In this document: piece after piece, positions 1 to 64,000 of the stretch
Numbering within the stretch: position 1 is the first letter of the stretch
Layout of the letters: the number at the start of each line of letters is the position of its first letter
IMG/VR virus record: IMGVR_UViG_3300035698_011514
Source of the DNA: an uncultured virus (IMG/VR IMGVR_UViG_3300035698_011514)
Lineage: Duplodnaviria > Heunggongvirae > Uroviricota > Caudoviricetes
DNA length: 64,000 nucleotides
Reading direction: 5' to 3' (one strand)
Program-made: the position numbers and the translations under genes
Notes under the pieces: model-generated
Databases searched by the model: none
The model's input: only the letters and a program-made list of their open reading frames with translations
What the model was told of the DNA's origin: nothing

Positions 1-27
1 ACGGTGCCTAGTTAAAGAGAGAATCAA

Positions 28-165
28 ATGTTCAAGGTTATCGTGATGATTGACGGGATCGAGATCTGCAACGTAGTTTTCCCTGTTTTAGAGCATGTGG
101 AACGGTACATCACCCTCCTCTCCACCAACCTGCCTGCTGCGACGACGCAGATAGTCGCCGCGTGA
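28..165 (+). CDS. small hypothetical protein (45 aa)
   Basis: ATG 28 to TGA 165 (MFKVIVMIDGIEIC...), purine-rich AAAGAGAG upstream; below the ORF-track cutoff. Confidence 0.5.
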   Translation: MFKVIVMIDGIEICNVVFPVLEHVERYITLLSTNLPAATTQIVAA

Positions 166-264
166 AGATAAATTGGGGATCTTCAGATCCCCCGCGTATG
201 TGTTATCAGGGCGCCCGAAAGGTTCGGGTGCCTAAAGAGAACGAAAAATGGATAAGGATACCTA

Positions 265-498
265 ATGAACACGAACATGATCCACGCTGAGATGTGCGCC
301 TACGCTTTCCATGACGCCACGATCGTGCGCTGGGACGTACAGCTCGTGAAGGATGAGTGGATCGAGGCTTGGGAGGAGAGCTGGGAGGTCACGCTCAGCA
401 CCACCACGTTCGACGATCTTGAGGACGCTGAGGCGTTCGCAGAGGGTGCGCGGGATGATGTGAAAGGCATCCGCGCTACCGTGAGCCGGATGCGGTGA
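265..498 (+). CDS. hypothetical protein (77 aa)
   Basis: AAGGA RBS upstream; followed by a terminator hairpin. Confidence 0.65.
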   Translation: MNTNMIHAEMCAYAFHDATIVRWDVQLVKDEWIEAWEESWEVTLSTTTFDDLEDAEAFAEGARDDVKGIRATVSRMR

Positions 499-527
499 GC
501 GTGCGTGGTGGGGGCCTCCTGACAACG

Positions 528-564
528 AAAGAGGCTCTTCCCCCATGTAGGAAAGAGCCTCTTT
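528..564. terminator. bidirectional intrinsic terminator
   Basis: AAAGAGGCTCTT..AAGAGCCTCTTT inverted repeat between convergent genes. Confidence 0.75.
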
Positions 565-587
565 GTTATTTATTAAGGACTAAGGGA

Positions 588-1001
588 TCACAGGGTATAC
601 AGTGCTGACCCGTCCGCGACAAGAACCTTGACCGTACCGTTAGCAACGAGCTTGCTAATCTGACCACGATCAAAAGAAAGTTGAAGTGCGCCAGTCTCTA
701 CGAGATCATAAGAAAGGATATCCTGTAAAGCCACGACCTGAGTGGCCGTAAGAGCCACACCAGAAGCAGAGATCAGAGTCGCGGAGCTGATGTCGTCCAC
801 AGCGACCGTAGCCGCTAGGAAGACCGCTGGGAGGATCACAGAGCCCACTAGCGTGAGGTTCGCCTGAAGATCGACGAGATCAATGGGGGCAACATACCGT
901 GCCTGTCCCGGTGGGAAGATCGTCGAGCGCTGCGTGTACTCCAGATCCTTGAGATAAATGGAAGCTGCTACCGCTGTATCCACAACAATTAAACGTGCCA
1001 T
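588..1001 (-). CDS. putative virion structural protein, paralog of 1013..1642
   Basis: AGGAGA RBS; Ala/Val/Thr-rich; shares MA.(L/I)..V.T...Y..D and LV.T....LS..RG.I..LV..G motifs with its neighbour. Confidence 0.6.
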   Translation of the reverse strand: MARLIVVDTAVAASIYLKDLEYTQRSTIFPPGQARYVAPIDLVDLQANLTLVGSVILPAVFLAATVAVDDISSATLISASGVALTATQVVALQDILSYDLVETGALQLSFDRGQISKLVANGTVKVLVADGSALYTL

Positions 1002-1012
1002 GATGTCTCCTA

Positions 1013-1642
1013 TCAGATTGTGGTGACGGCGTTTGTTGCCGACAAACCGTTTGAAGTAACTGTAACCGAAGTGATGTCCTGCGATCCATTAAAGGCTAAA
1101 CCGTGAACAGCGGCAGGGATCGTGATAGCATTGTCAGTAACCGCGCCACCACCCAACGTAATCTGAGCAGATGTGAAGACCTGTGTTCCCGCTGGTGAAG
1201 TGATCGACACAGCAGTAGCATAAGGTAACTCGCTCAGGAATCCTGTACCCGTGAGGGCGAGAAGTCCCCCGTCTACAGCAGAAGTCGCAGATGTGGTCGT
1301 GTCATGGCTCGCTGTCAAAATAGTAGGGGCGAGCGCTGCGTATCCTGTAGGAAGGTTGATGGCGAGAAGATAACCCTTGTCTACCAAGCCCTTGATAATG
1401 CCACGATTCGCGGAGAGCTTGACCTTATCCGTGAGGACAAGATCCACGAAGCCGGGGATCGCGGGATCTTCTACGCGAGTGACCGGACCTGTACCCACAA
1501 GCTGAGTAGCATTGTAAGGAACATACACATCCTGTTTTATAAGACGGGCGGGGATCTTCTCGTTTGAGAGACCCGCATCTATATCCGTCACATACAAGAC
1601 ACCTAATGATGTGCGTGTATGCACTAGTCTAATCTTTGCCAT
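1013..1642 (-). CDS. putative virion structural protein with C-terminal Ig/IPT-like domain
   Basis: GAGG RBS; APTI..AS....GG....LTGTGF pattern resembles IPT/TIG domains. Confidence 0.6.
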   Translation of the reverse strand: MAKIRLVHTRTSLGVLYVTDIDAGLSNEKIPARLIKQDVYVPYNATQLVGTGPVTRVEDPAIPGFVDLVLTDKVKLSANRGIIKGLVDKGYLLAINLPTGYAALAPTILTASHDTTTSATSAVDGGLLALTGTGFLSELPYATAVSITSPAGTQVFTSAQITLGGGAVTDNAITIPAAVHGLAFNGSQDITSVTVTSNGLSATNAVTTI

Positions 1643-1726
1643 AGCTCTACCCTCTTTTTAGATGACAGTTCCCTGCGCACTTAATATGCGGACCTACCTC
1701 TTAACGAAAAAACAAAAAAAGATTTA

Positions 1727-2365
1727 TCAATTGTTACCGTTCAAGCTCAATACAATCGTGCAGTCTCCCGCACTATCCAAAGATAGACTTGAGAACTCCG
1801 CTTGAAACTGGAAATTGTCTAAGGTTGACGGAACCGTAATAAACCCCGGCCCTGTACCAAACTGGAAATCAATAGCGCCCGATGAAACTCGGATGACCGT
1901 GAAGAATGCGACTCTTGGGAGTGTAAACGTCAGGGGCGAAGACACGGTACCAGAAAGTAGAAGAAGAGGGGTTCGCGTCTGATATTGTATGCTCGTCAGG
2001 ATCATCTGGATCGGTCCCGTTTCCGAAGGTAGGGTGGGGAAATTGGCCGTCACGGTGAGAAAGATCACGTCAAGGTCATTCCACCCCAACTGAGAATACT
2101 TCAGCAAGACACGCGTTTTGCCTCGTATAGCAGCAGTTCCCCCTAAAATATCTTTCTGCGGGAGGGCTAGCCCAAGAGACTCCGCACCGTACCCCCTAAA
2201 GATTTGAGCGAAAGGTGCAGGGAGAGGCACAAAGATTCCATCCCAATTTGAGCTATAATTTAAAGTATAACTCAAAGCTATCTCTGTGCGCGTGATATCC
2301 ATGACATCAGGGATGAGAATATCTGCAAAATCAAGGGATCTCTTGCGCACTGTAATTTGCGTCAT
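1727..2365 (-). CDS. hypothetical protein (possibly structural)
   Basis: 212-aa ORF; start overlaps the upstream stop (ATGA). Confidence 0.65.
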   Translation of the reverse strand: MTQITVRKRSLDFADILIPDVMDITRTEIALSYTLNYSSNWDGIFVPLPAPFAQIFRGYGAESLGLALPQKDILGGTAAIRGKTRVLLKYSQLGWNDLDVIFLTVTANFPTLPSETGPIQMILTSIQYQTRTPLLLLSGTVSSPLTFTLPRVAFFTVIRVSSGAIDFQFGTGPGFITVPSTLDNFQFQAEFSSLSLDSAGDCTIVLSLNGNN

Positions 2366-2751
2366 GGCTTTGCACCCCCAACGACAAGAGATTGATAAGA
2401 CGCTGCGTCCTTACCACCTTGAGAAGCAAGATGTTGAGCATCACGCCAAGTATCCACTTCCATCCCATCATAATTAGGCTGCAAAGTAGGAACGAAGTTC
2501 GACTCTTTCTGCTTGACTTTCAGATAATCAGAACGTGCTTCTCTATACGCACGCTCCTTCAAATTCTTATCAACCCAAACATCGCCCTTGCACACAATAG
2601 ACACGTGGGATGCCTTGAACACAGGACGTACAAGGCCCTCAACACAGGATGTACAAGACTTCCCATCCGTCTTAAATGAGGCATACTGCGCAGCGGGAAG
2701 ATTCACTATACCTTCCCAAGAACACATTGAACATGTGGCTGAATATTTCAT
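2362..2751 (-). CDS. FmdB-like zinc-ribbon protein
   Basis: N-terminal Y...CSMC...CTSC...V.PVF and KG..W motif; ATGA overlaps at both ends. Confidence 0.65.
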   Translation of the reverse strand: MKYSATCSMCSWEGIVNLPAAQYASFKTDGKSCTSCVEGLVRPVFKASHVSIVCKGDVWVDKNLKERAYREARSDYLKVKQKESNFVPTLQPNYDGMEVDTWRDAQHLASQGGKDAASYQSLVVGGAKP

Positions 2752-3383
2752 CGTCTGATATTTTTGGGGACAGAGGGTGGTGAGGGATACGAGACTTGAA
2801 ATCCAGACCAGTCTATCATGTCATTAGAAGGTCCGCCCGGTGAAATCTTCCCGCGACCGTGAGCTGAGTCTTGCTCATGAATAGATTCTTGCTTGGGGTG
2901 CTGCTGCTCATCCTGAACAGAGTGACCTCCGTCATTGTAGGTCTGGAGGTACGAGAATTGCTCCGCGTCCTGACGGTTGTTGGGAAGCCTATGCCCCGTG
3001 TCCTGATCGCCGGGGATCTGTGAAGAAGACGTCACGGTGTTCCATCGATCCTTCAATTGGCGAGGCATAAATTCTTTCACATCGGAAGACATCATATCAA
3101 GAACCATGAATTCCATTGCGGCAATTTCACCTTCAAGGTCGCGCATATGGCGGGGGGCTTGGACAATCATATCTCCAGCTTCCGCATGGATGTGGTCTTT
3201 CTGATCACAATCCTCAATGAGACTCAAAGAGCGATCTAACATTTCCCTAAGATGTTGAACATGCGAACGTGCCTGAAGGATGGTCGAAATCAAGACCTCC
3301 ATCTGATTGCGACGATCTTCTTCTACAATAAGAGAAGCCGCAATCTTCCGAGCCATTTTAACACGATTCGACATGTTCAACAT
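2748..3383 (-). CDS. hypothetical protein, possible internal head protein
   Basis: GGGAG RBS; N-terminal MARKIAA motif shared with other late proteins. Confidence 0.65.
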   Translation of the reverse strand: MLNMSNRVKMARKIAASLIVEEDRRNQMEVLISTILQARSHVQHLREMLDRSLSLIEDCDQKDHIHAEAGDMIVQAPRHMRDLEGEIAAMEFMVLDMMSSDVKEFMPRQLKDRWNTVTSSSQIPGDQDTGHRLPNNRQDAEQFSYLQTYNDGGHSVQDEQQHPKQESIHEQDSAHGRGKISPGGPSNDMIDWSGFQVSYPSPPSVPKNIRR

Positions 3384-3395
3384 CTCCCGAAAATA

Positions 3396-4346
3396 TCACA
3401 CGTTAATATGACGCCAAAACGATTCATTCTCAACCAAATGCAGTGCGTTCACAAGGCTCTCATTTCCTTCAATCGTATCCCGATAATTCTTCAACTTTGT
3501 CTTCCAATGTGCCCTCGGATCCCATTCTGGAAAGCCCGGAATGATCGCACGAAGAATCGCGATGTGTAGGCGGACATCTTCTGCGTGCGCGGCAGGCAAC
3601 GCAGCGAGGACGAGAGACAGGCGATCTTGAAGGTCTGCTTGCGTGAACTCGACGAGATCCGCATTGACATCTTCAATCGACAAATCGATGTCGTCTGTTT
3701 CTTCGAAAGCATCGGATCGATCTGTGGGCTCGTAACCCGCCGCGCCAATATGACCGACCATCTCAGACTGTGTGCCACCATCCCAATACTGACCTGCACC
3801 GTTCAAGGCGCGGTTGCCAGTCGAAGTCGTAAGCGTCACGCCTTCTGTGTAACGCACCTTTGTGAGCGTTGAATTCTCCGCAGCATTCTTCAGACGACCG
3901 ATCTCGGCCTGTCTATGGTGGTTGGCTAAATCACTTGCGCCACCCTGAGCCAATTTGATTGAACCCACGTTGGGCTTGGAAAACAACTTGACCTGAGTGA
4001 TTTCGTGGTAGTCCTGAGCTTCAACAGAATTCTTACTAGAACCACCCACACTGCCTACGGGACGATGCTCACCCGTAACTGGATACTGCTTAGATGTAGA
4101 GCGCTGCGGCTCGACGCGAACAGCACCTTGAAGAGACGATTCCAAAATCCAACCCATCTGAAGAGCTGTCTGCATCTGAGGTGCCTTTACAGTCTTGCCC
4201 ATATGAGTCACCTCATAAGTCTTGGCGTTGTACTCCAAGATGTCGCCCGGCTTGAGCGGGGCATCACCCAGAGATGCAAAGTAGAACTTCGACTGCACAG
4301 TATACTCAATGACTGTACCCTGATTCACCACATTTGACTTCGACAT
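3396..4346 (-). CDS. hypothetical protein (316 aa)
   Basis: GAGG RBS; long ORF colinear with the operon. Confidence 0.7.
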   Translation of the reverse strand: MSKSNVVNQGTVIEYTVQSKFYFASLGDAPLKPGDILEYNAKTYEVTHMGKTVKAPQMQTALQMGWILESSLQGAVRVEPQRSTSKQYPVTGEHRPVGSVGGSSKNSVEAQDYHEITQVKLFSKPNVGSIKLAQGGASDLANHHRQAEIGRLKNAAENSTLTKVRYTEGVTLTTSTGNRALNGAGQYWDGGTQSEMVGHIGAAGYEPTDRSDAFEETDDIDLSIEDVNADLVEFTQADLQDRLSLVLAALPAAHAEDVRLHIAILRAIIPGFPEWDPRAHWKTKLKNYRDTIEGNESLVNALHLVENESFWRHINV

Positions 4347-4398
4347 ACGAAACCTCTACATCCTTTACGCGTTTAGCTTTTTTTAGGAGCTTAAAAAG

Positions 4399-4430
4399 CA
4401 ACTCTTGGATCTAAATGAAAACAAGAGTTG
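4399..4430 (-). terminator. intrinsic terminator after the methyltransferase gene
   Basis: GCAACTCTTG..CAAGAGTTGC stem followed by a T-run on the minus strand. Confidence 0.6.
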
Positions 4431-4460
4431 CACCTACTAAGTCGTTTCAATTAAAACTTT

Positions 4461-5516
4461 CTAAATCTTGTGGGTTTCAATCAAGATATTGAAGGCTTTG
4501 AACATAGCCTCCCCTAACTTTGCAGGGACAGCATTACCTATCTGGCGCGTGACCGCTGACGCAGAGCCACAGAAAATATGATCAGGTGGGAAAGTTTGAA
4601 TTGCCGCTGCTTCTATGTTTGTCATTCGACGAATATGTTCAGGCATCGGGGGATAAGAACCTATTTCTTTCTGATGAATGATGTCATACAAATTACCGAC
4701 CCAATCGTACGTTGCATTCCCCCAAAGCAAACCGTCATCAACAATGTGAGTAAAATTACCACCGCTCGCTACGATAGTGCGTGAAAGACCTTCAAAGTCC
4801 ACAGAAGCTCCCCCCCCATTAAAAATCCTCCCCGAATGTCGTTTTTTTGAAGGATTCTTCATAATGGTAATTTTAGCCCCCCCAGTAGAAAAAGGATTTT
4901 CAATTTCTCCATATTTACCCAAACTTCTTAAAAGCGCTCCTAAATTGGGAGGCTTTTGATGTAACTCTTGTAAAGCGAGGTCCAAAGAAGATTTAGAAAG
5001 AGAAGACCACCTGCCTTTCACTCCAAACACAAAAAGACGATTACGTTCTTGAGGAATCCCAAAATCACATGCGCGAATGACTTTCCAGATAAGATCATAG
5101 CCTAAATTTTCAGCGTATTCCTGAAAACAATCCCTAACTTCTTTCCATTTAGGTTTAGCCAGAGCCGCCACATTTTCCATCAAGAAATACGGCGATTCAA
5201 GATCAGACACGACATCGAGAAACGTGAAAATCATTTTGCTGCGGGGGTCATCTTTATCTTGCTTCCCCGCAGAAGAGAAGCCCTGACAAGGGGGACCACC
5301 AAAGACCATTCCGATCTTACCGCGTTCTTGGTCACAAAGTGTTGAGGCTAGGACGTTCAGATCGCCATGATGAACAACACCCGGCCAATTCGCTTCAAAG
5401 GTTTTACACGCAGACTTGTCCATATCATTAGCCCACACCACGTGCCAACCCGCAATGTCAGCACCAATATCAAAACCGCCCGCGCCCGAAAAGAGAGAAA
5501 CAGCCCTGCGCGTCAT
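4461..5516 (-). CDS. dcm: DNA (cytosine-5)-methyltransferase
   Basis: Motifs I (SLFSGAGG), IV (GGPPCQGFS), VI (ENV), VIII (QERNR), X (RQIGNAVP). Confidence 0.95.
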   Translation of the reverse strand: MTRRAVSLFSGAGGFDIGADIAGWHVVWANDMDKSACKTFEANWPGVVHHGDLNVLASTLCDQERGKIGMVFGGPPCQGFSSAGKQDKDDPRSKMIFTFLDVVSDLESPYFLMENVAALAKPKWKEVRDCFQEYAENLGYDLIWKVIRACDFGIPQERNRLFVFGVKGRWSSLSKSSLDLALQELHQKPPNLGALLRSLGKYGEIENPFSTGGAKITIMKNPSKKRHSGRIFNGGGASVDFEGLSRTIVASGGNFTHIVDDGLLWGNATYDWVGNLYDIIHQKEIGSYPPMPEHIRRMTNIEAAAIQTFPPDHIFCGSASAVTRQIGNAVPAKLGEAMFKAFNILIETHKI

Positions 5517-5582
5517 AAAGACCTCTTTTTGTTTTATTATTAAGGTACCCTTGAGTGTGTAAATTTATTAAAGGATTAAAAT

Positions 5583-6029
5583 ATGAACACCACGGCATTA
5601 AGCACTATGGTCAAGATAATGGCACTCTTACAGTATCTTCAGCTCCATTACAGGTGCGCGCATTGGGAGTGCAAAGGTTATGATCTTCATTTGCTCTTTG
5701 AACGTCTGTATGAAGTCGTTGAAGAAGACATTGACGCATTCGCAGAGAAGACTATTGGTATTTGGGGACCTCGTGTCAGCGGTGAAATCCTGCGCGTAAA
5801 TGACCTCACCAATCTCATGGGCATTATGTCCCGCAGTACACCAACCTTAGCACATCTACCGCGATCTCTTTTCCTTGAGACTATGTTGATCAACCAGCTT
5901 GATCGTGTCTATGCGGAGCTAGAGACTTCCGGTGAAATGACCAAAGGTCTGGACGATTTCATTATGGCGCTCATGTCCAAACATGAACACAACCTCTATC
6001 TCATTCAGCAGAGTTTAGGGAATGATTGA
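5583..6029 (+). CDS. Dps/ferritin-like protein
   Basis: HW...G...LHLLFERLYE....ID..AE ferroxidase-centre pattern of the Dps family; 148 aa. Confidence 0.75.
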   Translation: MNTTALSTMVKIMALLQYLQLHYRCAHWECKGYDLHLLFERLYEVVEEDIDAFAEKTIGIWGPRVSGEILRVNDLTNLMGIMSRSTPTLAHLPRSLFLETMLINQLDRVYAELETSGEMTKGLDDFIMALMSKHEHNLYLIQQSLGND

Positions 6030-7071
6030 CAAGATTTCGATGGGCACACATAAAGTCGATATGCTCAAGTATGCTCAGTATTATGAAGATCTTGCGAATC
6101 CATTTGCGAGTTATCCCAATGCGGATGAAATACGGGCATCGGTTGAAACTCTAGGAGACAGATCTATCCATATCAAGGCGCTGTTCAATCGCAAAGTGTG
6201 GCCGCTCATTGTGTGGGCGAACGAGATTGTGGGTTACATTCTAATCTCGAAAGTCATTCCTGCACAACATCTTAAAGCCTTCACGCGGCTCTCCAAAGTC
6301 GTCACTAAGGTCACGAGAGCGCCCAATAAGCCCTATGCGTGGTGGGTCAAAAATGGCGAAGACTTGGCTTGTTTGATTGATATGGAGCGGTGGAAAGATA
6401 AGGACGAAGTAGAAGATATAGGTCTTGTCCAAAAGATCAAGGGCTTCACCATAATCAATGAAGCGCCAAAGCTCAAAGAGCAAGACTTCGAAGGTATACT
6501 TACGGAGTTCAAACAGGCGCTCACGCTTATGGAAAGATCAAGTGTCATACACGCCAAAGACCTGTTCTATGGAGACTGCGTAGTCATAACGGACCTACAT
6601 CAAAAAAGTGTCTTGGCTTGGTACAGCGTCAACCAAGACGCGATCTACATAAAGGGTAGTAAGGGATTGGATCGCGTTCACACGATCATCCACGAACTAG
6701 GTCACAGGCTTTGGTTCAAATTTCTCACAGCACAACAGAAAAAAGATTGGACGACGTGGCATTACAAGTGCGCCTATGCGAAGAAAGATGTCACCCTGCC
6801 TCAGGTAGGCGATGAGCTTCCTTTCCCCATCCGTGGAATCAAAGGCAAGCCTAAAGTTATAAAGATTGAAGCGGGTAACTACTTTGTAACAGAAACGGGC
6901 TTTATGTCACTATCCCAGATAATATCTTTCTACCGTTCCATAGCCCTGTTCCCTTCTCAATACGCATCCACAGACGCGGAAGAACACTTCTCTGAAGCCT
7001 TCGCTTTCTATTGTGAAGGCTCGCTAAAAGATGAGCATTTAGCCAACTTCGATTTCATGTTCAAGAGGTAA
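6022..7071 (+). CDS. zincin-like metallopeptidase domain protein
   Basis: IIHELGH (HExxH) and downstream SQYASTDAEEHFSEAF, typical of lethal-factor-like zincins. Confidence 0.7.
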   Translation: MIDKISMGTHKVDMLKYAQYYEDLANPFASYPNADEIRASVETLGDRSIHIKALFNRKVWPLIVWANEIVGYILISKVIPAQHLKAFTRLSKVVTKVTRAPNKPYAWWVKNGEDLACLIDMERWKDKDEVEDIGLVQKIKGFTIINEAPKLKEQDFEGILTEFKQALTLMERSSVIHAKDLFYGDCVVITDLHQKSVLAWYSVNQDAIYIKGSKGLDRVHTIIHELGHRLWFKFLTAQQKKDWTTWHYKCAYAKKDVTLPQVGDELPFPIRGIKGKPKVIKIEAGNYFVTETGFMSLSQIISFYRSIALFPSQYASTDAEEHFSEAFAFYCEGSLKDEHLANFDFMFKR

Positions 7072-7076
7072 AATAA

Positions 7077-8711
7077 ATGAATCGTTCAGCTTCATATCGT
7101 ATCGTAATGGCATGGCTTGCGCGACAAGCTGCTAACGTTGACCTTACAAGGGATGACTCCCTTATCACTTTGGGATTTCAAGCAGGAACGTCGCCCTCCA
7201 AGTCCGAAGTTCAATCCGCGTGGCGCGCGCTCGCGCGCAAGCATCATCCGGATCTTGGGGGCGATGTGGACAAGATGGTGGAGCTTAACGCCGCTAAAGA
7301 CATCCTTGATGGTGTTCGCGCGCCCTCGCGCGGGTATGGGCGCAGCGCGCCCGCGCCTAAGCCCGCGCCTAAGCCCGCACGTCCCGAGCCAAACAGTAAG
7401 GGTACTCCAAAGACCGTCGTGACGGTGGCGCAAGCTCTACAAGGTGTCAACGTCCCTTCTGATGTGCGTTGGAAATTTATGACAGGTCAGGTGAATGCGA
7501 AGCCTACGGCTGCGGTGAGAGGAGAGAGCCAATATGTTTACGGTTATGTTGCTTATGGTAATACGGAAAAGAATCACGTCTTCCTGTTGCTCACACATAA
7601 AGACCACAATTTCAATAGCAGCATCATCTCAGATATGGATGTTTGGTTCGCGAAAGTCTACACTGCTCCACTACCCCTCGAAGCAAATAGCGTTATTTCT
7701 CAAATAAAGAAGAGCATTCCCAATGTCTTGTCTAACGGTAAACTAACTGACCCCTCTATGCCAGACGTTGTTGCCATTCCAGAAAATTGGAATTTCACAG
7801 CTGGAATTCCACCGATGGGGAAGAGGGGGCGCGTGACCTCTCTTAACGATTTTCTTGAGAAAGGTTCGGCGCAGGCACCTCCCAAGGCGCAAGAGCGTTC
7901 TTACTACCAACCCCCAAAGGCGGAAATCATAAGCCTTGAAGAGGCTCTGGGTGGTGCTGGGGTGCCTCCCAATGTGAATTGGCTTTTCCGCACAGAAGAC
8001 GTGAAGCATGGTATGAATTACATGGGAGATGAAAGCTCCATGTACATCTACGGCTATGTTGTGTGTGGTGTGTTGAATGACAAAATGGTCTTCCTCACCC
8101 TCAAGCATGAGAGCTATGGGGCCGTGGTAGGCGGCGGACCTGATAGAAAACTATGGTTCGCGCGCGTGAGTATCGTCGCCACAAAAGATGGTGTCCTATC
8201 CCCCAAAGTTGTCACAGACAACGTGAAGAAGCTCCTCACCGATGCAGGTCTGGTGAAGCCAGCCAACCCTAAGATATATAGGACCCCTTCGGGCTGGACA
8301 CCAAGTAGCAAGGGCGATCTGGGCACCGCGATCAGCTTGTCAGAATTCTTTATCAACCAAGGAGTCAAGAAGGCGCCAAAGCCTTCCACGAAGCCTAAGG
8401 CGGTGAAGATATTGCTCGCAAAGAAAGATGGACGTAGTAAATACTACGAAGGGTATGGGTTAATCGTTGGAGGGACTTTCTACGAGATGGATGCTCGCAC
8501 AAGTCAAGCCTTGTGGTCTATGCTGTATCCTGTGATTGACAAAAACCAATATGCTAACGACGATGGTTTCTTTACTAAGGAAATCAATCGTGTCAAAACC
8601 AAAGTGTCCCTTGCACGGCTGTATCTCAAGGCACAAGATCAGGGTCTAATGAATCCGGGACTTCCAGAAAACATTGTTAATCAGTTACAAGAGATCATTG
8701 ATAGCAACTAA
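7077..8711 (+). CDS. J-domain protein with tandem duplicated C-terminal domain
   Basis: LG...S..EV..AWR.LARKHHPDLGG....M.ELN.A.D.L J-domain; Pro/Lys linker; two internal repeats. Confidence 0.8.
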   Translation: MNRSASYRIVMAWLARQAANVDLTRDDSLITLGFQAGTSPSKSEVQSAWRALARKHHPDLGGDVDKMVELNAAKDILDGVRAPSRGYGRSAPAPKPAPKPARPEPNSKGTPKTVVTVAQALQGVNVPSDVRWKFMTGQVNAKPTAAVRGESQYVYGYVAYGNTEKNHVFLLLTHKDHNFNSSIISDMDVWFAKVYTAPLPLEANSVISQIKKSIPNVLSNGKLTDPSMPDVVAIPENWNFTAGIPPMGKRGRVTSLNDFLEKGSAQAPPKAQERSYYQPPKAEIISLEEALGGAGVPPNVNWLFRTEDVKHGMNYMGDESSMYIYGYVVCGVLNDKMVFLTLKHESYGAVVGGGPDRKLWFARVSIVATKDGVLSPKVVTDNVKKLLTDAGLVKPANPKIYRTPSGWTPSSKGDLGTAISLSEFFINQGVKKAPKPSTKPKAVKILLAKKDGRSKYYEGYGLIVGGTFYEMDARTSQALWSMLYPVIDKNQYANDDGFFTKEINRVKTKVSLARLYLKAQDQGLMNPGLPENIVNQLQEIIDSN

Positions 8712-8714
8712 AGA

Positions 8715-8749
8715 AAAAGAGGCCGTAGATTTGATCTACGGCCTCTTTT
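8715..8749. terminator. bidirectional intrinsic terminator
   Basis: AAAAGAGGCCGTAGAT-TTG-ATCTACGGCCTCTTTT. Confidence 0.85.
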
Positions 8750-8898
8750 CTGCAATCAGTAAAAATCAGGGTCGAAGTTGTTACCACTAAGGTCCGTATG
8801 TACCTCATACCTAACCGCGATAAAACCACCTTCGTCATAGGTTTGGGTCACACCCATCAGTCTCTTGATCTTTCAAGAAATCTTTCTGGAAATCCATT

Positions 8899-9174
8899 CT
8901 AACACCCTACACGGTTACGAAAGTTTGACTTTTCTTTAAAAAATGGAGACATATCGATCATATAGCGCATCATAAAAACAGATGTGGGAAGACTTTCACC
9001 ACGCACCCATTTCCATATTTGGTCTTTAGGCACATCCAAAAGATCCGCCAAGAATATAGTTGAATACTTACCCGATAAGATCAAGTAAGAAAGGTAAAGA
9101 GGGAAGTCCGTTTCATCGCCTTTGGATCCTTCAACATACACACGCATTCGAGTCTCCTTCTGGTCTATCTTCAC
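8899..9174 (-). CDS. small HTH (XRE-like) protein
   Basis: LADLLDVPKDQIWKWVRGESLP helix-turn-helix pattern. Confidence 0.5.
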   Translation of the reverse strand: MKIDQKETRMRVYVEGSKGDETDFPLYLSYLILSGKYSTIFLADLLDVPKDQIWKWVRGESLPTSVFMMRYMIDMSPFFKEKSNFRNRVGC

Positions 9175-9410
9175 ACACTTTCAACCATGTGTTCATCAGA
9201 TTGTAGTGCTGCATCTCATACAGATCCCACCATTCACAATTCATACCCATCCCCGCATTCCCTACAAGCGCCGCTGGCTGTATTTTGAAGAGACTAAGGG
9301 TGTTGAGCATCTCAAGCATAACGCGCGCGGCCCTAGAGCCGCACAGGGGGAGCCTTCGAGCTGGATGGGGATACTTTGAAAGAACGCGGGGGAAGACTCC
9401 TTACAGGTAA

Positions 9411-9447
9411 AAAAGAAAGCGCCCTCATAAGGAGGACGCTTCTTTTT
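9411..9447 (-). terminator. terminator downstream of the major capsid gene
   Basis: Imperfect stem AAGCGCCCTC/GAGGACGCTT flanked by A/T runs. Confidence 0.6.
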
Positions 9448-9499
9448 AACACATTTCAGATATCAAATATAGGGCGGACTTGCACCCGCCCTATACAAT

Positions 9500-10375
9500 T
9501 CAGCGCGAGATGATCAACCGCTGCAAACCACGGGGATTCGTTGCGCCGATACCGATGTTCTCGAAGATCGAGAAACCGATGGTGCGCGCGCGGGGATCGT
9601 CGGCGGAAAGGACCGTCAGTTCTGTGCGGACGGGGATGCGTCCGAACATTTCGGGCTCTGTACAGACATAGACTGTGCCGACGGGCACGAGGCGGGAGAT
9701 GATGATCTGCGCACCCCAAAGAGTAGCCTGCAAACCCGTAGCCAAGAGGTCTGCCTGACTCTGGATGTCCAGAATCTCAGTACCGAACTTACGGATATCC
9801 GCGTAGTCCTTAGCGTTCATGAAGATGCGGGCAACGCGGAGGTCGTGCTGCTCGATCTCAGCATACGCGTCTGCCAGAATGGCGGACGTGATTGGGGCGA
9901 TCACGGGGATGTCTGGGTTAGTCTGGCCGGGAAGGCTGTCAAAACCATTCAGCGCCACAGCGTCCATGATGGCAAACGTGCGCTCATCTTCCGCCGCCTG
10001 AATCTGAGCCTTACCAAGATCCTGCGAGCGCTGGATGAGATCGAAGCGACGCTCCTTAACCTGCGTCAGAGGAATCTCGGGCAAACAAGCGATCTCAAAC
10101 AGGGGGATGATCACGCGGCGAGGCTTGATCACCGACATGATGCTTTCGCCCTCTTCGCCCACGACGTAAGCCGCGACATCTGGATCCTTGTCATAAATGG
10201 GCAGTGCGCCGTCGGGAAGATCCTCGACTAAGAAAGTCTTACGACCGACCGAGGAATAATCACGACGCTGGCGAAGAGGCTGCACCATGGATGCAGCGAG
10301 CTTCTGACGCCCCGCAGCGGTCTCGATATACTTCGAGATGATCTGCTGCTTAACTTTATTATCAATAGCTGACAT
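9500..10375 (-). CDS. major capsid protein (HK97 fold, short)
   Basis: AAGGAGA RBS; GRK..LVEDLPDGALPIYDKD, FEIA..P.I, IQAAED, IFMN..DY.DIRK, G.LWGA.I pattern; lies after protease, scaffold and decoration genes and before a terminator. Confidence 0.85.
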   Translation of the reverse strand: MSAIDNKVKQQIISKYIETAAGRQKLAASMVQPLRQRRDYSSVGRKTFLVEDLPDGALPIYDKDPDVAAYVVGEEGESIMSVIKPRRVIIPLFEIACLPEIPLTQVKERRFDLIQRSQDLGKAQIQAAEDERTFAIMDAVALNGFDSLPGQTNPDIPVIAPITSAILADAYAEIEQHDLRVARIFMNAKDYADIRKFGTEILDIQSQADLLATGLQATLWGAQIIISRLVPVGTVYVCTEPEMFGRIPVRTELTVLSADDPRARTIGFSIFENIGIGATNPRGLQRLIISR

Positions 10376-10417
10376 TTTGTTCTCCTTATATCTTTACGAA
10401 AATTTGGTGGTTAAGGC

Positions 10418-11023
10418 TCAGATACGCTGGTCGAACACAAGCTCTGCCAACACGGAGTCAGGAACGAGCTTGATGATGCCAATAGCTGTCACAGCAGTAT
10501 AACCGAGGGCCGCTTCCAGCGCGTTACCAGCGTCGGGGAGACTCGTCAGGTATCCGTTGCGCGAAGCAACCAAAGTCTGACCCACGGCGTACACAAGAGG
10601 TGCGCCAGTCTGGAGATCAAATGTTTCGTACAACTTTACCCCCATCGTGCCCTGACCAGAGACATAAGGTCCTAGACCCGAAGCTGCCGCAGGGGTGTTG
10701 AGGAAAGAATATCCAGCCGCGTCATTGATCAGAAGACCCAGAGGGCGAATCTGACCCTGAAGGGGGGTGGCTGCTAGAGGACCACCGACAAATCCGTTGC
10801 CAGCGTCAGGGCGTGTGAACACCACAGAAGCCGCCAAAACACCATTGCGGGGGCGAGGACCAATGGTCGTTGAAGCGTTAGCCAAGACGATTGGGGGGTT
10901 CGTTTGAGTAAAGGAATCTGTTGTTAAACGAGCTTCCACCGTGTTGCGGTGCCCTGCGTAGATGATGCGGAGAGCCGACTGCCCTTCCACGAAATTACCA
11001 GAAGCCTGACCTGAAATAGCCAT
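10418..11023 (-). CDS. putative head decoration/cement protein
   Basis: Gly/Ala-rich with PLGL..NDA.G and Y.VGQ.L.AS.NGYLT; located between scaffold and capsid genes. Confidence 0.6.
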   Translation of the reverse strand: MAISGQASGNFVEGQSALRIIYAGHRNTVEARLTTDSFTQTNPPIVLANASTTIGPRPRNGVLAASVVFTRPDAGNGFVGGPLAATPLQGQIRPLGLLINDAAGYSFLNTPAAASGLGPYVSGQGTMGVKLYETFDLQTGAPLVYAVGQTLVASRNGYLTSLPDAGNALEAALGYTAVTAIGIIKLVPDSVLAELVFDQRI

Positions 11024-11071
11024 AATGATCTCTCCTCTTTTTACTGGACTACACTTTACGAGAAGTTTAGC

Positions 11072-11101
11072 TAGGGGTGGGGGGCTAAATCCCCACCCCT
11101 A
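11072..11101 (-). promoter_or_regulatory. GC-rich hairpin between scaffold and decoration genes (mRNA stability or processing)
   Basis: TAGGGGTGGGG..CCCCACCCCTA with no T-tract on the minus strand. Confidence 0.45.
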
Positions 11102-11116
11102 AACTATCCAAAAAAA

Positions 11117-12394
11117 TCAGCGCGAACGGCGGTTAAACACCTTGCTGACATCAGGATCTGTTGACCACAGCTTCGAGAGAGTATCATTCTCGCTCTTGCT
11201 GTTTACAGTTGCCACGGTGACGCGACCAAGACTCTTGACGCCAGACTTCTTGGGCGAAGCCTTAGAAGCGAGCTTAGAGGTCCGGCCTGTCATCTGGGAC
11301 ATAACCATGTCCTCAGAATCTCCCATCAAGCCGGGGAGAGGATCAACCTCTGGCTCCAGCATGAGATCATCGATCATGAGGTCGTCGAAATCTGAAGCCA
11401 TGTCGCCGCCGCCATGCAGAAGATTGTGCATCTCGGAGTCGAGGTCTTCCATGGTTGCATCTTCGTGCATATCGGCATCGACTTCGTGATCCATATCGTC
11501 TTCTGCGCCCATTTCGGACAGCATAGCTTCAATATCGTCCACGTCATCTTCACCCTCTTCCGAAAGAAGGGCGCGAAGCTGGGACATGAGTTCACGAGCG
11601 GTAGAAGCCTTCTTGGACTTACGGGACTTCTTAGCCCCGACTTCCTCGTCATCTTCGTCGTCTGCAGAGCGACGGCTCTTACGAGACTTCTTAGCCTCAT
11701 CTTCCTCATCTTCGTCGTCATCTTCGTCGTCTGCAGAGCGACGGCTCTTGCGAGACTTCTTAGCCTCGACTTCCTCATCCTCATCGTCATCTTCGTCGTC
11801 TGCAGAGCGACGGCTCTTACGAGACTCGACTTCCTCATCTTCGTAGTCTGCAGAGCGACGGCTCTTGCGAGACTTCTTAGCCTCAACTTCCTCATCCTCA
11901 TCGGACTCGGCTGCGATGCGGGCGAGAGTTGCAGATAAGGAGCGCTCGGATAGGCCCATAAACTCTAGCGCCTGCGCTTGAACAATGCGATCATTGGATG
12001 CGGGGAACAAACATTCTGCGATGCGAATGCAACGCTCCGCCTTGCCCTGAAGAGCCGCGAAACGGCGCTGATTCTGAGCGGCGGTCAAGCGGCGACTCTG
12101 ATCATTAGAGCCTGCAAAAGTGTCTCTGTTATCGTAGTCACCACCGTCATTCCACATATCTGCATCCTTGTGATCCCAAGTCGTATCCAACATATCGGGA
12201 AGACCAACAGTATTGCGAGTCGTCCCAGCTGGCGGAATAGGATGCAAATCCTCTGCCCAAGACGAAGGATCGCCATTCATGTACTTTTCAACAGGAGGAT
12301 TGATCCGATCCTGATGCATTGTGTAAGGATCCGCTTGCTTGTTACGGCGAGCCGGATTTGAAGAATTGCGCTGAGTAAAGCGTGTGCGTGTCAT
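11117..12394 (-). CDS. putative capsid scaffolding/core protein
   Basis: AAAGGAG RBS; low-complexity acidic/basic repeats; located between protease and capsid genes. Confidence 0.65.
   Translation of the reverse strand: MTRTRFTQRNSSNPARRNKQADPYTMHQDRINPPVEKYMNGDPSSWAEDLHPIPPAGTTRNTVGLPDMLDTTWDHKDADMWNDGGDYDNRDTFAGSNDQSRRLTAAQNQRRFAALQGKAERCIRIAECLFPASNDRIVQAQALEFMGLSERSLSATLARIAAESDEDEEVEAKKSRKSRRSADYEDEEVESRKSRRSADDEDDDEDEEVEAKKSRKSRRSADDEDDDEDEEDEAKKSRKSRRSADDEDDEEVGAKKSRKSKKASTARELMSQLRALLSEEGEDDVDDIEAMLSEMGAEDDMDHEVDADMHEDATMEDLDSEMHNLLHGGGDMASDFDDLMIDDLMLEPEVDPLPGLMGDSEDMVMSQMTGRTSKLASKASPKKSGVKSLGRVTVATVNSKSENDTLSKLWSTDPDVSKVFNRRSR
11617..11901 (-). repeat. intragenic tandem repeat encoding ~EDEEVEAKKSRKSRRSADDEDDD
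   Basis: CTGCAGAGCGACGGCTCTT occurs four times, with units of about 48-69 bp. Confidence 0.9.
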
Positions 12395-12470
12395 TTACGA
12401 TCTCCTTTGGGCAGTTTTTACCGCAAATGTGTTTACTGCGTCTCTAACAGGGGATTTATCAAAAGATTTG

Positions 12471-13988
12471 TTAAATCTTCTTCAACATTTGCGATCTTTT
12501 GGACAAAAAGATTCCCTCACCCTTTGTTAGGGGTCTTTTGAGGTGAATTTCACATAGCTTTGCAAATTTCGCGTAAGAACCTTTTGCATCCGACTTCATT
12601 AAAAGTGCGTAATAATTCGAGTCATATGTCTTACCATCCACTCGATCGTTCGCCATCATTCCGTAGACAAGGGCTCTTTGGTTGAGTTTAAATGCTTTAC
12701 GACTTTTAAAATCAGGATTTGCAATGCGAAGTGCCGCGTGGAAAACAAGCACACGGCTTGTTCCCGACAGGGACATAGATCGGACCATCGCCGCTATTTT
12801 CTTCGCTTTAACTATATTGTCATTCGTGTTTTCTGCTTCAGGCATTGGATCTTGCTTCTTCATTGCATCGTCGCGATTCTGGTTAAGATCATCGACTAGC
12901 TCTTGCTTGATGTCATTCTTGAGACGATCTTTAATGAGCGTCTTCGACTCTTCCAGTACCTGATCCATATAAGTCTTTTCGTCTTCTGGTGGGGCTTCAG
13001 AGCCCTCTTCAGCATCCTCACCAAAGCTGAAAGCTGCGCGATTTCCAAAAGTCTTGGATAGCACGACGGTGTCTATCTTAAAACTATCCATCCAGTTGGT
13101 AGAAGGCATAGCAGACAAAGAGGGAGCTTTCTGTGTTGTGATAATGGAAGATTGGTGGATGGAAGCATCAAGACTTAAATCAGGAGGGACGTAAAGAACT
13201 GTACGGACGTGGGCACCCTCGAAAGCTGGAATCTCCACCCACGAAGCCTCGAAAAAAGTGACTGAATCTTCCACTTCTCTATGACCGCACAACTCCGCGA
13301 TCACCTGAGTCTCTCCATCTTCCGTCACAAAACTTTCCCCCTTCATGAGCCCAATATGCGAACACATGTGTTCTTCATCTGTTGCCACATTTCCGCACTG
13401 TGTACAAATAGAGAACTGAATAGAACATCCCATGCTCATGGTCTTCATGACGCCACGAATGATGTCTTTCACCAGCTGCGTGTGGACTCGATCCGTAGCC
13501 ACGAGAAGATCAATGTAGACGGTGTCTCCAAGATCACGAGACACAGCATCCAAGAGAATGCCCTTGGAAAGCTCAGGATCTTGAATATGCTCTTGGTAAT
13601 TGTACCCGCCAATAAACGTCCAGAAAGACTGTAAGAGAAGACGGCGCTCCCATGCGTCCGAATTCGAGTTAATGTATTTCTGTGTTTCTTTATTGATACG
13701 GTAATCGGACCATAGACGTGTAACGCGACGGCCTTTTTCCCAAAGATCCTCACCGAGATCCGCATCAGGAACTTCGACAGTATCCACAGAAGCGATGATC
13801 GTGCTGTGTGTGAGGACATAACGATTAGGATCAAACATGCTCAACACATCCTTGTTGGGAGTGTTGGCATAAGCCACCCGCACATTGCTAGGAGTCTTGA
13901 CAGCCTGAATGCTTCGGAAAGTATCCCATTGAGATCTCTTTACCTGACGTGTCGCTACAGGAGCGAATGCCATTCTTTTCATAGCCAT
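12471..13988 (-). CDS. prohead (capsid maturation) protease with Zn-finger insertion
   Basis: N.N.DAW, TFIG...YQEH, KG..LDA, SMGC....S.CTQCGN..C.H, ELC, FFEASWVEIPAF; start placed at ATG after GGGGTG. Confidence 0.75.
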   Translation of the reverse strand: MAMKRMAFAPVATRQVKRSQWDTFRSIQAVKTPSNVRVAYANTPNKDVLSMFDPNRYVLTHSTIIASVDTVEVPDADLGEDLWEKGRRVTRLWSDYRINKETQKYINSNSDAWERRLLLQSFWTFIGGYNYQEHIQDPELSKGILLDAVSRDLGDTVYIDLLVATDRVHTQLVKDIIRGVMKTMSMGCSIQFSICTQCGNVATDEEHMCSHIGLMKGESFVTEDGETQVIAELCGHREVEDSVTFFEASWVEIPAFEGAHVRTVLYVPPDLSLDASIHQSSIITTQKAPSLSAMPSTNWMDSFKIDTVVLSKTFGNRAAFSFGEDAEEGSEAPPEDEKTYMDQVLEESKTLIKDRLKNDIKQELVDDLNQNRDDAMKKQDPMPEAENTNDNIVKAKKIAAMVRSMSLSGTSRVLVFHAALRIANPDFKSRKAFKLNQRALVYGMMANDRVDGKTYDSNYYALLMKSDAKGSYAKFAKLCEIHLKRPLTKGEGIFLSKRSQMLKKI

Positions 13989-14004
13989 CAAAACACCCCA
14001 TCTA

Positions 14005-14661
14005 TCAATTCTTCCTGCCCGACGTGCGTGATTCAATCAAAGACTTGAGAAGTGCATCATTGGGCGAAAAGAAATCCACATCATCTTGTGTGTCAAAATC
14101 TTCATCTGTCACAGTAGGAGAAACATCTACGTCATCGGGACGTGTGCGATCCAAAATGTCAGAAGGCTTGATACAGAAGAGACATTCAGAATTCACACAA
14201 ATATAAAGTTTTGTGCGCTTCTTATAGATAGTCTTCTTCAATTCTGTATCACATTTAGGACAAAGAAACTCACCTTTTTCAATTTCTTTCTTGGTAGGCA
14301 TATACTGCCTGCCGGGGGCTACCCAATACAAAGATTCGCGTAGCATGACCTCACGAGCGATCTTCTCCGCCATAGCAATGGGGGCATCATCTAGCTCCTT
14401 GTCAGAAGATTCATAAGATGTATCTTCTAAGACCGGATCACGAGATGTCACCGTCAATTCCTCAGCGGGAAGTCGCACATTACCAAAGGGAGTCTGCAAC
14501 GCGATCATCCCTATACCGGGAAAAACGCTAGTGACGGTACCCTCCCACGGAGAAAAACGCCCATCGACTGGATTGGATGCTCGGACTCGATCCCCCACTT
14601 GAAAGGAACGAGCTACGCTTTGCCAATCAAGGTACGATATCTTTTTTTGAAACTTGGACAT
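14005..14661 (-). CDS. hypothetical protein with SH3-like N-terminus and zinc ribbon
   Basis: FQVGDRV...GTV; CPKC...C....C. Confidence 0.7.
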   Translation of the reverse strand: MSKFQKKISYLDWQSVARSFQVGDRVRASNPVDGRFSPWEGTVTSVFPGIGMIALQTPFGNVRLPAEELTVTSRDPVLEDTSYESSDKELDDAPIAMAEKIAREVMLRESLYWVAPGRQYMPTKKEIEKGEFLCPKCDTELKKTIYKKRTKLYICVNSECLFCIKPSDILDRTRPDDVDVSPTVTDEDFDTQDDVDFFSPNDALLKSLIESRTSGRKN

Positions 14662-14679
14662 GCGACTCCCCTTGGAAAA

Positions 14680-15417
14680 TCAACGACGATTCTTGCGGGC
14701 TGCCTGACGACCCCGAACAGTCTTCGCGGCCTCACGACGCCATGAAGAAGTCTTGTCTTCTTCCTTGTCTTCTTCATCCGCAAAGCGCGAAAGAGGAGCA
14801 GCACGACGAGCCTTCTTATCGTCCTCATCATCCTTCGCAAAAGGATTTTTGCCCGCCTTCTTGTCGTCCTCGTCCTCGTCCTCGTCCTCCGAGAAGAAAG
14901 AGAATCCGGCTTCTACATCACCATCTTCCTCATCATCTTCTTCCGCGAAGAACTGAAAAGAAGATTCTACGTCATCATCTTCGTCATCTTCCTCAGCGAC
15001 GAACCGGAAGGAAGCCATGACATCTTCGTCTTCATCCTCCTCGCTTGCACGACGCCTGCGCCCGGAAGCCATGCGGCGATCCGTCTCAACATAATCATGG
15101 ACATTAGCGTAATCCGATCCGTTGAAGGCATCCATGTAGGAATCTTCATCTTCATCACCTTGAAGAAACTGTGACGGCTCGCGATAAGCATCCATGTAGG
15201 AATCCCGGCTAGGACGTGAAGGCTTCAGATCCTCCTCATATGCGGGCTCCCACAAAGAAATATCTTCGCTATCCAGTACATCCCCCATCTTATCAAGAGA
15301 CAAGCAAATGTTATAAGCGGATTTCTTTGTCAGACCTAACGAAGTATAGTTAGTTTGAATATAATTAGCCACACGGTCCATTCTCTGACTGAGCTTCTTA
15401 GCCGCTTTACGATTCAT
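14680..15417 (-). CDS. acidic low-complexity protein, possible internal head/scaffold protein
   Basis: GGAG RBS; repeats DSYMDA x2 and F.F.AEEDD x3. Confidence 0.65.
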   Translation of the reverse strand: MNRKAAKKLSQRMDRVANYIQTNYTSLGLTKKSAYNICLSLDKMGDVLDSEDISLWEPAYEEDLKPSRPSRDSYMDAYREPSQFLQGDEDEDSYMDAFNGSDYANVHDYVETDRRMASGRRRRASEEDEDEDVMASFRFVAEEDDEDDDVESSFQFFAEEDDEEDGDVEAGFSFFSEDEDEDEDDKKAGKNPFAKDDEDDKKARRAAPLSRFADEEDKEEDKTSSWRREAAKTVRGRQAARKNRR

Positions 15418-15522
15418 GATATACGCTCCATTTGCACGCGCCACATCTTATTTCATGGGCGGTTTTTGACTAAACCGAGAGGATGACCCTCCCAATTCAA
15501 ATTTATTAAAGGATATTGAAAA

Positions 15523-17469
15523 TTAAATCTGATCGTCTAAGTACGCATCCCAAACAATTAGAAGACGTTGGTACGTGGGTGCATCGACCGCCGCCTGTAT
15601 CGTGCCTTCTTGATAGGTGCTTATTGCGTAGTCTAGACACATGCGGCGGCGAGAAGTCTCTTCATGCCTTGCTGCGGAAGATCCAACATACCATTTCAAA
15701 GCGATGCGTAACAGATTCAGCGCATCTGCAAAATTCAGCTCGAAAGTGTTGCGCACCTGCCAAGCTTCTCTAGGAGCCATATGAGAACGGGGATTGTCTA
15801 CGGGACCCGGAAGACCTAGGTATTTCGCAGCCACGATCCGCGATGTTTTATTGCGTTGCGATCTCACATTATACCTCTTCAATATACTAAAAAGCTGATC
15901 AAAGAAACTGCCAAAATCACCACCATATTTTGAAAGCAAACCCTTCTGCTTATCCGTCAGAGAATCACTCTCAATCTTCTTGCGAATGCTTTCAATGCGT
16001 TTTGGTGTGGGCGCGTTAAGGCCCCACTCCGCGAAGAATGCGCGACGTTTGATATCTTGACGTAGATATTCAGACAGTATCTTGCGCTGTTCAGGTCTCA
16101 AACTATGAGATCCCTCTTTAGTGTCTCCATCTACTCCTAAGACTAAACCATAAACAGGTATATCCTTGAAAGCTTCGATAATATCGGAGTCGGATAAAGC
16201 GTCAATACCTTCCAAGAATTCGTCCAGATCTTCAGGGTTAGATAAGTCGTACTCCGCAGGGTTGATCAGTGATTCTTTAGAAAGACTACGCAGGGCGCAA
16301 TCGATTGAGGTGCTTGAGGTAAAGCTCTGATTAATTAAGTGACGATCCGCTTTTTGAAGATAACTTCGAGACTTCTCTTTGAACTCCGAATCTTCTTGCA
16401 CAGACATGTTGCGCAAGAGCTTATTCATGTCCTCAAGACCTTCCATATCTTGTCGCTTCACAACAAGAATGAAATCTTCGGGACTATACTTATCCATGTA
16501 TTCGCGCATTTCTTTAGCATTCGTGATCACAGGAGCTTCCGCGATCTGTGTTTCCCGCTTGGATATTTCGATCTGCATAGACTCCATGATTTTGCTGGAG
16601 TCTTCAGCACTCAAATTCGGTGTAGAAGCATCTTCGTCTATATCTGCATAATTCAAAAACGCGAACACACTAGGTAGGGACGCGCGCGCTTGCGCGAGCT
16701 GGCCAGAATCCATCTGGGCATAGTGTTCCTTGAGAAGATCCATCGGAGGCTTTGTAGAGGGCTCTCCGAGCCATTCCACGAGCCCCGGTGGTAAGGAAGA
16801 AGACATCTGCTGAAGACCTCTGATGTTCTCCAGAGTCTGTTCATCCATGACGTAAGAAGGTTTTTCGGAATCTTCCTTCTTGCGCTTTTGGATCTTCATC
16901 TCACGCTGTCTCTTACTATTTGTCTCAGCGTCCTTATCTTCTATTTCTTCGGCGTATTCTTCGGCTTCTGATAATTTCTTAAAAGTCTTAGCCTCTCCCT
17001 CTCGTGTAAAGACAAGAAAATTGTTGCGCTTGGCTGTGGGAGGGAAAACCTTGAAGGGTGTCTTTCTTTTCTCGTCTTTTTCTGTCCGGCGATCCTGAGC
17101 CTTCTGTCTCTTGGCTTCTTCAGCATCCTCAGCGGCCTTTCGATCTTTGGATACCCATTCTTCAGCCTCATCTTCAGTATCAAAATAGTGAGGATCGAGA
17201 TCATTATCATATACAAGATAGCTGGCTCTATTTTCATTCGGGTTGACTATGACCCAAGGGCGTGATTTGGCAGACCCACCTACATCTTTGTAGTTGAGAG
17301 ATAGATCCTTGTCTTTTGAGTCCAAATCTGGGTCATCTTCTTTGATCGTGCGACGGCGGCGATCATCGCGCGGTGGTTTAGCCTTAGGTGCAGGCTTCAC
17401 ATTCCGCGTGACTTCATCTTCTTCGCGCTTCGCAAGATCCGGGATCTTGTAACTTTTACGATAAGGCAT
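15523..17469 (-). CDS. hypothetical head-module protein (~648 aa)
   Basis: Immediately downstream of the portal; charged N-terminus; duplicated (Y/F)LV......(Y/T)F....EAEE motif. Confidence 0.7.
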   Translation of the reverse strand: MPYRKSYKIPDLAKREEDEVTRNVKPAPKAKPPRDDRRRRTIKEDDPDLDSKDKDLSLNYKDVGGSAKSRPWVIVNPNENRASYLVYDNDLDPHYFDTEDEAEEWVSKDRKAAEDAEEAKRQKAQDRRTEKDEKRKTPFKVFPPTAKRNNFLVFTREGEAKTFKKLSEAEEYAEEIEDKDAETNSKRQREMKIQKRKKEDSEKPSYVMDEQTLENIRGLQQMSSSLPPGLVEWLGEPSTKPPMDLLKEHYAQMDSGQLAQARASLPSVFAFLNYADIDEDASTPNLSAEDSSKIMESMQIEISKRETQIAEAPVITNAKEMREYMDKYSPEDFILVVKRQDMEGLEDMNKLLRNMSVQEDSEFKEKSRSYLQKADRHLINQSFTSSTSIDCALRSLSKESLINPAEYDLSNPEDLDEFLEGIDALSDSDIIEAFKDIPVYGLVLGVDGDTKEGSHSLRPEQRKILSEYLRQDIKRRAFFAEWGLNAPTPKRIESIRKKIESDSLTDKQKGLLSKYGGDFGSFFDQLFSILKRYNVRSQRNKTSRIVAAKYLGLPGPVDNPRSHMAPREAWQVRNTFELNFADALNLLRIALKWYVGSSAARHEETSRRRMCLDYAISTYQEGTIQAAVDAPTYQRLLIVWDAYLDDQI

Positions 17470-17480
17470 TGTCCCTTCCA

Positions 17481-19235
17481 TTAGAAACGTTCATCACCGC
17501 TCTTAGGGGGAGATGGCACCAAGCCCAATTCAGCATAAATCTTCTCCGCCACGTTTGTTTCTTCCACTACCTTACGACCCACCTCCCCATACACAGCTCG
17601 CATCATGTCGTTAAACACAGGATCCTTCACAGTCAAGAGATCACGCTTCACTTTCTCCGTCACGGTCTGAGGATCGAGGTTGAACAATTCATAGATAAAA
17701 TCTACGCTTAGTGATCCCTTTGTGTACAGATTGAACATTGTATCAAAAGTATCCCTGTTATCTCTGAGAGATAGTCGAGTAAAGGAAAGAGATGGATATA
17801 GAACAATATCCTCATTGAACTCATCTTTTTCGATAAAACCTTTCTTGATAGCCACGGGACGAAACAGATATTCCTCAACCATGTTTTGCAAGCTGTCACG
17901 GTACATGCTGTACTGCGTGTTGATCACTTCAAGATTGACGCGCTCGCCTGAATAAGAAGACTCTCCCGTGAGCATAGACTCTGTGACAGACAACCCCGCG
18001 AAGAGATGGCGATCTACAATGTCATATTCCGATCCCAAATCGAGAAGACGATCACGCGCGCTGATCTCTTCCCAGTTGACTTGAAAGTTCGTCACGATGC
18101 TGTAGTCAGGATCCATAAGCGCTTGATCAACTTCATTACGCAGGTTTTCCACATCCGTTTCATCCATGTCTTCGGCATAGATCAGACGCTTAGGAGTCAT
18201 CGCGCGCGAAGAAATAGAGGTCTGTGATTGTCTCAGCTTGTCCTGATACACGAGATCCCTAAGACACCTCTCGATAATAGAGACTCCGTAAGGCTGGAAA
18301 GGGGGCTTGTTTCGTGATAGCTGATAAACGAAAGAACCCTCCATGGGATCCGTATCTAAAGGTAAATCTTTACCGTCCATGATGTACGGAATGATGTCGG
18401 CGGGCATTGAAGCTACATACTCCGCCGCGTCTTCGTCACCGTTTTCGGCGTCCATCACAAGACCGCGCGTCTTTTCATCCACGATCAATTCATACTTAGT
18501 CTTCGCCGCGAACTGATATTGTGTGACGTTGATCTGTTCAGGTGGTAAGAGTGTCAGACTCTCCCATCCCCTGTAATGCTTCTGATAAAATTCGAGCCGT
18601 CTTTTTGCCTCGTCATCCTTAGACACTCGCCGCTTTGTGATTACGGGAAGGCCCTCATCGTCCAGAGATGCAACCTCTTCGACAAACAATTCTTCTGGAA
18701 TCTCTACGTCATGATCTTCAGCAAAGATGAAGGCGTCCCCAATGACATAATACTCACGAGTGGCATCCACTAGAATCTTGAGCAGATTCGTGTGACGCAC
18801 CATCTCTTCAAAGAATTTAAGGATATAAAGGTTTTTCTTGGGGTCTTTACCCCTAGGGGAAGACAAGCGAATCTTGGATAGTGGTAGCTCGGTATGGAGG
18901 TCTACTGCACGACCCACATAAGGGTGGTAATTGTAGAAGTGTCGAAAGTATGAACGTTTTTCTGTGATGTTTTGAGGCAACTCCAGAAAGTCTGTACTGA
19001 GCTGCGGAGAATAAGTGTTCGTCGCGTAGCCCATTTGCATAGAGCCGGAATTGCCGAACGAACCGTCATAGCCCCCACCAAAACCGACGCAAACATTAGC
19101 CTTCTTGCGGATAGAAGACGCTTCCGCACCCACGCGAACCTGCGTGTTTTTTGGACGCAAAGCTGAGGCATTCCGCACTTTGTCTACGGACCCTACTACG
19201 CGCGTATCGGAAATTGCGTTCTTATTCTTAGCCAT
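17481..19235 (-). CDS. portal protein
   Basis: R.FY...P.V..AVDLH.ELP, EYYVIGDAF, LPPE, YGVSII.R..RDL.Y.DKLR; ~580 aa, close to the terminase. Confidence 0.85.
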   Translation of the reverse strand: MAKNKNAISDTRVVGSVDKVRNASALRPKNTQVRVGAEASSIRKKANVCVGFGGGYDGSFGNSGSMQMGYATNTYSPQLSTDFLELPQNITEKRSYFRHFYNYHPYVGRAVDLHTELPLSKIRLSSPRGKDPKKNLYILKFFEEMVRHTNLLKILVDATREYYVIGDAFIFAEDHDVEIPEELFVEEVASLDDEGLPVITKRRVSKDDEAKRRLEFYQKHYRGWESLTLLPPEQINVTQYQFAAKTKYELIVDEKTRGLVMDAENGDEDAAEYVASMPADIIPYIMDGKDLPLDTDPMEGSFVYQLSRNKPPFQPYGVSIIERCLRDLVYQDKLRQSQTSISSRAMTPKRLIYAEDMDETDVENLRNEVDQALMDPDYSIVTNFQVNWEEISARDRLLDLGSEYDIVDRHLFAGLSVTESMLTGESSYSGERVNLEVINTQYSMYRDSLQNMVEEYLFRPVAIKKGFIEKDEFNEDIVLYPSLSFTRLSLRDNRDTFDTMFNLYTKGSLSVDFIYELFNLDPQTVTEKVKRDLLTVKDPVFNDMMRAVYGEVGRKVVEETNVAEKIYAELGLVPSPPKSGDERF

Positions 19236-19741
19236 TAAATGTCCGCTCCATCCTCGTCTGCACTATCCTCCAAAGGATTCAAAAGAAGACGTTTCAAAGT
19301 GTGTTCTATCGTGGTCAGAGTCCCCAATCTCGACCAGAATTCGTCCATTTCTTCTAGGCGCACAGATACACGATTTATTAAAAAATCGGCGCGTTCTTTG
19401 TCTTCATTTGCCAGCTCCCCTAGCCTGCGAATATGCACTTCAAGATCTCGCAATAAAAAGCTGATATGAGCCATCTCCAAAGAGAGAAGATCAGCGCCCC
19501 CTTCTTGCTCGTACCTGCGGAGCATCAAGTCGGCGTTCCATTCACGCAAGAAAGATTGAGCTTGTGATAAAGGCTTCATGATCCGTAAGAAACTCGCAGA
19601 CCTTAGCCGTATCCTGCGAAACATTGCTTTACACTTTCGAGTCCATTCTTCACCCGAATCTTGAAAATCCATAAGATGCTTTCGCGACCTTTTGAAATCT
19701 TCTAAAAGATCTTGGAGCGCAACGCGATCACTTGGTCTCAT
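19235..19741 (-). CDS. hypothetical helical protein
   Basis: Stop/start overlaps with both neighbours. Confidence 0.6.
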   Translation of the reverse strand: MRPSDRVALQDLLEDFKRSRKHLMDFQDSGEEWTRKCKAMFRRIRLRSASFLRIMKPLSQAQSFLREWNADLMLRRYEQEGGADLLSLEMAHISFLLRDLEVHIRRLGELANEDKERADFLINRVSVRLEEMDEFWSRLGTLTTIEHTLKRLLLNPLEDSADEDGADI

Positions 19742-19952
19742 CTTTTTTGTTCTCTTGAATTTTCTTGAACGTCTTACAGACTTTCTTCAAAATTGAAACA
19801 GAAGCGGTACCACCCGCAGCGATTTCCTGCCATGATCCACCCTTATCCTCAAAGACTAAGCGCATTCGCGTGTAATCTTCCAAAGTCACATCTTCGTTGT
19901 AACCCATATCCACAAGATATGTATTGAGAATCTTCTTCCAAAAGGAATTCAT
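19728..19952 (-). CDS. hypothetical protein (74 aa)
   Basis: GGAGG RBS; ATGA overlap with the terminase stop. Confidence 0.6.
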   Translation of the reverse strand: MNSFWKKILNTYLVDMGYNEDVTLEDYTRMRLVFEDKGGSWQEIAAGGTASVSILKKVCKTFKKIQENKKDETK

Positions 19953-21889
19953 CGCGTCCTCCGGCCTCGTACCAACATTCTACGAAAATCTCCCACACCA
20001 TGCTGCTGCATTCGCTGCCTCTGAGCCGTAACGTGGTTCAGGACAAGTTGGCCGGGTAAGGTCCCGCCCGAAGACGACACGGAGGAACCGAGTATCTGAC
20101 GTGGCCCCTTTGAAACTTTTTGCATTGATAACCAAGAAGACCGTATGTAGGCGTCAGAAAAATCGTCATACTTTCCTCTAATCTGAGGGGCTTGAATATC
20201 AACGACGTGCTTCGATTTTTTCTCAGCTTGAAGCTCTAACAACTCCTTGATATAGGGTGCATATGTCTCAGGCACATTGGAGTTTGAAGATGAAGGGTAA
20301 TTGTAGATGCTATGCTTCTCATAATACATCATCTGCTTCCATGATTCGAACATAGTAGAAGATTCAATTGAAGAGAATTTTTGAGAATGAATCTTACTTA
20401 AACCTTTCTTCGCCAAGGCTTGTTCCATAGCGTACCCGGTCCACTGATCAAAGAGCCCTTCTTCGATATAAAAACGACGAGACAACATTTCAATCCATTC
20501 CGTAATGGCATCAAAATCTAACACGTCAAAGGTCTCCAACCCGTTCGCGTAAGGATGAAATGGTGTCTCTAAATGCGGATTCAATTCCTTCCAAGAGGTC
20601 TTGGCTTGCCACTGTTCATGAAACACTAGCTTGATGCGATCCTCTTCAGGGCGGGTGAGGACGATGACGGTGCGATCTTCCTTCAAAGCTAAGTCCATTC
20701 CCAAGTAATGCGATTGGCGAGCCTTACCACTAAGCTCAGGGCGGAGATCGGCATCAAGGCACTTGCGGAACGCTTCAGTATCGTCTAGCCACGATTTGAT
20801 GCTGTCCGAAAACTCAGCCCCGAACTCACACATAAACTTTTCAGGAGATCTGTTGTATTCGTTGCGATAATAATTGGAAAGTACAGTGGGGTTGACCTCC
20901 CATGTAGGGGCCTGCACCATGAAGATATCTTCGGAACCCTGCAACCCGGACATCGCAACTTGAAACTTCTCATAAAAAAGACCTTCTTTTGCAAAGGGAG
21001 AAGAAATCATGATGATGCGGGACTCCACATCACCTAGGGGGGTTCGGGAGTTATTGGGATCCTTTAAGGAAAAGGCCGCCGTCGATGGTGTGAGCGATTG
21101 ATAGACTTGCTCATCTGATGTTGTGCCATCCGTAGAAAAGAATGCAAACTCGTCAAGAATAATTACATAATTGTTGTGACCGCGAAGATTGCCCGCGTTC
21201 GAGGAGTGGAAAGACACGCCCACACTTGCGATGCCCCCCTTATCAAAAAGACCTGTGTTTTCTCTATCATAAGGTGTTTGGAAAAGAATTTCGGACTGTG
21301 TGTCTTTGGAGAGAAAAGACTTCAAAAAGTCACAATTCTTGCTATGCTTTCGCACCTCGGAGTAAATGAGCTTTGCCTGATCCAAAGAAGGGGCTACTGA
21401 GCAAATCTTGATCGTGTCGTGGGGCTTGAGACCAAAGTATCGCTGCGGGTTGGTCTTACGGAGTGTCTTGTATATCTCATAGGTAGCGATCATTCCCGAT
21501 ATAGCAGACTTACCTGAACGACGGCCAACGGCTAGTGCTAACTCTCGACGTGTGTGATCAAGTTCTCGTATATTGCACCGACCCTCCGAATGAAGAAATT
21601 TAAGATACTCCACTTCCGTGAACTTATGCATATGCTCGGGCTTGGCGCTTTGAGAATGGCGCCAGCTCTTGGGGATGACAATGTACTTTTCCTTGTCATC
21701 CAGCTCGTGACCGTAGTACGCTTTTAAGAGAAACCGCTGAACAGGGTAGAGTGACACCCCCTGCTGCACATCAGTGAATTTCAAACCCAAAGGGGATTCG
21801 ACGAATTCAAGAATCGGCATTGCCGTTGTATTGCTCGTCGCCGCCGAACCTTGACGAGATACTTTTCTGGCTATATCTGCGATTGACAT
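19949..21889 (-). CDS. terL: terminase large subunit
   Basis: Walker A GRRSGKS, Walker B VIILDEFAF, ISSP, RNase H-like GMDLA...DQW...DDFSDA. Confidence 0.92.
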   Translation of the reverse strand: MSIADIARKVSRQGSAATSNTTAMPILEFVESPLGLKFTDVQQGVSLYPVQRFLLKAYYGHELDDKEKYIVIPKSWRHSQSAKPEHMHKFTEVEYLKFLHSEGRCNIRELDHTRRELALAVGRRSGKSAISGMIATYEIYKTLRKTNPQRYFGLKPHDTIKICSVAPSLDQAKLIYSEVRKHSKNCDFLKSFLSKDTQSEILFQTPYDRENTGLFDKGGIASVGVSFHSSNAGNLRGHNNYVIILDEFAFFSTDGTTSDEQVYQSLTPSTAAFSLKDPNNSRTPLGDVESRIIMISSPFAKEGLFYEKFQVAMSGLQGSEDIFMVQAPTWEVNPTVLSNYYRNEYNRSPEKFMCEFGAEFSDSIKSWLDDTEAFRKCLDADLRPELSGKARQSHYLGMDLALKEDRTVIVLTRPEEDRIKLVFHEQWQAKTSWKELNPHLETPFHPYANGLETFDVLDFDAITEWIEMLSRRFYIEEGLFDQWTGYAMEQALAKKGLSKIHSQKFSSIESSTMFESWKQMMYYEKHSIYNYPSSSNSNVPETYAPYIKELLELQAEKKSKHVVDIQAPQIRGKYDDFSDAYIRSSWLSMQKVSKGPRQILGSSVSSSGGTLPGQLVLNHVTAQRQRMQQHGVGDFRRMLVRGRRTR

Positions 21890-21892
21890 TGA

Positions 21893-22552
21893 TCACCCTC
21901 GCTTTCGGTTGTCCATAATATAGGCTTTCATTTCGGGCTCAATGTGATCCAACCTATCTGCTATCTGAGTAAAAAGAACTTGCAACATTTCTTCAGATAG
22001 ACCCACTTCATCACAACACTCTCGAACCAAGCGGAGCAGAAATTCAATGAGCCTCTGCACTTCAGCAGACTTTAGATCCAAGCTCTTTCCTTCCACTAAT
22101 TCCTTCTTGCGAAAGAACACGTCCGTACCAAGACGCAGCGCAGTCAACCTCTTCTGGGATAATGCAGAAGTGTCTTTTTCTTTCAAAGAGAGACGGTCAC
22201 GCTCAAATCCCAATATGCGAGCTTCAATCATGAACTCGCGCATGACCACATCGATCACGTCAAGACTGCTTGGATCTTTCTTCAAGGCTTTAAGAATAGG
22301 ATCTTTGTTGACGTAAGATTCTTTCTGCTTGAAGAGATCACGTTCTTCTTCGGATGCGAACGTCGTGGGTATCTTACGAGGTCTTCCCCTATTCGCAACA
22401 TAATGTAGCTTTTCCATACGAAGAGTGCCAAAAGGTAATTTATGGATCGCCATGTCTCGTCCTAAAGCCCCATTGTTTTCAGGTTCAAACAAGGGGGCTT
22501 TGTTGTTTGTGGGGTTCCGAAAAGACCCTTCCAGACTCTTATATGGACCCAA
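21893..22552 (-). CDS. candidate terminase small subunit
   Basis: Directly upstream of terL; RGRPRK (AT-hook-like) followed by helical segments; call is positional. Confidence 0.45.
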   Translation of the reverse strand: MGPYKSLEGSFRNPTNNKAPLFEPENNGALGRDMAIHKLPFGTLRMEKLHYVANRGRPRKIPTTFASEEERDLFKQKESYVNKDPILKALKKDPSSLDVIDVVMREFMIEARILGFERDRLSLKEKDTSALSQKRLTALRLGTDVFFRKKELVEGKSLDLKSAEVQRLIEFLLRLVRECCDEVGLSEEMLQVLFTQIADRLDHIEPEMKAYIMDNRKRG

Positions 22553-22597
22553 ACCTTCATTGCAGTCTTAGATAGAAGACACATCAAGTAATTTGTA

Positions 22598-22903
22598 TCA
22601 CTCTTCTAAGTTATCAAGGGCTCGATCTAAAGAAGTCAACAGCTTTCTGAATATCTTGAGAGTCTTTTCCAAATCTCTCAAATCCTCATCCAAGACATCC
22701 TCCACTTGCTCGCCCATATCCACCATGATATCGACCAAGAGATCTAAAGAACCGCCCATCTGGATTTCAATGTCTTCCATATCACCTACTGCCACCATCA
22801 CAGATATGTCTGCGGATATGCTATTAAGATTATTTCGGATGTCAGCGGCCTGCGTGACGCAAGCCCTCATCCTCTCCAACAAGTCTTTTACATCCTGCGA
22901 CAT
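22598..22903 (-). CDS. hypothetical coiled-coil protein
   Basis: GAGG RBS; acidic heptads. Confidence 0.6.
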   Translation of the reverse strand: MSQDVKDLLERMRACVTQAADIRNNLNSISADISVMVAVGDMEDIEIQMGGSLDLLVDIMVDMGEQVEDVLDEDLRDLEKTLKIFRKLLTSLDRALDNLEE

Positions 22904-22905
22904 AC

Positions 22906-25776
22906 TTACCTCTTCTTGTGTTGAGACATTTCATGGTCCATAGAGTTCACTTCAAACCCGATCTCCAAGCTGTCCATTTGGTCTAGCCCATTGGAGTGTG
23001 CAATCGCCGTAACGAAAGTTTCCCCCTTTGTCTTGGCAGTCTTGAGGATGTCTGGGAGCCCCATCTTAATAGAAGACTTGATCGTCATAGGATCGAAGGA
23101 ATCCGTGAGCCGTCTCACAATATCTGAACGAACAAGACCTTTTCCAATAAGAAGACGGGCGGCTTCAAGAACTCTTTCGGGATCTTGCAGTAAAGAATCC
23201 GGGGATAGGATGGCGCCATAGAAACCCGTCTGGACTTCATCGTCATAAGTCTGCTTGTCGTTATCATCCGCGACTGCCAGACTAGCTCTGCGAATCACTT
23301 CACGGGGTGTCTTTTGGTCCTGCGTGAGATCAGAAAGAAGACTCCTAAAAGCCTTCCTGCTCAGACGACCCTCTTTGTGAGCCAAGCCCACATGGTTCAG
23401 AGCAGCTTTTTTGGTGAAGGTAGGCGTCTTAACCAGATCCGATTGATAAAGAGAACATGAGGCACCTTTTCGGTACACACAACCTTCACACTTCGATCCT
23501 TGAACCACTTGAGTCACTGAGGAAGCCACTTTACGAGCACCCTCTTTACAGTCCTCAAACACATCTGCGATCACATAGGCACGACCATACAGACCCTCCT
23601 CGTTGCGGAAAGCTGCGATAATCGGTGTGTGTACCAGAATGTCTCGTGAAGTCAGGGTCGCCAACGCATTGCGCATGGGCTTACCCTCGGACCAAACCTT
23701 CGCCATTTTGCGAACCGTGTGGTAAGCGTACACGCTCGAATCGGGAAGTAAAGTGTCCTGAAACACTTGGACTTCTTTTGCTAGAAGAAAGCGCAGCTGC
23801 GTCTTGGGGTCACTACCCATGATTGCCGCTGTACGCCGTACCCATGTTCGATCTTGAAAATCCTTAGAGTCGAACGTGACCTTATCCCGTTTCGCTTCGC
23901 GCATCCTAGCCAAGGTCTGCTTTACTTCGCCCTTGGTGACGAGAGGTTTGGCTTTCTTCTGTGAAGAGTCCTGATACAGATCCCGCACTGAGCCCTTCAC
24001 AGCAGCCCACTGAGCCATCTTCTTCACGAGGGATGAAGACACTCCCGCAAGACTAGCCTTCGTAGCTCCTGACGCCTTTAAGGAGGCTTCTACGCGGGCG
24101 CGCACGCGTGGGTCTGCGTAAGGATCTTCAGATACAATTGGGAGGTGATCCTTGCTGGAATGCTTTTTTAAGAACGATTGCAAGTCTTGCTTAGACGAAA
24201 ACAGATCTTGGTGAAGGTAAAAAACCCCGTGACCGTAGATGTGGTTCGTCAGCGCCGAGAGGTGCGCGTGCTTATCCACGGCCCCGCGCACGCGCGCGCT
24301 ATGATCTCCGGAAGCCAAGACCTTAGCGATTTGAATCATCTGACGATGCGCTTGACCTCCATCCGTAGAATAAGACTTAGAGGCACTTAAATAGACGTGC
24401 GCCCGCGCCTGACGTAGCGTCATGCCCGTCGAGTGATGGTATGTGACCATACCGAGATTATCATAAATCTTAGCTTTGTGAGGAAGAGACGTAGCGTAGA
24501 CTTTTTGTGCAGCGATACGAATCTTGTCAGGAGACATCTTGGAAAGAATTTCACTAAATTGAGATGCTTTCTTCGTGTCTCCACCCTCTAAAAGAGCATA
24601 GCGTCCTACAACAGAAGATAGAACTTCCGCACTGTTCCATTTAAGACTATCACGGCTCGCATTACGGATATTGTTTCCACGCTCACCGTAAGGAGTCCCC
24701 ACCAGATAAGGCACTTTAGACACAAGCGCTGCATTCTTCTTTGTCCACGCTTCCGCATCTTTCCACGACGGGAAATGCGAAAGATCCAGATAGAGAGAAC
24801 CCAATACATGCATGTGCGCGCGCATGGGGGCGAGATCCGCGTCCGATGCGATCATGTCTCGCACTTTCGCATCGGTCCCTGTCGACATCATATAGCGGGC
24901 GACGACATTTCGCTTTTTGTCTGCGATGACATCTCGCATAATAACTTGAGCTTCCACCTTAGCGAGAGCTTCCCGCTCGGCTTTGTCCTCAATTAGCCCA
25001 ACTAGAGGCACATAATTTTTACCATCTATCTGAGCCCGCTTGAGCTTGGGAGTCTTACTAAGGAGCTTGGACGCGACTTGAATGCGCTCGCGTACAGGCA
25101 GAGTCGCTAACTTGGCGAACTTATCGGAAAGCGATATGAACTTTTGAGGAGCGATATTTGACCAAAGATCTTCGTTGTAATCGACATCAAAGACAAGATC
25201 CCGATCCATCACGGCGCAACGATCGTTCTGGTGTTGTGAGCAAGAACCACATTCCGTCTTCGCCAAGAGATAGCGTGTGGGCGTGGCGGATACTTCTTGC
25301 TTGCCCTGTCCCGAGGCGCACTTGGGGTAGAGTTGTGCGTCCGTGTAGACTACCCCAAGAAGTCCCGCTTCTTTCTTGAAAACCGACCCCAAAACACTTG
25401 CATGTTTAAGGATAGACTCAGACGTAAAAGATCTATCCAGAAGGTAGCGAACATCTTCTTCCGATTGTCCTCGGGAAAGGTTCTTACGCACAAAAGAGAT
25501 TAAAGAAGACTCCACTTCTGGATCCGCCAGTTTCAATGGCGTGATATCTGACCAGAAAGGAGAATTCTTTTCTACGTTATCCAGAGACAAACCGTAGGGT
25601 GTCATGTTCCCCGTGGATGACCAGATGGCTTCGAGATCGGGGATGATTTGCAAATTCTGCTTTGGCAACACCTCTTCAGATTGACGATATGCCACGCCAT
25701 CCACTTCCAACCAATTCAAGCGGTCGGGAGTTGATGATAGCCCCAATAATTCTTTGAGATCCCCGATCTTAGCCAT
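22906..25776 (-). CDS. large repeat-containing hypothetical protein (956 aa) with two Cys clusters
   Basis: E.GL.G..Y......C..G...C..C......C occurs twice. Confidence 0.75.
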   Translation of the reverse strand: MAKIGDLKELLGLSSTPDRLNWLEVDGVAYRQSEEVLPKQNLQIIPDLEAIWSSTGNMTPYGLSLDNVEKNSPFWSDITPLKLADPEVESSLISFVRKNLSRGQSEEDVRYLLDRSFTSESILKHASVLGSVFKKEAGLLGVVYTDAQLYPKCASGQGKQEVSATPTRYLLAKTECGSCSQHQNDRCAVMDRDLVFDVDYNEDLWSNIAPQKFISLSDKFAKLATLPVRERIQVASKLLSKTPKLKRAQIDGKNYVPLVGLIEDKAEREALAKVEAQVIMRDVIADKKRNVVARYMMSTGTDAKVRDMIASDADLAPMRAHMHVLGSLYLDLSHFPSWKDAEAWTKKNAALVSKVPYLVGTPYGERGNNIRNASRDSLKWNSAEVLSSVVGRYALLEGGDTKKASQFSEILSKMSPDKIRIAAQKVYATSLPHKAKIYDNLGMVTYHHSTGMTLRQARAHVYLSASKSYSTDGGQAHRQMIQIAKVLASGDHSARVRGAVDKHAHLSALTNHIYGHGVFYLHQDLFSSKQDLQSFLKKHSSKDHLPIVSEDPYADPRVRARVEASLKASGATKASLAGVSSSLVKKMAQWAAVKGSVRDLYQDSSQKKAKPLVTKGEVKQTLARMREAKRDKVTFDSKDFQDRTWVRRTAAIMGSDPKTQLRFLLAKEVQVFQDTLLPDSSVYAYHTVRKMAKVWSEGKPMRNALATLTSRDILVHTPIIAAFRNEEGLYGRAYVIADVFEDCKEGARKVASSVTQVVQGSKCEGCVYRKGASCSLYQSDLVKTPTFTKKAALNHVGLAHKEGRLSRKAFRSLLSDLTQDQKTPREVIRRASLAVADDNDKQTYDDEVQTGFYGAILSPDSLLQDPERVLEAARLLIGKGLVRSDIVRRLTDSFDPMTIKSSIKMGLPDILKTAKTKGETFVTAIAHSNGLDQMDSLEIGFEVNSMDHEMSQHKKR

Positions 25777-25778
25777 TT

Positions 25779-26534
25779 TCAGACCTCCAGCGCCTCAACA
25801 GCGCCGTCTTGCATATCCATCAACTTCGTAAGATTTTCCTTGACAGATGCCGCGTTGTCACTGATGCGCTTCTTTGCCAAACTCAAAATGGATATAGTGT
25901 TTTCCATCAAAGGAGTAAGGAGCTGGAAAGCCTCAACGAGACTCGATAGAAGACCAGCTTGGTGCCTTTTTGCGGTGCGAGTCTTTCCTGTCTCAGCTGC
26001 CTCAGACAAGATCTCCATCTCAGTCAGGACCTGTTGGGTGTGGGTTAGACACTCTTGGATATCAGCTAGAAGACCTACCACACCACTACACACTTCTGCA
26101 CCCAGCTTATCAGCGCCTCGATACTCCAAAAGATCCCAAGCGGCGGCGAGATCCTTTGGAAGATTCCGCTCGTGCGCAGCATAACGAAGCATGAGCGCGT
26201 GAAGCTCCACGATGCGATCCGTGGCGGGATCAAGATTCTTGTGGTACTCGGACCTCAAGAGCTTGACCTGATCGCTCAGAGCGTCCTTACGGCGGAGGAT
26301 GTTCTGAGCGACTTCTTCCATATCCGCATCCAACTCTTTCTTCGCGTTCATTGTGCCCAGAAGACTTCGCGCCATATTCTCCGCAATTTCAGCATTGAAT
26401 GCCATCATCCCAGCCTTGCGCACACGCTGAGACTTAGGGCGAGCAACCTTCATCTTAGAGGAAGCGTTGTCGATTGTGAGAACAATCTGACGGAGCGCGC
26501 CCGCCATCTTAGACATATTCTTAGTATTCAACAT
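25779..26534 (-). CDS. hypothetical coiled-coil protein
   Basis: GAGG RBS; colinear with the operon. Confidence 0.65.
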   Translation of the reverse strand: MLNTKNMSKMAGALRQIVLTIDNASSKMKVARPKSQRVRKAGMMAFNAEIAENMARSLLGTMNAKKELDADMEEVAQNILRRKDALSDQVKLLRSEYHKNLDPATDRIVELHALMLRYAAHERNLPKDLAAAWDLLEYRGADKLGAEVCSGVVGLLADIQECLTHTQQVLTEMEILSEAAETGKTRTAKRHQAGLLSSLVEAFQLLTPLMENTISILSLAKKRISDNAASVKENLTKLMDMQDGAVEALEV

Positions 26535-26549
26535 AGAAAACCTCACAGG

Positions 26550-27101
26550 TCAAGGAAGATCATCTTCCACGGTTTGTTTGTAGACCCTTTGGTCGTGCTC
26601 TTCTGGATTCATTAAAATATCTTCGGAATCAGACAGCATTTCGTCCACTTCCTTCAGATCTCTTAGTGTCATCTTGTTAGCTTTGGCAGGCGTCCAATGA
26701 GGTCCCTTGATCTCATCATGGAGAGTGTCCATGATGGATGTAGTAATCTCAATAGCTTTAGAGAGATTCTGGCGCATATCGGATATCTTCTGCACATAGC
26801 CTTTTCCTCCCACCAAACCATCTGGTGAGATAGAAATTGACTTGATGCGATTGAAGCGATTAGATCCAGAAATAAGATGCCCTAATGCTACGGACAAACT
26901 CCAGATGACTTTTGAAAGAGGTTTAACCGATTTTGGGTTAAACTCGAATTCTTCCGGGATACCGCGCTTCAGGGCGCCATCATCCTTCACGAATCGGACT
27001 TCACCCGCCGAGCGCGTCATGGAAGCGGCGCGGGGTTCCACCATCATCTTTGAGGCGATCCTAGACGCCATAGCAGCGCGTTGTGTGTCTGTTCTACGCA
27101 T
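26550..27101 (-). CDS. hypothetical protein, possible internal head protein
   Basis: ATG follows the upstream stop; ASRIAS motif; SPDG.VGGKGY core. Confidence 0.65.
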   Translation of the reverse strand: MRRTDTQRAAMASRIASKMMVEPRAASMTRSAGEVRFVKDDGALKRGIPEEFEFNPKSVKPLSKVIWSLSVALGHLISGSNRFNRIKSISISPDGLVGGKGYVQKISDMRQNLSKAIEITTSIMDTLHDEIKGPHWTPAKANKMTLRDLKEVDEMLSDSEDILMNPEEHDQRVYKQTVEDDLP

Positions 27102-27102
27102 G

Positions 27103-27456
27103 TTAAGCCTTAACCGGATTGCCATTAGGATCAAACAGACGCTTTACAACCAAACCGCCATCTGCGCCTTTTTCCATTTCCCAAAAGTCTTGATCGGAGA
27201 TCCGAACTAACATGTTAGGACTGGAGGCGACTCTACGGAAACCCCTGCTGTGCAGCTCGCGCGCCGAACGGACTGTGAAGCTATCCGCCACTTTCGCAAT
27301 CTTCGGCGTAGGTCTTTGCGGATAGAGCATGGACAAGAGGTCCTGATCTCCCTTCTCTAATTCGGGACTCAAGCCTTCCATCTTTGCATCAATGGAGAGA
27401 TCGTCGAAATCATCGAAGAGGCTCTGTAGCTCAAACGCTTTGTACAATCTGCTCAT
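27103..27456 (-). CDS. hypothetical protein
   Basis: GAGGA RBS. Confidence 0.65.
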   Translation of the reverse strand: MSRLYKAFELQSLFDDFDDLSIDAKMEGLSPELEKGDQDLLSMLYPQRPTPKIAKVADSFTVRSARELHSRGFRRVASSPNMLVRISDQDFWEMEKGADGGLVVKRLFDPNGNPVKA

Positions 27457-27465
27457 CGTTTCCTC

Positions 27466-27738
27466 TCATATATCGGAGTAATCCAAACACTTCTTGTCGC
27501 AACTATTCTTGATATTCTGAATTATTAAGGGATCTTCTGACCATAAAGTCACATAGTCGAAACCTTTATTCAAAGAAATATTGTGAGAATAAGTGTCTAC
27601 TAGCTTTGTGACGAAGGTATCCATAAAGGTCTTGTCAGTAAAATATATTGTGATGCAAAGTCGATTTTGCGTAAGACTCTCCAAATAAGCCGCAGCTACC
27701 ACTCGTCGCATCATAATGTGAGAATTCAAACTCACCAT
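27466..27738 (-). CDS. hypothetical protein, first gene of the putative late operon
   Basis: GGAGG RBS; RRVVAA motif; TTGATAAAT upstream. Confidence 0.6.
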   Translation of the reverse strand: MVSLNSHIMMRRVVAAAYLESLTQNRLCITIYFTDKTFMDTFVTKLVDTYSHNISLNKGFDYVTLWSEDPLIIQNIKNSCDKKCLDYSDI

Positions 27739-27804
27739 TCTATCCTCCGGACAAGAGGCAAGATTTTCTTAGATAGATGAAAATACAAGACACCATAAGG
27801 AAAG

Positions 27805-27813
27805 ATTTATCAA
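27805..27813 (-). promoter_or_regulatory. putative late promoter TT(G/A)ATAAAT
   Basis: Same 9-mer at 1722-1730, 12454-12462 and 15501-15509, each roughly 60-85 bp upstream of a structural gene. Confidence 0.55.
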
Positions 27814-27857
27814 TACAAAATGAAAACCTCACAAAGAGAAATTGTGAGGTTACAGAA

Positions 27858-28628
27858 TCAAGCCAAAGTTCTTGTAGCTCTTCCATGCCACTTTGGTAAC
27901 TTTACTTCTCGGAGAATGTTGAAGTTCTTGCGAACTCTTTGGAATGCCCAGAAGTATAGAACGATTTTTCGGAATTCTACCGTGTATGCATCGGGATCTT
28001 TCTCAATCTGAGAATGCCACTTCGAGATCAGATCCGTCACAATCGCACAAAAAGCATCATGAGGCAGATCTCGATGATCATAGAGACTACGCACGATCTG
28101 TATGTCTTCCTGAAAGATAGTATCGGAGTTTAATACATCGCGCAAGGCATGGAGCGCAATAAGATGGAGGGCGCCCAAAAATCTGTGACGAACTTTCCCC
28201 TGAGAAATACTGAGTCGATTTGCCACTTCGCTTTGACAAGTCGTAATATACATTTGCTGAAATATCTGAACGTCAAGATCAGATAGAATTGGAGACAAGT
28301 CTTCCCGGATTTGATCGGGGCTTAGGTCGGGCATTTCCATAAGAAAGCGCAAGCGGCCTAGCGCCCTCTTTAGTCGATAAGACACAGCCGCTTGTGTTAG
28401 TTCAAATATCTGAGCGATTTCTGTCTGTTTCTTGTTGAGAAAGAAGTATAGGTCTATAAGGTCTGCTTCCCTGTCTGGGAGACGCGGTAGGTAAAGACGT
28501 ATTCGATCTAAATGCTCTTCTTTCCACTCAAAGTCAAAATTGTCTTCAAAGGGTGTGACAGCTTCTTCATTCGAGAATCGAGAAGACATTTCCGAAGGGT
28601 CCATACTCTGTATATAGTAATTAGTCAT
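27858..28628 (-). CDS. sigma70 region-4-like transcription factor (tandem HTH)
   Basis: LPDREADLIDLYF....QTEIAQIF.LTQAAVSYRLKRAL, and a second QSEVANRLSISQGKVRHRF. Confidence 0.75.
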   Translation of the reverse strand: MTNYYIQSMDPSEMSSRFSNEEAVTPFEDNFDFEWKEEHLDRIRLYLPRLPDREADLIDLYFFLNKKQTEIAQIFELTQAAVSYRLKRALGRLRFLMEMPDLSPDQIREDLSPILSDLDVQIFQQMYITTCQSEVANRLSISQGKVRHRFLGALHLIALHALRDVLNSDTIFQEDIQIVRSLYDHRDLPHDAFCAIVTDLISKWHSQIEKDPDAYTVEFRKIVLYFWAFQRVRKNFNILREVKLPKWHGRATRTLA

Positions 28629-29142
28629 TATCGTCTACCCCTTGAAGAGCTAACATGGCGACAGGTAATTCAACAACAGACTCAACCGAACGCATCTTAA
28701 AGAGTACCGTACAAGTGTCTTCCGTGACCATCCCCTTGCACACTCCCTTGAGGTCTTTATAAACACCCGCAGTGACGACCACAGTATCCCCTTCCGCAAA
28801 GATCACATGTGTGTAGTCTTGAAGAGCTTTCCGTATTTTATCTATTTTACTTTGAGGAAGTAATTGAAGATATGTCTTGTCACCATCCTGAGTATAGAGG
28901 ACGGAGCTGAAAAATGAGTTGTTCAACAGGTCAAAATACCTACCAGAAGGAAGCCCCGCCCGAACGAAGACATAGCCCTGAAGGTAGTATAGCGTGGTAG
29001 GGATACCACGCTTCACATAGGTCACGGCAGGAATGAAAACATCCCTTTCTTTATTGAGTAGTCGATCTAAGACTCTTTGTAGAGTCGCAGGATCTGTCGA
29101 TTCTCCCACCTGAGATAATTCGATAATAACCCATTCGCTCAT
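28621..29142 (-). CDS. nusG: NusG/RfaH-family transcription antiterminator
   Basis: NGN domain (W.II...VFIPA...L.GYVFV) plus KOW (F.EGDTV.VTAGVYKDLKG). Confidence 0.85.
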   Translation of the reverse strand: MSEWVIIELSQVGESTDPATLQRVLDRLLNKERDVFIPAVTYVKRGIPTTLYYLQGYVFVRAGLPSGRYFDLLNNSFFSSVLYTQDGDKTYLQLLPQSKIDKIRKALQDYTHVIFAEGDTVVVTAGVYKDLKGVCKGMVTEDTCTVLFKMRSVESVVELPVAMLALQGVDDND

Positions 29143-29158
29143 GCAAGCACCTCTGTTG

Positions 29159-30535
29159 TTATGATGCGGTCGGTTTAAGTGTCATGTGGGGTATAGGTGT
29201 CGCAGTGACATCTTTTGAAAAGGCTCGTGCGGATCCAATGTCTTCCAAAGGGGGTGGAGGGATCTTGTGGTCGCGCATGTAAGGCGCATTCTTTTCAGTG
29301 ACCATCTGAGGCTGACCTTGAAAATTACCCCCCGAAGACAGCACCGTGCCTCCCTCCAAATGAGAGCCAGACACACGCTTAGGGGCCTCCAGAGAAGGTG
29401 CAGAAGACTGCGTGGATAAGACTTGAATGATTTGAGGCTGATCTTCCACGCAGAGCATAGATAGGATATAGAGAAGTGCGTACTCATCCTCTAGTGTGTG
29501 AAATATCTTCAAAAGATCTTCAATTTTCTTACAAAGCCGCAGCACAGAAACAGCGCTATGATTCATTCTCTCATAGAGTGCATCAATCTCGGCAACATAA
29601 GACGTAGATAAACCATATGCCTTGAAACGATATGTTTCCAAGGCAGCCCATAACAACCCCTGTGCTATCTTTTGAACACTGACGGTGTTCATAGCTATGC
29701 GGGCTTTGTCATAAGCCATGCGTAGCGCCGCTTGATTGTCTTTAGCCTGATACGCGTCACCCAATATCTGAAAGTAGAGAGGGACAACATCCAACCCCAA
29801 GACTTCGCGAGAACTTTGTAGTGTGATCTCACCACACACTTGAGACACGCGCTCCAGAGAACGAACCATGTCCCGTATGTGTCCATGACCCTGCTCAATC
29901 AGCAGCTCAAGTGCAGCGGGCTCATACTTGATCCCCTGAGCTTCACAGATATACACAAGACGAGCTAGTATTTCTTGAGTAGTAGGATCTTGAATCTTAA
30001 AAGTGTACGACCGCGACCTAATCGCCATGCGGATCTTTTCCAGCTCCGTAGTGCATAGGAAGCACACCATGCGACGATCTTTGCTTCCCGCGACCACATC
30101 TTCCATCGGCTTGAGCAAAGCATCCTGTGCCTGCGTTGATAGCCTGTGCGCTTCGTCGAACAAGTATATCTTGCGCGTTTGGCCGCCGAAAGTTGTATAG
30201 GATAAAGACTCAATGATCTGACGGACGGTATCTGCACCCGAATTGTTCGCTGCGTCTAATTCTGTGAAAGACTCCGATTGAGATTGATCTAGGATCGCGC
30301 GGCAAGATTCACATGTGTTGCAGGGCTCTCTATCTTCAGTCAAATTAAGACACAAGATTGCTCTTGCAAAGATACGAGCGATCGTCGTCTTACCTGCACC
30401 AGAACGGCCCGCAAAAATATAGGAACTCTGACAAGACTCCCCCCGCTTTAACAGCTGCTTCAAGGTTTGAATCGTAGCCGCCTGCCCTACGACTTCCGAA
30501 AAAAGAATGGGACGGTATAATGTGTCAAAGCTCAT
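29159..30535 (-). CDS. dnaX: DNA polymerase III gamma/tau clamp-loader subunit
   Basis: YRP..F.EVVGQ, G.SGAGKTTIARIFA, PCNTCESC, ELDAA, DEAHRLS..AQDALLK..E. Confidence 0.95.
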   Translation of the reverse strand: MSFDTLYRPILFSEVVGQAATIQTLKQLLKRGESCQSSYIFAGRSGAGKTTIARIFARAILCLNLTEDREPCNTCESCRAILDQSQSESFTELDAANNSGADTVRQIIESLSYTTFGGQTRKIYLFDEAHRLSTQAQDALLKPMEDVVAGSKDRRMVCFLCTTELEKIRMAIRSRSYTFKIQDPTTQEILARLVYICEAQGIKYEPAALELLIEQGHGHIRDMVRSLERVSQVCGEITLQSSREVLGLDVVPLYFQILGDAYQAKDNQAALRMAYDKARIAMNTVSVQKIAQGLLWAALETYRFKAYGLSTSYVAEIDALYERMNHSAVSVLRLCKKIEDLLKIFHTLEDEYALLYILSMLCVEDQPQIIQVLSTQSSAPSLEAPKRVSGSHLEGGTVLSSGGNFQGQPQMVTEKNAPYMRDHKIPPPPLEDIGSARAFSKDVTATPIPHMTLKPTAS

Positions 30536-30572
30536 TTGGGCAGGTTCCTATTTCGTGTGTCAAGAAAACGAA

Positions 30573-30600
30573 ATATCCCCGAATCGAAATTGCGGGGATA
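30573..30600 (-). terminator. intrinsic terminator
   Basis: TATCCCCG..CGGGGATA stem followed by T-rich tract on the minus strand. Confidence 0.55.
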
Positions 30601-30620
30601 CCCTATTGGGGGAAACAGGT

Positions 30621-31079
30621 TCAGGTCAGGTCGATAACAGAGAGCTTATGAATGCCTTCATCCCAACCCGTGCCGTGGCGATTCAGAATCTCAGGAAACA
30701 CTGAGATCGAAGGGGGGCGAATCTTCGTCTTGATCGAGCCGTCTTTGTCGTCTTCCGCACAATAGCACTGAGCCATCAGGAAGTCGATCCACGCTTCGCG
30801 CGTAGCCACGGGGCTTTCCTGCCAAGCATCCCACCCCAGCTGGAACAAGAACACGGGATCCGCTTCGTTTTCGACATGAAGCATCGCCTGTGTCACAGGC
30901 GAGATCTTCGAGACCTTCCCCACGACGGGACGATCGTCCTCTTCACGCTTCGCCTTCTCCTTGAAGACGAAACGAATTGGGACCCCCACGAGGTAGGGGT
31001 AGTGCGGGAGGTACTTCATATACAAATCATCCGGGGAGTCAGGAAGCTTGGGATCCGAAAGCCAGTAAGACTGCGCCAT
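30621..31079 (-). CDS. phage metallopeptidase-like protein, apparently non-catalytic
   Basis: I.F.FKEKA.....VGKV.K...F.......W......REA.ID pattern, but FLMAQ in place of HExxH. Confidence 0.55.
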   Translation of the reverse strand: MAQSYWLSDPKLPDSPDDLYMKYLPHYPYLVGVPIRFVFKEKAKREEDDRPVVGKVSKISPVTQAMLHVENEADPVFLFQLGWDAWQESPVATREAWIDFLMAQCYCAEDDKDGSIKTKIRPPSISVFPEILNRHGTGWDEGIHKLSVIDLT

Positions 31080-31222
31080 TGTCAGAGCCTCATCGTGAGT
31101 AGTAGGACGATTGGTCCTTGTGGTTGTTCACACCTACCTAATCATGTTGATTAGGTGGATGTGTGTATCTATATTATGTTGTGGGCTACATGTCAAGAAT
31201 TAATATTTTAATATATTTGCTC

Positions 31223-31960
31223 CTATCCTAAAGATGAAAAGTCAAACATATTGAGGATAGATCCTAGATCGATCATGGGGGCGAAATGTTCACGAAACTT
31301 CCCATCCCCTTCGGTTTCCCTAAACTCCGCCAAATCTTTGTACGGGTAATCCCATAACGTAACGTTGACCTTGTGGTACTTCAAATAATCTTGGACCTTC
31401 TGAGCGCCTTTCTTCCCAACCACATCCATATCAAATAGCACTACCACTTCGGAACAGAAACGTTCCAAAAACTTGAGCTGGCTCTGCGAGATAGATGCAG
31501 TTGTGACGCATAGGCATCCGGGTACTATCTGCTCAAGGGCGAAGAAATCAAATATACCCTCTGTTAAGTACACCTTCTTGGAGCCATTGAGAACGGGGAG
31601 AATGTTTTGAAGCCCCATGAAATTGGGTAGAGCTTCCGATCCCGCTGCATATATCTTGTGAAACGTTTTCTTCTCCAAGCCACGCGTCTGAAGACCCCCA
31701 ACACGAAAGAGAGTATCATGAATAGGAAACACCAATTTATGTTCTAGTATCTTATTCCTATCCAGCCACTTTAGCAGGTAAGGAGACACCTTGCCTTGCA
31801 GTTCGTCACGCATGGGAGGGGCCGTCATGCCGATACTAAAACGCTCTATCTGATCGATAGTGACGCCACGATCTGTCAAGTAAGAGTGCAGGGGGCTTTG
31901 TTCTGATCGATGTGACAAACTAAGACTGTGGATCGTGGTGAGGTCTTTGTATGTGATCAT
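31223..31960 (-). CDS. dnaG: DnaG-type primase core (TOPRIM), no N-terminal Zn finger
   Basis: YL..RG......F.IG, LVFPI, VYLTEGIFD, LFDMD..GKKGA, KDLAE. Confidence 0.85.
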   Translation of the reverse strand: MITYKDLTTIHSLSLSHRSEQSPLHSYLTDRGVTIDQIERFSIGMTAPPMRDELQGKVSPYLLKWLDRNKILEHKLVFPIHDTLFRVGGLQTRGLEKKTFHKIYAAGSEALPNFMGLQNILPVLNGSKKVYLTEGIFDFFALEQIVPGCLCVTTASISQSQLKFLERFCSEVVVLFDMDVVGKKGAQKVQDYLKYHKVNVTLWDYPYKDLAEFRETEGDGKFREHFAPMIDLGSILNMFDFSSLG

Positions 31961-31965
31961 AGTGT

Positions 31966-32658
31966 CTACACGATTTTATAAATCGCCATGCTCCGAGTGA
32001 TGTTGTGCATGAGAAGCGCCACATAGTCTCCTACCCGTGTCATACCACCAACACATTCAGATGGGGCATTGAGAATACAAAAATCGGACAAAGATTCGGG
32101 AAGCAAGAATACGGGCTTGTCGTCGTAGAACCCTAATTCATCGCTCTTGTACAACAGATCTTTAAGGAAAGGACATCGCTTTTCATCCTTGGGCGCGCGC
32201 ATGTGAGAGCGCATCTTCTTGTATGCCTTGCGACCCATAAAGAGGGTCGAGCATGGTAACTCGTAGGCCGCCAAGAGAAGGATTGCTGCGTCCAAGTGAC
32301 TTATTTCGATATCGGAAATTTCAGCATAGTTTCCCCAATCTTCTGCTTTTGAAGATTCCGCCAAGAACAAGATGAGGCGTGTAAAAAGATCATCTTCCTC
32401 ATGACGTGTGCAAGGGACGCAGGCTGTGCGGATTTCGGAGCGCCCTTTATTGGGTATCAGCAAGAGGCGACCACTAGGAGTAGTCACGAGAAAATTGGGA
32501 ACAGCTACTGCATCAATCACAGGACAAAACACTTGTAGTAGCAAGGGCGTGTCCAAACCTACTTTACCCAATCGGGGGGGGTATCTGTCAACGAGTAATA
32601 GAGTATTGATCAGAGAAAACCTTAGATCCCCAATTTTAACTTCACCTTCTGCCACCAT
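31966..32658 (-). CDS. hypothetical protein resembling the C-terminal half of the major capsid protein
   Basis: By-eye alignment with 9500..10375 (see findings). Confidence 0.55.
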   Translation of the reverse strand: MVAEGEVKIGDLRFSLINTLLLVDRYPPRLGKVGLDTPLLLQVFCPVIDAVAVPNFLVTTPSGRLLLIPNKGRSEIRTACVPCTRHEEDDLFTRLILFLAESSKAEDWGNYAEISDIEISHLDAAILLLAAYELPCSTLFMGRKAYKKMRSHMRAPKDEKRCPFLKDLLYKSDELGFYDDKPVFLLPESLSDFCILNAPSECVGGMTRVGDYVALLMHNITRSMAIYKIV

Positions 32659-33074
32659 GACAGATCCTCCGCATAGGGATGAGGATCGGGTTCCCCATCA
32701 AGGTCTTTCCATTTCGAGTCTGAAGTCAATACCCACAAAAGCGCCGCTATATCGGGATGCGCATTCTTGATGTAAGCGTTATCGGAGAGCTTCGCATTTT
32801 CATCTTCAATGACTTCTTGCTTTTCATATTTACAAGAGAAGACTTTGCACGCTTGGGCAGTCTCATCTCGATCACAGATGTCACCCGGCCAATTCTCTAT
32901 ATCTTCCGATCCATACATGCAAAGACGGATCGTGTCTTCCGTATTAGGGATTTGATGCGTGTGATTATGGGAGCAATTGTCAGGGGAGCGGCGTAATTTC
33001 TTACGCAAAGAAATACGAATCAATTCGAGTTGCCTATCTCGAATCCTACGCTCGATGTCTTTCGAGGTTAGCAT
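32622..33074 (-). CDS. Cys/His-rich hypothetical protein
   Basis: NC.HNH.H...C....C......C..F; start follows the upstream stop. Confidence 0.6.
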   Translation of the reverse strand: MLTSKDIERRIRDRQLELIRISLRKKLRRSPDNCSHNHTHQIPNTEDTIRLCMYGSEDIENWPGDICDRDETAQACKVFSCKYEKQEVIEDENAKLSDNAYIKNAHPDIAALLWVLTSDSKWKDLDGEPDPHPYAEDLSWWQKVKLKLGI

Positions 33075-33077
33075 TTA

Positions 33078-33692
33078 TCATCTCACTTCGATTGTTGTAG
33101 AACCGTTTTGAGGAACAGCTACATAGATATGATCGGCGTAGTCTTGATAGGCTTTATTATGTGTGATCAACAAAAGATTGACCTCAAAACGCCGACAAAG
33201 CTCACGGAGGAATACAGCCGCAACGGGAACATACTCTTCTGAAAGAGCCGCCAAAGATTCGTCGAGAAATAGATAGGGTGCCAGCCCTTGACGCTTCAGA
33301 ACCATCAGCCGCAGGATTAGGGATTGAATCGCCGCCACGCCCCCTCCAAAGGCTTTCAAGGGATCCCCTTCATGACCGTCTTCCATCGTAACGAACTTGA
33401 CCGCTACCTTGCCCCTCTTTTCTTCAACCTCTACGCGGAAAGACAAATTCTGATCATGAAAGATCGTCATGAGCCCTTGTGAGATCACACTACTGAAGCG
33501 GTCCGCGTGTTCATATATCTCTTTCTTTAGGAGAAACTTGAATAGAGTCGTGACCTGTTCCAGAATCAACTCATCTTTGTGCAGGCGATCCAGCTCGCCG
33601 CTATACCTTAACACGTCGCGATCAGCATAATCGCGATCCATATCGTAGCGCAACACGAAATCTTGAAGACACGAAATGCGATCATCCAACAC
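33078..33692 (-). CDS. SbcC/Rad50 ABC-ATPase, C-terminal half
   Basis: Signature-like FGGG, Walker B LFLDESLAALS, H-loop LLITHN; no Walker A. Confidence 0.85.
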   Translation of the reverse strand: MLDDRISCLQDFVLRYDMDRDYADRDVLRYSGELDRLHKDELILEQVTTLFKFLLKKEIYEHADRFSSVISQGLMTIFHDQNLSFRVEVEEKRGKVAVKFVTMEDGHEGDPLKAFGGGVAAIQSLILRLMVLKRQGLAPYLFLDESLAALSEEYVPVAAVFLRELCRRFEVNLLLITHNKAYQDYADHIYVAVPQNGSTTIEVR

Positions 33693-33730
33693 ACACCTCT
33701 GCTCGAAATTTGAGCGGGCTTCTACAACAA

Positions 33731-33768
33731 AACAAGCGGGTAGGGTTGGAACCTTACCCGCTTGTTTC
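33731..33768 (-). terminator. intrinsic terminator
   Basis: AAACAAGCGGGTAGGGTT-GG-AACCTTACCCGCTTGTTT. Confidence 0.7.
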
Positions 33769-33784
33769 TGAAATGCCCTACGGA

Positions 33785-34972
33785 TCAGGTAGAGTAGGAA
33801 CAGAAGATAAACTTCTGCAAGCCGTTCGCATCAAGCATTGAGATTCGAGCAAACTTTGGGCTGACCACAAAGTTAATGGGAGCGCTTTGGGTTCCCATGA
33901 CTGCCAAAACTTTTAACACCTGATCTACCCTTAACGTGAGCCGCATGGGGAAAGTCACACGATCACTTTGAATGGCGACCATTCCCATGCGAAGATAAGC
34001 AGAATTGACATTCTTCGCAGAAGTCCCTTCGCGCTGCAAGATCATATCAACCATCACAGGCTCATCCCCTTCCACCACCAGAGTAGAGGGCTCGGGGATC
34101 TCCAGAACGATTGTCTTGGAGGTGACGGATGCTGATGCCGACACCGATTTATACGCCTTGGCGAAATCCTGCATGTTCAGCAAAAACAGAACGGGCTGAT
34201 TCACGTCACTGAAATTGAGCTGAGTTCGGAAATCTGTCACATGATCATAGGCGGGTTCTGAGAAACCAAACACAGATCCTTCCTTGGTCGAGAACAAGAC
34301 AGATGCGCGGTCTCGGCACATAGTGATCTTCTGACCCTTCGCTTTCTTCAGGAAGGCAAGGAGTGAAGGGACTTCCTGCAAACCGACTTTCAGATCAAGC
34401 AAGACACCTTCGCCCAGATCCGCGCCAGCTACATAACAGGCTGCGCCACCATCTGTCGCGATAGCTGATGCATCGCGGAAGCGGACCAAGCGCATGTTTT
34501 CCTTGATCTTGCCATCACCACTCGCATCTGGAAGGCCGTGGCGGGCATAATCCAAGCATTCAAAGAGTGCAGTGGCATCTACCTCTACGGCGCCCACCCC
34601 TTCGGTCGAAAGAATTTGAGGGAAAGAATCAGGCCGCATCGTCCTGAAGTACGACACAGATCGCCCACATGTAGCGACGATGGAATCTGGAGTCACTTCC
34701 AGCGCCACTTCATCACCCTCCAGCGTAGACAGCCACTTCGTAAGAGGTTCGGATTCGACCGTGAAGGCGCGTGGGTTTTCTGACAGACTGGTGTAGTAAA
34801 GAACAGAAGACGTAGATGTCATCTGATTTGTAGACTTGACCAGCATACGAGCGCCATCAGGCTCAATGAGCAAGTGGGAGAAAATAGACGATGCATCCTT
34901 GATAGTCGTCAAGGCCGCCAAAGACACAACACTTGTCAGGGCTTCGAGCGTCACAGTCACTTTCATCTTCAC
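33785..34972 (-). CDS. dnaN: DNA polymerase III beta sliding clamp (divergent)
   Basis: 395 aa; IFSHLLI...STN, PDSFP, AIATDG; clamp-loader genes nearby. Confidence 0.75.
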   Translation of the reverse strand: MKMKVTVTLEALTSVVSLAALTTIKDASSIFSHLLIEPDGARMLVKSTNQMTSTSSVLYYTSLSENPRAFTVESEPLTKWLSTLEGDEVALEVTPDSIVATCGRSVSYFRTMRPDSFPQILSTEGVGAVEVDATALFECLDYARHGLPDASGDGKIKENMRLVRFRDASAIATDGGAACYVAGADLGEGVLLDLKVGLQEVPSLLAFLKKAKGQKITMCRDRASVLFSTKEGSVFGFSEPAYDHVTDFRTQLNFSDVNQPVLFLLNMQDFAKAYKSVSASASVTSKTIVLEIPEPSTLVVEGDEPVMVDMILQREGTSAKNVNSAYLRMGMVAIQSDRVTFPMRLTLRVDQVLKVLAVMGTQSAPINFVVSPKFARISMLDANGLQKFIFCSYST

Positions 34973-35241
34973 ACCTCTGCGTTATATTTGGATTCAATTT
35001 CCTTGAGGATGCCTTCTGCATTCTCAAGGTCAACCATAAACTGGGTCATGTCTTCTTGGTATTGCTTCTCTTGTGCATCCGCGTAAGCGGGCAAGTCGTT
35101 AAGCTCTACATTATACTCTGTTGCCACAGTCTCTTTCAGGTTCTTTAGCTGTTCCTGATAAGACCTAAGCTCCGCCACTTTTGTAGCTTTTCCATCTTTC
35201 AGAGCCTCCAGTCTACGTCGAAGCACTTCGTGGTCACTCAT
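34969..35241 (-). CDS. small coiled-coil protein
   Basis: GAGGA RBS; heptad pattern. Confidence 0.65.
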   Translation of the reverse strand: MSDHEVLRRRLEALKDGKATKVAELRSYQEQLKNLKETVATEYNVELNDLPAYADAQEKQYQEDMTQFMVDLENAEGILKEIESKYNAEV

Positions 35242-35313
35242 GTGTCATATCCTCGCATGTGGGTTCGTGCAAACCGCAGCTCTCCGTTTAATGTTGAAGA
35301 GCTAGATTGTCAA

Positions 35314-36183
35314 TCAGAAACCAAAAGTCCCGTCATCCGCAGCGGGGGGGAAGGCAATTGGCTCGGGCTTCTTGCGCTTATCGGAGTTTGCTTTCTTCTG
35401 AGCTTGGCGCTCTTCGCAGGAAAGAGCCCAGTTGCAATACTGACAGTTTGGCGGCGTGGGGATGGGTTGCCATTCCTCACGGCGCATACTCGCAAGCGCG
35501 GCGTGAATTCGATCTTTCATCGCGTGTACGCGCGCGTGATCCACGTCAATCCAACCCATTGTCAATTCGGGTTGATCCGCGAAATAGTAGTAGAGGAACC
35601 CAAGTCTGTCAGGCATCCTCTCCCATCTCATGTAGAAGAGAAGAGCATAGAAGTAGAGCTGATCAGGGTCCACATTCTTTTCGCGCTTCGCAGTCGCTTT
35701 CCCATCTATGATCCAAACTTTATCATCCGCCGTTCTGATAATAAAGTCGATATAACCATGAACGATGTCGCTACCAAGATACATTTCATATCCTATCTCG
35801 GACTTAGCATAGGGACCAAGCATCTTCTCCCGCTTGATCGTCTGCACAGTTGCCGGGATAATCCTATACAGCTCATCAATGATCGTCGCTTTCGTGAATC
35901 GACAAGACGGATCTTTCCAATTCACATAGTTTTTGGAGAGGTAATCTTCAAGGTGAAGGAGAGATAAGTCCTTCAAATACTCCGATGTTTCCTTGCCTAA
36001 CAGATACAGTTCTTTGTTGTAAAAGTCCTCAAAAGTAGCCTGCACCACCGTTCCCAAGATCGCGTGGTGACGTGATTCCTCTTGTAACACGGGGCGGCGT
36101 TCGATGCGCTGCCAACTATACTGTCTAGGGCATTTCTCATATTGTCTAAGAGAGCTATAAGAGATCTTTATGGGCTTTGCCAT
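35314..36183 (-). CDS. PD-(D/E)XK nuclease (RecB/AddB/Cas4-like exonuclease with Cys cluster)
   Basis: SYSSL..Y..CP, G.ID, IIDGK, QLYFYA, C..C.....C. Confidence 0.85.
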   Translation of the reverse strand: MAKPIKISYSSLRQYEKCPRQYSWQRIERRPVLQEESRHHAILGTVVQATFEDFYNKELYLLGKETSEYLKDLSLLHLEDYLSKNYVNWKDPSCRFTKATIIDELYRIIPATVQTIKREKMLGPYAKSEIGYEMYLGSDIVHGYIDFIIRTADDKVWIIDGKATAKREKNVDPDQLYFYALLFYMRWERMPDRLGFLYYYFADQPELTMGWIDVDHARVHAMKDRIHAALASMRREEWQPIPTPPNCQYCNWALSCEERQAQKKANSDKRKKPEPIAFPPAADDGTFGF

Positions 36184-36184
36184 G

Positions 36185-37165
36185 TTACACCTTCTTTGTA
36201 GTTTCCAGATACTCCAGAGCCTTGTTTCTCACCGCTTCCGATATATCCGCTGCTTGATGAATCCATTTTCTCAGATCCGGGATGTCAGAATTTGCTTGAC
36301 AAGCTGACACGAGATCATCCAAATATTGCTCCATATGTACATCTTCCACCTTAGCTCTTGACCTCTCTTTCAAATCAAAGATCACAGAGGCGTCAGCTAC
36401 CTTCAATTCGTGTGCCTTAGACTCCCATGTAACCTTCCCCTGAGCATCTTTATAAATGCACAAGGTTCCTACACGCGGAATTCGATTTATCTCCTCGTGA
36501 GTGAGCGATCCGCGCATCATGGAACCTAGATTGAAAAAAGTCTTTCCATTCAAGACGCGAATACCTTGATCCCTATGCCAGTGACCAAAGATCATAATAT
36601 CGGGCGTCTTGGTGGCGAGATCTTCATACGACAACGCAATCTCACGACCGAAGGCTTCTCCCCCCTTCGGTGAAGCGAAAGTGTGCGCCGCGACGATCAA
36701 GATGTCTTCATCTCCTCGGGGGATATCAAAGTCTTCCGCCGTGAAAAGCACTTTGTAGGGCAGTCCTATCACGCGAACCTTGAGGTCACCTTCAAGGAAG
36801 ATCACGTCACCCATGATTTGAAAGATACCAGCCTTGAACAAAACCCCTAAAGGCTGTTGATCCAAAGTATCCATGTTCGCATAAGGGAAGTCGTGATTTC
36901 CAGGATTCTCATACACGGGGCATGGGTATTCTTGGTGTACCTCGATCACTTCCTGAATCAAAGAATGCGAATTCTTAGTTGGAGACTTGTGGTGAAAAAA
37001 GTCTCCATTATCCAGTACAGCCCGCGCATTGACAGAACGCGCTATTTCGCCAATCTGACGCAGCTTGTCCATGCACGCGGCGCGGTAATTGTCCATGCGA
37101 GATCGTGGGGCGTGATCCGCCACATGCGCATCCGTACGGATAGCAAACGATAGGGTGTGGGTCAT
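36185..37165 (-). CDS. sbcD: SbcD/Mre11-like metallophosphoesterase nuclease
   Basis: TDAH, GDFFH, GNHD, AHT, GHWH, N.GS..R. Confidence 0.85.
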   Translation of the reverse strand: MTHTLSFAIRTDAHVADHAPRSRMDNYRAACMDKLRQIGEIARSVNARAVLDNGDFFHHKSPTKNSHSLIQEVIEVHQEYPCPVYENPGNHDFPYANMDTLDQQPLGVLFKAGIFQIMGDVIFLEGDLKVRVIGLPYKVLFTAEDFDIPRGDEDILIVAAHTFASPKGGEAFGREIALSYEDLATKTPDIMIFGHWHRDQGIRVLNGKTFFNLGSMMRGSLTHEEINRIPRVGTLCIYKDAQGKVTWESKAHELKVADASVIFDLKERSRAKVEDVHMEQYLDDLVSACQANSDIPDLRKWIHQAADISEAVRNKALEYLETTKKV

Positions 37166-37170
37166 AGTGA

Positions 37171-38292
37171 TCAGGTCTTTTGTGTGTTCTGTCCGCATAC
37201 AGGACAATTTCCTGTATCTTCCACCATAGCATGATAGGCTTCTTCTTGCCTAGCTATATCGTCCTCAAGCAACACCAGATCCGATTTAAATTCCCGAATC
37301 TTGGCTACCAATCGTTTTAAGTTTAACTGAGCTGCATGTACCTTGTCCCGCGTTGTCGATTCCGGCATGTGAGGAATCGCCAACTTCTTTACAAGAGGGA
37401 CGCAAAGTAAATGATGCTGGAGGCTCAGATAAAGCCGCAAGTCACGCAGGACCTTTAGGGGCTGAGAAGGGAGCGTTGGGGTAGTGATAGGCTGATAAGC
37501 GTTTATCCTCTTGCCTAATGTCTCACCTAATCGGATACGTTGGCGCGTGACTTCGTGGTGAAGAAGAGGAAGCGTGGGGATGTTTATGTCACAAGCCCTC
37601 GTACAAACACGGACGTGCGTTGTGAGACTCTTGTACCTACCCGCGCTCGCGCGCAAGCCTGAGGTGCGTGTGCGCGCGCGTGAGAGGGCTTGTGACCTCG
37701 ATACAACCTGCCGCAAGGTGTCCATAGAGGGGGCTTGTTCCAAAAGATCAATCTTGCGCTGTGTGGCAATCTTGAGGTCTTTTTCACGCACCTTGATCTC
37801 AGAGCGCATTTGACGGCGATCTTTCTCTACGGCCTCTTGAGCATTTTGAATCTCGTAGATCCTATCCACATCGGATATCGCCTGTGCGGCATCCGCGCCA
37901 GAACAATCAAGCAAAAAGAGAGGGTGGAATTGATCAGAAATCTGAATACGAAGACTGTTTCTATTCAGCTCAAGATCTCTAAAACCTTTTTTCTTGATCA
38001 CGTCAGGTACGTCACGACCCACGTTTTCATAAGACACTCCATCAACTATATAGTCGTTATGACCACCACCTTTGCGCCAGAGAATATCGAATTCAGGACT
38101 TTGAAGCTGAACTTGAAGGGTCTGGGTCCCTTCGCGCACATAGGCATCCACGGGGGAATTGAACAAAGCGCCTTCAATTGCGCGAATGGTCGCGGATTTG
38201 CCGAGATTTGATCGGCCAATCAGCACCGTAAAACCTTGTACTGTGAAGGACACGTCTTCAAGAGACTGGAAGTTTTTGATTTGTACTTTCAT
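37171..38292 (-). CDS. SbcC/Rad50 ABC-ATPase, N-terminal half ending at the zinc hook
   Basis: IKNFQS, Walker A GRSNLGKS, Q-loop DQF, terminal CPVCGQ. Confidence 0.85.
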   Translation of the reverse strand: MKVQIKNFQSLEDVSFTVQGFTVLIGRSNLGKSATIRAIEGALFNSPVDAYVREGTQTLQVQLQSPEFDILWRKGGGHNDYIVDGVSYENVGRDVPDVIKKKGFRDLELNRNSLRIQISDQFHPLFLLDCSGADAAQAISDVDRIYEIQNAQEAVEKDRRQMRSEIKVREKDLKIATQRKIDLLEQAPSMDTLRQVVSRSQALSRARTRTSGLRASAGRYKSLTTHVRVCTRACDINIPTLPLLHHEVTRQRIRLGETLGKRINAYQPITTPTLPSQPLKVLRDLRLYLSLQHHLLCVPLVKKLAIPHMPESTTRDKVHAAQLNLKRLVAKIREFKSDLVLLEDDIARQEEAYHAMVEDTGNCPVCGQNTQKT

Positions 38293-38380
38293 GTGTATTT
38301 CATTGTAGAGAGCCTTGAATAGAATAAGGGGGAGAAACATGGTCCCTCCCCCTTATTCTGCTCAGAAACAGAAGGAGCCC

Positions 38381-39577
38381 TTAGTCCATATCTTCTGGAG
38401 GCACGAATCCGGACGTATCATTGTCGTCTTCCTCTGTGGAAAGGTCGGGGATATCCTCACGAATGATGTCCTTGTCCTCAAGGTTGAGAGTGTCCATGGT
38501 CTCAATTTTGTTAAAGAACCCTTCGATCTGACCCACGAGGTGCCCGAACTCCGGGGGGTTATTCTTCAAAAAATCGTAGACTTTCTCCGAAGATTGAATC
38601 TTGATAGGATCTCCCTTCGATCCCGTCCAAGAGTACCACGCGCCCGCGCGACTGATCATGCTACGCTTGAGCGCGATATCCAAGATTGACTGAACGTTAT
38701 CAAAGCCCGATCCGAAGCGCACGACCACATCTACCGTGTGACCCTGATGCGGAGCGATCTTGTTCTTGATACACGTCGCGCGCACGATCGTGGCGTGGAT
38801 CTGCTCCTCCACATCTCCTGTCAGAGGGTTCTTCACCTTCGACTTGATCTTGGTGCGGGGATGGAACTTCAATCGCACAGAAGCGTAAAACTTGAGAGCC
38901 TTGCCCCCGCTCGTATCTTCATCAGGCCCCAAATCATACATGCTGGTTTTGATACGCGCTCGGATCTGATTGATCAACACCAGCGTCGAGCCATGCGCGC
39001 GCAAAGGCTTGACGATCTTGGGGAAGAATGCTGAAAGACTCCGGGCGAGGTAGCCGATCTGACCGATCTCCGAAACGGCGTTTTCAAAAGTCTTCTGAGG
39101 CACCATAGCGGCGATGGAATCCACGACGATCAGGTCCACGCCAGCATTGATTGCCGCTGAGATCAACTCAGCACCTTCCTCGAAGTGTGCGGGATTCCAG
39201 AGAACAAATGAATCCTGATCCATAATATCCAGTCCTAAAGACTGCGCATATTGCAGAGACATCGCATTCTCATAATCGAGATAAAGAACAGATCCACCCG
39301 CCCTCTGGCAACGCACAGCGGCCTGAATACAAATAGAAGTCTTGCCCGATCCTTCACCTCCGAAGACCTCTACGATGCGGCCTTTTGGAAATCCGGGGCA
39401 CAGAAGATCGCCGTTAGCAGTAGACACACCACCGATCAAGTGATCAATAAGAATGCAGCCCGTGGATATATGCTCCATGCCATTCAAGGCAAGGCTCGTA
39501 TTCACGCGGTTCGCAGGATCTATCACTTTGCTCTTGCCGATGACTGCAAGCGCCATTGCTAGTTTAGATTTCGCCAT
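38381..39577 (-). CDS. recA: recombinase RecA
   Basis: ISTG, G.PKGRIVEVFG.EGSGKT, VVDSIAAMVP, INQIR, SGGKALKFYASVR, KNK, GAWYS. Confidence 0.97.
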   Translation of the reverse strand: MAKSKLAMALAVIGKSKVIDPANRVNTSLALNGMEHISTGCILIDHLIGGVSTANGDLLCPGFPKGRIVEVFGGEGSGKTSICIQAAVRCQRAGGSVLYLDYENAMSLQYAQSLGLDIMDQDSFVLWNPAHFEEGAELISAAINAGVDLIVVDSIAAMVPQKTFENAVSEIGQIGYLARSLSAFFPKIVKPLRAHGSTLVLINQIRARIKTSMYDLGPDEDTSGGKALKFYASVRLKFHPRTKIKSKVKNPLTGDVEEQIHATIVRATCIKNKIAPHQGHTVDVVVRFGSGFDNVQSILDIALKRSMISRAGAWYSWTGSKGDPIKIQSSEKVYDFLKNNPPEFGHLVGQIEGFFNKIETMDTLNLEDKDIIREDIPDLSTEEDDNDTSGFVPPEDMD

Positions 39578-39587
39578 CTTTCTACTC

Positions 39588-40346
39588 CTACTCGCTTTTT
39601 GTGTCTGCGCGCGCGGGCGAGGATTCCGAGGGCGCAGTTATGCCGCTTGATCGTTGCGGCTTTGGTCCTAAGACCTCATCGTACTTAGACTCGTTGAAAG
39701 CATACCACTGATCATTTTCCTTCTTGATCAAGCCATGTGCCTTCAAGTCTTGAAGCTCCCTATTTTTGAGAAGTCCCCCTTTCAAGGGCTCTCCATGATA
39801 ATAGGACTGAGCTTCTTTAATCGTCAAGTCCTCAAGAGAAATTCGACCTGATTGAAACAGATGAAAACGCTTGGTCATGTGTGCCATGAAGAGCGCATCA
39901 GCTATATTGTGATTCAGGCGCTTGAATTTCTCAAGCTCGGGGAATAGCTTGCGCGCGGTCTTGACGATCTCTACCTTTTCAATCTTACCATCGTAATTCA
40001 GAATCCCTTTAGCCATCGATTTTACGGTGCTTGGGTTGATGTGCAAACACCTCTGACGATGCTTCACAACAACTGCCATCACAGCAATATGCAGGGCGTA
40101 AAGGCCCGCGCTGTAAGACTCTAGGAGTGGTGGGATCTCAAGCCCTAGAAGATCTGCTTCACCATATTTCGTGAGGATGTTGTCTACTTGCTCTTGAAGA
40201 TATTTGTACCGTAAGACATAGAGCATCTTGGCTGTTGTCTTCAAGCACCCCATATCCACAATTGTTTCGTTATTTCCATCCTCATCGCAATCCAATACAG
40301 CCCAACCAAACCCTGTCAAGCTGGGATCAAACGCTATAATCCGCAT
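39588..40346 (-). CDS. ruvC: RuvC-like Holliday junction resolvase
   Basis: MRIIAFDPSL..FGWAVL, LE, P.TVK, K, NIADA. Confidence 0.85.
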   Translation of the reverse strand: MRIIAFDPSLTGFGWAVLDCDEDGNNETIVDMGCLKTTAKMLYVLRYKYLQEQVDNILTKYGEADLLGLEIPPLLESYSAGLYALHIAVMAVVVKHRQRCLHINPSTVKSMAKGILNYDGKIEKVEIVKTARKLFPELEKFKRLNHNIADALFMAHMTKRFHLFQSGRISLEDLTIKEAQSYYHGEPLKGGLLKNRELQDLKAHGLIKKENDQWYAFNESKYDEVLGPKPQRSSGITAPSESSPARADTKSE

Positions 40347-40467
40347 CTCAAAACCTCTTAGCTTTATTGTGAAAATAAATCCCCCTGAACACAACAAAAT
40401 CATTGAGATTTTATTGTGCTGAGGGGGATTCTACCCTCAAAGCCTTAAAGATTTTGAGGGTGCATGA

Positions 40468-41163
40468 TCAGTCCAGACTGTCCATGAGATCATCGTATGC
40501 AGACTCCGAGACCGAAGACGGGGCGGGACCAATATCCTCACCAAGCTTATCTTTGATCTGGTCGATCGTCATCACGCGAGGGCCGCGAAGATGCTTTTCC
40601 ATGCTGGCGACTTCCGACAACACGAACCTTGCTACTTCCTTATGCCTCTGCCACAATGCACGACCATTACAGGGCACGAAATCGAGCTGCTGGAACTTCT
40701 CTTCCTTGCAAGTCGAGCGCAAATCAATACACGTCAGATTGTACTCCGTGTGGATGTTGCCCAGCTTATTGTACTTATCAGGGGAGAGATTCCAAGGCAT
40801 CACAGTCACGCGGGTGACGTCGATATCACTGCCTTGAGGCTGTCCAGACTTATCCGTGTGGTACTTGACGATAAAGGTCACGATGCGGGGCTTGGGGGGG
40901 CCAAACTTATCCGTCGTGTAGGGGTCGAGGGGCTGGATGTACCCCAGACCGGGAACATAATGGCACATGGGGGCCTTGAACTTCGGCGCAATCGCGGGGT
41001 CGGGATTGGCGGGATCAGCCACGAGCGGCTTGCCTTCCGCATCCACAGACAACCAACACAACGAGATGCGGTCCGTAAAGCCGTTCTTGCCCTTGTAGTA
41101 CTCAAGTTCACGACTACGGAGGAACGCATCATTCTTGCCAAAACTGATGAAATCGTCACTCAT
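40468..41163 (-). CDS. putative single-stranded DNA-binding protein
   Basis: Aromatic-rich core and acidic C-terminal tail (SAYDDLMDSLD) within the recombination cluster; inference. Confidence 0.5.
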   Translation of the reverse strand: MSDDFISFGKNDAFLRSRELEYYKGKNGFTDRISLCWLSVDAEGKPLVADPANPDPAIAPKFKAPMCHYVPGLGYIQPLDPYTTDKFGPPKPRIVTFIVKYHTDKSGQPQGSDIDVTRVTVMPWNLSPDKYNKLGNIHTEYNLTCIDLRSTCKEEKFQQLDFVPCNGRALWQRHKEVARFVLSEVASMEKHLRGPRVMTIDQIKDKLGEDIGPAPSSVSESAYDDLMDSLD

Positions 41164-41332
41164 TTGAGATCCTTGCACGATGGGTGGCATAAAGCCAATG
41201 GGTGGCACGACCTAGCTCGTGCCTTGTCTTGGACTGCGATATGCAATCAACGGACACTGTATATACACTGGAGACGTTCTGTTTTTCACAGGATCACTCG
41301 ATTTTTTATGAAAATTATCGAGAAATTCTATG

Positions 41333-42010
41333 TCAAGTCAAATCGCCCAGAAGTATATCAAAACCTGTACCAGACATCTCGTCGTCACCCTCAAAGAGGG
41401 GAGACAGCTCTACCTTGGGAGGCATCGCAAAGACATCTGAAGGGAGATCGTAAGCCTTAGGAGACACCTTAGAAACACCCGCCAGAAGCTCGGAAGGATC
41501 ACGATGGATGGTCCCTTTCTCATGGGTATGCTCTGAGCCCCTATAAGACGCAGTGTCGATAGAGTCACGCATGAGGCTTCTCAATCGCTGTATATCTTGT
41601 GATACGCTCTTCAACTCGTTGAGCTTGAGCTTCACGATCGTCTCAATGTGCTTCACCCCTGTCACGTCACGCTTGAAGCGTTGAATCTCAAGAATGTGAG
41701 ACTTGAGGATAGTCTTCGTCTTAGAATCTCGATCCTTCTGTGAAGAATAGAGAAGCATAGACTCAGATACTAGAGTCTCATCATAGAGAATATCGTAAAT
41801 CGCCTGAGCATCCGCCATACCCCTTTCGAGAGACATCCGTGACTGCATGACTTCCCTGTAATAGAGGTTGGCATTGGTCATGTGGCGGTTAACTTCAAGA
41901 ATCTTTTCTTGAAGATACTGAGGACCAAGCTCTTCAGTGTCCGTGGCGAGGGGCACCGCCATTCCCCCAACCAGCACCAGAATAGCTTCCGCACGCTCAT
42001 CAGAAAGCAT
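41333..42010 (-). CDS. coiled-coil protein, possibly UvsY-like mediator
   Basis: Helical heptads, acidic tail, position near SSB and RecA; inference. Confidence 0.45.
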   Translation of the reverse strand: MLSDERAEAILVLVGGMAVPLATDTEELGPQYLQEKILEVNRHMTNANLYYREVMQSRMSLERGMADAQAIYDILYDETLVSESMLLYSSQKDRDSKTKTILKSHILEIQRFKRDVTGVKHIETIVKLKLNELKSVSQDIQRLRSLMRDSIDTASYRGSEHTHEKGTIHRDPSELLAGVSKVSPKAYDLPSDVFAMPPKVELSPLFEGDDEMSGTGFDILLGDLT

Positions 42011-42317
42011 TTATCACCTCACTCGTCTCTTGATACTTGACGCTGCGCTTGCTTCTTATCACCTGAAAGCGATCTGTCGCTTTCACCAGCCACATTTTTG
42101 TTTCTTTAGGATCAAGAGAACCTTGCACCGTCAAGGCCGTGAAGGTTTCTTTTACGACAATTTCTGCAAGATCTAAGTGAGCGCGGCGAGCCCCCTCCAG
42201 ATCCCACACGCTCCCCGCATCAGGATGCGCATCAAAAGACACTTGTAATTCTGAGTGCAGGCCGCTCAACGCTTGGATCTTGAGACTAAACGTAGACGTG
42301 ATCTTACTGATCAGCAT
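42000..42317 (-). CDS. hypothetical protein
   Basis: AGGA RBS; overlaps the next start. Confidence 0.55.
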   Translation of the reverse strand: MLISKITSTFSLKIQALSGLHSELQVSFDAHPDAGSVWDLEGARRAHLDLAEIVVKETFTALTVQGSLDPKETKMWLVKATDRFQVIRSKRSVKYQETSEVINAF

Positions 42318-42428
42318 ACTTTTTCCTGTTTTCTTTGGAACATGAGGACACAGGGCAGGTTCATTTAGAATGGTGCATTGTCTTCATGTCATCTTTGGTG
42401 TTAGATCCCCCTTACCACATTTTATGCG

Positions 42429-44663
42429 CTACTCCAGTTCAGGAGTCAAGCCAATTCTTCCCCGCAACCTGTACGCGAGGAGGGTATAGCGTTTTGTAAC
42501 ATTTTCAGTGCGCACGGCTTTTGACACCGCCTGCCACTCCCCGACAAGAATCACTTTCTTTCGGGCTCTCGTAACCGCCGTATACAGAAGTTGACGCTGG
42601 AGCATCATGTGATGCTCGCGCGCGAGCGCCATAATCACGACATCCCACTCTTGACCTTGGGATCTGTGCGTCGTGATGGCGAAAGCGTGCTTGAGCATGT
42701 GTGAGACCATGGCGAAAGGAAACACAACCATCTTGTCTTGTGCAGAAGTGTAACCAAAGAACTTGACAAGCACCTCCTTAGGAGCCATGTCGATCACTTC
42801 GACCTTACCAATCTCCCCATTATACACACCAAGCTGAGGATTGTTTTGAAGACAGATCACACGATCACCTTCTCTCAAATCCACCAAGCCAAACTGACGT
42901 TCTGTCTTCGAGGAATCCGGGGGGTTGATCTTTTCGCGGATCTTGTTGTTGATCTCATCTACGCCCAGAGTACCCGCATATTTCGGAGCGATCACTTGAT
43001 ATGAAATCTTGCCGCCCAACTGATTCTTGAAGAAAATACCAGTCGCCAGCTTGACAATACGATCTTGAGCATCTTGCGCGTTATCATGGTGGGAGAATGC
43101 GAAGTCCGATTTGGGTTGAGACAAATCGGGGCAAAGCCCTTGATGGATCGCATGAGAAGCTGTGACGATCGAAGAGTCGGATTCCTGCCGGAATATCTGT
43201 GTCAGATGGACTCTAGGGATGACACCCGAATCAATCAGGTCGTGGAGAACGTTGCCTTCCTCCACCGAAGGGAGTTGAGCGGGATCTCCTACGAGAATGA
43301 GCTGTGTGTCTGGCGGTATGGCGTCCAGAAGGCGATAGAAAGTGTTCATTCCGACCATAGACATTTCGTCAAGGATGATCGTCTCTGCGCTCACCTTGGA
43401 TGCGGCGTTGTACCCCCACACATCTTCCCCTTGATATCTCAGAAAGCGGTGTATTGTGGACGCATCCATTCCAGTCGTGTGATTCAAACGCTGCGCGGCT
43501 ATTCCAGTAGGGGCAAGCAAAGTCATCTGACGATTCAAAGTCTTGAGAACATATGCGACTGCGCGCATTACCGTACTCTTTCCTGTACCCGGCAGCCCCG
43601 TAAGCAAGAAGACCCTGTTTGTAGCTGTCTGCTTGACAGCTTCTTTCTGGAGGTCCGACAGCTCTATCTTGTAGCGTGCTTCGTAGGAAGTCAGCAAAGA
43701 GTCAATATCCAAAGAGACATTAAAGACGCCCTGCATCTGACCAAGAATCGAATGAATCTCATGCTCCGCCAAATAGCCTTTAGCCGTGTAAACATTATCC
43801 GTTTCGTCGACTACGACGCGACCATCAATGGCCCAGTGTGTAACCATCGACCTCAATGTCTGTTCGTCAAAGCCTTCATAATACAAATTTTCCTTGTCAA
43901 AGCCCGCCTTGATTTCATGCGTAAGTTTGGACGCTGGGAAGAAGACATGACCTCCTGATTTGAGGACACGCATATACATGTAATAGGCAAGCTCGCGCAA
44001 ACGTAGAGCTGAAGACTGCGATATCTTATGAATTTCGCAGGCAAACTTATCCACAGCGTTAAAGCTCATGCCTTCCACGCTAAGGAGAACATAAGGATTC
44101 TTCGCGATGAGGTCCGCCGCGTCTTCACCCAAAGTCTCTTGCACACGCATGATCATCTTATCTGCGATCCCCGCTTCACGCAGTCCCGCAATAGATGTGC
44201 GCACAGACTCGTAATCTGCCCATTCAGCCAAGATGCGCGATGCGTCGGGGTCGTTGAGACCATACTTTTCAAAAAGAGCCTTGGGGTCTTTCTGGAAGAC
44301 GCCCCACAATCCTTCCACGTCAGGCAGTTTTGCCAAAACTCTTTGAAGCAAAAAAGGAGAAATCTCGGATAAGTAAGCCGTCAGGGCTTGTACCAGTTCT
44401 AGTCTACCCTCCGAATCTGGAATATCGGACTTAAAGACTTGCCAAGAATTGCCATAGGTTTTGTGCTTGGAAAGAGTAGCCTGAATCCGCAAGACGACTC
44501 CGGGGCGGATCGTAATCCCCGGAAAATGGCCCTTGATCACCTCACTAAGGAAACCCTGTGCGGGATCAGCCTGAACATGGGCGATAATAAATCCCGATGC
44601 CTTATCCTCGAATTTAACTTTTCGGATCGTGACTTGGAAGTCATATATCTTATTGGTATCCAT
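42429..44663 (-). CDS. recD2: RecD2-family SF1B helicase
   Basis: NPY.L..V.G..F...D, LTGLPGTGKS, LAPTG.AA, DEMSMV, VGDPAQLPSV, QIFRQ, YNGEIG, AFAITTHRSQGQE, LYTAVTRA; start uncertain (44663-44687). Confidence 0.95.
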   Translation of the reverse strand: MDTNKIYDFQVTIRKVKFEDKASGFIIAHVQADPAQGFLSEVIKGHFPGITIRPGVVLRIQATLSKHKTYGNSWQVFKSDIPDSEGRLELVQALTAYLSEISPFLLQRVLAKLPDVEGLWGVFQKDPKALFEKYGLNDPDASRILAEWADYESVRTSIAGLREAGIADKMIMRVQETLGEDAADLIAKNPYVLLSVEGMSFNAVDKFACEIHKISQSSALRLRELAYYMYMRVLKSGGHVFFPASKLTHEIKAGFDKENLYYEGFDEQTLRSMVTHWAIDGRVVVDETDNVYTAKGYLAEHEIHSILGQMQGVFNVSLDIDSLLTSYEARYKIELSDLQKEAVKQTATNRVFLLTGLPGTGKSTVMRAVAYVLKTLNRQMTLLAPTGIAAQRLNHTTGMDASTIHRFLRYQGEDVWGYNAASKVSAETIILDEMSMVGMNTFYRLLDAIPPDTQLILVGDPAQLPSVEEGNVLHDLIDSGVIPRVHLTQIFRQESDSSIVTASHAIHQGLCPDLSQPKSDFAFSHHDNAQDAQDRIVKLATGIFFKNQLGGKISYQVIAPKYAGTLGVDEINNKIREKINPPDSSKTERQFGLVDLREGDRVICLQNNPQLGVYNGEIGKVEVIDMAPKEVLVKFFGYTSAQDKMVVFPFAMVSHMLKHAFAITTHRSQGQEWDVVIMALAREHHMMLQRQLLYTAVTRARKKVILVGEWQAVSKAVRTENVTKRYTLLAYRLRGRIGLTPELE

Positions 44664-44735
44664 AGCATGTCTCTCGTAGTGTTTCAAAACCCTGCCCCCT
44701 TTATGGCTTAGTGATCGTGTGTTTGTCAAGAAACA

Positions 44736-44767
44736 ATAAAGGGCTGTGACGGATCACAGCCCTTTAT
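44736..44767 (-). terminator. intrinsic terminator after nrdB
   Basis: ATAAAGGGCTGTGA-CGGA-TCACAGCCCTTTAT. Confidence 0.8.
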
Positions 44768-44784
44768 CCACCTACACGAAAATA

Positions 44785-45825
44785 TCAGAAATCTCCCCAA
44801 TCGTCTTGAACAGAAGAAGACATAGAATAGGATGTTACTTGAGTCTCGAAGAAATTAGACTTGACAGTAGCGTCACCACCTTCGTCCGCCATCTGCTCTA
44901 AGTGGAGATAAGGGTTCTCAGTGAAAGTAGGATACAGAGGAGCCAGTCCTATATCGTGCAGACGCTTGTTTGCAAGATATTTTGTATAGGCTTCGGTGCT
45001 AGTAGGATTGATCCCCAACACAGAAGATCCAATGATGTGATTGGTCCACTCAATCTCTTGGTCCACGGCGGTGCGTGTCATTTCCAAAAGAATAGCCTCA
45101 TCATACATATCAGGATGCTCGTCACGGATAGTCTGTATGATGTTCGCAAACAGAACACAATGAGAATACTCGTCTCGATTGATATAGCGAATCATATCCG
45201 CAGTACCAATGCAAAGATCACGAGATGCCAAATTGTAGAAGAAAGCGAAACCGTTGTAGAATAGCAACCCTTCCAAGAGATAGTTGGCGACCATCACTTT
45301 CCACAGCGCTTTAGGATCTTCGGGATGATCCAAGAGGTACTGGTACACAGATGCGACATACTCATTTCTCTTGTAGAGATTGGGATCGTCTTTCCAGAAT
45401 TCATAAACTGAATTCTTATCCGCTTTAGGTATAACGGACTCGATCAAGTATGCATAAGACTGTGAATGTATGACTTCTTGAAAGTCTTGGATGTGGATGA
45501 GCGTACTCACCTCGGGTGCAGTGATGTAATCCCCGATATTTGGGAGATTGTTCGTCTGCAAGGAATCCAAGAACACGAGAAAGGATAAGATCCCCTTATA
45601 AGCCCGGCGCTCTTCCTCCGTGAGCTGACTGTAATGCGTGATGTCTTTGGTGAGATCAATCTTCTCAGGTATCCAAAAGTTTGACATCATGAGGCGGTAC
45701 ATCTTAGGTCCCCAATGATACCGCACGTTGTTCAAGTTAATCAAACCCGTAGTGTCACCACCAATTAGCTTGCGACCCTTGAGAGAGTCATCGCCTTCGG
45801 GATTATAGAGCAGCTTCCGTTCCAT
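44785..45825 (-). CDS. nrdB: class I ribonucleotide reductase beta subunit
   Basis: FWIPE, LDSLQ, EVIHSQSY (radical Tyr), LEG..FY.GF, RDE..H, NFFE. Confidence 0.95.
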   Translation of the reverse strand: MERKLLYNPEGDDSLKGRKLIGGDTTGLINLNNVRYHWGPKMYRLMMSNFWIPEKIDLTKDITHYSQLTEEERRAYKGILSFLVFLDSLQTNNLPNIGDYITAPEVSTLIHIQDFQEVIHSQSYAYLIESVIPKADKNSVYEFWKDDPNLYKRNEYVASVYQYLLDHPEDPKALWKVMVANYLLEGLLFYNGFAFFYNLASRDLCIGTADMIRYINRDEYSHCVLFANIIQTIRDEHPDMYDEAILLEMTRTAVDQEIEWTNHIIGSSVLGINPTSTEAYTKYLANKRLHDIGLAPLYPTFTENPYLHLEQMADEGGDATVKSNFFETQVTSYSMSSSVQDDWGDF

Positions 45826-45884
45826 CTTAACCTCATTTCGATTTTAGGGGCGAGCCTCCCCTTTAGAAGCTCGCCTGTATTACT

Positions 45885-48800
45885 TTACCCGGAGCAAGAG
45901 ACACAAGCCTCTTCTCTTTCCAGCGCCTTCTGGACGCTACGAACATAATACACGCACTTGACATCCTTTTCCCACGCGTGGAGAAGAACATCGTAGATAT
46001 GCTTCTTGGACATGCCCGGCTTATTCAGATCAAACAGAAGCTCCATGGAGATGCCCGTGTCAATCCATTTCTGAATGGTTGAGGTCATATCCACGATAGC
46101 TTTCTGATCAACATTCTTAAACTCCTGATAATACCAATTACTCTCAGCGAGATAAGGGGGGCAAATAGGGACGGTCTGGCCCCCGTTCTTGTCGAAGAAG
46201 AACTTCCCATAAGGGGGTAAGAATGATGCTGTGCATCCCTGAATAAGTGACGTGGAAGTCGTAGGGGCTATGGCGAGGATTTGAGAATGCCTCAAGCCGT
46301 CACGAGCAATGTCCGCTGCAAGCTCATTCCAAGCGTTACCCATCTTCCCCGTCGCGGCGATGTCTGAAGCCTTGCGGCCAAAGAAGATCCCTTTCTTCTG
46401 CTCGGACAGGTGAAAGGCTCCAAAAGATCCGTGTGTCTTGGCTAGTTTGTGTGAAGCCCTGTGGGTGTAGTAAGCGATCTGCTCGAACACCTGATCTGCT
46501 TCCGCGAGCGCCTTTTCACTAGAGTAAGCGATCTTCCTCTTGGCGAGCCAATCCGCCCAACCCATCACGCCCACGCCGATGGTGCGATACCACTCGTTGT
46601 GCATCTTCGCTTCTGGAATCGGCGTCTCAGTAATATCTATGGACGCATCCAAAAGAATGACAGCCATTTCTGCTATATATTCTAACTCGTCTTCTGTGAT
46701 GACAGCCAGATTTTTAGACAGAAGGTTGCAACAGTGAACAAGGCCCGCCACAGATACCTGCGAAATCTTACCGTCTACAATCTCTTGCTGACCGATCTGA
46801 GTGCGCTTCACGTTGGAAAACGACTCGACGCATTGTCCCGTCGCGATCCCATTGAACACGACCGTATGTGAAGGACTGACCGTCACATCATAGACATCTT
46901 CCTTACCAAGATAGTCGATGGAAGCGATTTTGGTCTCCCACTTTTCCGATTTGAGACTAAGGTAGTGACCTTCACGAAGGCTCTTGCACTGGGTATAGGC
47001 TTTCATCTTGGATGGGAGGTTTGTACCCACTTGCTCCATAAATTGCCATGCATTGTCTCCCTTGAAATCTAGGCGATACATTTGCTGGCATGGGTACAAA
47101 TGGTCTTCACGATTTGTATCTGGAAGCATATGATCATCAGCCTCACGACACGTCTGAATCCGAGACCTCAGCCCTAGCATAGACGCAAGAATCTTGACAT
47201 GCTGAAGCAGGGGAAGGTTCACAGCGCTAATTTGCACGGCAATCGTAGGATTGCTGTCTGCATTCTTGATCTGATAGCAGAAACCATCCGTGTCGAACAA
47301 ACCCTTCAAAAAAGACCTAATTGTCGCTGCGTCCGAATTGTACAACCATGCTGGAATGGTCTTCTTATCTACACAGATCACTTCACCCGCGATGTAGGCG
47401 GCGGCTACATCCGAATTGGTTCCGAATACCTGCTTGGAATTACCATTCAGATATATCTTAGATCCCACTGTCATTTTTGAGAGATGTACCAGCTCAAAGC
47501 TACCATCTTTGTTGACAACAGGAAACTTATGCCACTCGGTACACTTGATCTCAGATCCATCAGACATCTTGACAGAATAAACGTCTGCGTCCTTTGCTGT
47601 AATGGTCATGGCGACATCGGGTGTCACGAGATCATCATTGCCTGTACCCGAGAAACGAGCATCCACCAAGACCTTCGGATTCAATCCTGACTCCCACAAG
47701 ACTTTTGCGGGGACATTTCCCGTCTCGGTCATGATCAATGTGTCTCCCGTGACACAGAGATTTGCTGAAGGGATGATCCCATCTGCCTTGTTAGGATTGG
47801 CGCGATTGATCGTGTCCTTAAACATGAGGTAAGGCATACCCGTTTCAATCAGAATATCAATGATATGCTTGATCAAGTCACGGGCATCCATCGTCTTGTG
47901 CGGAATCAAGCCCAAGGATGCGCACTTCTCCGCGTGCGCATAGCGCTCTTCAAATTCAGATCCCCAACAATCGACCAGATCATACTTCTCGCCCAAGATC
48001 GTCTTAACTTCGTATGGACAAAAGAATGTCCACTTTCCGTTCGCCTTCACACGCTCCATAAAGAGGTCTGGGATCACGAGCTGAGGGTAAATATCAAACG
48101 CCTTTCTGCGCTGATCTCCGTTTTCCGTTTGCATCTCCAAGAAGTCCGGGATGTCCTTATGCCAGATGTCCAATGAGATCGTTCCCGCGCCCGCGCGAGC
48201 GCCCGCCTGATTGACCGCGACAAAAGTATCATTGGCGATGCGAACCCAAGGCAAAACACCACCAGACACTCCCGGCTGACCTAAGACGGCAGATCCCTTC
48301 GCGCGCACGGCGGACACGTTGAGCCCAACACCGCCGCCATTCTTCGAGATGCGCGAAATCTGGTCGATCAGATAGAAGATTGAATCTCTCGAATCATCCA
48401 TCTGGAGAACGAAGCATGACGTGAGGGATCCGCCGACACGGCGAAGATTGCGTAGAAGAGGTGTGGCGAGACTGATCTTGCGCTCAATGAGGACATCGAA
48501 GGCTTTGCGCACTTCCGAAACAACGAAAGTCTTATCTGCGTTCTTAGCTCCTGCACCCCATGCTCTATGGTGCTGAGACATGAGCAAGATAGCAACGGTA
48601 AGGAACATCTCACCTATGGACTCCACGATCACGCCGTTCTTGCGCACAAGATAGCGCTGCATGAGCATGTTCGCGCCCGCGTAGTCAAAATGACGTTCCG
48701 CTTCTTCATTCTTGATCTCGTCAAACCACTCAAGCGGCCATGTGTTCCCTATCCTTGTATCGTAGAGATTATCCTTGAGCATATGCCGTACATGCCCCGA

Positions 48801-49127
48801 GTAGTCTTCCATAGGTCCATAGCCGCGTCCCGTCTCAAGATCCTTCTTGAGGTCCATAATGGCGAGTCGAGCCGCTACAATGCGCCATGCGGGAGCTTGA
48901 GCCGTGGTCAACTTCACAGCGGCATCAATTAGAGAGCGCTGAATCGTCTTAGTTTCCATGCCTTCCACAAAGCGAAGACGGAGATGGGATTCCAAAACAT
49001 GTGATTGAACAGAAAGATCTTCACACGCAGCCTCTACGACCTTGCGGATCTTATCGACATTAAAAAACTGAGAAACGCCGGAGCGCTTCTTGACATTCAT
49101 TTGATCACTCATCATATCCTCAGACAT
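45885..49127 (-). CDS. nrdA: class I ribonucleotide reductase alpha subunit, intein-containing
   Basis: ATP cone, ATP.L.N, SCF, GGGVG, NL[intein]CVE, CNL, APT.STS, YYVRS, C-terminal CVSC. Confidence 0.95.
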   Translation of the reverse strand: MSEDMMSDQMNVKKRSGVSQFFNVDKIRKVVEAACEDLSVQSHVLESHLRLRFVEGMETKTIQRSLIDAAVKLTTAQAPAWRIVAARLAIMDLKKDLETGRGYGPMEDYSGHVRHMLKDNLYDTRIGNTWPLEWFDEIKNEEAERHFDYAGANMLMQRYLVRKNGVIVESIGEMFLTVAILLMSQHHRAWGAGAKNADKTFVVSEVRKAFDVLIERKISLATPLLRNLRRVGGSLTSCFVLQMDDSRDSIFYLIDQISRISKNGGGVGLNVSAVRAKGSAVLGQPGVSGGVLPWVRIANDTFVAVNQAGARAGAGTISLDIWHKDIPDFLEMQTENGDQRRKAFDIYPQLVIPDLFMERVKANGKWTFFCPYEVKTILGEKYDLVDCWGSEFEERYAHAEKCASLGLIPHKTMDARDLIKHIIDILIETGMPYLMFKDTINRANPNKADGIIPSANLCVTGDTLIMTETGNVPAKVLWESGLNPKVLVDARFSGTGNDDLVTPDVAMTITAKDADVYSVKMSDGSEIKCTEWHKFPVVNKDGSFELVHLSKMTVGSKIYLNGNSKQVFGTNSDVAAAYIAGEVICVDKKTIPAWLYNSDAATIRSFLKGLFDTDGFCYQIKNADSNPTIAVQISAVNLPLLQHVKILASMLGLRSRIQTCREADDHMLPDTNREDHLYPCQQMYRLDFKGDNAWQFMEQVGTNLPSKMKAYTQCKSLREGHYLSLKSEKWETKIASIDYLGKEDVYDVTVSPSHTVVFNGIATGQCVESFSNVKRTQIGQQEIVDGKISQVSVAGLVHCCNLLSKNLAVITEDELEYIAEMAVILLDASIDITETPIPEAKMHNEWYRTIGVGVMGWADWLAKRKIAYSSEKALAEADQVFEQIAYYTHRASHKLAKTHGSFGAFHLSEQKKGIFFGRKASDIAATGKMGNAWNELAADIARDGLRHSQILAIAPTTSTSLIQGCTASFLPPYGKFFFDKNGGQTVPICPPYLAESNWYYQEFKNVDQKAIVDMTSTIQKWIDTGISMELLFDLNKPGMSKKHIYDVLLHAWEKDVKCVYYVRSVQKALEREEACVSCSG
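46833..47756 (-). mobile_element. intein (308 aa) with partial LAGLIDADG domain and C-terminal Gln
   Basis: Starts CVTGDTLIMT; block B CTEWHKF; FLKGLFDTDG; VYDVTV..SH.V.FNGIATGQ|C. Confidence 0.92.
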
Positions 49128-49233
49128 TAAACATACCTCTTACCAACGGGTGGGGGAAAGAGCCGACGCTCTTTCTGATCGTGGTGGGGTATTTAGGATT
49201 ATATTAAAGTGTCGGCGTGGTGGTATGCGGGTT

Positions 49234-50205
49234 TCACAGGTCGACGCGCTCAGTATAAAGTATCCAGAGGATGAATTTCTGAAAACGATCTGCTTCAAAT
49301 ATAATCATCCGCTGCATTTCAATGAGTTTGTGGTAACTCATTACTAACTGTTTGGTATTTTGTACGCGGATCTGATTGAGCATCTTTTCAGATTGTGGTT
49401 TAGACCATCCCATTAGCGAAGTGAGGGCAGTCTCCGACGCCCCATTGTCTAGCATACTACGAGCTTGAATCAAAGCCTCAATATGCTTGACGAACAGGGC
49501 TATCCACCCAAAAACTGGATCTTCACTGGCGCTGACCGTAGAAAATATCTTTTCTGCAATCCGCACACACATCGCATGATCCTTAAGGCCCCACGCTTCC
49601 AGCATCACAAAAGGTTTCATAACTTGATGAGCCACAAACACTTTCTGAAGCTCTTCAATAGAGATATTAGGGCCAGCCGCGCTTGCTTCCTTAAATACCT
49701 TCATCTTCTTGAGATCCAAGTCCAATAAAGTCTTGTCTTCCCCCAAGTTTAGAATCAACACCTCAGCATGTGTTTCTTGCAGAACGAGCCCACGACGCTT
49801 GGCCGCCCATACAAGCCATGAAGACATTTCCCATGCCTTCACGGCCTCATATTCAATCTTATGATCATGCTTGAGGGTCTTGAAAAATGCGGGGCTCTTA
49901 TCTTTATCTGATGTTACAAAGATGTAGAGATCTGGACGATTATCTTCGTTGATAATCTTCATCAAAGCCTCGCCCTTCTTCTTGTCCAGAAGGTCGATGT
50001 CTCTCCACACGATTAAGCGTCGATTCGAGAAAAGATCGGAGGGGGGGGTGTCGTCACCATAGACCGTAAGGCACTCCATATCTGGGAGGAGGCGTAATGC
50101 TTCCATGACCTCTAGCTCTTTGTAAAACGGATCCCCTGTTAAGATGACTCTTGTGGGAGTAGGTGCTGATCTCCAACGCATCTTCAAATCGAACTTTGAC
50201 ATCAT
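49234..50205 (-). CDS. holA: DNA polymerase III delta subunit (HolA-like)
   Basis: VIL.GD.F, DLFS.RRLIV, W....A...G..L...A..LI..LG.D...L..DL.K. Confidence 0.75.
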   Translation of the reverse strand: MMSKFDLKMRWRSAPTPTRVILTGDPFYKELEVMEALRLLPDMECLTVYGDDTPPSDLFSNRRLIVWRDIDLLDKKKGEALMKIINEDNRPDLYIFVTSDKDKSPAFFKTLKHDHKIEYEAVKAWEMSSWLVWAAKRRGLVLQETHAEVLILNLGEDKTLLDLDLKKMKVFKEASAAGPNISIEELQKVFVAHQVMKPFVMLEAWGLKDHAMCVRIAEKIFSTVSASEDPVFGWIALFVKHIEALIQARSMLDNGASETALTSLMGWSKPQSEKMLNQIRVQNTKQLVMSYHKLIEMQRMIIFEADRFQKFILWILYTERVDL

Positions 50206-51087
50206 TTACCCTTGATATCGGATATTCAGGATCTCCGCCGTGAAATGCGCGCGAGGTGATCCCATTCGTGAGTTCTGTTTAGACCACAGGTGCATTCGGA
50301 TCAGAGCGTTCAAGAGATTTCTGCGTTTAGAAGGATTCATCTCCGCGCCGAAGTCTTTTGCACGATCTTTGTAATTCGCAGCCATGATCCATTCACCCCC
50401 GTTCAGGAACACTTCTGTATGAATTAACCCTAAGAGAATTCCTTGCAAAAAGACTTGAGGCTCATCTTCGAGAATGGAGATGTCTTTGAGATTTGTAAAG
50501 ATGTCATGAACCTTGTGAAACCCTAAACCCCATATAAGATCCATTACCCTGTATAAGGTGTCTTCGTGAATATCCCAGAACGCTTCCATTTCTGGAATCC
50601 CTTGTGTAAGGTAAGATGAAAAGCTGTTCGTGTCGGCGCAAGGTCTATTGTGCAAGTCATAGATTTGAAATCGAGAAAGAAGCGGGAGGGGCCATCCCGC
50701 TAAGGTGGTAGCCGTCGTGAGAAGTCTGTGGGTTCGAGTGCGTCCCATTTCTTCAACTTGCTTGAGCAGGGCGTTTGCGGCGCCTGTCGTCAAAGTTTCC
50801 ATATCCTCAATGACCACAGTTCGCTTGGCAGACACCAAGGGAGGCTTCTGCAAGAGCGCGACGATTTCCCGCGCGCGATCTACGCCGATCGTCTTATCCC
50901 CCTCCGCGATCTTGAAGAGATGAAGATCCGTATCCGCCCTAGTCTTGGACAAGCCATAGATGTCCAAGACATCATCCAAGAGTGTCTTGAGACGCTGAGG
51001 GCTTGAGCAGACATACACGACAGCACCGGGGCCAGTATCGTTCACATGGTATTGGAGCGTATAGTGGAGAAGGGTTTCTTCAAGCAT
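50206..51087 (-). CDS. holB: DNA polymerase III delta-prime subunit (HolB-like)
   Basis: D.H......TIGVD.AREI......P......VVIED.E.LT..AANALLK..EE, LLSR. Confidence 0.8.
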   Translation of the reverse strand: MLEETLLHYTLQYHVNDTGPGAVVYVCSSPQRLKTLLDDVLDIYGLSKTRADTDLHLFKIAEGDKTIGVDRAREIVALLQKPPLVSAKRTVVIEDMETLTTGAANALLKQVEEMGRTRTHRLLTTATTLAGWPLPLLSRFQIYDLHNRPCADTNSFSSYLTQGIPEMEAFWDIHEDTLYRVMDLIWGLGFHKVHDIFTNLKDISILEDEPQVFLQGILLGLIHTEVFLNGGEWIMAANYKDRAKDFGAEMNPSKRRNLLNALIRMHLWSKQNSRMGSPRAHFTAEILNIRYQG

Positions 51088-51101
51088 TCAATATTCCAAA
51101 T

Positions 51102-51139
51102 AAAAAGAGGGCATAGTGATTAGCCACTATGCCCTCTTT
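51102..51139 (-). terminator. intrinsic terminator overlapping a putative promoter
   Basis: AAAGAGGGCATAGTG..CACTATGCCCTCTTT; TTGACA at 51162-51167. Confidence 0.7.
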
Positions 51140-51182
51140 CTTACCACCACCCCTGAGATCCTGTCAAGAATCAAGGCGGGCA

Positions 51183-51440
51183 TCACCCGTTTAGGAAAGA
51201 TCCACCCGTGTTCACGAGCCATCGATAAGAGCAAGTGCTGCATTGGTAATTTACGGAACCCGCGTCATCTTTCGAGAACATGTACACCTGCCTACCCTTG
51301 CACCCTCCGGGATTGCGGCAGTTCATGTGAAATATCTTGGTCTTGCTTCGGATCACATCTTCTGGCGACCCTGCTACAAGCTGTGAAGCCGCTTGGATCA
51401 AAGTATCAAAGCAACGATTATTGATTTCTTCGGACATCAT
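51183..51440 (-). CDS. small zinc-ribbon protein
   Basis: GGGAG RBS; CRNPGGC...Y.CSTC...W. Confidence 0.6.
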   Translation of the reverse strand: MMSEEINNRCFDTLIQAASQLVAGSPEDVIRSKTKIFHMNCRNPGGCKGRQVYMFSKDDAGSVNYQCSTCSYRWLVNTGGSFLNG

Positions 51441-51450
51441 ATACTCCCTG

Positions 51451-51855
51451 TTAAGGTCTGGTAAAGACCTCGCGGATCGCAGCTGCAATCCATTGTGTGA
51501 GTAAAGGCTCATCAAACCAAAACAAGCCCAGTTCTGTAGGATCATCTGTCAAAAGAAGTACGAAGCGATCATAGTCTCTTCGATCCAATAAGAGATGATG
51601 TGCCCCCTTGAACAAGATGAGAATAATGGAATTCCCCCTGTCCAGTACACGCACGTTCTGTTGCAACGCTTGCTTTACCCAGTAAGGTAGAAGAATGAGG
51701 GCTTGTTCCTGCGTGAGCATTCTTAGTGGAACTGCTCCGCCATCCCGATATGCTTCTTCGCGAATGTCACCGATCAGACCTTTGGAGGTCATCGAAGTGA
51801 GATCCGGCATCACGCGCCCGCGCGTGCATATCTGGAGGGGGTGCAAAGATCGCAT
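51451..51855 (-). CDS. hypothetical protein
   Basis: TAATG overlap with the upstream gene. Confidence 0.55.
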   Translation of the reverse strand: MRSLHPLQICTRGRVMPDLTSMTSKGLIGDIREEAYRDGGAVPLRMLTQEQALILLPYWVKQALQQNVRVLDRGNSIILILFKGAHHLLLDRRDYDRFVLLLTDDPTELGLFWFDEPLLTQWIAAAIREVFTRP

Positions 51856-52097
51856 TAAGAATTATCCCCGTACTCTCGCAGGCTCCGCGCCATATCCTCT
51901 AACTTCTCCGCCAAAGCATAGATCGCGGACTTGAGATCCGGAGCGCCCTCGGACTCGCAGAAGACGTGGCCGCTGTAATCGGAACCCACGACGAGCGCCA
52001 TGTCCTCGGTCTTTTCATCTACCTGTTGCAGGAAGTACCACAGGCCGTGACCTTGCTGTGTTCTTAGGGGGATCTTTGGAGTCTTCTGGATCTTCAT
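51855..52097 (-). CDS. hypothetical protein
   Basis: AAGGA RBS; ATGA overlap. Confidence 0.6.
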   Translation of the reverse strand: MKIQKTPKIPLRTQQGHGLWYFLQQVDEKTEDMALVVGSDYSGHVFCESEGAPDLKSAIYALAEKLEDMARSLREYGDNS

Positions 52098-52351
52098 TTC
52101 GCTTCCTTGTTTGGTATTGTACTCAAAGGCGCTAGGTTGGATCGCGGACCCTTGAAAGGTCGAATAGCCACTTTTTGATGGTATCCCTTCGGGGTCAGGT
52201 AATGCAGCGTTTGAGACACCACAAACACACCACTCCCTATATCTTCGAAGTCTTCAAAAGTTAACTCTTCCCCCTTGGTAAGCAATGGGATTGTTAAGAC
52301 TTTGTGATCTTCCCAGATACCCGGCGCGAACATATAAGTCGTCACAAGCAT
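52094..52351 (-). CDS. hypothetical protein
   Basis: TAATG overlap with the KH gene. Confidence 0.55.
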   Translation of the reverse strand: MLVTTYMFAPGIWEDHKVLTIPLLTKGEELTFEDFEDIGSGVFVVSQTLHYLTPKGYHQKVAIRPFKGPRSNLAPLSTIPNKEAK

Positions 52352-52698
52352 TAAAGGGCTCCCGCAATGATCTTGTGGTCTACAAGCTCAATTTCTATAT
52401 TGTGCCCATACTTGTTTCCGATTGCCTTCATCAGCATCGTCAACGACTTGATCAGGATTCCCTTCTTTCCGATGATCTTGCCCATCTCCTTCGGCGGGAC
52501 CGTAACGGAGAAGATCACTTTGCTTGCTGTTCTCATCGTGGACATAAGGATAGTTGCATTGTCATCAATCAAGAATGCAATCATGTCCTGAAGCATTCCT
52601 TCTAGATCCGGGATCACGTCATACGGTGAATCGCTCATTAGAACACTCGTGGCGGGTTTGCATGTCATATCGTAGTACATGCTGTAATCGGCAGGCAT
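52351..52698 (-). CDS. khpA: KhpA (YlqC/UPF0109)-like KH-domain RNA-binding protein
   Basis: L..MI..LIDD...V...EMGKIIGKKG..IKSL..L..A.G......IEIE; start reset to the ATG after GGAGG. Confidence 0.85.
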   Translation of the reverse strand: MPADYSMYYDMTCKPATSVLMSDSPYDVIPDLEGMLQDMIAFLIDDNATILMSTMRTASKVIFSVTVPPKEMGKIIGKKGILIKSLTMLMKAIGNKYGHNIEIELVDHKIIAGAL

Positions 52699-52779
52699 AG
52701 AGCCTCCTAGGGAAAGACAATCTTGTTGCATGAAATACCCCCCATGATTCATGCACCACCATAACACACAATGCATAAC

Positions 52780-52825
52780 AAGAAAACAAAAAAAGCGCAT
52801 ATAACGATTAAATCGTATGCGCTTT
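52780..52825 (-). terminator. intrinsic terminator closing the 1.5-kb non-coding transcript
   Basis: Minus strand AAAGCGCAT-ACGAT-TTA-ATCGT-TAT-ATGCGCTTT followed by TTTTGTTTTCTT. Confidence 0.75.
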
Positions 52826-54297
52826 CAAGGGCAGAAATATCTAGCGAAAGATTCTCCTGATCACCTACATCACCATCACGCAAATAAAGGCACAGCCCCT
52901 AAGGACTCCGAACTCTATCTGGAGTAGTGTCTATTCATTTATCAGAGAAGGGCATACACGTTGAATCTTGTAGCTCTTGCATCAAGAATTCACTGACGGT
53001 GGGGTATCACCGATCCATTCGTTTAAGGTCGAATGAGGACATCAACACCTACCTGCGCTTGACCTCTTCACATCACGAGAGGTACTGCGTTGGATTTTGC
53101 TATAACGCTTGTTTCCGCTTCTAGGCCCGGAATTTAGATGTAGTAGCCTACGATAATTTGGGTTTCATCGCCGTAATCGTGAGGGGGCGATCCTTATTTG
53201 ATTCCTCTCCAAGAGAGCCCATTGTACTACCCAGCTATGTTGAAACACGACTGGAGCAACGGGACGCTTCTTTGAGGCATACATCCTGTTTAGGTTCAGG
53301 CTGAGACATGTAGTTTGCGTCCGATGTCTAGGTGACGCTCTTTTCTTTATTTATTCGCCCAGCGTGGCCGTCCATGTTTCAGGGATCTTGTCACCAAACC
53401 GAACCGGGAATTAAAGAGTAACGAACCGCTCTTTTTTACGGCGTTGAGATCGCCCTTACGCCCGAGTCGTAAGTGGGGAGTTGCTACTATTGCTTCTCCT
53501 CTTATTGTGATCGCCCCATTTTTCTATCACAACAAACGTCGCCCTGCGTGGTCTAGTCTTCACGAATGAAGACAGTATGTTGGATTTAATGGGATTCTTC
53601 CTCTCCGCCCTACATGGGTTGGACTTTACATTTCCGAATCTCCGCAGAGACCTCGGGATCGTGCAAAGTTGGTTCGAACTGCTACCAACCATTGCCCATC
53701 TTGTTTTACCGCATACGGAATGGATACCCGTCTTGGTGGCATGGAAGCCCTGCATGGCTCCCATCATGGAGAGGTCTTTGATGTCTTTGCTTAGGATATA
53801 CTTAGTCTTGCCTTGCAGAGATACTACGAAAGCCGAATTATGATCCCTCATCTCAAATAGATAAATGGCACAAGCGGGTCTAATGCCCTGATGCTTGCTT
53901 ACCCACCTCCGTCCAAAATTCGTCATCATATTCTGCCTCTTTTTCCCGGTAAGACCCTGATGATCTCTCCTAAACTTGCGAACGACACCCGATCCTATGT
54001 ACGCTTTTTAGACTACTTACGCGCTTGTTTTACATCGTCTTCCACTACCTAGTCAGCGGGGCTCGATGTTCACCTTGATTACATGATCATGTCGTCAAGG
54101 TCGCTTGTAAGAGGCGTAGGAGGCTTTTGACCCATCTACACACGGAGAGTGAGCAACTCCAGCATGGTTCGTCCATGCTCCCTCTGGGGATCGAGAAAGG
54201 AGACTCAAGCGAGTGACTATGATCCTCATCGTCTCCCTTCCAGCGAAAGTCTTGTGGGCGGACTTACCCACCAAACAAGACCTTCACCCAGAAGTTA
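52790..54297 (-). ncRNA. candidate ~1.5-kb highly structured non-coding RNA of unrecognised class
   Basis: No credible ORF; own promoter and terminator; more than 12 hairpins, UUCG loops and G-U pairs on the minus strand; long-range helices. Confidence 0.7.
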
Positions 54298-54303
54298 AGA
54301 AGT

Positions 54304-54332
54304 ACTGTATACGCCTGACGCAGACGTGTCAA
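54304..54332 (-). promoter_or_regulatory. sigma70-type promoter of the candidate ncRNA
   Basis: TTGACA (54332-54327), 17 nt, TACAGT (54309-54304). Confidence 0.75.
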
Positions 54333-54872
54333 ACAATTCTTGATAATCCGCTTGGAAAATGTCCATAACATAAAGATAGAGTAGCCGGACCCATTTTATT
54401 CTCAAAATAGAAGCGCTCACTACCTGTTCCTACGAGGATACGCTTCCAACGTCACCAAAGCCCCCCCAACACCACGAAGCCCCTCGGGGCTTGGTGTGAC
54501 TCGCACAAGCATTAAGCAAGGCTCTACGTCCCTCGTTAGCATGTCCTCACCCTTATCACACCCCCCCTCCGAACATCCTCCCCTAGGATACCTCACTGAC
54601 AACCCACATCCCTTCGAACAGTAAGAGGTGGCACTCTGATCCCCCCTCATCCAAACCATAGCCCCCTAGAACGCCCCTTAAAGCCCTCCGGGCATCCTCC
54701 TCGATGATTCACCCTCAAGGCAAATAAGAAGGTCTCAGTGTTCGTCTTTGGCACCTTCTCGCTTCGCTTCCTTGGAACCCCCCCACGCGTGCGCCTCGCG
54801 CGCGCCAGCGCACACCCGCGCCTCGCGCGCACACCCGCGTTTCTTTCTTCTTCTATATATATATAAATAATT

Positions 54873-55183
54873 AAACAGAGGAGAAGCAATAGTAGGGGGG
54901 GATAGAACCCCTGAAGGGGGTATGAAAAATAATTGAGATATTTTTAAGAAGGTCATTCCAGCCTAAGGAACCAATAAGGGGAGGCCCTTCCGGGGATTGG
55001 TGTCTGTTCTTTGGAGACAGAGAACCTCCACCCAAGGGGGGGTTCTCCCGCATCTCTTACCTACCTTAGCCCTTGAGAGCCCCTAAAAACATAGACACAA
55101 TTCTGTAACACTGTTGTAACACAAATGTCACAAAGATTGTTTTTAGGGTTCTATCCCCCCCTACTATTGCTTCTCCTCTGTTT
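54873..55183. repeat. perfect 38-bp inverted repeat (54873-54910 / 55146-55183), 235-bp spacer
   Basis: AAACAGAGGAGAAGCAATAGTAGGGGGGGATAGAACCC and its exact reverse complement. Confidence 0.92.
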
Positions 55184-55237
55184 GGGTGTTCGATAGCTTC
55201 CCTTCCCCAAGGGGGGAAGGAAAAGGATAGAGGGTGA

Positions 55238-55458
55238 GAAGGGGGATCTTAAAGAAGTGTTCTTAGGAGGGGGGTGGGAAGGGGGATCTTAAAGAGGTGT
55301 TCTTAGGTAGGGGGGGGGGATCTTAAAGGGGGGTTCTTAGGTTGGGGGGGGGGTGGGTAAGGAAGGTTTTTAAGGGTGGGGGGGGGGTGGGGGGGGGGGG
55401 GGGAAGGGGGGATCTTAATGGTGAGCTTGGGAGAGGTTGGGACAGATAGGATCTTAAT
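55238..55458 (+). repeat. G-rich iterated repeats GGGGGATCTTAAAG..GTTCTTAGG
   Basis: Three full copies (~55238, 55278, 55316) and partial GGATCTTAA copies (~55410, 55449), separated by G-runs. Confidence 0.85.
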
Positions 55459-55507
55459 TGTATTTATTGTTTTTAGATATCTTTTAGATTATGTTTGTTC
55501 GGCTAAA

Positions 55508-55539
55508 AAATAAGGTAGCCTGTGATGGCTACCTTATTT
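55508..55539 (-). terminator. intrinsic terminator ending the AAA/vWA operon
   Basis: AAATAAGGTAGCC-TGTGAT-GGCTACCTTATTT. Confidence 0.8.
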
Positions 55540-55557
55540 CTTCACTAGGCATGAGAT

Positions 55558-55884
55558 TCAGGTTGGTCGAATGGAGATTAGGGAAGGGTGCCACTCTAGG
55601 GGTTCTGAAGATCCGTCTCCGAAGAACCGATTGAGATGTTCAACGATCAATTCCTTCATTTCGGGCTCAATCTTGAGGAAGAAATCCTGTTCGAAGTGGC
55701 TGACAATGGGGGATACAAGATCCAAAGAATTCTTCTGCATCTGAATTTTATGATATCTCCGGAGGATATCTGTCTTTGTCTTATCTTGACAGGATGTCTG
55801 GAAGCTACAATGAAACTGGCACTCTTCATGAGTTTCGTCATAGAATCCGTGACAATCTAGCCCTGTTGGAATTCTGTGAGACAT
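55558..55884 (-). CDS. hypothetical protein with N-terminal Cys cluster
   Basis: C.G.YD....EC...C.F...C; AGGTG RBS. Confidence 0.6.
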   Translation of the reverse strand: MSHRIPTGLDCHGFYDETHEECQFHCSFQTSCQDKTKTDILRRYHKIQMQKNSLDLVSPIVSHFEQDFFLKIEPEMKELIVEHLNRFFGDGSSEPLEWHPSLISIRPT

Positions 55885-55889
55885 AGTGA

Positions 55890-58040
55890 TTACACCTTTT
55901 TTAGATGGTGGTTTCGTAGATGGGATGCGAAGGCTTCGGGTAGGTCTTCAAATCCTCGGATCGTGACGCAGTGTGGTAATCCTTCTGTGTGGGGAGAGAA
56001 CCCTGTTTGGCAGATATTGAGCAAGAGTGGCGATACCTGTTTGGAAGCATGTGCCCACCGCACCTTAAAGAGGTGAAGTGGGTCTCCGCTCCCATTACAG
56101 GCGTAATATGGCGCCCCATCCGAGATCAAGATCAGGTGCTTATTCTTTTCGGATCGGGACAGGAGTATTTGCAAAGCCTTATCCACAGCGTCACCAAGGG
56201 GCGTGTAGCCCTGCGGGTGGAAGCCCGCCATTCTGGCTTGTGTCTTGAGCGCGAAGGGTTCGTGGAAGTCTTTTGCCACGTTCAGGATGAGATGATCATA
56301 GTGTGTGTACCTATCGCCCCTCATGGGTTTCACATCAGACACCTGACAGGTAAAACCCACAACAGCGAAGGGTACATTTAGACTCTTGAGGATAGATCCG
56401 ATAGCGAGGAGAGAAATGATTGCAATATCCAAAACAGATGTCATGGATCCTGACAAGTCAAACATGATAATCACGCAGGACTTATCCGCTTTCTCCTGTG
56501 ACCTAATTTCAAAAGGTCTAGGCTTATTGGCATGAATCGTCGAAAGGCTTCGAGTTGAGACTTGGCGCCCGCTTGTTTGGTAGGGCTTGCGGACACTCTT
56601 GTCTTTGTTTTCAAGCATTGACACAAGAGGCGGGCGCAGCTTGGTCAAGTAGGGCTGCGCTTGAGGCATGTAAACCCTCAAGGCATTCTCATTCTCTCTC
56701 CCTTCGCTAATTTGATCTTTGACGCTTGAAGGCCGCAGAATACGGTTTTCGAGATGCCCCTTCTGGAACTCATGCTGGATATGTTTTTGGATATCTTTGT
56801 TGAAGCTGTCTGAAATATCCGTATCTACTTGTATATCTTTTTCTTCCATGTCAGACAGGCTTTTCCTACAATTACTGCCTCCATTCTTCGCAGGAGCGGG
56901 CGCGTGGTTTTCCCCATCCTCTTCCGTTCCCTCCACGTCTTTTCCATCTTCGTCAGGATCTACATCCCCATCGAAGTCACCGGGATCACCGTCACCGGGA
57001 TCACCGTCACCGGGATCACCGTCACCGGGATCACCGTCACCGGGATCACCGTCACCGGGATCACCGTCACCGGGATCACCGGGTTCCCCCTCACCTGAAT
57101 CCTCATCAGGATCACCGGTGTCCCCCTTACCGGGGTCCTCTCCATCGGAATCATCCTCATTGGACTCCCCTTTACTGGGCTCCCCTTGAGAGTCATCTTT
57201 GCCCGCATCATCTTCTTCTGCTTCTTCATTGCCGCTCGGTTCCTCCAGATGATCGAGCAAGAGAAAGAGCGCCTTCAGGGCGACGGTCAAAGTCTTGTAG
57301 GTATCGTCTGCTATCAGCGCCTCATGCAAGAGTGCCTGAGGATAGATGTCTTTGATCTCCTGCGGGCGCTCAGGCAAGTCTTTTAAATATATTAAAGATT
57401 TACAATGATCTCTTAGATACATTATTGAGTGAGCGCAGTACCATTCGGTTGTGCCTTCCACCAAATGCTGCACCACTTCTTCTTTCTTCCAGATATAGTT
57501 GTGGACGGACTGAAGAAGGTAGGGGGCACCGGGAAATCTGGCACATCCTTTACGCTCGATCATGACATCTTCAAAGACATTCCAAAACGTCTTGATGAGG
57601 GGCTGGACTTTCGCTATCTTTTCAACATCCCATAAGGGTTCAATGGCTTTGAATATCTTTTTGACGTTCGGAACACCTCTTAGCGTGTACAGGGAATGAA
57701 ACACCTCATGGAGCAACCCCCCGTCCAGAGCTGTCTGTATGTCTGTGGGGCTATCTGGTGGTATGGAAGGCATGAAGATTGTGTTAGGTGACTTTGACTT
57801 CTCGTAAGACAGGTTCACCTTCGCGTAAGCTTTTTCTACGACGTCTTCACTGAAGTTTATTTCTTTGGAGCGAAACACTTCTAAAGCGATACCAATGACA
57901 CGAAAGTCTGAGCTGTTGGCGAAGTCTCCACCGCCCACTTTCACTTTCAGATCGGCCTCGCGCGCGATGATGCGCGCGACCGTCCCATGCTGGCGCTCGT
58001 AATCCCCTACCCATTGGTTCAGGATCGTCTTCATCGCCAA
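55890..58040 (-). CDS. vWA-domain protein (CobT/MoxR-partner-like) with HExxH domain and acidic linker
   Basis: LLHEVFH; MIDAS DLSGSM, TP, ISDG. Confidence 0.85.
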   Translation of the reverse strand: MAMKTILNQWVGDYERQHGTVARIIAREADLKVKVGGGDFANSSDFRVIGIALEVFRSKEINFSEDVVEKAYAKVNLSYEKSKSPNTIFMPSIPPDSPTDIQTALDGGLLHEVFHSLYTLRGVPNVKKIFKAIEPLWDVEKIAKVQPLIKTFWNVFEDVMIERKGCARFPGAPYLLQSVHNYIWKKEEVVQHLVEGTTEWYCAHSIMYLRDHCKSLIYLKDLPERPQEIKDIYPQALLHEALIADDTYKTLTVALKALFLLLDHLEEPSGNEEAEEDDAGKDDSQGEPSKGESNEDDSDGEDPGKGDTGDPDEDSGEGEPGDPGDGDPGDGDPGDGDPGDGDPGDGDPGDGDPGDFDGDVDPDEDGKDVEGTEEDGENHAPAPAKNGGSNCRKSLSDMEEKDIQVDTDISDSFNKDIQKHIQHEFQKGHLENRILRPSSVKDQISEGRENENALRVYMPQAQPYLTKLRPPLVSMLENKDKSVRKPYQTSGRQVSTRSLSTIHANKPRPFEIRSQEKADKSCVIIMFDLSGSMTSVLDIAIISLLAIGSILKSLNVPFAVVGFTCQVSDVKPMRGDRYTHYDHLILNVAKDFHEPFALKTQARMAGFHPQGYTPLGDAVDKALQILLSRSEKNKHLILISDGAPYYACNGSGDPLHLFKVRWAHASKQVSPLLLNICQTGFSPHTEGLPHCVTIRGFEDLPEAFASHLRNHHLKKV
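56976..57080 (-). repeat. 7 x 15-bp perfect tandem repeat encoding GDPGD
   Basis: (GTCACCGGGATCACC)7. Confidence 0.95.
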
Positions 58041-59125
58041 GCTCCTTCCGTGTCATCAAGACAGGGGAGTAAGATACGGCGCAAGATTTCCCGCTGCTCC
58101 GGATCGAACCAATCCATCCAATCTTTCGCCGCGTGGCGGATCATGCCAACCTTTTCCATGTCTCTCTCGTTCCAACGTTCTTGGACGTCTACGAGAGATT
58201 GACACCAATTGACGATGCGTCGATGGGAAAAAGACCCAAATATTTCCCCTTTCGCGATTGCATCTCGAATGAGTCCAGCACCGTGGAGCATCATGCTTAT
58301 AACTTTCTTTGGAAGAGAAGGGAATCTCTTCACAAGAATCTCCAATTCCTCTTCCTTATTAAGGAAAGGATAGTGGACCACGACATTGAAGCGGTCCAAG
58401 ATGGATTCATCCATTTGCTGCGAAGTTGCGTAGAGGGACGTTGAATCCCCTCTCCCGCTTGAATTCGCTGTTGCAATGATCTGTGTGCCCGGAAATATCG
58501 TGATCGTTACTTTCAACTCCGGGACGAAAATGCTCTTAGCATTATCGTCCATGGCATGACGGAATATCTCGTGATAAACGGGTGGTGCGCGATCTATATC
58601 ATCCATGAGGATAGTCACAGCCCGCTTCACCCCGTCCTTCCCTTCGCGGCCTTCGAAATCCAAAAGAAGCGGCCCCTTCTCGAATCGCGTCACGGATGCT
58701 CCATTCAACTCTTCAATTACCGTTCGCCCCAGATACAGTTCGGGATCCAGAGACTCACGCATCGCATAGTGAGAGCATTCGCGGTTGAAGTCGAATCCTA
58801 AGGCTCTAAAAATCGCGCTCTTTCCACTTCCGGCGTCACCATAGACGAAGATATGTCTTCGCTTGGAATAGGCTCTTGCGACGCGCGTAGCGGCTTCCCC
58901 GCTTGCGGCTTTTGCGGGATACTGGTAATAGGCTGGTAGGAGAAATTTGTAAAAAACCTCTCCTTCGTCTGCCCTGTACTCGTCTTCCCCCACAAGAAAA
59001 GTGATGGGCAGACGCTTGGATCCTTTCTTCTCTATTTTCTTCCCCTGTTCAAAGTGGGCGTGTATCGCTTCTTCTAAGCTGTCCTGATCCAAACTCTTTG
59101 TATCATGCTTCAGTTGTTCAATCAT
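58031..59125 (-). CDS. MoxR/CbbQ/CobS-family AAA+ ATPase
   Basis: GDAGSGKS, ILMDDIDRA, IATAN..G.G, LDRF, S.RR; start uncertain (frame open to 59302). Confidence 0.85.
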   Translation of the reverse strand: MIEQLKHDTKSLDQDSLEEAIHAHFEQGKKIEKKGSKRLPITFLVGEDEYRADEGEVFYKFLLPAYYQYPAKAASGEAATRVARAYSKRRHIFVYGDAGSGKSAIFRALGFDFNRECSHYAMRESLDPELYLGRTVIEELNGASVTRFEKGPLLLDFEGREGKDGVKRAVTILMDDIDRAPPVYHEIFRHAMDDNAKSIFVPELKVTITIFPGTQIIATANSSGRGDSTSLYATSQQMDESILDRFNVVVHYPFLNKEEELEILVKRFPSLPKKVISMMLHGAGLIRDAIAKGEIFGSFSHRRIVNWCQSLVDVQERWNERDMEKVGMIRHAAKDWMDWFDPEQREILRRILLPCLDDTEGAWR

Positions 59126-59221
59126 ACTTTTGGACACGCTAGACCTCTTTGAAGTAGGATCATCCCTAGCACCATACGCATTAAAGTCTAAAATAACTAC
59201 CCCCAAATTAAAGGAACCCCC

Positions 59222-60127
59222 ATGCGCGCACCATATCCCTACTTCGGCGGAAAAAGTAAAATCGCTCCTCTCATATGGGAGCGCTTTGGGAAGATTCGGC
59301 ATTACGTCGAACCTTTCGCGGGATCGTTAGCCGTTTACCTAGGCTGTCCAGAAGGGGTTCACCCCGCGAACACGACGCTCAATGACCTTGATGGGTATAT
59401 TACTAATTTTTGGCGCTCTGTGAGATCACGCCCTCTCGATGTGGCAAGTCACGCAAAGAGACCTCGATCTGAAATAGACATGGTCGCCTGCCATGGGGAG
59501 ATCCAGAGGAGACGTGAAACCTTGACCTTAAACCTTATGCGCGATCCTTATTACTGTGATCCCGAACTCGCGGGTTGGTGGGTTTGGGGTATGTCTGTGG
59601 CGATAGGAGATCGTTGGCTTCAAATTTTTGAAGATCCTGAGCCTTTCCGCTCCGCCGCACCAAAGCTAGAAACTTCGGGTGTGTTCTCCGTGTATTCGGG
59701 AGGGCTTGAGAAGTGGATGCAAGATTTGGCTGCTTGTCTTGTGGAGTCGCGCATCTTGTGTGGAGACTGGAAGCGGTGCGTTACGGATGGCATTCTGTAT
59801 TATCGAGATTGGGATACGGGCATATTTTTGGACCCACCTTACAAGGGGGAAGGTCGCAGGAAAAAGATTTATAGTTTTGACCTCGCAGATGAGGTCGACC
59901 TTCATAAAGAAATACAAGATTTCTGTCTCGACACAGGGACGAACACGAAGATAGCTGTATGTGGTTACGAAGGGGATTTTGAGTTCCCGGAAACATGGGA
60001 ATGCGTGTCGTGGAAATCTAACGGCGGCTACGCTAGTGATGGCGCGGGGAGAGAGAATCGAGATAGGGAGCGCATATGGTTTTCTCCCGCCTGTCAGAAG
60101 CCTGATAAGACGCCTAGCCTGTTCTAG
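59222..60127 (+). CDS. DNA adenine (N6) methyltransferase, D12 class
   Basis: PYFGGK, YVEPFAGS, NDLD, FLDPPY. Confidence 0.9.
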   Translation: MRAPYPYFGGKSKIAPLIWERFGKIRHYVEPFAGSLAVYLGCPEGVHPANTTLNDLDGYITNFWRSVRSRPLDVASHAKRPRSEIDMVACHGEIQRRRETLTLNLMRDPYYCDPELAGWWVWGMSVAIGDRWLQIFEDPEPFRSAAPKLETSGVFSVYSGGLEKWMQDLAACLVESRILCGDWKRCVTDGILYYRDWDTGIFLDPPYKGEGRRKKIYSFDLADEVDLHKEIQDFCLDTGTNTKIAVCGYEGDFEFPETWECVSWKSNGGYASDGAGRENRDRERIWFSPACQKPDKTPSLF

Positions 60128-60132
60128 ATTGA

Positions 60133-60162
60133 AAAGCCCGCTTAGAAATCTAAGCGGGCTTC
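60133..60162. terminator. bidirectional intrinsic terminator
   Basis: AAAGCCCGCTTAGA-AA-TCTAAGCGGGCTTT between convergent genes. Confidence 0.85.
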
Positions 60163-60169
60163 TTTATTA

Positions 60170-61099
60170 TCAGCGTCCTAGAGCTGCCTCAATCACGTCG
60201 CCCCACTTGGCTTTCAAATAGGTCCGGATCTTGGTGACTAGATAATACACGGATCGCTCCGTGTAAGGCTTGAGAGACGTGCCCTCAATAAATGTTTTGT
60301 TCAGAGCCTCAACGAGTGGTATCGTCACCGTCTTATTGTTTAGGACGATCGTGATTGGCTCACGTCCAATCTGCACTGCGTTTTCAACATCAGGATTCTC
60401 AAGATAGGCTTGCCAGATCATTCCCAGCGCGGGGTCTTGCTTCTCCAGATCTCTTCGGATCGTGTCTACCATGCTCTTGAGATCTGTGCGTAGCTCATTT
60501 TGATCAGATTTGTTCAAGCCCTGAAGGTCTACGATGCGTTCTGAGAGTTGCTTCTTGTCTTCACCTGTACCCGTATCTTGCAGCGACTTACCTTGCTGGT
60601 TCACGACCACATGGCGGCTTTGCTTTCGCATCCATGAAGATCCCAGCTGGAAAACACGATTCTTGACGAGCTTGACGATATCCAAAGGACTGCGCCCCGT
60701 GGCGAGGTAATCCGAACATATCTGCCCGATGTCACCATGACCGAACTTGGAGCCATTAGCACTATCCGTACCCGTCACGAGCGATGTGACGACATGGGAA
60801 AGCATATCGTCAAAATCTTCTTTAGATAAAGATCGTGACTTCGATTGAAAATCACGAAAGACCTTCATCGTCGAAGTCATGATCTCGTGCCCCCAATTCC
60901 AACCCAAACTCGTGTCTACTTTGTGCGTAGTTAGAATTGAGTTGAACAAGACTTCAATGTCTCGCTTCGAGTAGGAGTCATTAAACGCCTTCTTGAAGAA
61001 CCCGCGCACTGCTTTGACAAATCTTACGTTCAGGGGGAAAGACGCATAGACGCGCTTGCGTTCAGCATCAATACGAGCTACGACATTTCGATTCGGCAT
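60170..61099 (-). CDS. hypothetical protein, weakly sigma-factor-like
   Basis: GGAG RBS; EDFDD.LS.V...L ... WMRK..R ... SLQD spacing reminiscent of sigma regions 2-3. Confidence 0.6.
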   Translation of the reverse strand: MPNRNVVARIDAERKRVYASFPLNVRFVKAVRGFFKKAFNDSYSKRDIEVLFNSILTTHKVDTSLGWNWGHEIMTSTMKVFRDFQSKSRSLSKEDFDDMLSHVVTSLVTGTDSANGSKFGHGDIGQICSDYLATGRSPLDIVKLVKNRVFQLGSSWMRKQSRHVVVNQQGKSLQDTGTGEDKKQLSERIVDLQGLNKSDQNELRTDLKSMVDTIRRDLEKQDPALGMIWQAYLENPDVENAVQIGREPITIVLNNKTVTIPLVEALNKTFIEGTSLKPYTERSVYYLVTKIRTYLKAKWGDVIEAALGR

Positions 61100-61290
61100 C
61101 AGGATACTCCAGCCTCAACGGGCGCTTGTGGAAGAGATACGATAGCATCTGTGGGGGGGTGAACGGAAAATTTGCTTGCGGCTCTTAAGTTAAATACCCG
61201 TAAGCATTTCGCTAGACATTATTTCCCCTTGACTAGAAGGGAAATTTCATCCTAAAGTTTGGAAGTTATGATCGCCATAACGTCTATCTA

Positions 61291-61650
61291 ATGCAAAAAT
61301 ATAAAACATCTTCAAAAAGAGCATTCACGATGAATACAACCCATATGAAAGCCTACTTTGAATCCTCACAGAAGACTATTTTTACTAAGAGGGATATGAA
61401 GGCATACTTTGAAGATCAGGGTTTTGCAAAATATAAGACCTTTCAGTCTCTCCAGAGCAGTCTGCGCAAAGACGTGACGAGCGCCTTTATTTTGGAGCTA
61501 GATGCAGACGTGTATTGCTACCCCCAAAAAGAAACCTCTGCCGAGAGAGCCTTGCCTACGTTGGACGCCGACTTTTCGGTATTCTTGACAGGGGAATGGC
61601 TGCGACTTTGGCGATCCTATAATAGGCTACAAGATAGCAAATCGCGGTGA
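61291..61650 (+). CDS. hypothetical protein
   Basis: Preceded by TTGACT-N18-TAAAGT (61229-61258); MKAYFE repeated twice; start uncertain. Confidence 0.5.
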   Translation: MQKYKTSSKRAFTMNTTHMKAYFESSQKTIFTKRDMKAYFEDQGFAKYKTFQSLQSSLRKDVTSAFILELDADVYCYPQKETSAERALPTLDADFSVFLTGEWLRLWRSYNRLQDSKSR

Positions 61651-61655
61651 GTCTG

Positions 61656-62045
61656 TCAGCAGCATCGACTGCGCTCGCATGGATTGAAATAAGAAGGCGT
61701 ACAACAATTGTCTGAGCTGCTCGGTCCTCCTCTGACAATCTGCAAGAAAAAAGCCCACCAAGCGTCGTAGGAAACTCTGTAACAATGTTGAGTCATTAAG
61801 ACCGTATTCTGTTCACATACAAAATAATCTAAAGTGCATCGGGAAAGATTCGCGGCGACAACTAGTTTCCGCACGATCGTGTTGGTCGCTGGATTGCCTG
61901 ATATATAGTATTCTGAGTTTACGATTGGACCATCTTGAATTACCATATCTGGTAGCTTCATTGAAGATATCGTACCCATTGTGCTAAAACCTTGAGTGAT
62001 TGAGGCTGGAAGCCCCGGCAATGCAAATGGCGTAGCTATCGGCAT
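61656..62045 (-). CDS. hypothetical protein
   Basis: AAAGGGGG RBS; TTTATAAAT upstream. Confidence 0.55.
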   Translation of the reverse strand: MPIATPFALPGLPASITQGFSTMGTISSMKLPDMVIQDGPIVNSEYYISGNPATNTIVRKLVVAANLSRCTLDYFVCEQNTVLMTQHCYRVSYDAWWAFFLQIVRGGPSSSDNCCTPSYFNPCERSRCC

Positions 62046-62102
62046 GATACCCCCCTTTATACCCATGTTCTTATAGACCTATTTATAAACAGGAGATTTC
62101 TA

Positions 62103-62738
62103 ATGTTTAACATGCAAGCTGATCCGGATCGTCCCGGCTACGTCACGCCTTATGCCATAAATCACCTTCTCACTTATGTGGAAAAAGAAGGTCTGGACTT
62201 CAAAACCTATTACAAAGATGAAGGGTATCCTTGGGTTTACTGGAAGATGTTGTATTTTTTGGTGTGCTTCTGGGACAAGCTAAGTCCCGGATTTCTTGAA
62301 CACTTTAACACAAGAGTTTCTAACGCATCTTCCAAAGAGATCCTGTTCCCTTCCAGAGAGACACATGGAGACTGGACAAAGATCAACGTGTACTCTACAT
62401 TAAGACATGAACTCGTGCATATTCGAGATGCGCGTAGATTTCCAATTCTCTTTCAGCTCTCCTACACATTACTACCCCTCCCCGCTTTGTTTGCTTATTG
62501 CCGCGCTGATTGGGAGTTTCGGGGGTATGCACAAAACATGATTGCTTCTTACAATCACCACGGTGTCATCGAAGATTCTCAGATAGAATTCATCGTAAGC
62601 AAGTTTAGTGGGTCTTTGTATTTTTGGATGTTTCCTTTTACAAAGACGATGCGCCGCAAGGTCAAAGCTCTAGCAAAAGACATCGAAGAAGGAACCGTTT
62701 ATGGCTACTATCCAAAAATCCATATCTGGCAGTATTGA
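62103..62738 (+). CDS. putative zincin metallopeptidase
   Basis: AGGAG RBS; LRHELVH ... WE.RGY. Confidence 0.65.
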   Translation: MFNMQADPDRPGYVTPYAINHLLTYVEKEGLDFKTYYKDEGYPWVYWKMLYFLVCFWDKLSPGFLEHFNTRVSNASSKEILFPSRETHGDWTKINVYSTLRHELVHIRDARRFPILFQLSYTLLPLPALFAYCRADWEFRGYAQNMIASYNHHGVIEDSQIEFIVSKFSGSLYFWMFPFTKTMRRKVKALAKDIEEGTVYGYYPKIHIWQY

Positions 62739-63216
62739 CACATCCTCACAGTCTTATTTAGAATTCGCCCGAAGAATCCTTAAACCTACATTTGAGACTT
62801 CCTACTGGAAAGCTAGATGTCTGACGAAAGGGTTTCACGGCGTTTTTTATCAGGTGCGCTGTGGTGCCGACAACATGCCGCAGCTATCAGCTTACCCCTT
62901 TTGGTCACACATGACGGAGGACATGCGTGGGGACTTCCAGAAAAACCTTAAAGATATAGACCTCGATGCTGATATCTTGATTCTATCTCTCTACGCGACT
63001 TTGAATCAGGATCCGCGCACGCAGCGGGAACCGAGGTCGCGTCATAACTATGTGTTAATGTTTAGGAAAGACTCTTTACACTTTGGGTATTACGACTCGC
63101 CCATTGCAGATCAGGTTCATCTGAAAGAAAACTTGAAAGAGCATCAGAAACTAATTTCGCAATCCCTCCACAATTTTTTTGAGCATTTCCCTCTCGCTGC
63201 GTATGAGGATATGTAA
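62701..63216 (+). CDS. hypothetical protein
   Basis: AAGGA RBS; colinear. Confidence 0.55.
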   Translation: MATIQKSISGSIDTSSQSYLEFARRILKPTFETSYWKARCLTKGFHGVFYQVRCGADNMPQLSAYPFWSHMTEDMRGDFQKNLKDIDLDADILILSLYATLNQDPRTQREPRSRHNYVLMFRKDSLHFGYYDSPIADQVHLKENLKEHQKLISQSLHNFFEHFPLAAYEDM

Positions 63217-63505
63217 GAAGCACCAGACCCTGAACGCTCTTCGCGCACTCTCTGACGACAAGAACAACGAGCGCGCACGCGCCCTGATCCCCACCGTGCG
63301 TAACCCGCAGGTTTGTGACGGGAAGATCATGGAAGACGTGCCCTCCTCCTCCTCCGACGCGGAGGATTACCGCGTGGTCATCCATCTCGGCTCGCAGCGG
63401 CGGCGATGTGCGTGCGAGGCGCATGTAAGGTTCCGCCAGCGGGCGTGCATGCACGTTCCGGCGGTGGGCATGGTGGTGAAGAACGTCTTGAGCCTCCTGT
63501 CTTGA
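63203..63505 (+). CDS. SWIM zinc-finger protein
   Basis: Y.V.I......CAC........ACMHV (CxC..CxH); start uncertain. Confidence 0.6.
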   Translation: MRICKKHQTLNALRALSDDKNNERARALIPTVRNPQVCDGKIMEDVPSSSSDAEDYRVVIHLGSQRRRCACEAHVRFRQRACMHVPAVGMVVKNVLSLLS

Positions 63506-63575
63506 CATGAGGGGGAGGGGGTGCTAGGAAAGATCGGGCCAAGAGACGGCTCGCTCTTTTTTTTTAAGGAAGCAC

Positions 63576-64000
63576 ATGCAGATCGACTTGACCAAAGTAG
63601 TGCGGGATGAAGTGGGCAAGAGTATTCAAAAAGCTCTCGCCCAAGAGATGCCCAAGATGCTCGCCGCCATTCAAGCTGAAGCGATAAAAGCACTACATCT
63701 TCAGGTAGAGCGTGAGCCCCCTTTGGACGAGGAAGAGTCTTGGGATATCTTGATGATGTATCCATGTGTTGAGTTTCCCTACGTCACGAAGTCTTTCCTC
63801 TTGAGCTTGCTACAGGATCAAGGATTGATCCATAGCTCCGATCTTGAGAGGTTTTTTCTCAAGTGGAGAAAAGAAGGAAGGCTGGAGCTGGCGGGAGATC
63901 GTGTCACGTTTGATATGGAATACAATTCTCTGAGCGCAGAGGCTAAGGGCATCGGCACTTCGGAAGTACCCGAAATAGGGCGTGAATCGTTATCCCATCA
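63576..64000 (+). CDS. hypothetical protein, runs off the window end
   Basis: AAGGAAG RBS; MQIDLTKVVRDEVG... open to 64000; TTGACA-N17-TAGGAA upstream (63502-63530). Confidence 0.65.
   Translation, partial: MQIDLTKVVRDEVGKSIQKALAQEMPKMLAAIQAEAIKALHLQVEREPPLDEEESWDILMMYPCVEFPYVTKSFLLSLLQDQGLIHSSDLERFFLKWRKEGRLELAGDRVTFDMEYNSLSAEAKGIGTSEVPEIGRESLSH

Follow-up and report, generated by a model that had tools for sequence, protein, structure and literature searches.

Apart from ribosomal RNA, RNase P and introns, to our knowledge very few large structured RNAs have been described in bacteria and phages. GOLLD and ROOL are large ornate RNAs associated with phages and prophages, and we know of no linked KH-domain gene as a feature of either. 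ColE1 RNA II and the T4 origin transcripts are origin transcripts. GOLLD and ROOL have been summarized as forming RNA-only multimers, and recent structures have been summarized as showing homo-oligomeric complexes of GOLLD, ROOL and OLE (PMC12286853). Abstracts describe OLE as an RNA of about 600 nt from Gram-positive extremophiles with the partners OapA, OapB and OapC, and these abstracts name no KH-domain partner.

Here we analyze a tract of about 1.5 kb within a 64,000-nucleotide stretch of DNA from an uncultured virus (IMGVR_UViG_3300035698_011514), which we call the window. The initial annotation had proposed that this tract encodes a multi-domain structured noncoding RNA (ncRNA), possibly of a new class, with its own promoter and terminator. 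Excerpts of the literature on jumbo-phage, large structured and KH-linked ncRNAs contained no report of such an RNA.

A probable gene-free transcription unit upstream of a KH-domain gene

The window comes from a large, novel phage. Its genome is tightly packed, with most genes on the minus strand, apart from a gap of about 2.8 kb without a convincing gene between the gene of a 108-aa Cys-rich protein and that of a KhpA-like KH-domain protein. The tract is the downstream 1.5 kb of this gap and a putative separate, gene-free transcription unit on the minus strand, bracketed by a promoter and a terminator (Table 1). The surrounding module serves replication and nucleotide metabolism and encodes ribonucleotide reductase, a RecD2-like helicase, RecA, a Dam-like methylase, three clamp-loader-type subunits, a CobS-like AAA protein and a CobT-like vWA protein. 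The ribonucleotide reductase large subunit carries a LAGLIDADG intein.

Table 1. Features of the tract and its borders, in window coordinates
Feature	Position	Strand	Evidence
KhpA-like KH-domain gene	52351..52698	-	directly downstream of the tract; Pfam KH_KhpA-B, E 4e-10
Intrinsic terminator	52788..52826	-	interrupted 15-bp hairpin (52826-52791), then UUUUUUU
Candidate noncoding transcript, ~1.5 kb	52788..54297	-	promoter-to-terminator span; no spanning frame; no Rfam match
157-aa ATG ORF, AAGAGG 7 nt upstream	53456..53929	-	codon score, searches and AF2 model speak against a gene
Copy of repeat core GAGGAGAAGCAAUAGUAG	53484..53507	-	two more copies in the upstream spacer
Structured 5' domain, 138 nt	54160..54297	-	-66.4 kcal/mol, z -6.5, 0/200 shuffles as stable
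Sigma-70-like promoter TTGACA-N17-TACAGT	54304..54332	-	10/12 positions match; predicted transcript start near 54297
Gene of 108-aa Cys-rich protein, upstream neighbor	55558..55884	-	tblastn matches in 9 loci

Both borders of the gap were examined. Judging from the sequence, the KH gene probably starts at the ATG at 52698, which is preceded by AGGAGG, and not at 52800; its ribosome-binding site region follows directly after the terminator of the tract. The KH protein is 26% identical to that of one of the related phages described below, L005 (E 7e-12). On the other side, the 108-aa gene has its own terminator at 55505-55542 (z -6.8), and relatives of the 108-aa protein mark the opposite edge of a conserved slot. 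Between that gene and the tract lies an extra spacer of 1.2 kb, which is repeat-rich and contains five iteron-like repeats of 34-40 nt, an (AT)6 tract, G/C runs and a sharp local flip in GC skew. The repeat core GAGGAGAAGCAAUAGUAG has three exact copies in the window compared to 0.08 expected. This core is reminiscent of purine-rich AGCA arrays in the RNAs of the relatives.

The promoter and the terminator that the initial annotation had placed on the minus strand at the two ends of the tract were both recovered. The former is present at 54332-54304, as TTGACA-N17-TACAGT with agreement at 10 of 12 positions, although promoter-like sites as such are not enriched in the region (3, versus 4.0 +/- 2.0 in shuffles). 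Its -10 region, CAGGCGTATACAGT, is the sole match within the 64-kb window to a motif that the relatives carry upstream of their KH genes. The terminator hairpin and U-tract (52826-52788, U7) fold with -15.6 kcal/mol (z -3.1; 2/200 shuffles fold as well), and a simple terminator scanner missed the hairpin because of a bulge in its stem.

We searched the whole window with the 4227 models of Rfam 15 at gathering thresholds and obtained no match. These models presumably include GOLLD, ROOL, OLE, introns, RNase P and tmRNA. With E values of up to 10, the region 52300-56000 gave four matches to small unrelated families at chance level (E 1.9-4.6). The tract thus matches no Rfam family, and the novelty proposed for it is not refuted by Rfam. 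A blastn search of the tract against 50,697 phage records also gave no match. The tract or pieces of it are present in four DNA sequencing runs, all labeled salt lake metagenome; no RNA run is listed as containing it. All pieces over 52790-54332 are identical across these runs, which therefore offer no natural variants for an analysis of covariation.

Coding potential of the tract

No reading frame runs the length of the tract, whether translated with the standard code or with any one stop codon reassigned, and stop-codon recoding was rejected. The maximum frame length within it is 183 aa and rises to 295 aa with read-through of TAA. The earlier statement that there is no credible ORF holds insofar as a spanning frame and a convincing gene are concerned, with the qualification that a 157-aa ORF with an ATG start is present. 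The codon score of this ORF (-0.076 per codon) is lower than those of all 27 training genes (0.08-0.26) and of all six small neighboring genes tested. The ORF has no match in Pfam or PHROGs. A word-based search of 5.8 billion proteins retrieved only the ORF itself, and HMMER, run exhaustively over 1.84 billion representatives, retrieved the ORF and one lectin-repeat protein at chance level (E about 1e-3). Its AlphaFold2 (AF2) model has a mean pLDDT of 30, and the ORF is not conserved in the relatives. We conclude that it is probably spurious.

The 183-aa frame gave a match to SUEL-lectin repeats, which we rejected because its E value was about 1e-3 and its score was summed over five repeats. 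A lectin reading was also rejected on the ground that Pfam detects no lectin domain in the ORF.

Folding of the tract

We computed the minimum free energy (MFE) of the whole tract, which is -478 kcal/mol on the minus strand (z -3.0; none of 22 shuffles as low); the z score on the plus strand is -2.1. Five coding controls of equal length from the same phage have z scores of -1.05, -4.78, -3.12, -2.65 and -0.73. As the value for the tract lies within this range, its global stability is not distinctive and proves nothing; comparison with shuffles on both strands, the check suggested in the initial annotation, does not set the tract apart from coding DNA. In sliding windows of 200 nt, the mean z score is -1.0 in the tract and -0.4 in the flanking genes.

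The only exceptional fold in the tract is formed by its 5' 138 nt (Table 1). The predicted fold is a three-way junction with CUUCUGG/CCAGAGG as its closing helix and two hairpins, 54249-54281 and 54195-54240, and a further hairpin is predicted after it at 54161-54179. The pair probabilities of these three hairpins are 0.94-0.99.

Other proposed elements of the structure fared unevenly. All 14 local stems listed in the initial annotation can form in isolation. In the whole-RNA ensemble, the mean pair probability reaches 0.9 or more in seven of the 14, is intermediate (0.31-0.62) in three and is 0.06 or less in four. Among the long-range helices, the pairing of 53943-53950 with 53403-53410 is part of the MFE structure, with 7.3 of its 8 pairs expected, and the helix at the 5' end (54287-54292/54183-54188) forms partially (3.3 of 6 pairs). 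The helix 53951-60/53379-89 is weak (0.36 pairs), and 52861-52902/53290-53335, which had been proposed to close a domain, is absent from the ensemble (0.02 pairs). As an isolated duplex the latter has an energy of -34.5 kcal/mol, which the best long-range duplex equaled or bettered in 26 of 27 dinucleotide shuffles. By this measure, a multi-domain architecture defined by long-range closing helices is at chance level.

A structured RNA in the same slot of related phages

Starting from an alignment of 35 CobS-like proteins, we recovered 11 metagenome loci and 7 viral loci. Eight distinct relatives reach the slot between the p108/p249-like gene and the KH gene: L001, L002 and L003, which form group A, with L004 nearby; L005, L008 and L009, which form group B; and L016, which stands apart. 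The relatives are large phages with contigs of up to 437 kb (L016), and their CobS proteins are 41-48% identical to that of the window. CobS-like homologs at 63-66% identity exist as proteins on short contigs. We found no close relatives in viral contigs using the KH, CobT-like and CobS-like proteins as queries, or in genome contigs using the CobS alignment.

The gene order is p309, CobS-like, CobT-like, p108/p249-like, gap, KH and clamp-loader genes in all eight relatives; the window shows the same order, with its tract on the gene strand. The KH proteins of the relatives are 86-88 aa long. In L004, the slot also holds an extra 314-aa gene on the opposite strand. An ORF-free element lies just upstream of the KH gene in 8/8 relatives, with a conserved part of about 0.9-1.3 kb (six measured). 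The gaps are homologous within each group: those of L001 and L002 share 67% nucleotide identity over 1096 nt, while the adjacent p280 proteins are only 33% identical, and those of L005 and L009 match by nhmmer with an E value of 1e-41. Matches by nhmmer between groups are centered on a low-complexity purine-rich AGCA array. The relatives' gaps contain no conserved reading frame, only short similarities of 13-58 aa in multiple frames and on two strands. Rfam gave no match in these gaps; its only matches were tmRNA genes elsewhere in L002 and L003.

We assessed whether these elements are conserved as structured RNA by comparing consensus folds and compensatory pairs with shuffled alignments. The consensus fold of group A (three sequences) has an energy of -359 kcal/mol, versus -254 to -281 kcal/mol in five column shuffles. 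Compensatory changes were counted at 72 of its 239 pairs, compared to 44-52 in column shuffles, 29 +/- 4 in pair shuffles (0/500 as high) and 7-20 in slid controls. For group B, the consensus energy of -466 kcal/mol is also lower than in shuffles (-389 to -412), but the compensatory count of 94 is not above that in column shuffles (80-93). The RNA of the relatives contains GNRA hairpin loops on the gene strand, with GAAA, GCAA and GAGA capping hairpins of the group A fold.

The relatives share a conserved 5' domain, consisting of a G-rich/C-rich hairpin, an A-rich linker, CGAUG, a second hairpin and ACUCC. In an alignment of five sequences from three lineages, 94% of the cells are paired and 14 of the 28 pairs are compensatory, compared to 6.9 +/- 1.6 in shuffles (0/500) and 0-4 in slid controls. 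The alignment had been fitted to a covariance model, which somewhat favors structure. That model, R2, was built from the 5' domain of group B, and a second, R1, from that of group A. Neither finds the other's group. L004 is found by both R1 (E 8e-6) and R2 (E 9e-7), and L016 is found by R2 (E 3.6e-4), and these matches tie the lineages into one family.

Sigma-70-like promoters matching at 9 of 12 positions end 8, 10 and 28 nt before the 5' domain in L008, L016 and L005, respectively, which fixes the strand and the likely start of the RNA. The scanner found no promoter upstream of the RNA in L001 and L009. A second conserved promoter-like motif, GTGATCTGGGTATAAT (or CTGGAGTATAGCC), lies 70-90 nt upstream of the KH gene, and the element ends near it. 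Further features of the relatives' RNA are a pyrimidine-rich tract followed by a purine-rich array of the AGCA type, 150-250 nt long. The group A element has four to six GATC sites within 120 nt and TATATAT ahead of the purine-rich array. We rejected the GATC cluster as an origin signature shared across the family, because it is confined to group A and is absent in group B and L016.

A new RNA family in the relatives is thus well supported, and the family looks new. The initial annotation had suggested collecting homologous regions next to the KH gene. Such regions do hold a conserved ORF-free element in every relative, but they are not alignable with the tract of the window.

Relation of the tract to the RNA of the relatives

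The tract and the relatives' RNA have several properties in common. Both lie on the gene strand in the same slot, between a p108/p249-like gene and the KH gene, and both are ORF-free, about 1 kb or more in length and directly preceded by a sigma-70-like promoter. They differ in that the tract, at ~1.5 kb, is about equal in length to or longer than the 0.9-1.3 kb of the six measured relatives, ends in a classical terminator, and contains only one 18-nt GAGGAGAAGCAAUAGUAG, with two more copies in the spacer, as a possible remnant of the 150-250-nt purine-rich array of the relatives.

Sequence and structure searches did not connect the two. Comparison of single relatives' gaps with the tract by blastn and nhmmer detected no similarity, and searches with three profile HMMs derived from the relatives gave no match within the tract. 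R1, run with filters off over 52700-55600, gave a best E value of 0.18-0.36, which is at chance level, and R2 had no match in the window. A third covariance model, R3, covers 57 positions of the 5' core of all eight relatives; at E values of up to 10 it gave 17 matches in the window, none of them in the tract. The relatives' conserved 5' domain therefore has no match better than chance by R1, R2 or R3 in 52700-54400. The family motif GAUGAACUUCCUGGG is absent from the tract.

Although these results are negative, they are weak evidence against orthology, because direct detection fails between groups A and B as well. The window is as distant from groups A and B as A is from B. The kinship of the tract to the relatives' RNA is therefore argued circumstantially, from slot, strand, size class, ORF-free nature and promoter type, and the same holds for its membership of the new family, of which it would be a divergent variant at most.

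A by-eye overlay of 54210-54274 on the 5' core of the relatives aligns a GUGGG/CCCAC hairpin, then AAGUC/GACUU in pseudoknot order, followed by UCGCUGGAAGGGA in place of CGAUGUAAAGGA. This overlay is without statistical support and was not counted.

Interpretation and alternative explanations

Because the slot is occupied by a covarying ORF-free element in all eight relatives, a large ncRNA is the best reading of the tract and a new class is plausible. The original proposal of a large ncRNA of a new class is borne out to this extent, via the slot of the relatives, although the models of the relatives' RNA do not recognize the tract. Our preferred interpretation, to which we give slightly less than an even chance, is that the tract is a noncoding transcription unit that, in this lineage, fills a conserved large-RNA slot in very divergent form. 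Transcription by the host RNA polymerase would begin near 54297, from a sigma-70 promoter close to consensus, and end near 52788, at the intrinsic terminator, yielding a noncoding RNA of ~1.5 kb whose 138-nt 5' domain is very stable. This RNA would be the lineage's version of the relatives' RNA, either a diverged ortholog or a functional replacement. We infer that it may be made early and may form a ribonucleoprotein with the KH-domain protein encoded alongside, possibly as a scaffold or sponge for this single-strand-binding protein; the partnership is proposed because of conserved adjacency only. More broadly, and as a tentative suggestion, a clade of large salt-lake phages may carry an undescribed ncRNA class of 0.9-1.5 kb, expressed from host-type promoters, always directly upstream of a KhpA-like KH gene and forming a ribonucleoprotein with the KH protein, with the RNA of the window as its largest and most divergent member.

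Other explanations account for part of the evidence. The tract could be lineage-specific filler, either a decayed gene cassette or the remnant of a mobile insertion, that is transcribed accidentally from a leftover promoter and has no function. Such an origin would fit a tract without detectable similarity to phages, Rfam, the relatives' gaps or protein databases, with a folding energy that resembles coding DNA and a repeat core in common with the spacer. It would also fit a slot that takes insertions, as exemplified by the 314-aa opposite-strand gene of L004 and the 1.2-kb repeat-rich spacer of the window. We nevertheless regard it as unlikely: the rest of the genome is tightly packed; the tract has kept its near-consensus promoter, its clean terminator and a 5' domain of exceptional stability; no fragment of a frame resembles any protein in the protein database searches; and the four salt-lake runs are identical, so that no ongoing decay is visible. 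Both an insertion, in this case into the KH leader, and a regulatory role gain from the position of the window's only match to the relatives' KH motif, 1.5 kb upstream of the KH gene. In the regulatory case, transcription from 54297 would give the KH gene a very long leader, with the terminator at 52826-52788 as a conditional attenuator of KH expression. In the relatives, GTGATCTGGGTATAAT/CTGGAGTATAGCC lies 70-90 nt before KH, whereas its sole match in the window is the promoter at the far end of the tract; the KH ribosome-binding site region directly after the terminator is consistent with attenuation as well. However, 1.5 kb is far longer than the leaders known to us, and the relatives have both a promoter upstream of the RNA and the second motif before KH. 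A reading of the window's sequence also reveals a weak look-alike of this second motif, GTGTGTTATGGTGGTGCATGAAT, after the terminator, and we consider a leader of this kind improbable.

The location of the gap within a replication module (ribonucleotide reductase, RecD2-like helicase, RecA, clamp-loader subunits and Dam-like methylase) raises the possibility that the whole 2.8 kb is a replication origin region and the transcript an origin RNA, acting as a primer or in an R-loop. The five iteron-like repeats, (AT)6, G/C runs and sharp GC-skew flip of the spacer point in this direction, as does the GATC/TATATAT cluster of group A, where the purine-rich array that follows would favor RNA-DNA hybrids. 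Yet this cluster is absent from group B and L016, the iterons of the window lie upstream of the promoter and hence outside the transcript, and we identified no initiator gene. Covariation and GNRA loops in the relatives favor a folded RNA over DNA sites, although RNA II is folded too. We assign a low probability to an origin RNA. Finally, the tract could be protein-coding, with the 157-aa ORF (53929-53456) as an orphan early protein flanked by long untranslated regions, or with several very small proteins. The ORF has an ATG and AAGAGG 7 nt upstream, a gene caller predicted it on a public contig, and many real small genes of the phage are also without a Pfam or PHROGs match. But its codon score is below those of all 27 training genes and the six small neighbors, two very large searches returned no homolog, its pLDDT is 30, and it accounts for just 474 of the tract's roughly 1510 nt; on the minus strand, ORFs of 30 aa or more lying mainly inside the tract cover about half of it. 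We therefore consider a coding function very unlikely.

Comparison with known large RNAs

We compared the candidate transcript, read as a large ncRNA, to the described systems. Like GOLLD and ROOL, it would be a large phage-borne noncoding RNA of unknown function with many local hairpins. It differs from them in matching no Rfam model and in its length, which is about twice their 600-800 nt (the size given in the initial annotation). OLE, a large structured RNA with dedicated proteins encoded nearby, may serve by analogy as a model for the proposed partnership of RNA and KH protein; here too the tract differs in having no Rfam match. The resemblance to ColE1 RNA II and the T4 origin transcripts, in which a promoter-driven noncoding transcript lies in a replication region near repeats and AT-rich DNA, is drawn from anatomy alone, and the repeats of the window differ in lying upstream of the promoter.

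A further class of large RNA would be a good target for studies of function and structure if it is about 1 kb or more in length, linked to a dedicated gene for an RNA-binding protein of the KH-domain type, and conserved across phages in which identity of the marker protein has fallen to 40-50%. The value of the window itself is narrower, in that it marks the slot and shows how fast such an RNA may diverge or be replaced. If the broader suggestion made above, an undescribed ncRNA class in this clade, is true, the RNA of the window would be about twice the size of GOLLD, ROOL or OLE.

Repeats in the spacer and promoter-like motifs

The sequence 5′ of the promoter of the candidate RNA (the proposed ~1.5-kb noncoding minus-strand transcript) is a 1.2-kb, ORF-free and strongly repetitive spacer with long C/G runs and a sharp local flip in GC skew. 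Possible readings of the spacer are an origin, a segment that can invert or move, and a regulatory region. An 18-mer, GAGGAGAAGCAATAGTAG, occurs in three exact copies against 0.08 expected in the window; one copy lies within the candidate RNA, and the other two form the cores of the inverted repeat in the spacer.

Five relatives share a conserved promoter-like motif, which reads GTGATCTGGGTATAAT or CTGGAGTATAGCC, 70-90 nt 5′ of the KH gene (the KhpA-like KH-domain gene that borders the RNA). In the window this motif is matched only once, by the -10 region of the promoter of the candidate RNA. The longest ORF of the window's KH gene starts at 52800, within the terminator of the candidate RNA. 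Judged from the 86-88-aa KH proteins of relatives, the ATG at 52698, preceded by AGGAGG, fits better than 52800 as the predicted start. At the other side of the RNA, the upstream gene of one relative (L004) is separated from the RNA by an additional, inserted gene of 314 aa that lies on the opposite strand; the slot that holds the RNA therefore tolerates insertions.

Coordinates of features in the window and in loci of distant relatives (L numbers)
Feature	Sequence	Position	Strand	Remarks
Spacer	window	54400-55540
Direct repeats, GC-rich	window	54784-54830
(AT)6 tract	window	~54854-54865
Inverted repeat, 38 nt	window	54873-54910, 55146-55183		perfect; 235 nt in between
Five repeats, 34-40 nt	window	55232-55437		each with GGGGGATCTTAA
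18-mer	window	53484-53501, 54878-54895, 55161-55178
Promoter-like motif	window	54317
Promoter-like motif	L001	6299
Promoter-like motif	L003	15779
Promoter-like motif	L005	16322
Promoter-like motif	L008	15253
Promoter-like motif	L009	16710
314-aa gene	L004	14942-15886	-
tmRNA	L002	4981-5348	-	Rfam, 50 bits
tmRNA	L003	5463-5848	-	Rfam, 102 bits
Ribonucleotide reductase	window	45885-49127	-	large subunit
CobT-like vWA protein	window	55890-58040	-
Dam-like methylase	window	59222-60127
GATC cluster	L001	5758-5830
GATC cluster	L002	15210-15275
GATC cluster	L003	15118-15220
~30-nt module	L005	15415-15640
~30-nt module	L008	14480-14570
~30-nt module	L009	15700-15730

Other features of the window and its relatives

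The CobT-like vWA protein has a long acidic GDPGD repeat, and a 1.5-kb stretch inside its gene (56200-57697) gave a folding z of -4.8, the lowest among all controls. The large subunit of ribonucleotide reductase is split by an intein that has a LAGLIDADG domain. Two related phages have tmRNA genes ~5 kb 5′ of the CobS-like gene; no tmRNA gene was found in the window.

Sequence modules in the RNAs of relatives

In the RNAs of group A (L001, L002 and L003), 4-6 GATC sites lie within a stretch of 120 nt; TATATAT comes next, and after it a purine-rich AGCA array. The RNAs of group B (L005, L008 and L009) are without the GATC cluster. The phage of the window encodes a Dam-like methylase. Group B RNAs contain two or three copies of a ~30-nt module, CAAUGACUUCCUGAGUCGGGGRAUGACGG, to which GAUGAACUUCCUGGG in group A is related.

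Follow-up and report, generated by a model that had tools for sequence, protein, structure and literature searches.

Three copies of a 19-nt sequence, identical at every position, occur in a gene-free gap of a phage genome. Two of them form the core of the arms of a perfect 38-bp inverted repeat, which is in turn the core of a larger mirror-symmetric, strand-asymmetric non-coding module; the third, referred to below as copy 3, lies 1374-1677 bp from the arms, overlaps neither, and sits inside a candidate non-coding transcription unit (Table 1). From this organisation we infer that the module may be an origin of replication or a control site of another kind that acts at the DNA level. The explanation that we prefer, tentatively and at somewhat less than an even chance, is that the 19-mer belongs to a DNA-level cis element in this origin-like module and that the third copy serves it as an auxiliary site. 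The repeat is real, and it may act as a DNA site or through RNA. The window, as the term is used here, is the whole 64-kb stretch of DNA that was analysed. The phage is uncultured and its source is a salt lake.

It had been noted from a sequence-only reading that the 19-mer at copy 3 is identical to that in the right arm and is the reverse complement of that in the left arm, and all three matches proved to be exact. The same reading held a chance origin to be very unlikely, which agrees with the finding that none of 100 dinucleotide-preserving shuffles gave any match; with zero expected, the three exact copies are far above chance. Scattered extra copies, against which it had cautioned, were not seen. 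The window holds three copies only, no further site was found in it at up to three mismatches, and the 14 sites at up to six mismatches comprise the three perfect ones, none with one to four mismatches, two with five and nine with six. Copy 3 has the same orientation as the right arm, with which it forms direct repeats 1677 bp apart, and is inverted with respect to the left arm. Copy 3 and the right arm agree at three of the five bases that follow the 19-mer on its outer side (22/24 in total), which is not significant, and on its inner side they show no similarity. On the strand that a minus-strand RNA would carry, 16 of the 19 bases are purines. A dispersed 17-mer, ATGGAAGAGCTACAAGA, is also present in the window in four copies, and looks like coding or chance similarity.

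The gap that contains all three copies extends over 2.7 kb (52801-55557) and is non-coding by every test run. Its 11 open reading frames have codon-usage scores of -0.139 to +0.028, as against 0.250 ± 0.070 for 42 genes, and none of its 21 stop-to-stop frames has a Pfam match better than E = 0.02. A 157-aa open reading frame in the gap has no credible homologue among 1.84 billion representatives. Alternative genetic codes were considered and rejected, as stop-codon reassignment leaves the gap closed. The gap stands at the head of a set of replication and recombination genes, the module being just upstream of them in the direction of transcription, and neighbouring genes encode a clamp loader, a primase of the Toprim/DnaG type (31223-31960), a sliding clamp, RecA, a RecD-like helicase, ribonucleotide reductase and a pol III delta-prime-like protein. 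No initiator gene was identified beside the module. Because minus-strand genes flank it on both sides, the module is not at a gene-orientation switch.

The region's only two minus-strand intrinsic terminators, T1 and T2, bracket the gap. T1 is where the minus-strand CobS/CobT/ORF108 operon ends, and it would also stop plus-strand transcripts that leave the module. T2 closes the candidate non-coding unit that holds copy 3, and overlaps the listed ATG of the KH-protein gene. The start of the candidate transcript is predicted from a TTGACA-17-TACAGT site on the minus strand (54332-54304). Sigma-70-like promoter sites are not enriched, with three in 3.7 kb against 4.1 ± 1.4 in shuffles; the phage encodes its own sigma-like factor, and the sigma-70 pattern against which promoters were scored may not be that of this factor.

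Table 1. Features of the gene-free gap and the module within it (positions in the window)
Feature	Position	Strand	Size or score	Remarks
T2, intrinsic terminator	52788-52826	-	-15.6 kcal/mol, z = -4.3	stem + U7
Candidate non-coding transcript	52827-54297	-		predicted from sequence; ends at T2
Copy 3 of the 19-mer	53484-53502	+		minus strand reads AGAGGAGAAGCAATAGTAG; context also on JGI contig L011
C-rich tract	54400-54783	+		C7 runs at 54461, 54561 and 54778
GC-rich block	54784-54839			short direct repeats CACRCSYGCGCCTCGCGCGC and GCGCACACCCGCG (families D5, D6)
AT-rich tract	54840-54879		15% GC	abuts left arm; candidate unwinding element
Left arm	54873-54910		38 nt	19-mer 54877-54895 (-); G7 run 54895-54901
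Centre	54911-55145		235 bp	G53:C51, balanced composition
Right arm	55146-55183		38 nt	19-mer 55161-55179 (+); C7 run 55155-55161
G-rich tandem array	55232-55437	+	5 units	spacing 40/34/34/58 nt
Second AT-rich tract	55454-55493		15% GC	between G-rich array and T1
T1, bidirectional intrinsic terminator	55505-55542	both	z = -6.8 (minus), -4.1 (plus)	hairpin

The description of a 38-bp inverted repeat with the 19-mer as the core of both arms was borne out. The arms are 100% complementary, lie 235 nt apart and constitute the longest perfect repeat in the window, and within each of them the 19-mer occupies bases 5-23, numbered from the outer end. The G7 run that had been placed beside the matched segment is present as well, not as a separate element but including the last G of the 19-mer. 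The purine-rich strand of the left arm (30/38 purines) reads inward on the plus strand. Neither arm has an internal hairpin, their single-stranded DNA folds (-0.7 to -1.2 kcal/mol) being no better than those of shuffles.

From left to right the module consists of the C-rich tract, an AT-rich tract, the left arm, the centre, the right arm, the G-rich array and a second AT-rich tract. Left of the arms the plus strand has G81:C183 (54400-54872) and right of them G138:C19 (55184-55460). The centre contains a sigma-70-like site on the plus strand (55073-55101) and three TGTNACA repeats with 11-bp spacing (55104-55132). Units of the G-rich array have the order G-run, GATCTTAAAG, GTTCTTAGG, and the C-rich tract holds, on the minus strand, an inverted composite-repeat unit (54665-54683) and GGGGGGTTCCAAGG (54770-54783). 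The composite unit, CTTWAAG-N3-9-GTTCYWRG, occurs four times in the window and always at the module, with three plus-strand copies to the right and one minus-strand copy to the left. Among all 40-mers of the 64 kb, two of the three richest in AT lie at the flanks of the module, and the one that touches the left arm ties as the most AT-rich of all. A GATC cluster was considered as an origin mark and rejected, as GATC is common everywhere (589 in 64 kb, 9.2 per kb); the array span 55245-55450 has five sites, as against up to nine per 250-bp window elsewhere.

Folding and accessibility, as predicted, appear neutral or weakly negative for a reading in which an RNA acts. The weak hairpin proposed at copy 3 does appear as the predicted centroid fold (GGAG..GC-loop-GC..CUCC, -6.4 kcal/mol), but it is no better than shuffles (z = -0.08; 95/200 fold at least as well). 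The suggestion that the RNA segment could be exposed found no support, the 19-mer having a predicted accessibility rank of 284/1493. There is no fold signal around copy 3, and along the candidate transcript such a signal is significant only at 54200-54319 (z = -3.3). Rfam gave no match at the gathering score in the window and none at E <= 1 in 52700-55700. The partner recombinases or nucleases of IS110 bridge RNA, TnpB/IscB omega RNA and CRISPR families were not found in the window, whose only RuvC-like protein (39588-40403) matches phage Holliday-junction resolvases.

Evidence from conservation is absent because no relative was found that keeps the module or the gap. Blastn of 52800-55600 gave no relative among 50,697 phage records. 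The CobT-like protein alone and the KH protein gave none in IMG/VR, an alignment of five CobT sequences (A1) gave none in IMG/VR, JGI metagenome contigs or reference genomes, the pattern of two units of the G-rich array had no match in IMG/VR, and tblastn of the CobT-like protein against phages had none either. Four CobT homologues, with 41-43% identity, are on contigs of 2.2-4.7 kb. The only syntenic relative found is a 485-kb uncultured phage (LR745208.1), which has 23/63 of the window proteins at 24-50% identity, in its last 85 kb and with one block inverted. This phage is without the 19-mer (at up to three mismatches), the KH protein and the CobT-like gene, and has no comparable gap at the syntenic place. 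Its long inverted repeats are a 29-mer, which belongs to a family of dispersed motifs, and a 23-mer, of which there is no third copy.

The 19-mer itself was found at three loci in IMG/VR, 26 in JGI metagenome contigs and four in 185,579 reference genomes. The 26 metagenome loci comprise this phage (L011), 12 loci of a eukaryote-like coding family, seven of the same phage-gene family as the three in IMG/VR, and six others. Save for L011, the matches outside the window are bare, with unrelated flanks. No further copies of the arms were found in the window, IMG/VR, the JGI metagenome contigs or the 185,579 reference genomes.

A misassembly, which the earlier reading had named as a way for the observation to fail, left no sign at copy 3 or at the right arm. 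JGI contig L011 is 100% identical to positions 50769-53936 of the window and confirms the context of copy 3, and a Logan contig covers 54883-55287, which takes in the centre and the right arm and extends 104 nt past it. No independent contig was found that spans the junction at the outer end of the left arm. Five runs with the stretch were found, none of them listed as RNA. Three of the four Logan runs leave parts of the stretch uncovered, and the breaks between contigs close to copy 3 and to the left arm are compatible with low depth together with the 38-bp repeat. In the Logan contigs of these four runs there are no joints, loose ends or indels, at a depth (about 5x) where contigs drop rare variants and minor variants are invisible. 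Contig depth, a poor measure, is 4-6x throughout the gap with no step or doubling.

We favour a DNA-level reading because the copies are exact, the module is symmetric, with AT-rich flanks and composite units, and the gap is non-coding, and also because replication and recombination genes adjoin it and RSF1010 provides a precedent. From this arrangement we infer an origin function, a binding factor and a role for copy 3. The 19-mer would form the outer core of a cis element that acts at the DNA level, with two copies facing each other as the arms. A phage factor would recognise the 19-bp core in double-stranded or melted DNA, the core facing opposite ways on the two strands, and the duplex could melt at the AT-rich tract beside the left arm. 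The whole 38-bp inverted repeat would then be explained, because a DNA site would be read on opposite strands. Copy 3, 1.4 kb off, may be an auxiliary site for the same putative factor, acting through looping, titration or regulation of the surrounding non-coding transcription unit. Against this reading are the lack of a conserved module, of degenerate copies, of an identified initiator gene beside the module and of an ssi-type hairpin in the arms. Families of protein-binding sites usually include degenerate members, and three perfect copies followed by sites with at least five mismatches are no worse a fit to base-pairing, to recombination or to recent copying. Also against this reading are the lack of a gene-orientation switch, of enrichment in promoter-like sites and of any special GATC clustering.

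Pairing mediated by RNA, whether RNA:DNA or RNA:RNA, is unlikely when both forms are taken together, and we regard as rather unlikely the proposal that a trans-encoded RNA with a 19-nt purine-rich guide pairs with both origin arms. Such an RNA would set or throttle bidirectional initiation, either as an RNA:DNA hybrid that opens or primes both strands symmetrically or as an RNA:RNA hybrid with two outward G-rich primer transcripts. The RNA:DNA form appears to be a long shot. Here a minus-strand non-coding RNA with AGAGGAGAAGCAAUAGUAG would pair in trans with the pyrimidine strands of the arms, giving R-loops with inward-pointing 3' ends at two symmetric sites, where they could open the origin or prime it. 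A terminator-bounded minus-strand unit does contain copy 3, its RNA would carry the purine-rich strand, which gives the more stable kind of RNA:DNA hybrid, and a tract of 15% GC adjoins the left arm. Genes nearby encode a RecA homologue and a KH-domain protein, and the all-or-nothing identity of the copies suits base-pairing. In T4 there is a precedent, in that annealing of an RNA oligonucleotide at the unwinding element of a supercoiled origin plasmid suffices for in-vitro replication (PMC3016281). Against this form, the segment has no fold or accessibility signal and no Rfam match, and only 19 of the 38 perfect arm positions would be accounted for. No natural origin is known to us in which a trans-acting RNA provides the primer; a literature search, which was not exhaustive, gave cis R-loops only, and the R-loop origins known to us use a nascent transcript in cis. 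The RNA:RNA form is improbable. Transcripts that leave the centre outward via either arm would have CUACUAUUGCUUCUCCUCU close to the 5' end and turn G-rich thereafter, and the minus-strand RNA of copy 3, perfectly complementary to them over 19 nt, would be a trans antisense regulator, functionally like RNA I on RNA II of ColE1. In a variant, the 19 nt would form a long-range intramolecular helix within a single long minus-strand RNA that reaches from the centre as far as T2. The sequence itself gives the geometry, the promoter-like site in the centre points through the right arm and the G-rich array to the bidirectional T1, and the strand that outward transcripts would resemble is G-rich on both sides of the centre. 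G-rich transcripts are reported to favour persistent hybrids at the mitochondrial CSB II element (PMC3488243). Against the RNA:RNA form, promoter-like sites are no commoner than in shuffles, the perfection of the arms over 38 bp is left unexplained and comparative support is absent.

The remaining explanations concern the exchange, packaging or copying of DNA. No inversion, mobile-element or host link was found, and it is decidedly unlikely that the copies are recombination sites or the ends of mobile DNA. A 235-bp switch could invert by crossing over at the arms, copy 3 being one more site as in a shufflon; the 311-bp unit could be MITE-like with copy 3 as a lone end; or copy 3 and the right arm could be att-like cores around an inserted segment. 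Perfect, sharply bounded identity without degenerate copies is what would be seen where recombination needs or maintains identity, and a promoter-like site lies inside the bracketed centre. Recombinase, invertase, integrase, resolvase and transposase domains are nevertheless found in 0/64 scanned window ORFs, the arms have no target-site duplication (flanks taataatt and gggtgttc), other copies of the arms are lacking in the window and in the three collections searched for the 19-mer, and the Logan contigs, which at about 5x hide minor variants, show no joints. We strongly doubt that the gap is an end of the packaged chromosome or a packaging signal, with the repeated core as a site for terminase or end recognition. 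The three R sites of lambda cosB have a comparable layout, and terminase, portal and capsid genes are within the same 64-kb window, but the terminase gene is 31 kb from the gap and contig depth, for what that measure is worth, has no step or doubling across it. Copy 3 could also be functionless, the leftover of short-patch copying from an arm by template switch or gene conversion into fast-evolving non-coding DNA. This is unlikely, if still to be taken seriously. In its favour, evidence of conservation and a structural signal are both absent, and the extra copy is a single one. A mismatch-free, sharp-edged 19-bp patch in unrelated sequence would have to be very recent, however, and it lies inside a terminator-bounded unit beside a highly organised module.

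To our knowledge, the origins and cis-control sites of huge uncultured phages are essentially undefined, and a literature search gave nothing relevant. The module is a concrete and sharply delimited candidate, with its two 38-bp arms, AT-rich tract and mirrored G/C-rich arrays. Its unusual part is the exact third copy inside a separately terminated candidate non-coding unit. If the base-pairing explanation were true, this copy would give a trans-RNA input to origin firing, which we know of from no phage or plasmid; if the 19-mer is a DNA site, copy 3 would be an ordinary auxiliary site.

Several known systems share parts of this arrangement. Invertons and the R64 shufflon have a short segment with a promoter between inverted repeats, and the shufflon has several 19-bp sites in both orientations. 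Inverted repeats also flank a segment with a promoter-like site here, but the window has no recombinase and no shuffled coding segments, and no alternative orientation was seen in the Logan contigs at about 5x. MITEs and IS elements resemble the module in their inverted ends, and differ from it in that target-site duplication and multiple copies are absent here. ColE1 replication is unidirectional, and its RNA I is transcribed from the RNA II locus in the antisense direction. As in ColE1, a G-rich transcript could hybridise lastingly with the origin and could be controlled by a second RNA that complements the 5' portion of the primer; in contrast, the complementary segment here is 1.4-1.7 kb off, covers 19 nt only and is not cis-antisense, and the module is symmetric. 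T4 oriF and oriG are phage origins at which RNA can act as primer, as it might here, and have an AT-rich unwinding element by the priming site, for which the AT-rich tract beside the left arm is the candidate here, whereas T4 uses a nascent cis transcript from a MotA-dependent promoter about 100 bp away and has neither an inverted repeat nor a distant copy.

P4 (ori/crr) and R6K (gamma/alpha/beta) have distant auxiliary sites for a known initiator protein, and these sites are short iterons of which degenerate copies occur. The likeness is that an origin recognition repeat lies one to several kb from the main cluster; here, by contrast, there are three perfect 19-mers and a binding protein that is putative only. 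RSF1010 (IncQ) oriV has GC-rich and AT-rich blocks, as does the module. Its ssiA/ssiB pair, 40-nt priming sites on complementary strands that form an inverted repeat (PMC8567376), is by analogy the closest parallel to the arms. The ssi site has a hairpin (nt 7-27) where the arms have no internal hairpin, RSF1010 uses a RepB'-type primase and RepC where this phage has a Toprim-type primase, with RepB'- or RepC-like proteins in 0/64 scanned window ORFs, and RSF1010 is not known to have a distant third copy. What the two share is a pair of inverted sites of about 40 nt, here 38 nt and fully complementary, with iteron-like repeats nearby.

The 19-mer CTACTATTGCTTCTCCTCT, described in the sequence-only reading as an exact copy of the core of both inverted-repeat arms, does occur in triplicate with 0 mismatches, and no further site was found at up to three mismatches in the 64-kb window. 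Allowing up to six mismatches gives 14 sites: three perfect, none with one to four, two with five and nine with six. Because there are three perfect copies and none with one to four mismatches, the family is all-or-nothing. Dinucleotide-preserving shuffles never gave a match to the 19-mer (0/100). The two right-hand copies are housed in a perfect 38-bp inverted repeat, the longest perfect repeat of the window, and an internal hairpin is absent from both arms; in each arm, 30 of the 38 bases on the inward-reading strand are purines. The identity of the leftmost 19-mer (copy 3) is sharply bounded, with no similarity inward and three of the next five bases matching outward (22/24). The G7 run into which the matched segment was said to point exists (54895-54901, mirrored by a C7 at 55155-55161), but the last G of the 19-mer is itself part of that run. 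The repeat is real and non-random, and therefore needs explanation; every functional reading of it is something that we infer.

The arms form the heart of a wider layout with mirror symmetry. On the plus strand, C predominates to their left (G81:C183 over 54400-54872; C7 runs at 54461, 54561 and 54778) and G to their right (G138:C19 over 55184-55460; G runs reaching 16 nt), and in the 235-bp centre the two are balanced (G53:C51). The module is flanked by two of the window's three most AT-rich 40-mers (15% GC; 54840-54879 and 55454-55493), the former in contact with the left arm. Five tandem units lie on the right side at spacings of 40/34/34/58 nt, and the composite unit CTTWAAG-N3-9-GTTCYWRG is found four times in the whole window, always in the module. 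In the centre, a promoter-like site is followed by TGTAACAC, TGTAACAC and TGTCACA at exact 11-bp spacing (55104-55132; TGTNACA-type), a layout like that of operator sites on one helix face. GATC was rejected as a special mark of the region, being abundant throughout the window, with up to nine per 250-bp window elsewhere. With 589 sites in 64 kb (9.2 per kb) it is far commoner than expected, and the phage encodes a Dam-type N6-adenine methylase (59222-60127) and a C5-cytosine methylase (4461-5516).

Positions of the repeat, its surrounding signals and related loci
Feature	Position	Strand	Remark
19-mer, copy 3	53484-53502	+	
19-mer, left arm	54877-54895	-	
19-mer, right arm	55161-55179	+	
38-bp inverted repeat	54873-54910 / 55146-55183		235 bp between arms
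Terminator T1	55505-55542	bidirectional	closes CobS/CobT/ORF108 operon; fold z = -6.8
Terminator T2	52788-52826	-	directly before KH-protein gene; fold z = -4.3
CTTWAAG-N3-9-GTTCYWRG	55248, 55288, 55322	+	three units
CTTWAAG-N3-9-GTTCYWRG	54665-54683	-	one unit
GC-rich direct-repeat block	54784-54839		precedes left AT-rich tract
Promoter-like site in centre	55073-55101	+	
CCCTATCGGTAC motif, examples	10630-10658, 11144-11172, 13221, 14036, 25780		positions in record LR745208.1
25-mer in eukaryote-like loci	near 4000; 427-451 in L024		L004, L005, L015, L022, L024, L025

The window belongs to a large phage, with genes for the head (terminase, portal, protease, major head proteins), transcription (sigma-like factor, antiterminator), replication (clamp loader, Toprim primase, sliding clamp) and recombination (PD-(D/E)XK nuclease, SbcCD-like proteins, RecA, RuvC-like resolvase, RecD-like helicase), as well as pol III delta/delta-prime-like proteins, a KH-domain protein and a ribonucleotide reductase whose large subunit (45885-49127) is interrupted by an intein bearing a LAGLIDADG homing-endonuclease domain (Pfam Intein_splicing, LAGLIDADG_3). 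The stretch containing copy 3 and the inverted repeat, 52801-55557, is gene-free by four tests. Codon-usage log-odds of its 11 ORFs range from -0.139 to +0.028, against 0.250 +/- 0.070 for 42 genes and an average of -0.087 for 18 off-frame ORFs, and none of its 21 stop-to-stop frames has a Pfam match better than E = 0.02. Among 1.84 billion representatives, the 157-aa ORF overlapping copy 3 matched only itself and one weak repeat-type protein (E = 1.7e-4, 19% identity). Reassignment of TGA, TAG or TAA leaves the gap still closed to reading, and searches for tRNA, tmRNA and Rfam families gave no match. To the right of the gap lie AAA (CobS-like) and VWA (CobT-like) proteins and the Dam-type methylase. 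Within the CobT-like gene, ~7 perfect units of the 15-bp tandem repeat GTCACCGGGATCACC and degenerate ones (56946-57186, complement of the coding strand) probably encode a linker that is acidic, rich in proline/glycine and variable in length. The ATG at 52800, the predicted start of the KH protein (52351-52800), is inside the T2 stem; the KH domain occupies residues 69-138 of the 149-aa frame, and translation probably begins further downstream, where an AGGAGG lies near 52712-52706.

A scan of 52600-55700 for hairpin-plus-T-run signals found only two minus-strand intrinsic terminators, T1 and T2, and therefore any leftward transcript of the gap would be a separate non-coding unit ending at T2, with copy 3 inside it. 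A TTGACA-17-TACAGT site (54332-54304) could be its start; promoter-like sites are not enriched (3 vs 4.1 +/- 1.4 in shuffles). The best fold z-score in the unit is -3.3 (54200-54319), and around copy 3 there is no thermodynamic sign of structured RNA (z-scores of -0.6 to -1.2). The weak hairpin earlier proposed to expose the 19-mer is indeed what centroid prediction gives, but shuffled sequence folds just as well (z = -0.08), and the 19-mer ranks 284/1493 in predicted single-strandedness. The candidate ncRNA is no more than plausible as a transcript, and is not a recognisable RNA.

The runs containing this DNA are labelled as salt lake metagenomes; one contains a 0.89 share of the words sampled, and four contain 0.06-0.11. 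Logan contigs from four runs match the window over 52000-57000 except for one T>A at 54701, without joints, indels or loose ends; at their depth of ~5x, and with contigs prone to drop rare variants, a minor inversion or deletion between the copies could go unseen. Exact 19-mer matches elsewhere comprise three loci in IMG/VR, 26 in metagenome contigs and four in reference genomes, all single, in unrelated contexts and at about chance frequency, with the exception of the JGI contig L011, whose sequence equals window 50769-53936 at 100% identity. L011 (3168 bp) stops at 53936 and a Logan contig of run X1 at 53937, where another run bridges; both contigs may stem from a single data set in which coverage breaks here. 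Twelve of the metagenome contigs form one eukaryote-like family (fragmented ORFs, OTU protease nearby), and six of these share with the arm an exact 25-mer (window 54874-54898 / 55158-55182) inside a coding exon, longer than chance would give for a bare 19-mer match and with no apparent biological link.

No DNA match to the gap region was found among 50,697 phage records, and searches with the KH protein and the G-rich array pattern gave none. Four homologues of the CobT-like protein, 41-43% identical, are encoded on contigs of 2.2-4.7 kb; IMG/VR, the JGI metagenome contigs, the reference genomes and the phage collection yielded no relative of it. The only syntenic relative found, the 485-kb uncultured phage LR745208.1, has 23 of the 63 window proteins in its last 85 kb (24-50% identity). 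Neither the 19-mer nor the KH protein nor the CobT-like gene is present in it, the syntenic place shows no gap of this kind, and nothing similar is seen among the long inverted repeats that it does have. Between the two, the recombination and nucleotide-metabolism block with RNR, RecD, RuvC-like, RecA, SbcCD, nuclease and ATPase genes (window 33078-49127, LR745208.1 439683-458880) is inverted whole relative to the head, transcription and clamp-loader block. LR745208.1 also has a dispersed motif with CCCTATCGGTAC that frequently precedes a Shine-Dalgarno-like GAGAAGGAGG by a short distance; this motif may serve as a phage-specific promoter or leader element.

The sequence-only reading suggested that RNA from copy 3 might hybridise in trans with the arms as an R-loop. 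The purine-rich strand would be carried by that RNA, and a precedent for feasibility comes from T4, for which a pre-annealed RNA and an unwinding element suffice in vitro (PMC3016281). However, transcript, structure and accessibility lend it no support, and we consider it very improbable. At least as likely, it seems, is that G-rich transcripts running outward across the arms base-pair with the minus-strand RNA, itself an improbable arrangement. A role in recombination or mobile DNA is given a similarly low chance; a recombinase in the window, a target-site duplication and extra copies are all missing. A chromosome-end or packaging function is slightly less probable again. That copy 3 is a functionless, recent patch copy is unlikely, though the strongest of these alternatives.

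We tentatively favour a reading in which the 19-mer repeat acts in cis at the DNA level within an origin-like module, of which copy 3 would be an auxiliary site. Against this reading, the 19-mer family has no degenerate copies, and neither an initiator, an ssi-type hairpin nor conservation evidence was found. It is favoured because a site read on opposite strands accounts for all 38 bp of the repeat, only half of which a shared RNA segment would explain, and because the arms belong to an organised, symmetric module with an adjoining AT-rich tract and iteron-like arrays, next to the replication genes. The locus is a clearly bounded candidate for an origin or control module in a phage lineage not sampled before, its unusual detail being the exact third copy. 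A precedent that also favours the DNA-level element is the oriV of RSF1010, an origin that contains two 40-nt inverted sites (PMC8567376).

Follow-up and report, generated by a model that had tools for sequence, protein, structure and literature searches.

A gene-free region with G-tract repeats, unstable A+T-rich tracts and a perfect inverted repeat as a candidate replication origin of a huge phage

The largest gene-free gap in a 64-kb stretch of huge phage DNA (64,000 nucleotides, hereafter the window) lies at the head of the replication operon and combines five GATC-bearing G-tract repeats, extremely unstable duplex DNA, a perfect 38-nt inverted repeat, a short motif that points outward on both sides, and, at or near the gap, a compositional polarity switch. 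We tentatively interpret this region, with a core at about 54420-55542, as a replication origin of the iteron-plus-unwinding-element type.

By ORF map, the gap measures 1628 nt, the next largest ones being 655 and 353 nt. The 157-aa ORF at 53456-53929 is not credible, with a codon-usage score of -0.095 bits/codon, compared with 0.07-0.36 in real genes, and an Atlas model at pLDDT 0.32; with this ORF dropped, the gene-free stretch extends over 2.76 kb (52801-55557). The ORFs within the gap have poor codon scores, an Atlas look-up of a 108-aa ORF gave nothing usable, and no long ORFs appeared when the gap was read with TAG as Q or TGA as W. No Rfam family reached its gathering score in the 64-kb window; in E-value mode just two chance-level rows fell over 53800-55700 and none over 52600-54600, and no tRNA or tmRNA genes were found. 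The first credible gene to the left of the gap encodes a KH-domain protein (52351-52800), and the module headed by the gap encodes HolA (holA, TIGR01128), a delta'-like protein, RNR, RecD2, RuvC, RecA, and SbcCD, and further a beta clamp, a Toprim primase, and tau/gamma. The upstream neighbour across the gap is a CobS/CobT-like operon. Gene direction is constant across the gap, with three minus-strand genes to its right; the genes on that side have normal codon-usage scores, which argues against a foreign origin of those genes, and usage is alike on both sides. The window is over-rich in GATC and encodes a Dam-like methylase. The source is a salt-lake huge phage with its own bacterial-style DNA-copying machinery. 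The features of the region and its surroundings are the following:

52801-54303, minus strand: gene-free part between the sigma70-like promoter and the KH-domain gene, a possible long leader, carrying the third arm-core copy
53484-53507, plus strand: third, partial copy of the arm core (19 nt identical; 22/24 to the right arm)
54304-54332, minus strand: sigma70-like promoter (TTGACA, 17-nt spacer, TACAGT), facing left to the replication operon
54420-54783, plus strand: flank rich in C (39.6% C, 16.8% G), containing runs of C6-C7 and weakly periodic at ~119 nt
54784-54853, plus strand: GC-rich imperfect hairpin tract with two short direct repeats, then a 13-nt T-rich pyrimidine tail
54854-54875, unstranded: pure A/T tract abutting the left arm, candidate unwinding element
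54873-54910, plus strand: left arm of the inverted repeat (38 nt)
54911-55145, unstranded: inter-arm segment (235 bp) of mixed composition
55146-55183, minus strand: right arm of the inverted repeat (38 nt)
55232-55457, plus strand: G-tract repeat array of three clean units of 34-40 nt (55240-55345) plus two degenerate units, all containing GGATCTTAA (GATC)
55454-55513, unstranded: stretch rich in T and in A+T that adjoins the repeat array and contains two short direct repeats; candidate unwinding element
55505-55542, minus strand: predicted intrinsic terminator of the CobS/CobT-like operon (hairpin with a 16-bp stem, then a T run)

The repeat array consists of a family of five copies spaced 40, 34, 34, and 58 nt apart, in agreement with the iterated units of the original prediction. 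The units occur nowhere else in the window; the three clean ones have E values of 4e-8 to 5e-7 against their own profile. G runs in the array reach 15 nt. GGATCTTAA is found five times in the window, always within 55244-55449 (at 55244, 55284, 55318, 55410, and 55449), and its spacings of 40, 34, 92, and 39 nt are no multiples of the helical turn, so that the repeats are not helically phased. Over 55232-55440 the plus strand is 55.5% G and 3.8% C, and 15 of the 38 runs of at least six G or C in the window sit in 54461-55411. The units had also been described as prone to form G-quadruplexes, which a G4 prediction bore out with G4Hunter scores of up to 3.84 over 55254-55425 on the plus strand; the sole canonical G4 motif of the window with loops of at most 7 is located at 55374-55411, and on the minus strand G4Hunter gives about 2.0 over 54457-54687. 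A degenerate inverted copy of the unit, proposed for the left side, did not hold up: the profile of the three clean units reaches 54668-54683 only at E = 1, at rank 6 in the window, and a left-versus-right blastn comparison of the region had a best E of 0.06. A search of metagenome_contigs for the exact pattern of the repeat unit was empty. Readings of the repeats as a type III toxin-antitoxin, retron, CRISPR, or telomere were dropped from anatomy alone, since there is no toxin, RT, or cas gene, the period does not fit and the block is internal to the contig.

Such long G runs could partly or wholly be an artefact of sequencing or assembly, either two-colour poly-G or a chimeric join through poly-G. 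Apart from isolated T and A, the segment 55374-55411 consists almost wholly of G, and 55288-55454 is covered by none of the listed public contig pieces, the depth there falling to 1.43 in public run X1 (the evidence from public runs consists of assembled contigs at a depth of about 5, not of reads). However, the long G runs are flanked by GGATCTTAA, which has no further copies in the window: three precede them (55244, 55284, 55318) and two follow (55410, 55449). An X1 contig spanning 54883-55287 agrees with the first two units at every position, and runs X2, X3, and X4 each have pieces at no less than 99% from both sides of 55288-55454. Together with the similar codon usage on the two sides, this leaves only the lengths of the G runs (G10-G15) in doubt, not the block, and makes an artefact highly improbable.

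The block adjoins DNA that is exceptionally easy to melt. Among all 30-bp windows of the 64 kb, duplex stability is lowest at 54845-54874 and next lowest at 55461-55490. At a width of 60 bp, the minimum falls on 55454-55513, in contact with the repeat array; a TRF row (55457-55475) lies within this T-rich stretch. The (TA)n tract reported to the left is present as a (TA)6-led pure A/T run (54854-54875), the longest in the window. By contrast, the CG alternation singled out just before it is less distinctive than proposed, as runs of at least 10 are common window-wide and those of the tract itself are only 11 nt.

Strand composition changes across the region in the direction originally stated, C-rich on the left and G-rich on the right, with a GC skew of -0.29 to -0.58 over 54400-54750 and of +0.63 to +0.91 over 55200-55450 (100-nt windows). 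In 200-nt windows, the peak of the right block is +0.878, compared with a maximum elsewhere of +0.381 (mean -0.045, sd 0.119), and the left flank, at -0.509 versus -0.419 elsewhere, is only modestly exceptional. The sign change behind the predicted skew flip is thus present, but it is local: the plus strand is C-rich again at 56-59 kb (-0.05 to -0.10). Within the window, cumulative GC skew reaches its minimum at 53-55 kb. For the third-position G+T skew of the 54 minus-strand genes, the best change point is the gene just right of the gap (means of 0.149 versus 0.016, |t| 5.07, reached by 11 of 5000 permutations); an a-priori 48|6 split of the genes was reached by 9 of 20000 permutations. The window has only 8.5 kb and 10 genes to the right of the gap. 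The strand term flips across the gap from -0.063 to +0.05, and that of GC3 from -0.051 to +0.031 (bootstrap fraction at or below zero, 0.006). GC3 skew alone is weak (379 of 10000 permutations for the a-priori split, 324 of 2000 scan-wide), the AT3 change point lies at 49 kb, and splits placed at 49, 51.3, or 54 kb describe the polarity switch almost equally well (RSS 86-88). A further mirrored arrangement concerns the motif GGNGTTCT. Six of its seven matches in the window lie within 54675-55599 and point outward on both sides, with minus-strand copies up to 54911 and plus-strand copies from 55039 on.

These observations agree in part with the bidirectional origin of the original prediction. 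Tandem direct repeats, three clean and two degenerate where an iteron-type site has at least three, adjoin an A+T-rich candidate unwinding element in the least stable DNA of the window, the site heads the replication operon, the motifs are mirrored, and third-position composition changes sign with the polarity of an origin. On the other hand, no initiator is recognised, the repeats are unphased, the change point may fall anywhere in 49-54 kb, GC3 is weak, and no DnaA boxes accompany the array: 20 were found in the window (at most one mismatch to the consensus), none of them between 49051 and 56179. In the origin that we propose, an initiator of the phage or its host, so far unrecognised, would bind the five GATC-bearing repeats and open the T-rich stretch at 55454-55513, the (TA)n tract at 54845-54875, or both. 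The replicative helicase and the Pol III-type machinery of the phage would then load at the opened tract and forks would leave in both directions. The outward G tracts and GGNGTTCT motifs would prolong the opened state or give it a direction, firing would be coupled to the Dam-like methylase of the phage through the GATC sites, and the flanking terminators would keep incoming transcription out of the core. Searches with Pfam (73), PHROGs (27+27), and NCBIfam (22 ORFs) recognised no initiator, helicase loader, or Rep-like protein. The 309-aa protein encoded at 60170-61099 was modelled at pLDDT 78 from 17 sequences; it belongs to no Pfam family, has no noteworthy sequence match in the PDB and no Foldseek match at E <= 0.001, and yielded only middling helical or sigma-like VIA rows (Z 5-8.4). 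The single-sequence model of a 134-aa ORF (pLDDT 38) was unusable. Several small neighbours of the repeats are without family.

Among the closest counterparts are the iteron-plus-DUE origins of phage lambda (ori with the O protein) and of iteron plasmids such as P1, F, RK2, and pPS10, which likewise have tandem direct repeats adjoining easily melted A+T-rich DNA in a non-coding site beside replication genes. GATC sites inside repeats are also known from P1 oriR and oriC, a further likeness. In contrast with the phased 17-22-nt iterons of those origins, the units of this phage measure 27-32 nt, are embedded in G tracts and are irregularly spaced (34-92 nt), no cognate initiator gene is recognised nearby, DnaA boxes are missing, and the region has a second AT tract as well as an additional 311-bp element bounded by the inverted repeat. 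Initiator sites mirrored about an AT-rich core are found in SaPI/PICI origins, the SV40 core origin, and archaeal ORB pairs. The likeness consists in short motifs that face outward, inverted repeats on either side of a core, and an AT tract along its edge; it is architectural only, since here we find no initiator of SF3/MCM or Orc type but a bacterial-type RecA, a sigma region 4 protein, and a Pol III clamp loader. In phage T4, origins lie at shifts of strand bias, and each has an A+T-rich unwinding element alongside either a promoter or iterons (PMC3016281). With the R-loop origins oriF and oriG of T4, and with oriE and its 12-nt iterons, our region shares a non-coding location, a composition shift at or near the site, and a phage with its own replisome and recombination genes. 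Nevertheless, the minimal T4 origins are about 100 bp long and occur where transcription switches direction, whereas here gene direction is constant, an outward promoter is not established and the G tracts are without T4 counterpart.

For huge phages with a bacterial-type replisome of their own, hardly any replication origins have been mapped. The literature searched did not describe any origin built of iterons or G tracts in phages of this kind, and the sole origin prediction found, for phage G, came from an Ori-Finder run (PMC12484599). If the region described here is an origin, its 1.1 kb bring together GATC repeats, a pair of unwinding tracts, G tracts facing outward, and a perfect inverted repeat in one concrete fragment that could be used for initiator pull-downs, for unwinding or R-loop assays in vitro, and for reading replication state from metagenome coverage. 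Even as an insulator or a switch, it would be an unusually dense cluster of motifs prone to non-B DNA in a compact genome.

The G tracts also bring to mind a bidirectional origin driven by structure rather than by a classical initiator, in which transcripts leaving the core of the inverted repeat would prime the leading strands in a mitochondrion-like manner; we regard this as quite unlikely. On the C-rich template, outward G-rich transcripts would give rise to persistent R-loops or hybrid G-quadruplexes; inward transcription of these tracts would yield poly-C RNA that recruits Rho and shields the core; and the KH-domain protein, encoded by the first gene past the gap, could hold the displaced C-rich strand. 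Such a mechanism, if true, would amount to a transcription-primed origin in a phage with a bacterial-type replisome. Priming from an R-loop is the type represented by ColE1 RNA II. In mitochondria, transcription stops at a block of G runs, where a hybrid G4 R-loop arises and primes DNA synthesis (PMC3488243, PMC4176368). Like CSB II and ColE1 RNA II, our region would present a non-template strand rich in G runs to outward transcription and has G4-competent sequence (G4Hunter 3.84; motif at 55374-55411). It differs in that its blocks are mirrored on both sides and no promoter is shown to face the G block, the only match leading into it being the sigma70-like site at 55073-55101 (plus strand), with 9 of 12 positions.

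One point against the favoured iteron-type origin is the inverted repeat, which together with its third partial copy is unusual for such origins and suggests a process at the DNA level, for example recombination. The 38-bp repeat of the original prediction is perfect, with arms that are 100% complementary and 235 nt apart (two matches in the window, none in 100 shuffles). The 19-mer core of the arms has three matches in the window and likewise none in 100 shuffles, in the order forward, reverse, forward, the third copy lying 1.4 kb to the left in the orientation of the right arm. The inter-arm segment holds a G7 run, a 7-bp inner dyad at ~55034, two TGTAACAC repeats, and the weak sigma70-like site just mentioned, and it folds no better than shuffles (235 nt; z -0.5 and -0.8). 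The 311-bp segment bounded by the repeat could be an invertible switch of inverton or shufflon type, with the third 19-nt core as a further site, or a recent MITE-like insertion, the G-rich repeats being unrelated neighbours. The identity of 38/38 arm positions in fast-evolving non-coding DNA points to recombination or recent duplication, and invertible promoters such as fimS and the Bacteroides invertons have a size range into which the 235 bp between the arms fall. Like these and the R64 shufflon, the region has a perfect inverted repeat around a segment of roughly 0.3 kb, and a third 19-nt core copy in alternate orientation. The weak sigma70-like site lies inside the segment. Nonetheless, Pfam, PHROGs, and NCBIfam revealed no recombinase, invertase, or transposase in the 64-kb window, there are no shuffled coding segments, and the inner promoter matches just 9/12, three such sites being found where 1.7 are expected. 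The ends of the arms differ, the left flank being A/T-only and the right one G-rich, so that they show no direct repeat and no target-site duplication. Terminal inverted repeats, as in a MITE or IS, are present, but dispersed copies amount to one partial copy of 19-24 nt at 1.4 kb, and exact-pattern searches for the arm were empty in viral_contigs (38 nt) and genome_contigs (28 nt). The single listed contig across the segment (54883-55287) has the orientation of the window and no joints, although such low-depth contigs are blind to a minority orientation. On balance, a rearrangement element is an unlikely explanation of the region as a whole.

A more substantial competitor to an origin, to which we nonetheless give a limited chance, is a boundary or control region of transcription without origin function, separating the CobS/CobT-like operon from the replication operon. 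It would comprise the intrinsic terminator, backed up by Rho acting on a poly-C 'super-rut' in the minus-strand RNA from 55440 to 55232; the C-rich tract, GC hairpin, and T tail, which would stop antisense transcripts running rightward; the promoter at 54332; and, beyond it, a long leader for a NusG/RfaH-like antiterminator or another regulator, the repeats being operator or regulator sites. Several elements fit such an arrangement. The terminator hairpin at 55505-55542, whose surroundings fold with a z of -4.33 (55450-55599, minus strand), appears from its sequence usable in both directions. The GC-rich tract at 54784-54853 is terminator-like for rightward transcription, given a predicted site at 54825-54840 (plus strand) and a fold z of -3.16; predicted terminators for inward transcription stand on both flanks. 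Minus-strand RNA over 55232-55440 would have the C-rich, G-poor composition of a rut site, which takes some 80 nt or more of unstructured RNA (55.5% C and 3.8% G); plus-strand RNA over 54420-54783 would be 39.6% C and 16.8% G, and poly(C) is the classical strongest Rho cofactor. The promoter at 54304-54332 matches the sigma70 consensus at 10/12 positions, a level that only nine sites in the window reach or exceed when both strands are counted. Just downstream of it the sequence is structured (54100-54324, minus strand, z -2.7 to -3.3). The phage also encodes a NusG/RfaH/UpxY-like protein (28621-29142) and a sigma region-4 protein (27858-28628). However, control of transcription leaves the third-position polarity switch, the outward mirroring of GGNGTTCT, and the perfect 38-nt inverted repeat unexplained. 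No plus-strand gene enters the left flank, which means that a strong terminator there has little to stop, and a non-transcribed spacer of 1.1 kb is large for a compact phage genome whose other intergenic gaps do not exceed 655 nt. Moreover, such functions are compatible with an origin and do not exclude one.

A packaging site or genome end (pac, cos, or the boundary of a terminal repeat), with the GATC repeats as sites for the terminase small subunit, is very unlikely. Repeat arrays and GATC clusters do occur at some pac sites, such as P1 pac; the region is large, non-coding, and contains bent or unstable DNA, in a GATC-over-rich genome with a Dam-like methylase. Against this, the gene for the large terminase (19949-21889) is ~33 kb distant, a packaging site does not predict a switch in strand composition, and listed public contigs reach both sides of the region without loose ends or pile-ups, although contigs cannot reveal termini.

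The phage collection contained no DNA match to 54300-55600 or to the RNR gene. Protein-anchored searches of viral_contigs (with the CobT-like protein, its alignment, the CobS-like protein, and the holA alignment) and of metagenome_contigs yielded no relatives. The nearest catalogued phage, LR745208.1, has a TerL that is 38% identical but neither a CobT homologue nor a cluster of G runs. At the protein level, the CobT-like protein has four relatives at 41-43% identity and holA has one at 57%, all encoded on short contigs.

The window is part of the genome of a large tailed phage. It encodes a large terminase (38% identical to its counterpart in a 485-kb uncultured phage), a portal, a prohead protease-like protein, and a capsid protein, and near-identical DNA occurs in contigs from five salt-lake metagenome runs of five studies. 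Its replication and recombination genes, nearly all on the minus strand, make up a set of bacterial type, which includes a PD-(D/E)XK nuclease, SbcCD-like proteins, RecA, RuvC, RecD2, and both RNR subunits, together with the following:

29159-30535, tau/gamma
31223-31960, Toprim/DnaG-like primase
33785-34972, sliding-clamp-like protein
49234-50205, holA (TIGR01128)
50206-51087, delta'-like protein

The RNR large subunit (45885-49127, minus strand) is 1080 aa long; residues 9-460 match a family of N-terminal RNR halves and residues 757-1079 one of C-terminal halves, and the ~300 residues separating the two matches could represent an inserted element, for instance an intein. A sigma-70 region 4 protein (27858-28628, minus strand) is the neighbour of a NusG/RfaH/UpxY-like antiterminator paralogue (28621-29142, minus strand; NCBIfam E 1e-5; PHROG 'transcription antiterminator'), and the minus-strand gene train of ~45 kb may be run by such antitermination and promoter-recognition factors of the phage's own.

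The window contains a gene-free stretch of 2.76 kb (52801-55557), the remaining gaps of the window being of at most 655 nt. The first credible gene past it (52351-52800, minus strand) codes for a KH-domain (RNA/ssDNA-binding) protein of the KhpA type that is extended at its N terminus by 68 residues. The stretch is larger than first reported because its sole sizeable ORF, of 157 aa (53456-53929, minus strand), is not credible as a gene and looks spurious, with a codon score of -0.095 bits/codon versus 0.07-0.36 in real genes, a pLDDT of 0.32 for its model in the Atlas structure database, and no family match in Pfam, PHROGs, or NCBIfam. Recoding TAG or TGA as sense opens no long ORF in the gap, and a search of the window found neither tRNAs nor Rfam families. 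Features resembling transcription signals in the gap include:

right edge of the gap, minus strand, hairpin with a 16-bp stem followed by a T run, terminator of a CobS/CobT-like operon
54332-54304, pointing left, promoter-like site TTGACA-17-TACAGT, a match of a kind seen nine times in the window

Just downstream of this sigma70-like promoter, the minus strand of 54100-54324 is more stably folded than its shuffles (two overlapping windows of 150 nt give z -2.7 and -3.3) and may be a structured 5' leader. On the other side, a 108-aa ORF (55558-55884, minus strand) adjoins the repeat array described below; its Atlas entry starts only at residue 54 and its nearest Atlas clusters are hypothetical proteins of 50-61 aa, such that its real product may be a protein of ~55 aa.

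The 38-bp inverted repeat of the original prediction is real: its arms (54873-54910 and 55146-55183) are complementary at 38/38 positions and lie 235 nt apart, and the pair occurs once in the window and in none of 100 shuffles. A third copy of the 19-nt core of the arm, oriented like the right arm, is found at 53484-53502. Arms that match perfectly, and a core present three times with alternating orientation, hint at recombination, as in an invertible or mobile element. Such an element is nevertheless unlikely, given that Pfam, PHROGs, and NCBIfam searches of the window detected neither a recombinase nor a transposase, that there is no target duplication, and that exact searches of viral_contigs and genome_contigs retrieved no further arm copies. 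The one listed public contig piece across the segment between the arms has the window's orientation, in a type of data where a minority orientation is invisible.

The region is also compositionally asymmetric. The G-rich right side held up, with a plus-strand GC skew of +0.63 to +0.91 over 55200-55450 (100-nt windows); the block at 55232-55440 has 55.5% G and 3.8% C, and its 200-nt skew (+0.878) lies far outside the values elsewhere in the window (maximum +0.381, sd 0.119). On the other flank, C-richness is as claimed (skew of -0.29 to -0.58 over 54400-54750 in 100-nt windows; 39.6% C and 16.8% G on the plus strand of 54420-54783), although barely beyond background (minimum -0.509 versus -0.419). 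Fifteen of the window's 38 G or C runs of at least six fall in 54461-55411, the left side holding the C runs and the right side the G runs. The iterated units within the right block form a family of three clean (55240-55345) and two degenerate GATC-bearing copies, sharing the 9-mer GGATCTTAA, whose five copies in the window all lie within this repeat array, at spacings of 40, 34, 92, and 39. The case for their supposed inverted copy on the left is weakened: it scores only E=1 against a profile made from the clean copies, and the best left-versus-right blastn match has E=0.06. A mirror arrangement is absent for this long unit but present for the short motif GGNGTTCT: six of its seven matches in the window are inside 54675-55599, minus-strand copies up to 54911 and plus-strand copies from 55039. 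The CG-alternating tract is not exceptional as alternating DNA, CG-type alternating runs of at least 10 being scattered across the coding regions of the window, but it does form an imperfect, GC-rich hairpin that ends in a pyrimidine tail. The TA tract is the longest A/T-only one (54854-54875). Across all 64 kb, duplex stability in 30-bp windows is lowest at 54845-54874, which contains this tract next to the left arm, and at 55461-55490; in 60-bp windows it is lowest at 55454-55513, which touches the repeat array.

It is extremely improbable that the region is an artefact, since the doubt raised about the G-runs is restricted to their lengths. Flanking evidence indicates that the block is real: a contig from one public salt-lake metagenome run agrees with 54883-55287 with zero differences, whereas 55288-55454 is uncovered among the public contig pieces listed and the run lengths there come from the window sequence only. 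The two sides are unlikely to have been joined chimerically through poly-G, because the unique 9-mer flanks the long G runs on both sides and both flanks are present in each of three further runs.

The flanking genes were examined for a switch in strand composition. Raw GC skew shows none: with genes still running on the minus strand at 56-59 kb, the plus strand is C-rich again there. Since raw GC skew is confounded by gene strand, we used third codon positions and split the coding-strand term from the strand term. With a right-hand sample of only ten genes, the GC3 strand term changes from -0.051 on the left to +0.031 on the right (bootstrap fraction at or below 0 of 0.006), and permutation of minus-strand genes is only weakly significant (379/10000 for the a-priori split, 324/2000 for a free change point). 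The G+T (keto) third-position skew is stronger: when the 54 minus-strand genes are split at a free change point, the best one falls at the gene immediately to the right of the gap (means of 0.149 versus 0.016, |t| 5.07, matched by 11/5000 permutations), the a-priori 48|6 split is matched by 9/20000, and the strand term goes from -0.063 to +0.05 across the gap. Leading strands in bacteria are usually G+T-rich and, if this applied here, the polarity of the switch would be that expected of an origin. For G+T, the fit is about equally good with the split placed at 49, 51.3, or 54 kb, and the third-position A/T skew of minus-strand genes shifts sharply near 49 kb (-0.28 to -0.07, |t| 7.8), 5-6 kb left of the gap and apart from the G/C change. 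Gene-expression differences could mimic part of the polarity effect; the genes to the right have normal codon scores.

Our leading, though tentative, interpretation is that replication starts in this region, at an origin that combines iterons with an unwinding element and heads the replication operon. What is observed is the repeat array and its contact with the least stable DNA, the second unstable tract, the GGNGTTCT mirror, the flank terminators, and the nearby compositional switch. A putative initiator would bind the repeats, the AT tracts would then open, helicase would load onto them, and forks would depart in both directions. The bidirectional origin initially proposed retains its repeats, unwinding tracts, and polarity switch, but lacks a recognizable initiator (the Pfam, PHROGs, and NCBIfam searches of the window yielded no initiator family), regular spacing, and DnaA boxes (none with at most one mismatch between 49051 and 56179). 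Also counting against it, gene direction does not switch at the site, and the perfect inverted repeat and the third core copy are left unexplained. The striking anatomy yields precise, testable parts, while function remains a prediction. The nearest phage precedent is T4, where (PMC3016281) origins sit at strand-bias shifts, oriF and oriG combine a promoter with an A+T-rich unwinding element and work via an R-loop, and oriE has iterons of unknown role. In the open-access literature searched, we found no description of an iteron or G4 origin in huge or jumbo phages, nor did the phage, viral, genome, and metagenome contig collections searched provide relatives of the gap DNA or neighbouring loci.

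Priming by transcription is quite unlikely; outward transcripts, being G-rich, would pair with the C-rich template as R-loops or hybrid G4, by analogy with mitochondrial CSB II (PMC3488243, PMC4176368). The sole outward promoter candidate matches at 9 of 12 positions. Transcribed inward, these tracts would be poly-C Rho sites insulating the 235-nt core between the arms (54911-55145), and the KH-domain protein could hold the C-rich strand. Rho prefers C-rich, G-poor RNA, which both flanks would produce when read inward; each flank is paired with a hairpin terminator, and a NusG/RfaH-like factor is among the phage's gene products. On this reading the region would be a transcription boundary or control hub, which is conceivable, if doubtful; it is compatible with an insulated origin but explains neither the polarity switch nor the inverted repeat. 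A packaging site or genome end is very unlikely, the terminase gene lying 33 kb away.

GATC occurs 589 times in the window versus ~249 expected by base composition; in the part of the gene-free stretch between 54221 and 55245 it is nearly absent, with one site. A Dam-family methylase-like protein, whose family match covers the first ~80 residues only, and a C-5 cytosine methylase are encoded, the methylase entries being:

59222-60127, plus strand
4461-5516, minus strand

A 309-aa protein (60170-61099, minus strand) has 18 distant relatives and an all-helical model with a small beta hairpin (pLDDT 78) that had no match in Foldseek. Several of its weak VIA rows are sigma factors, with Z of 5.0-6.6, a range common among helical proteins.
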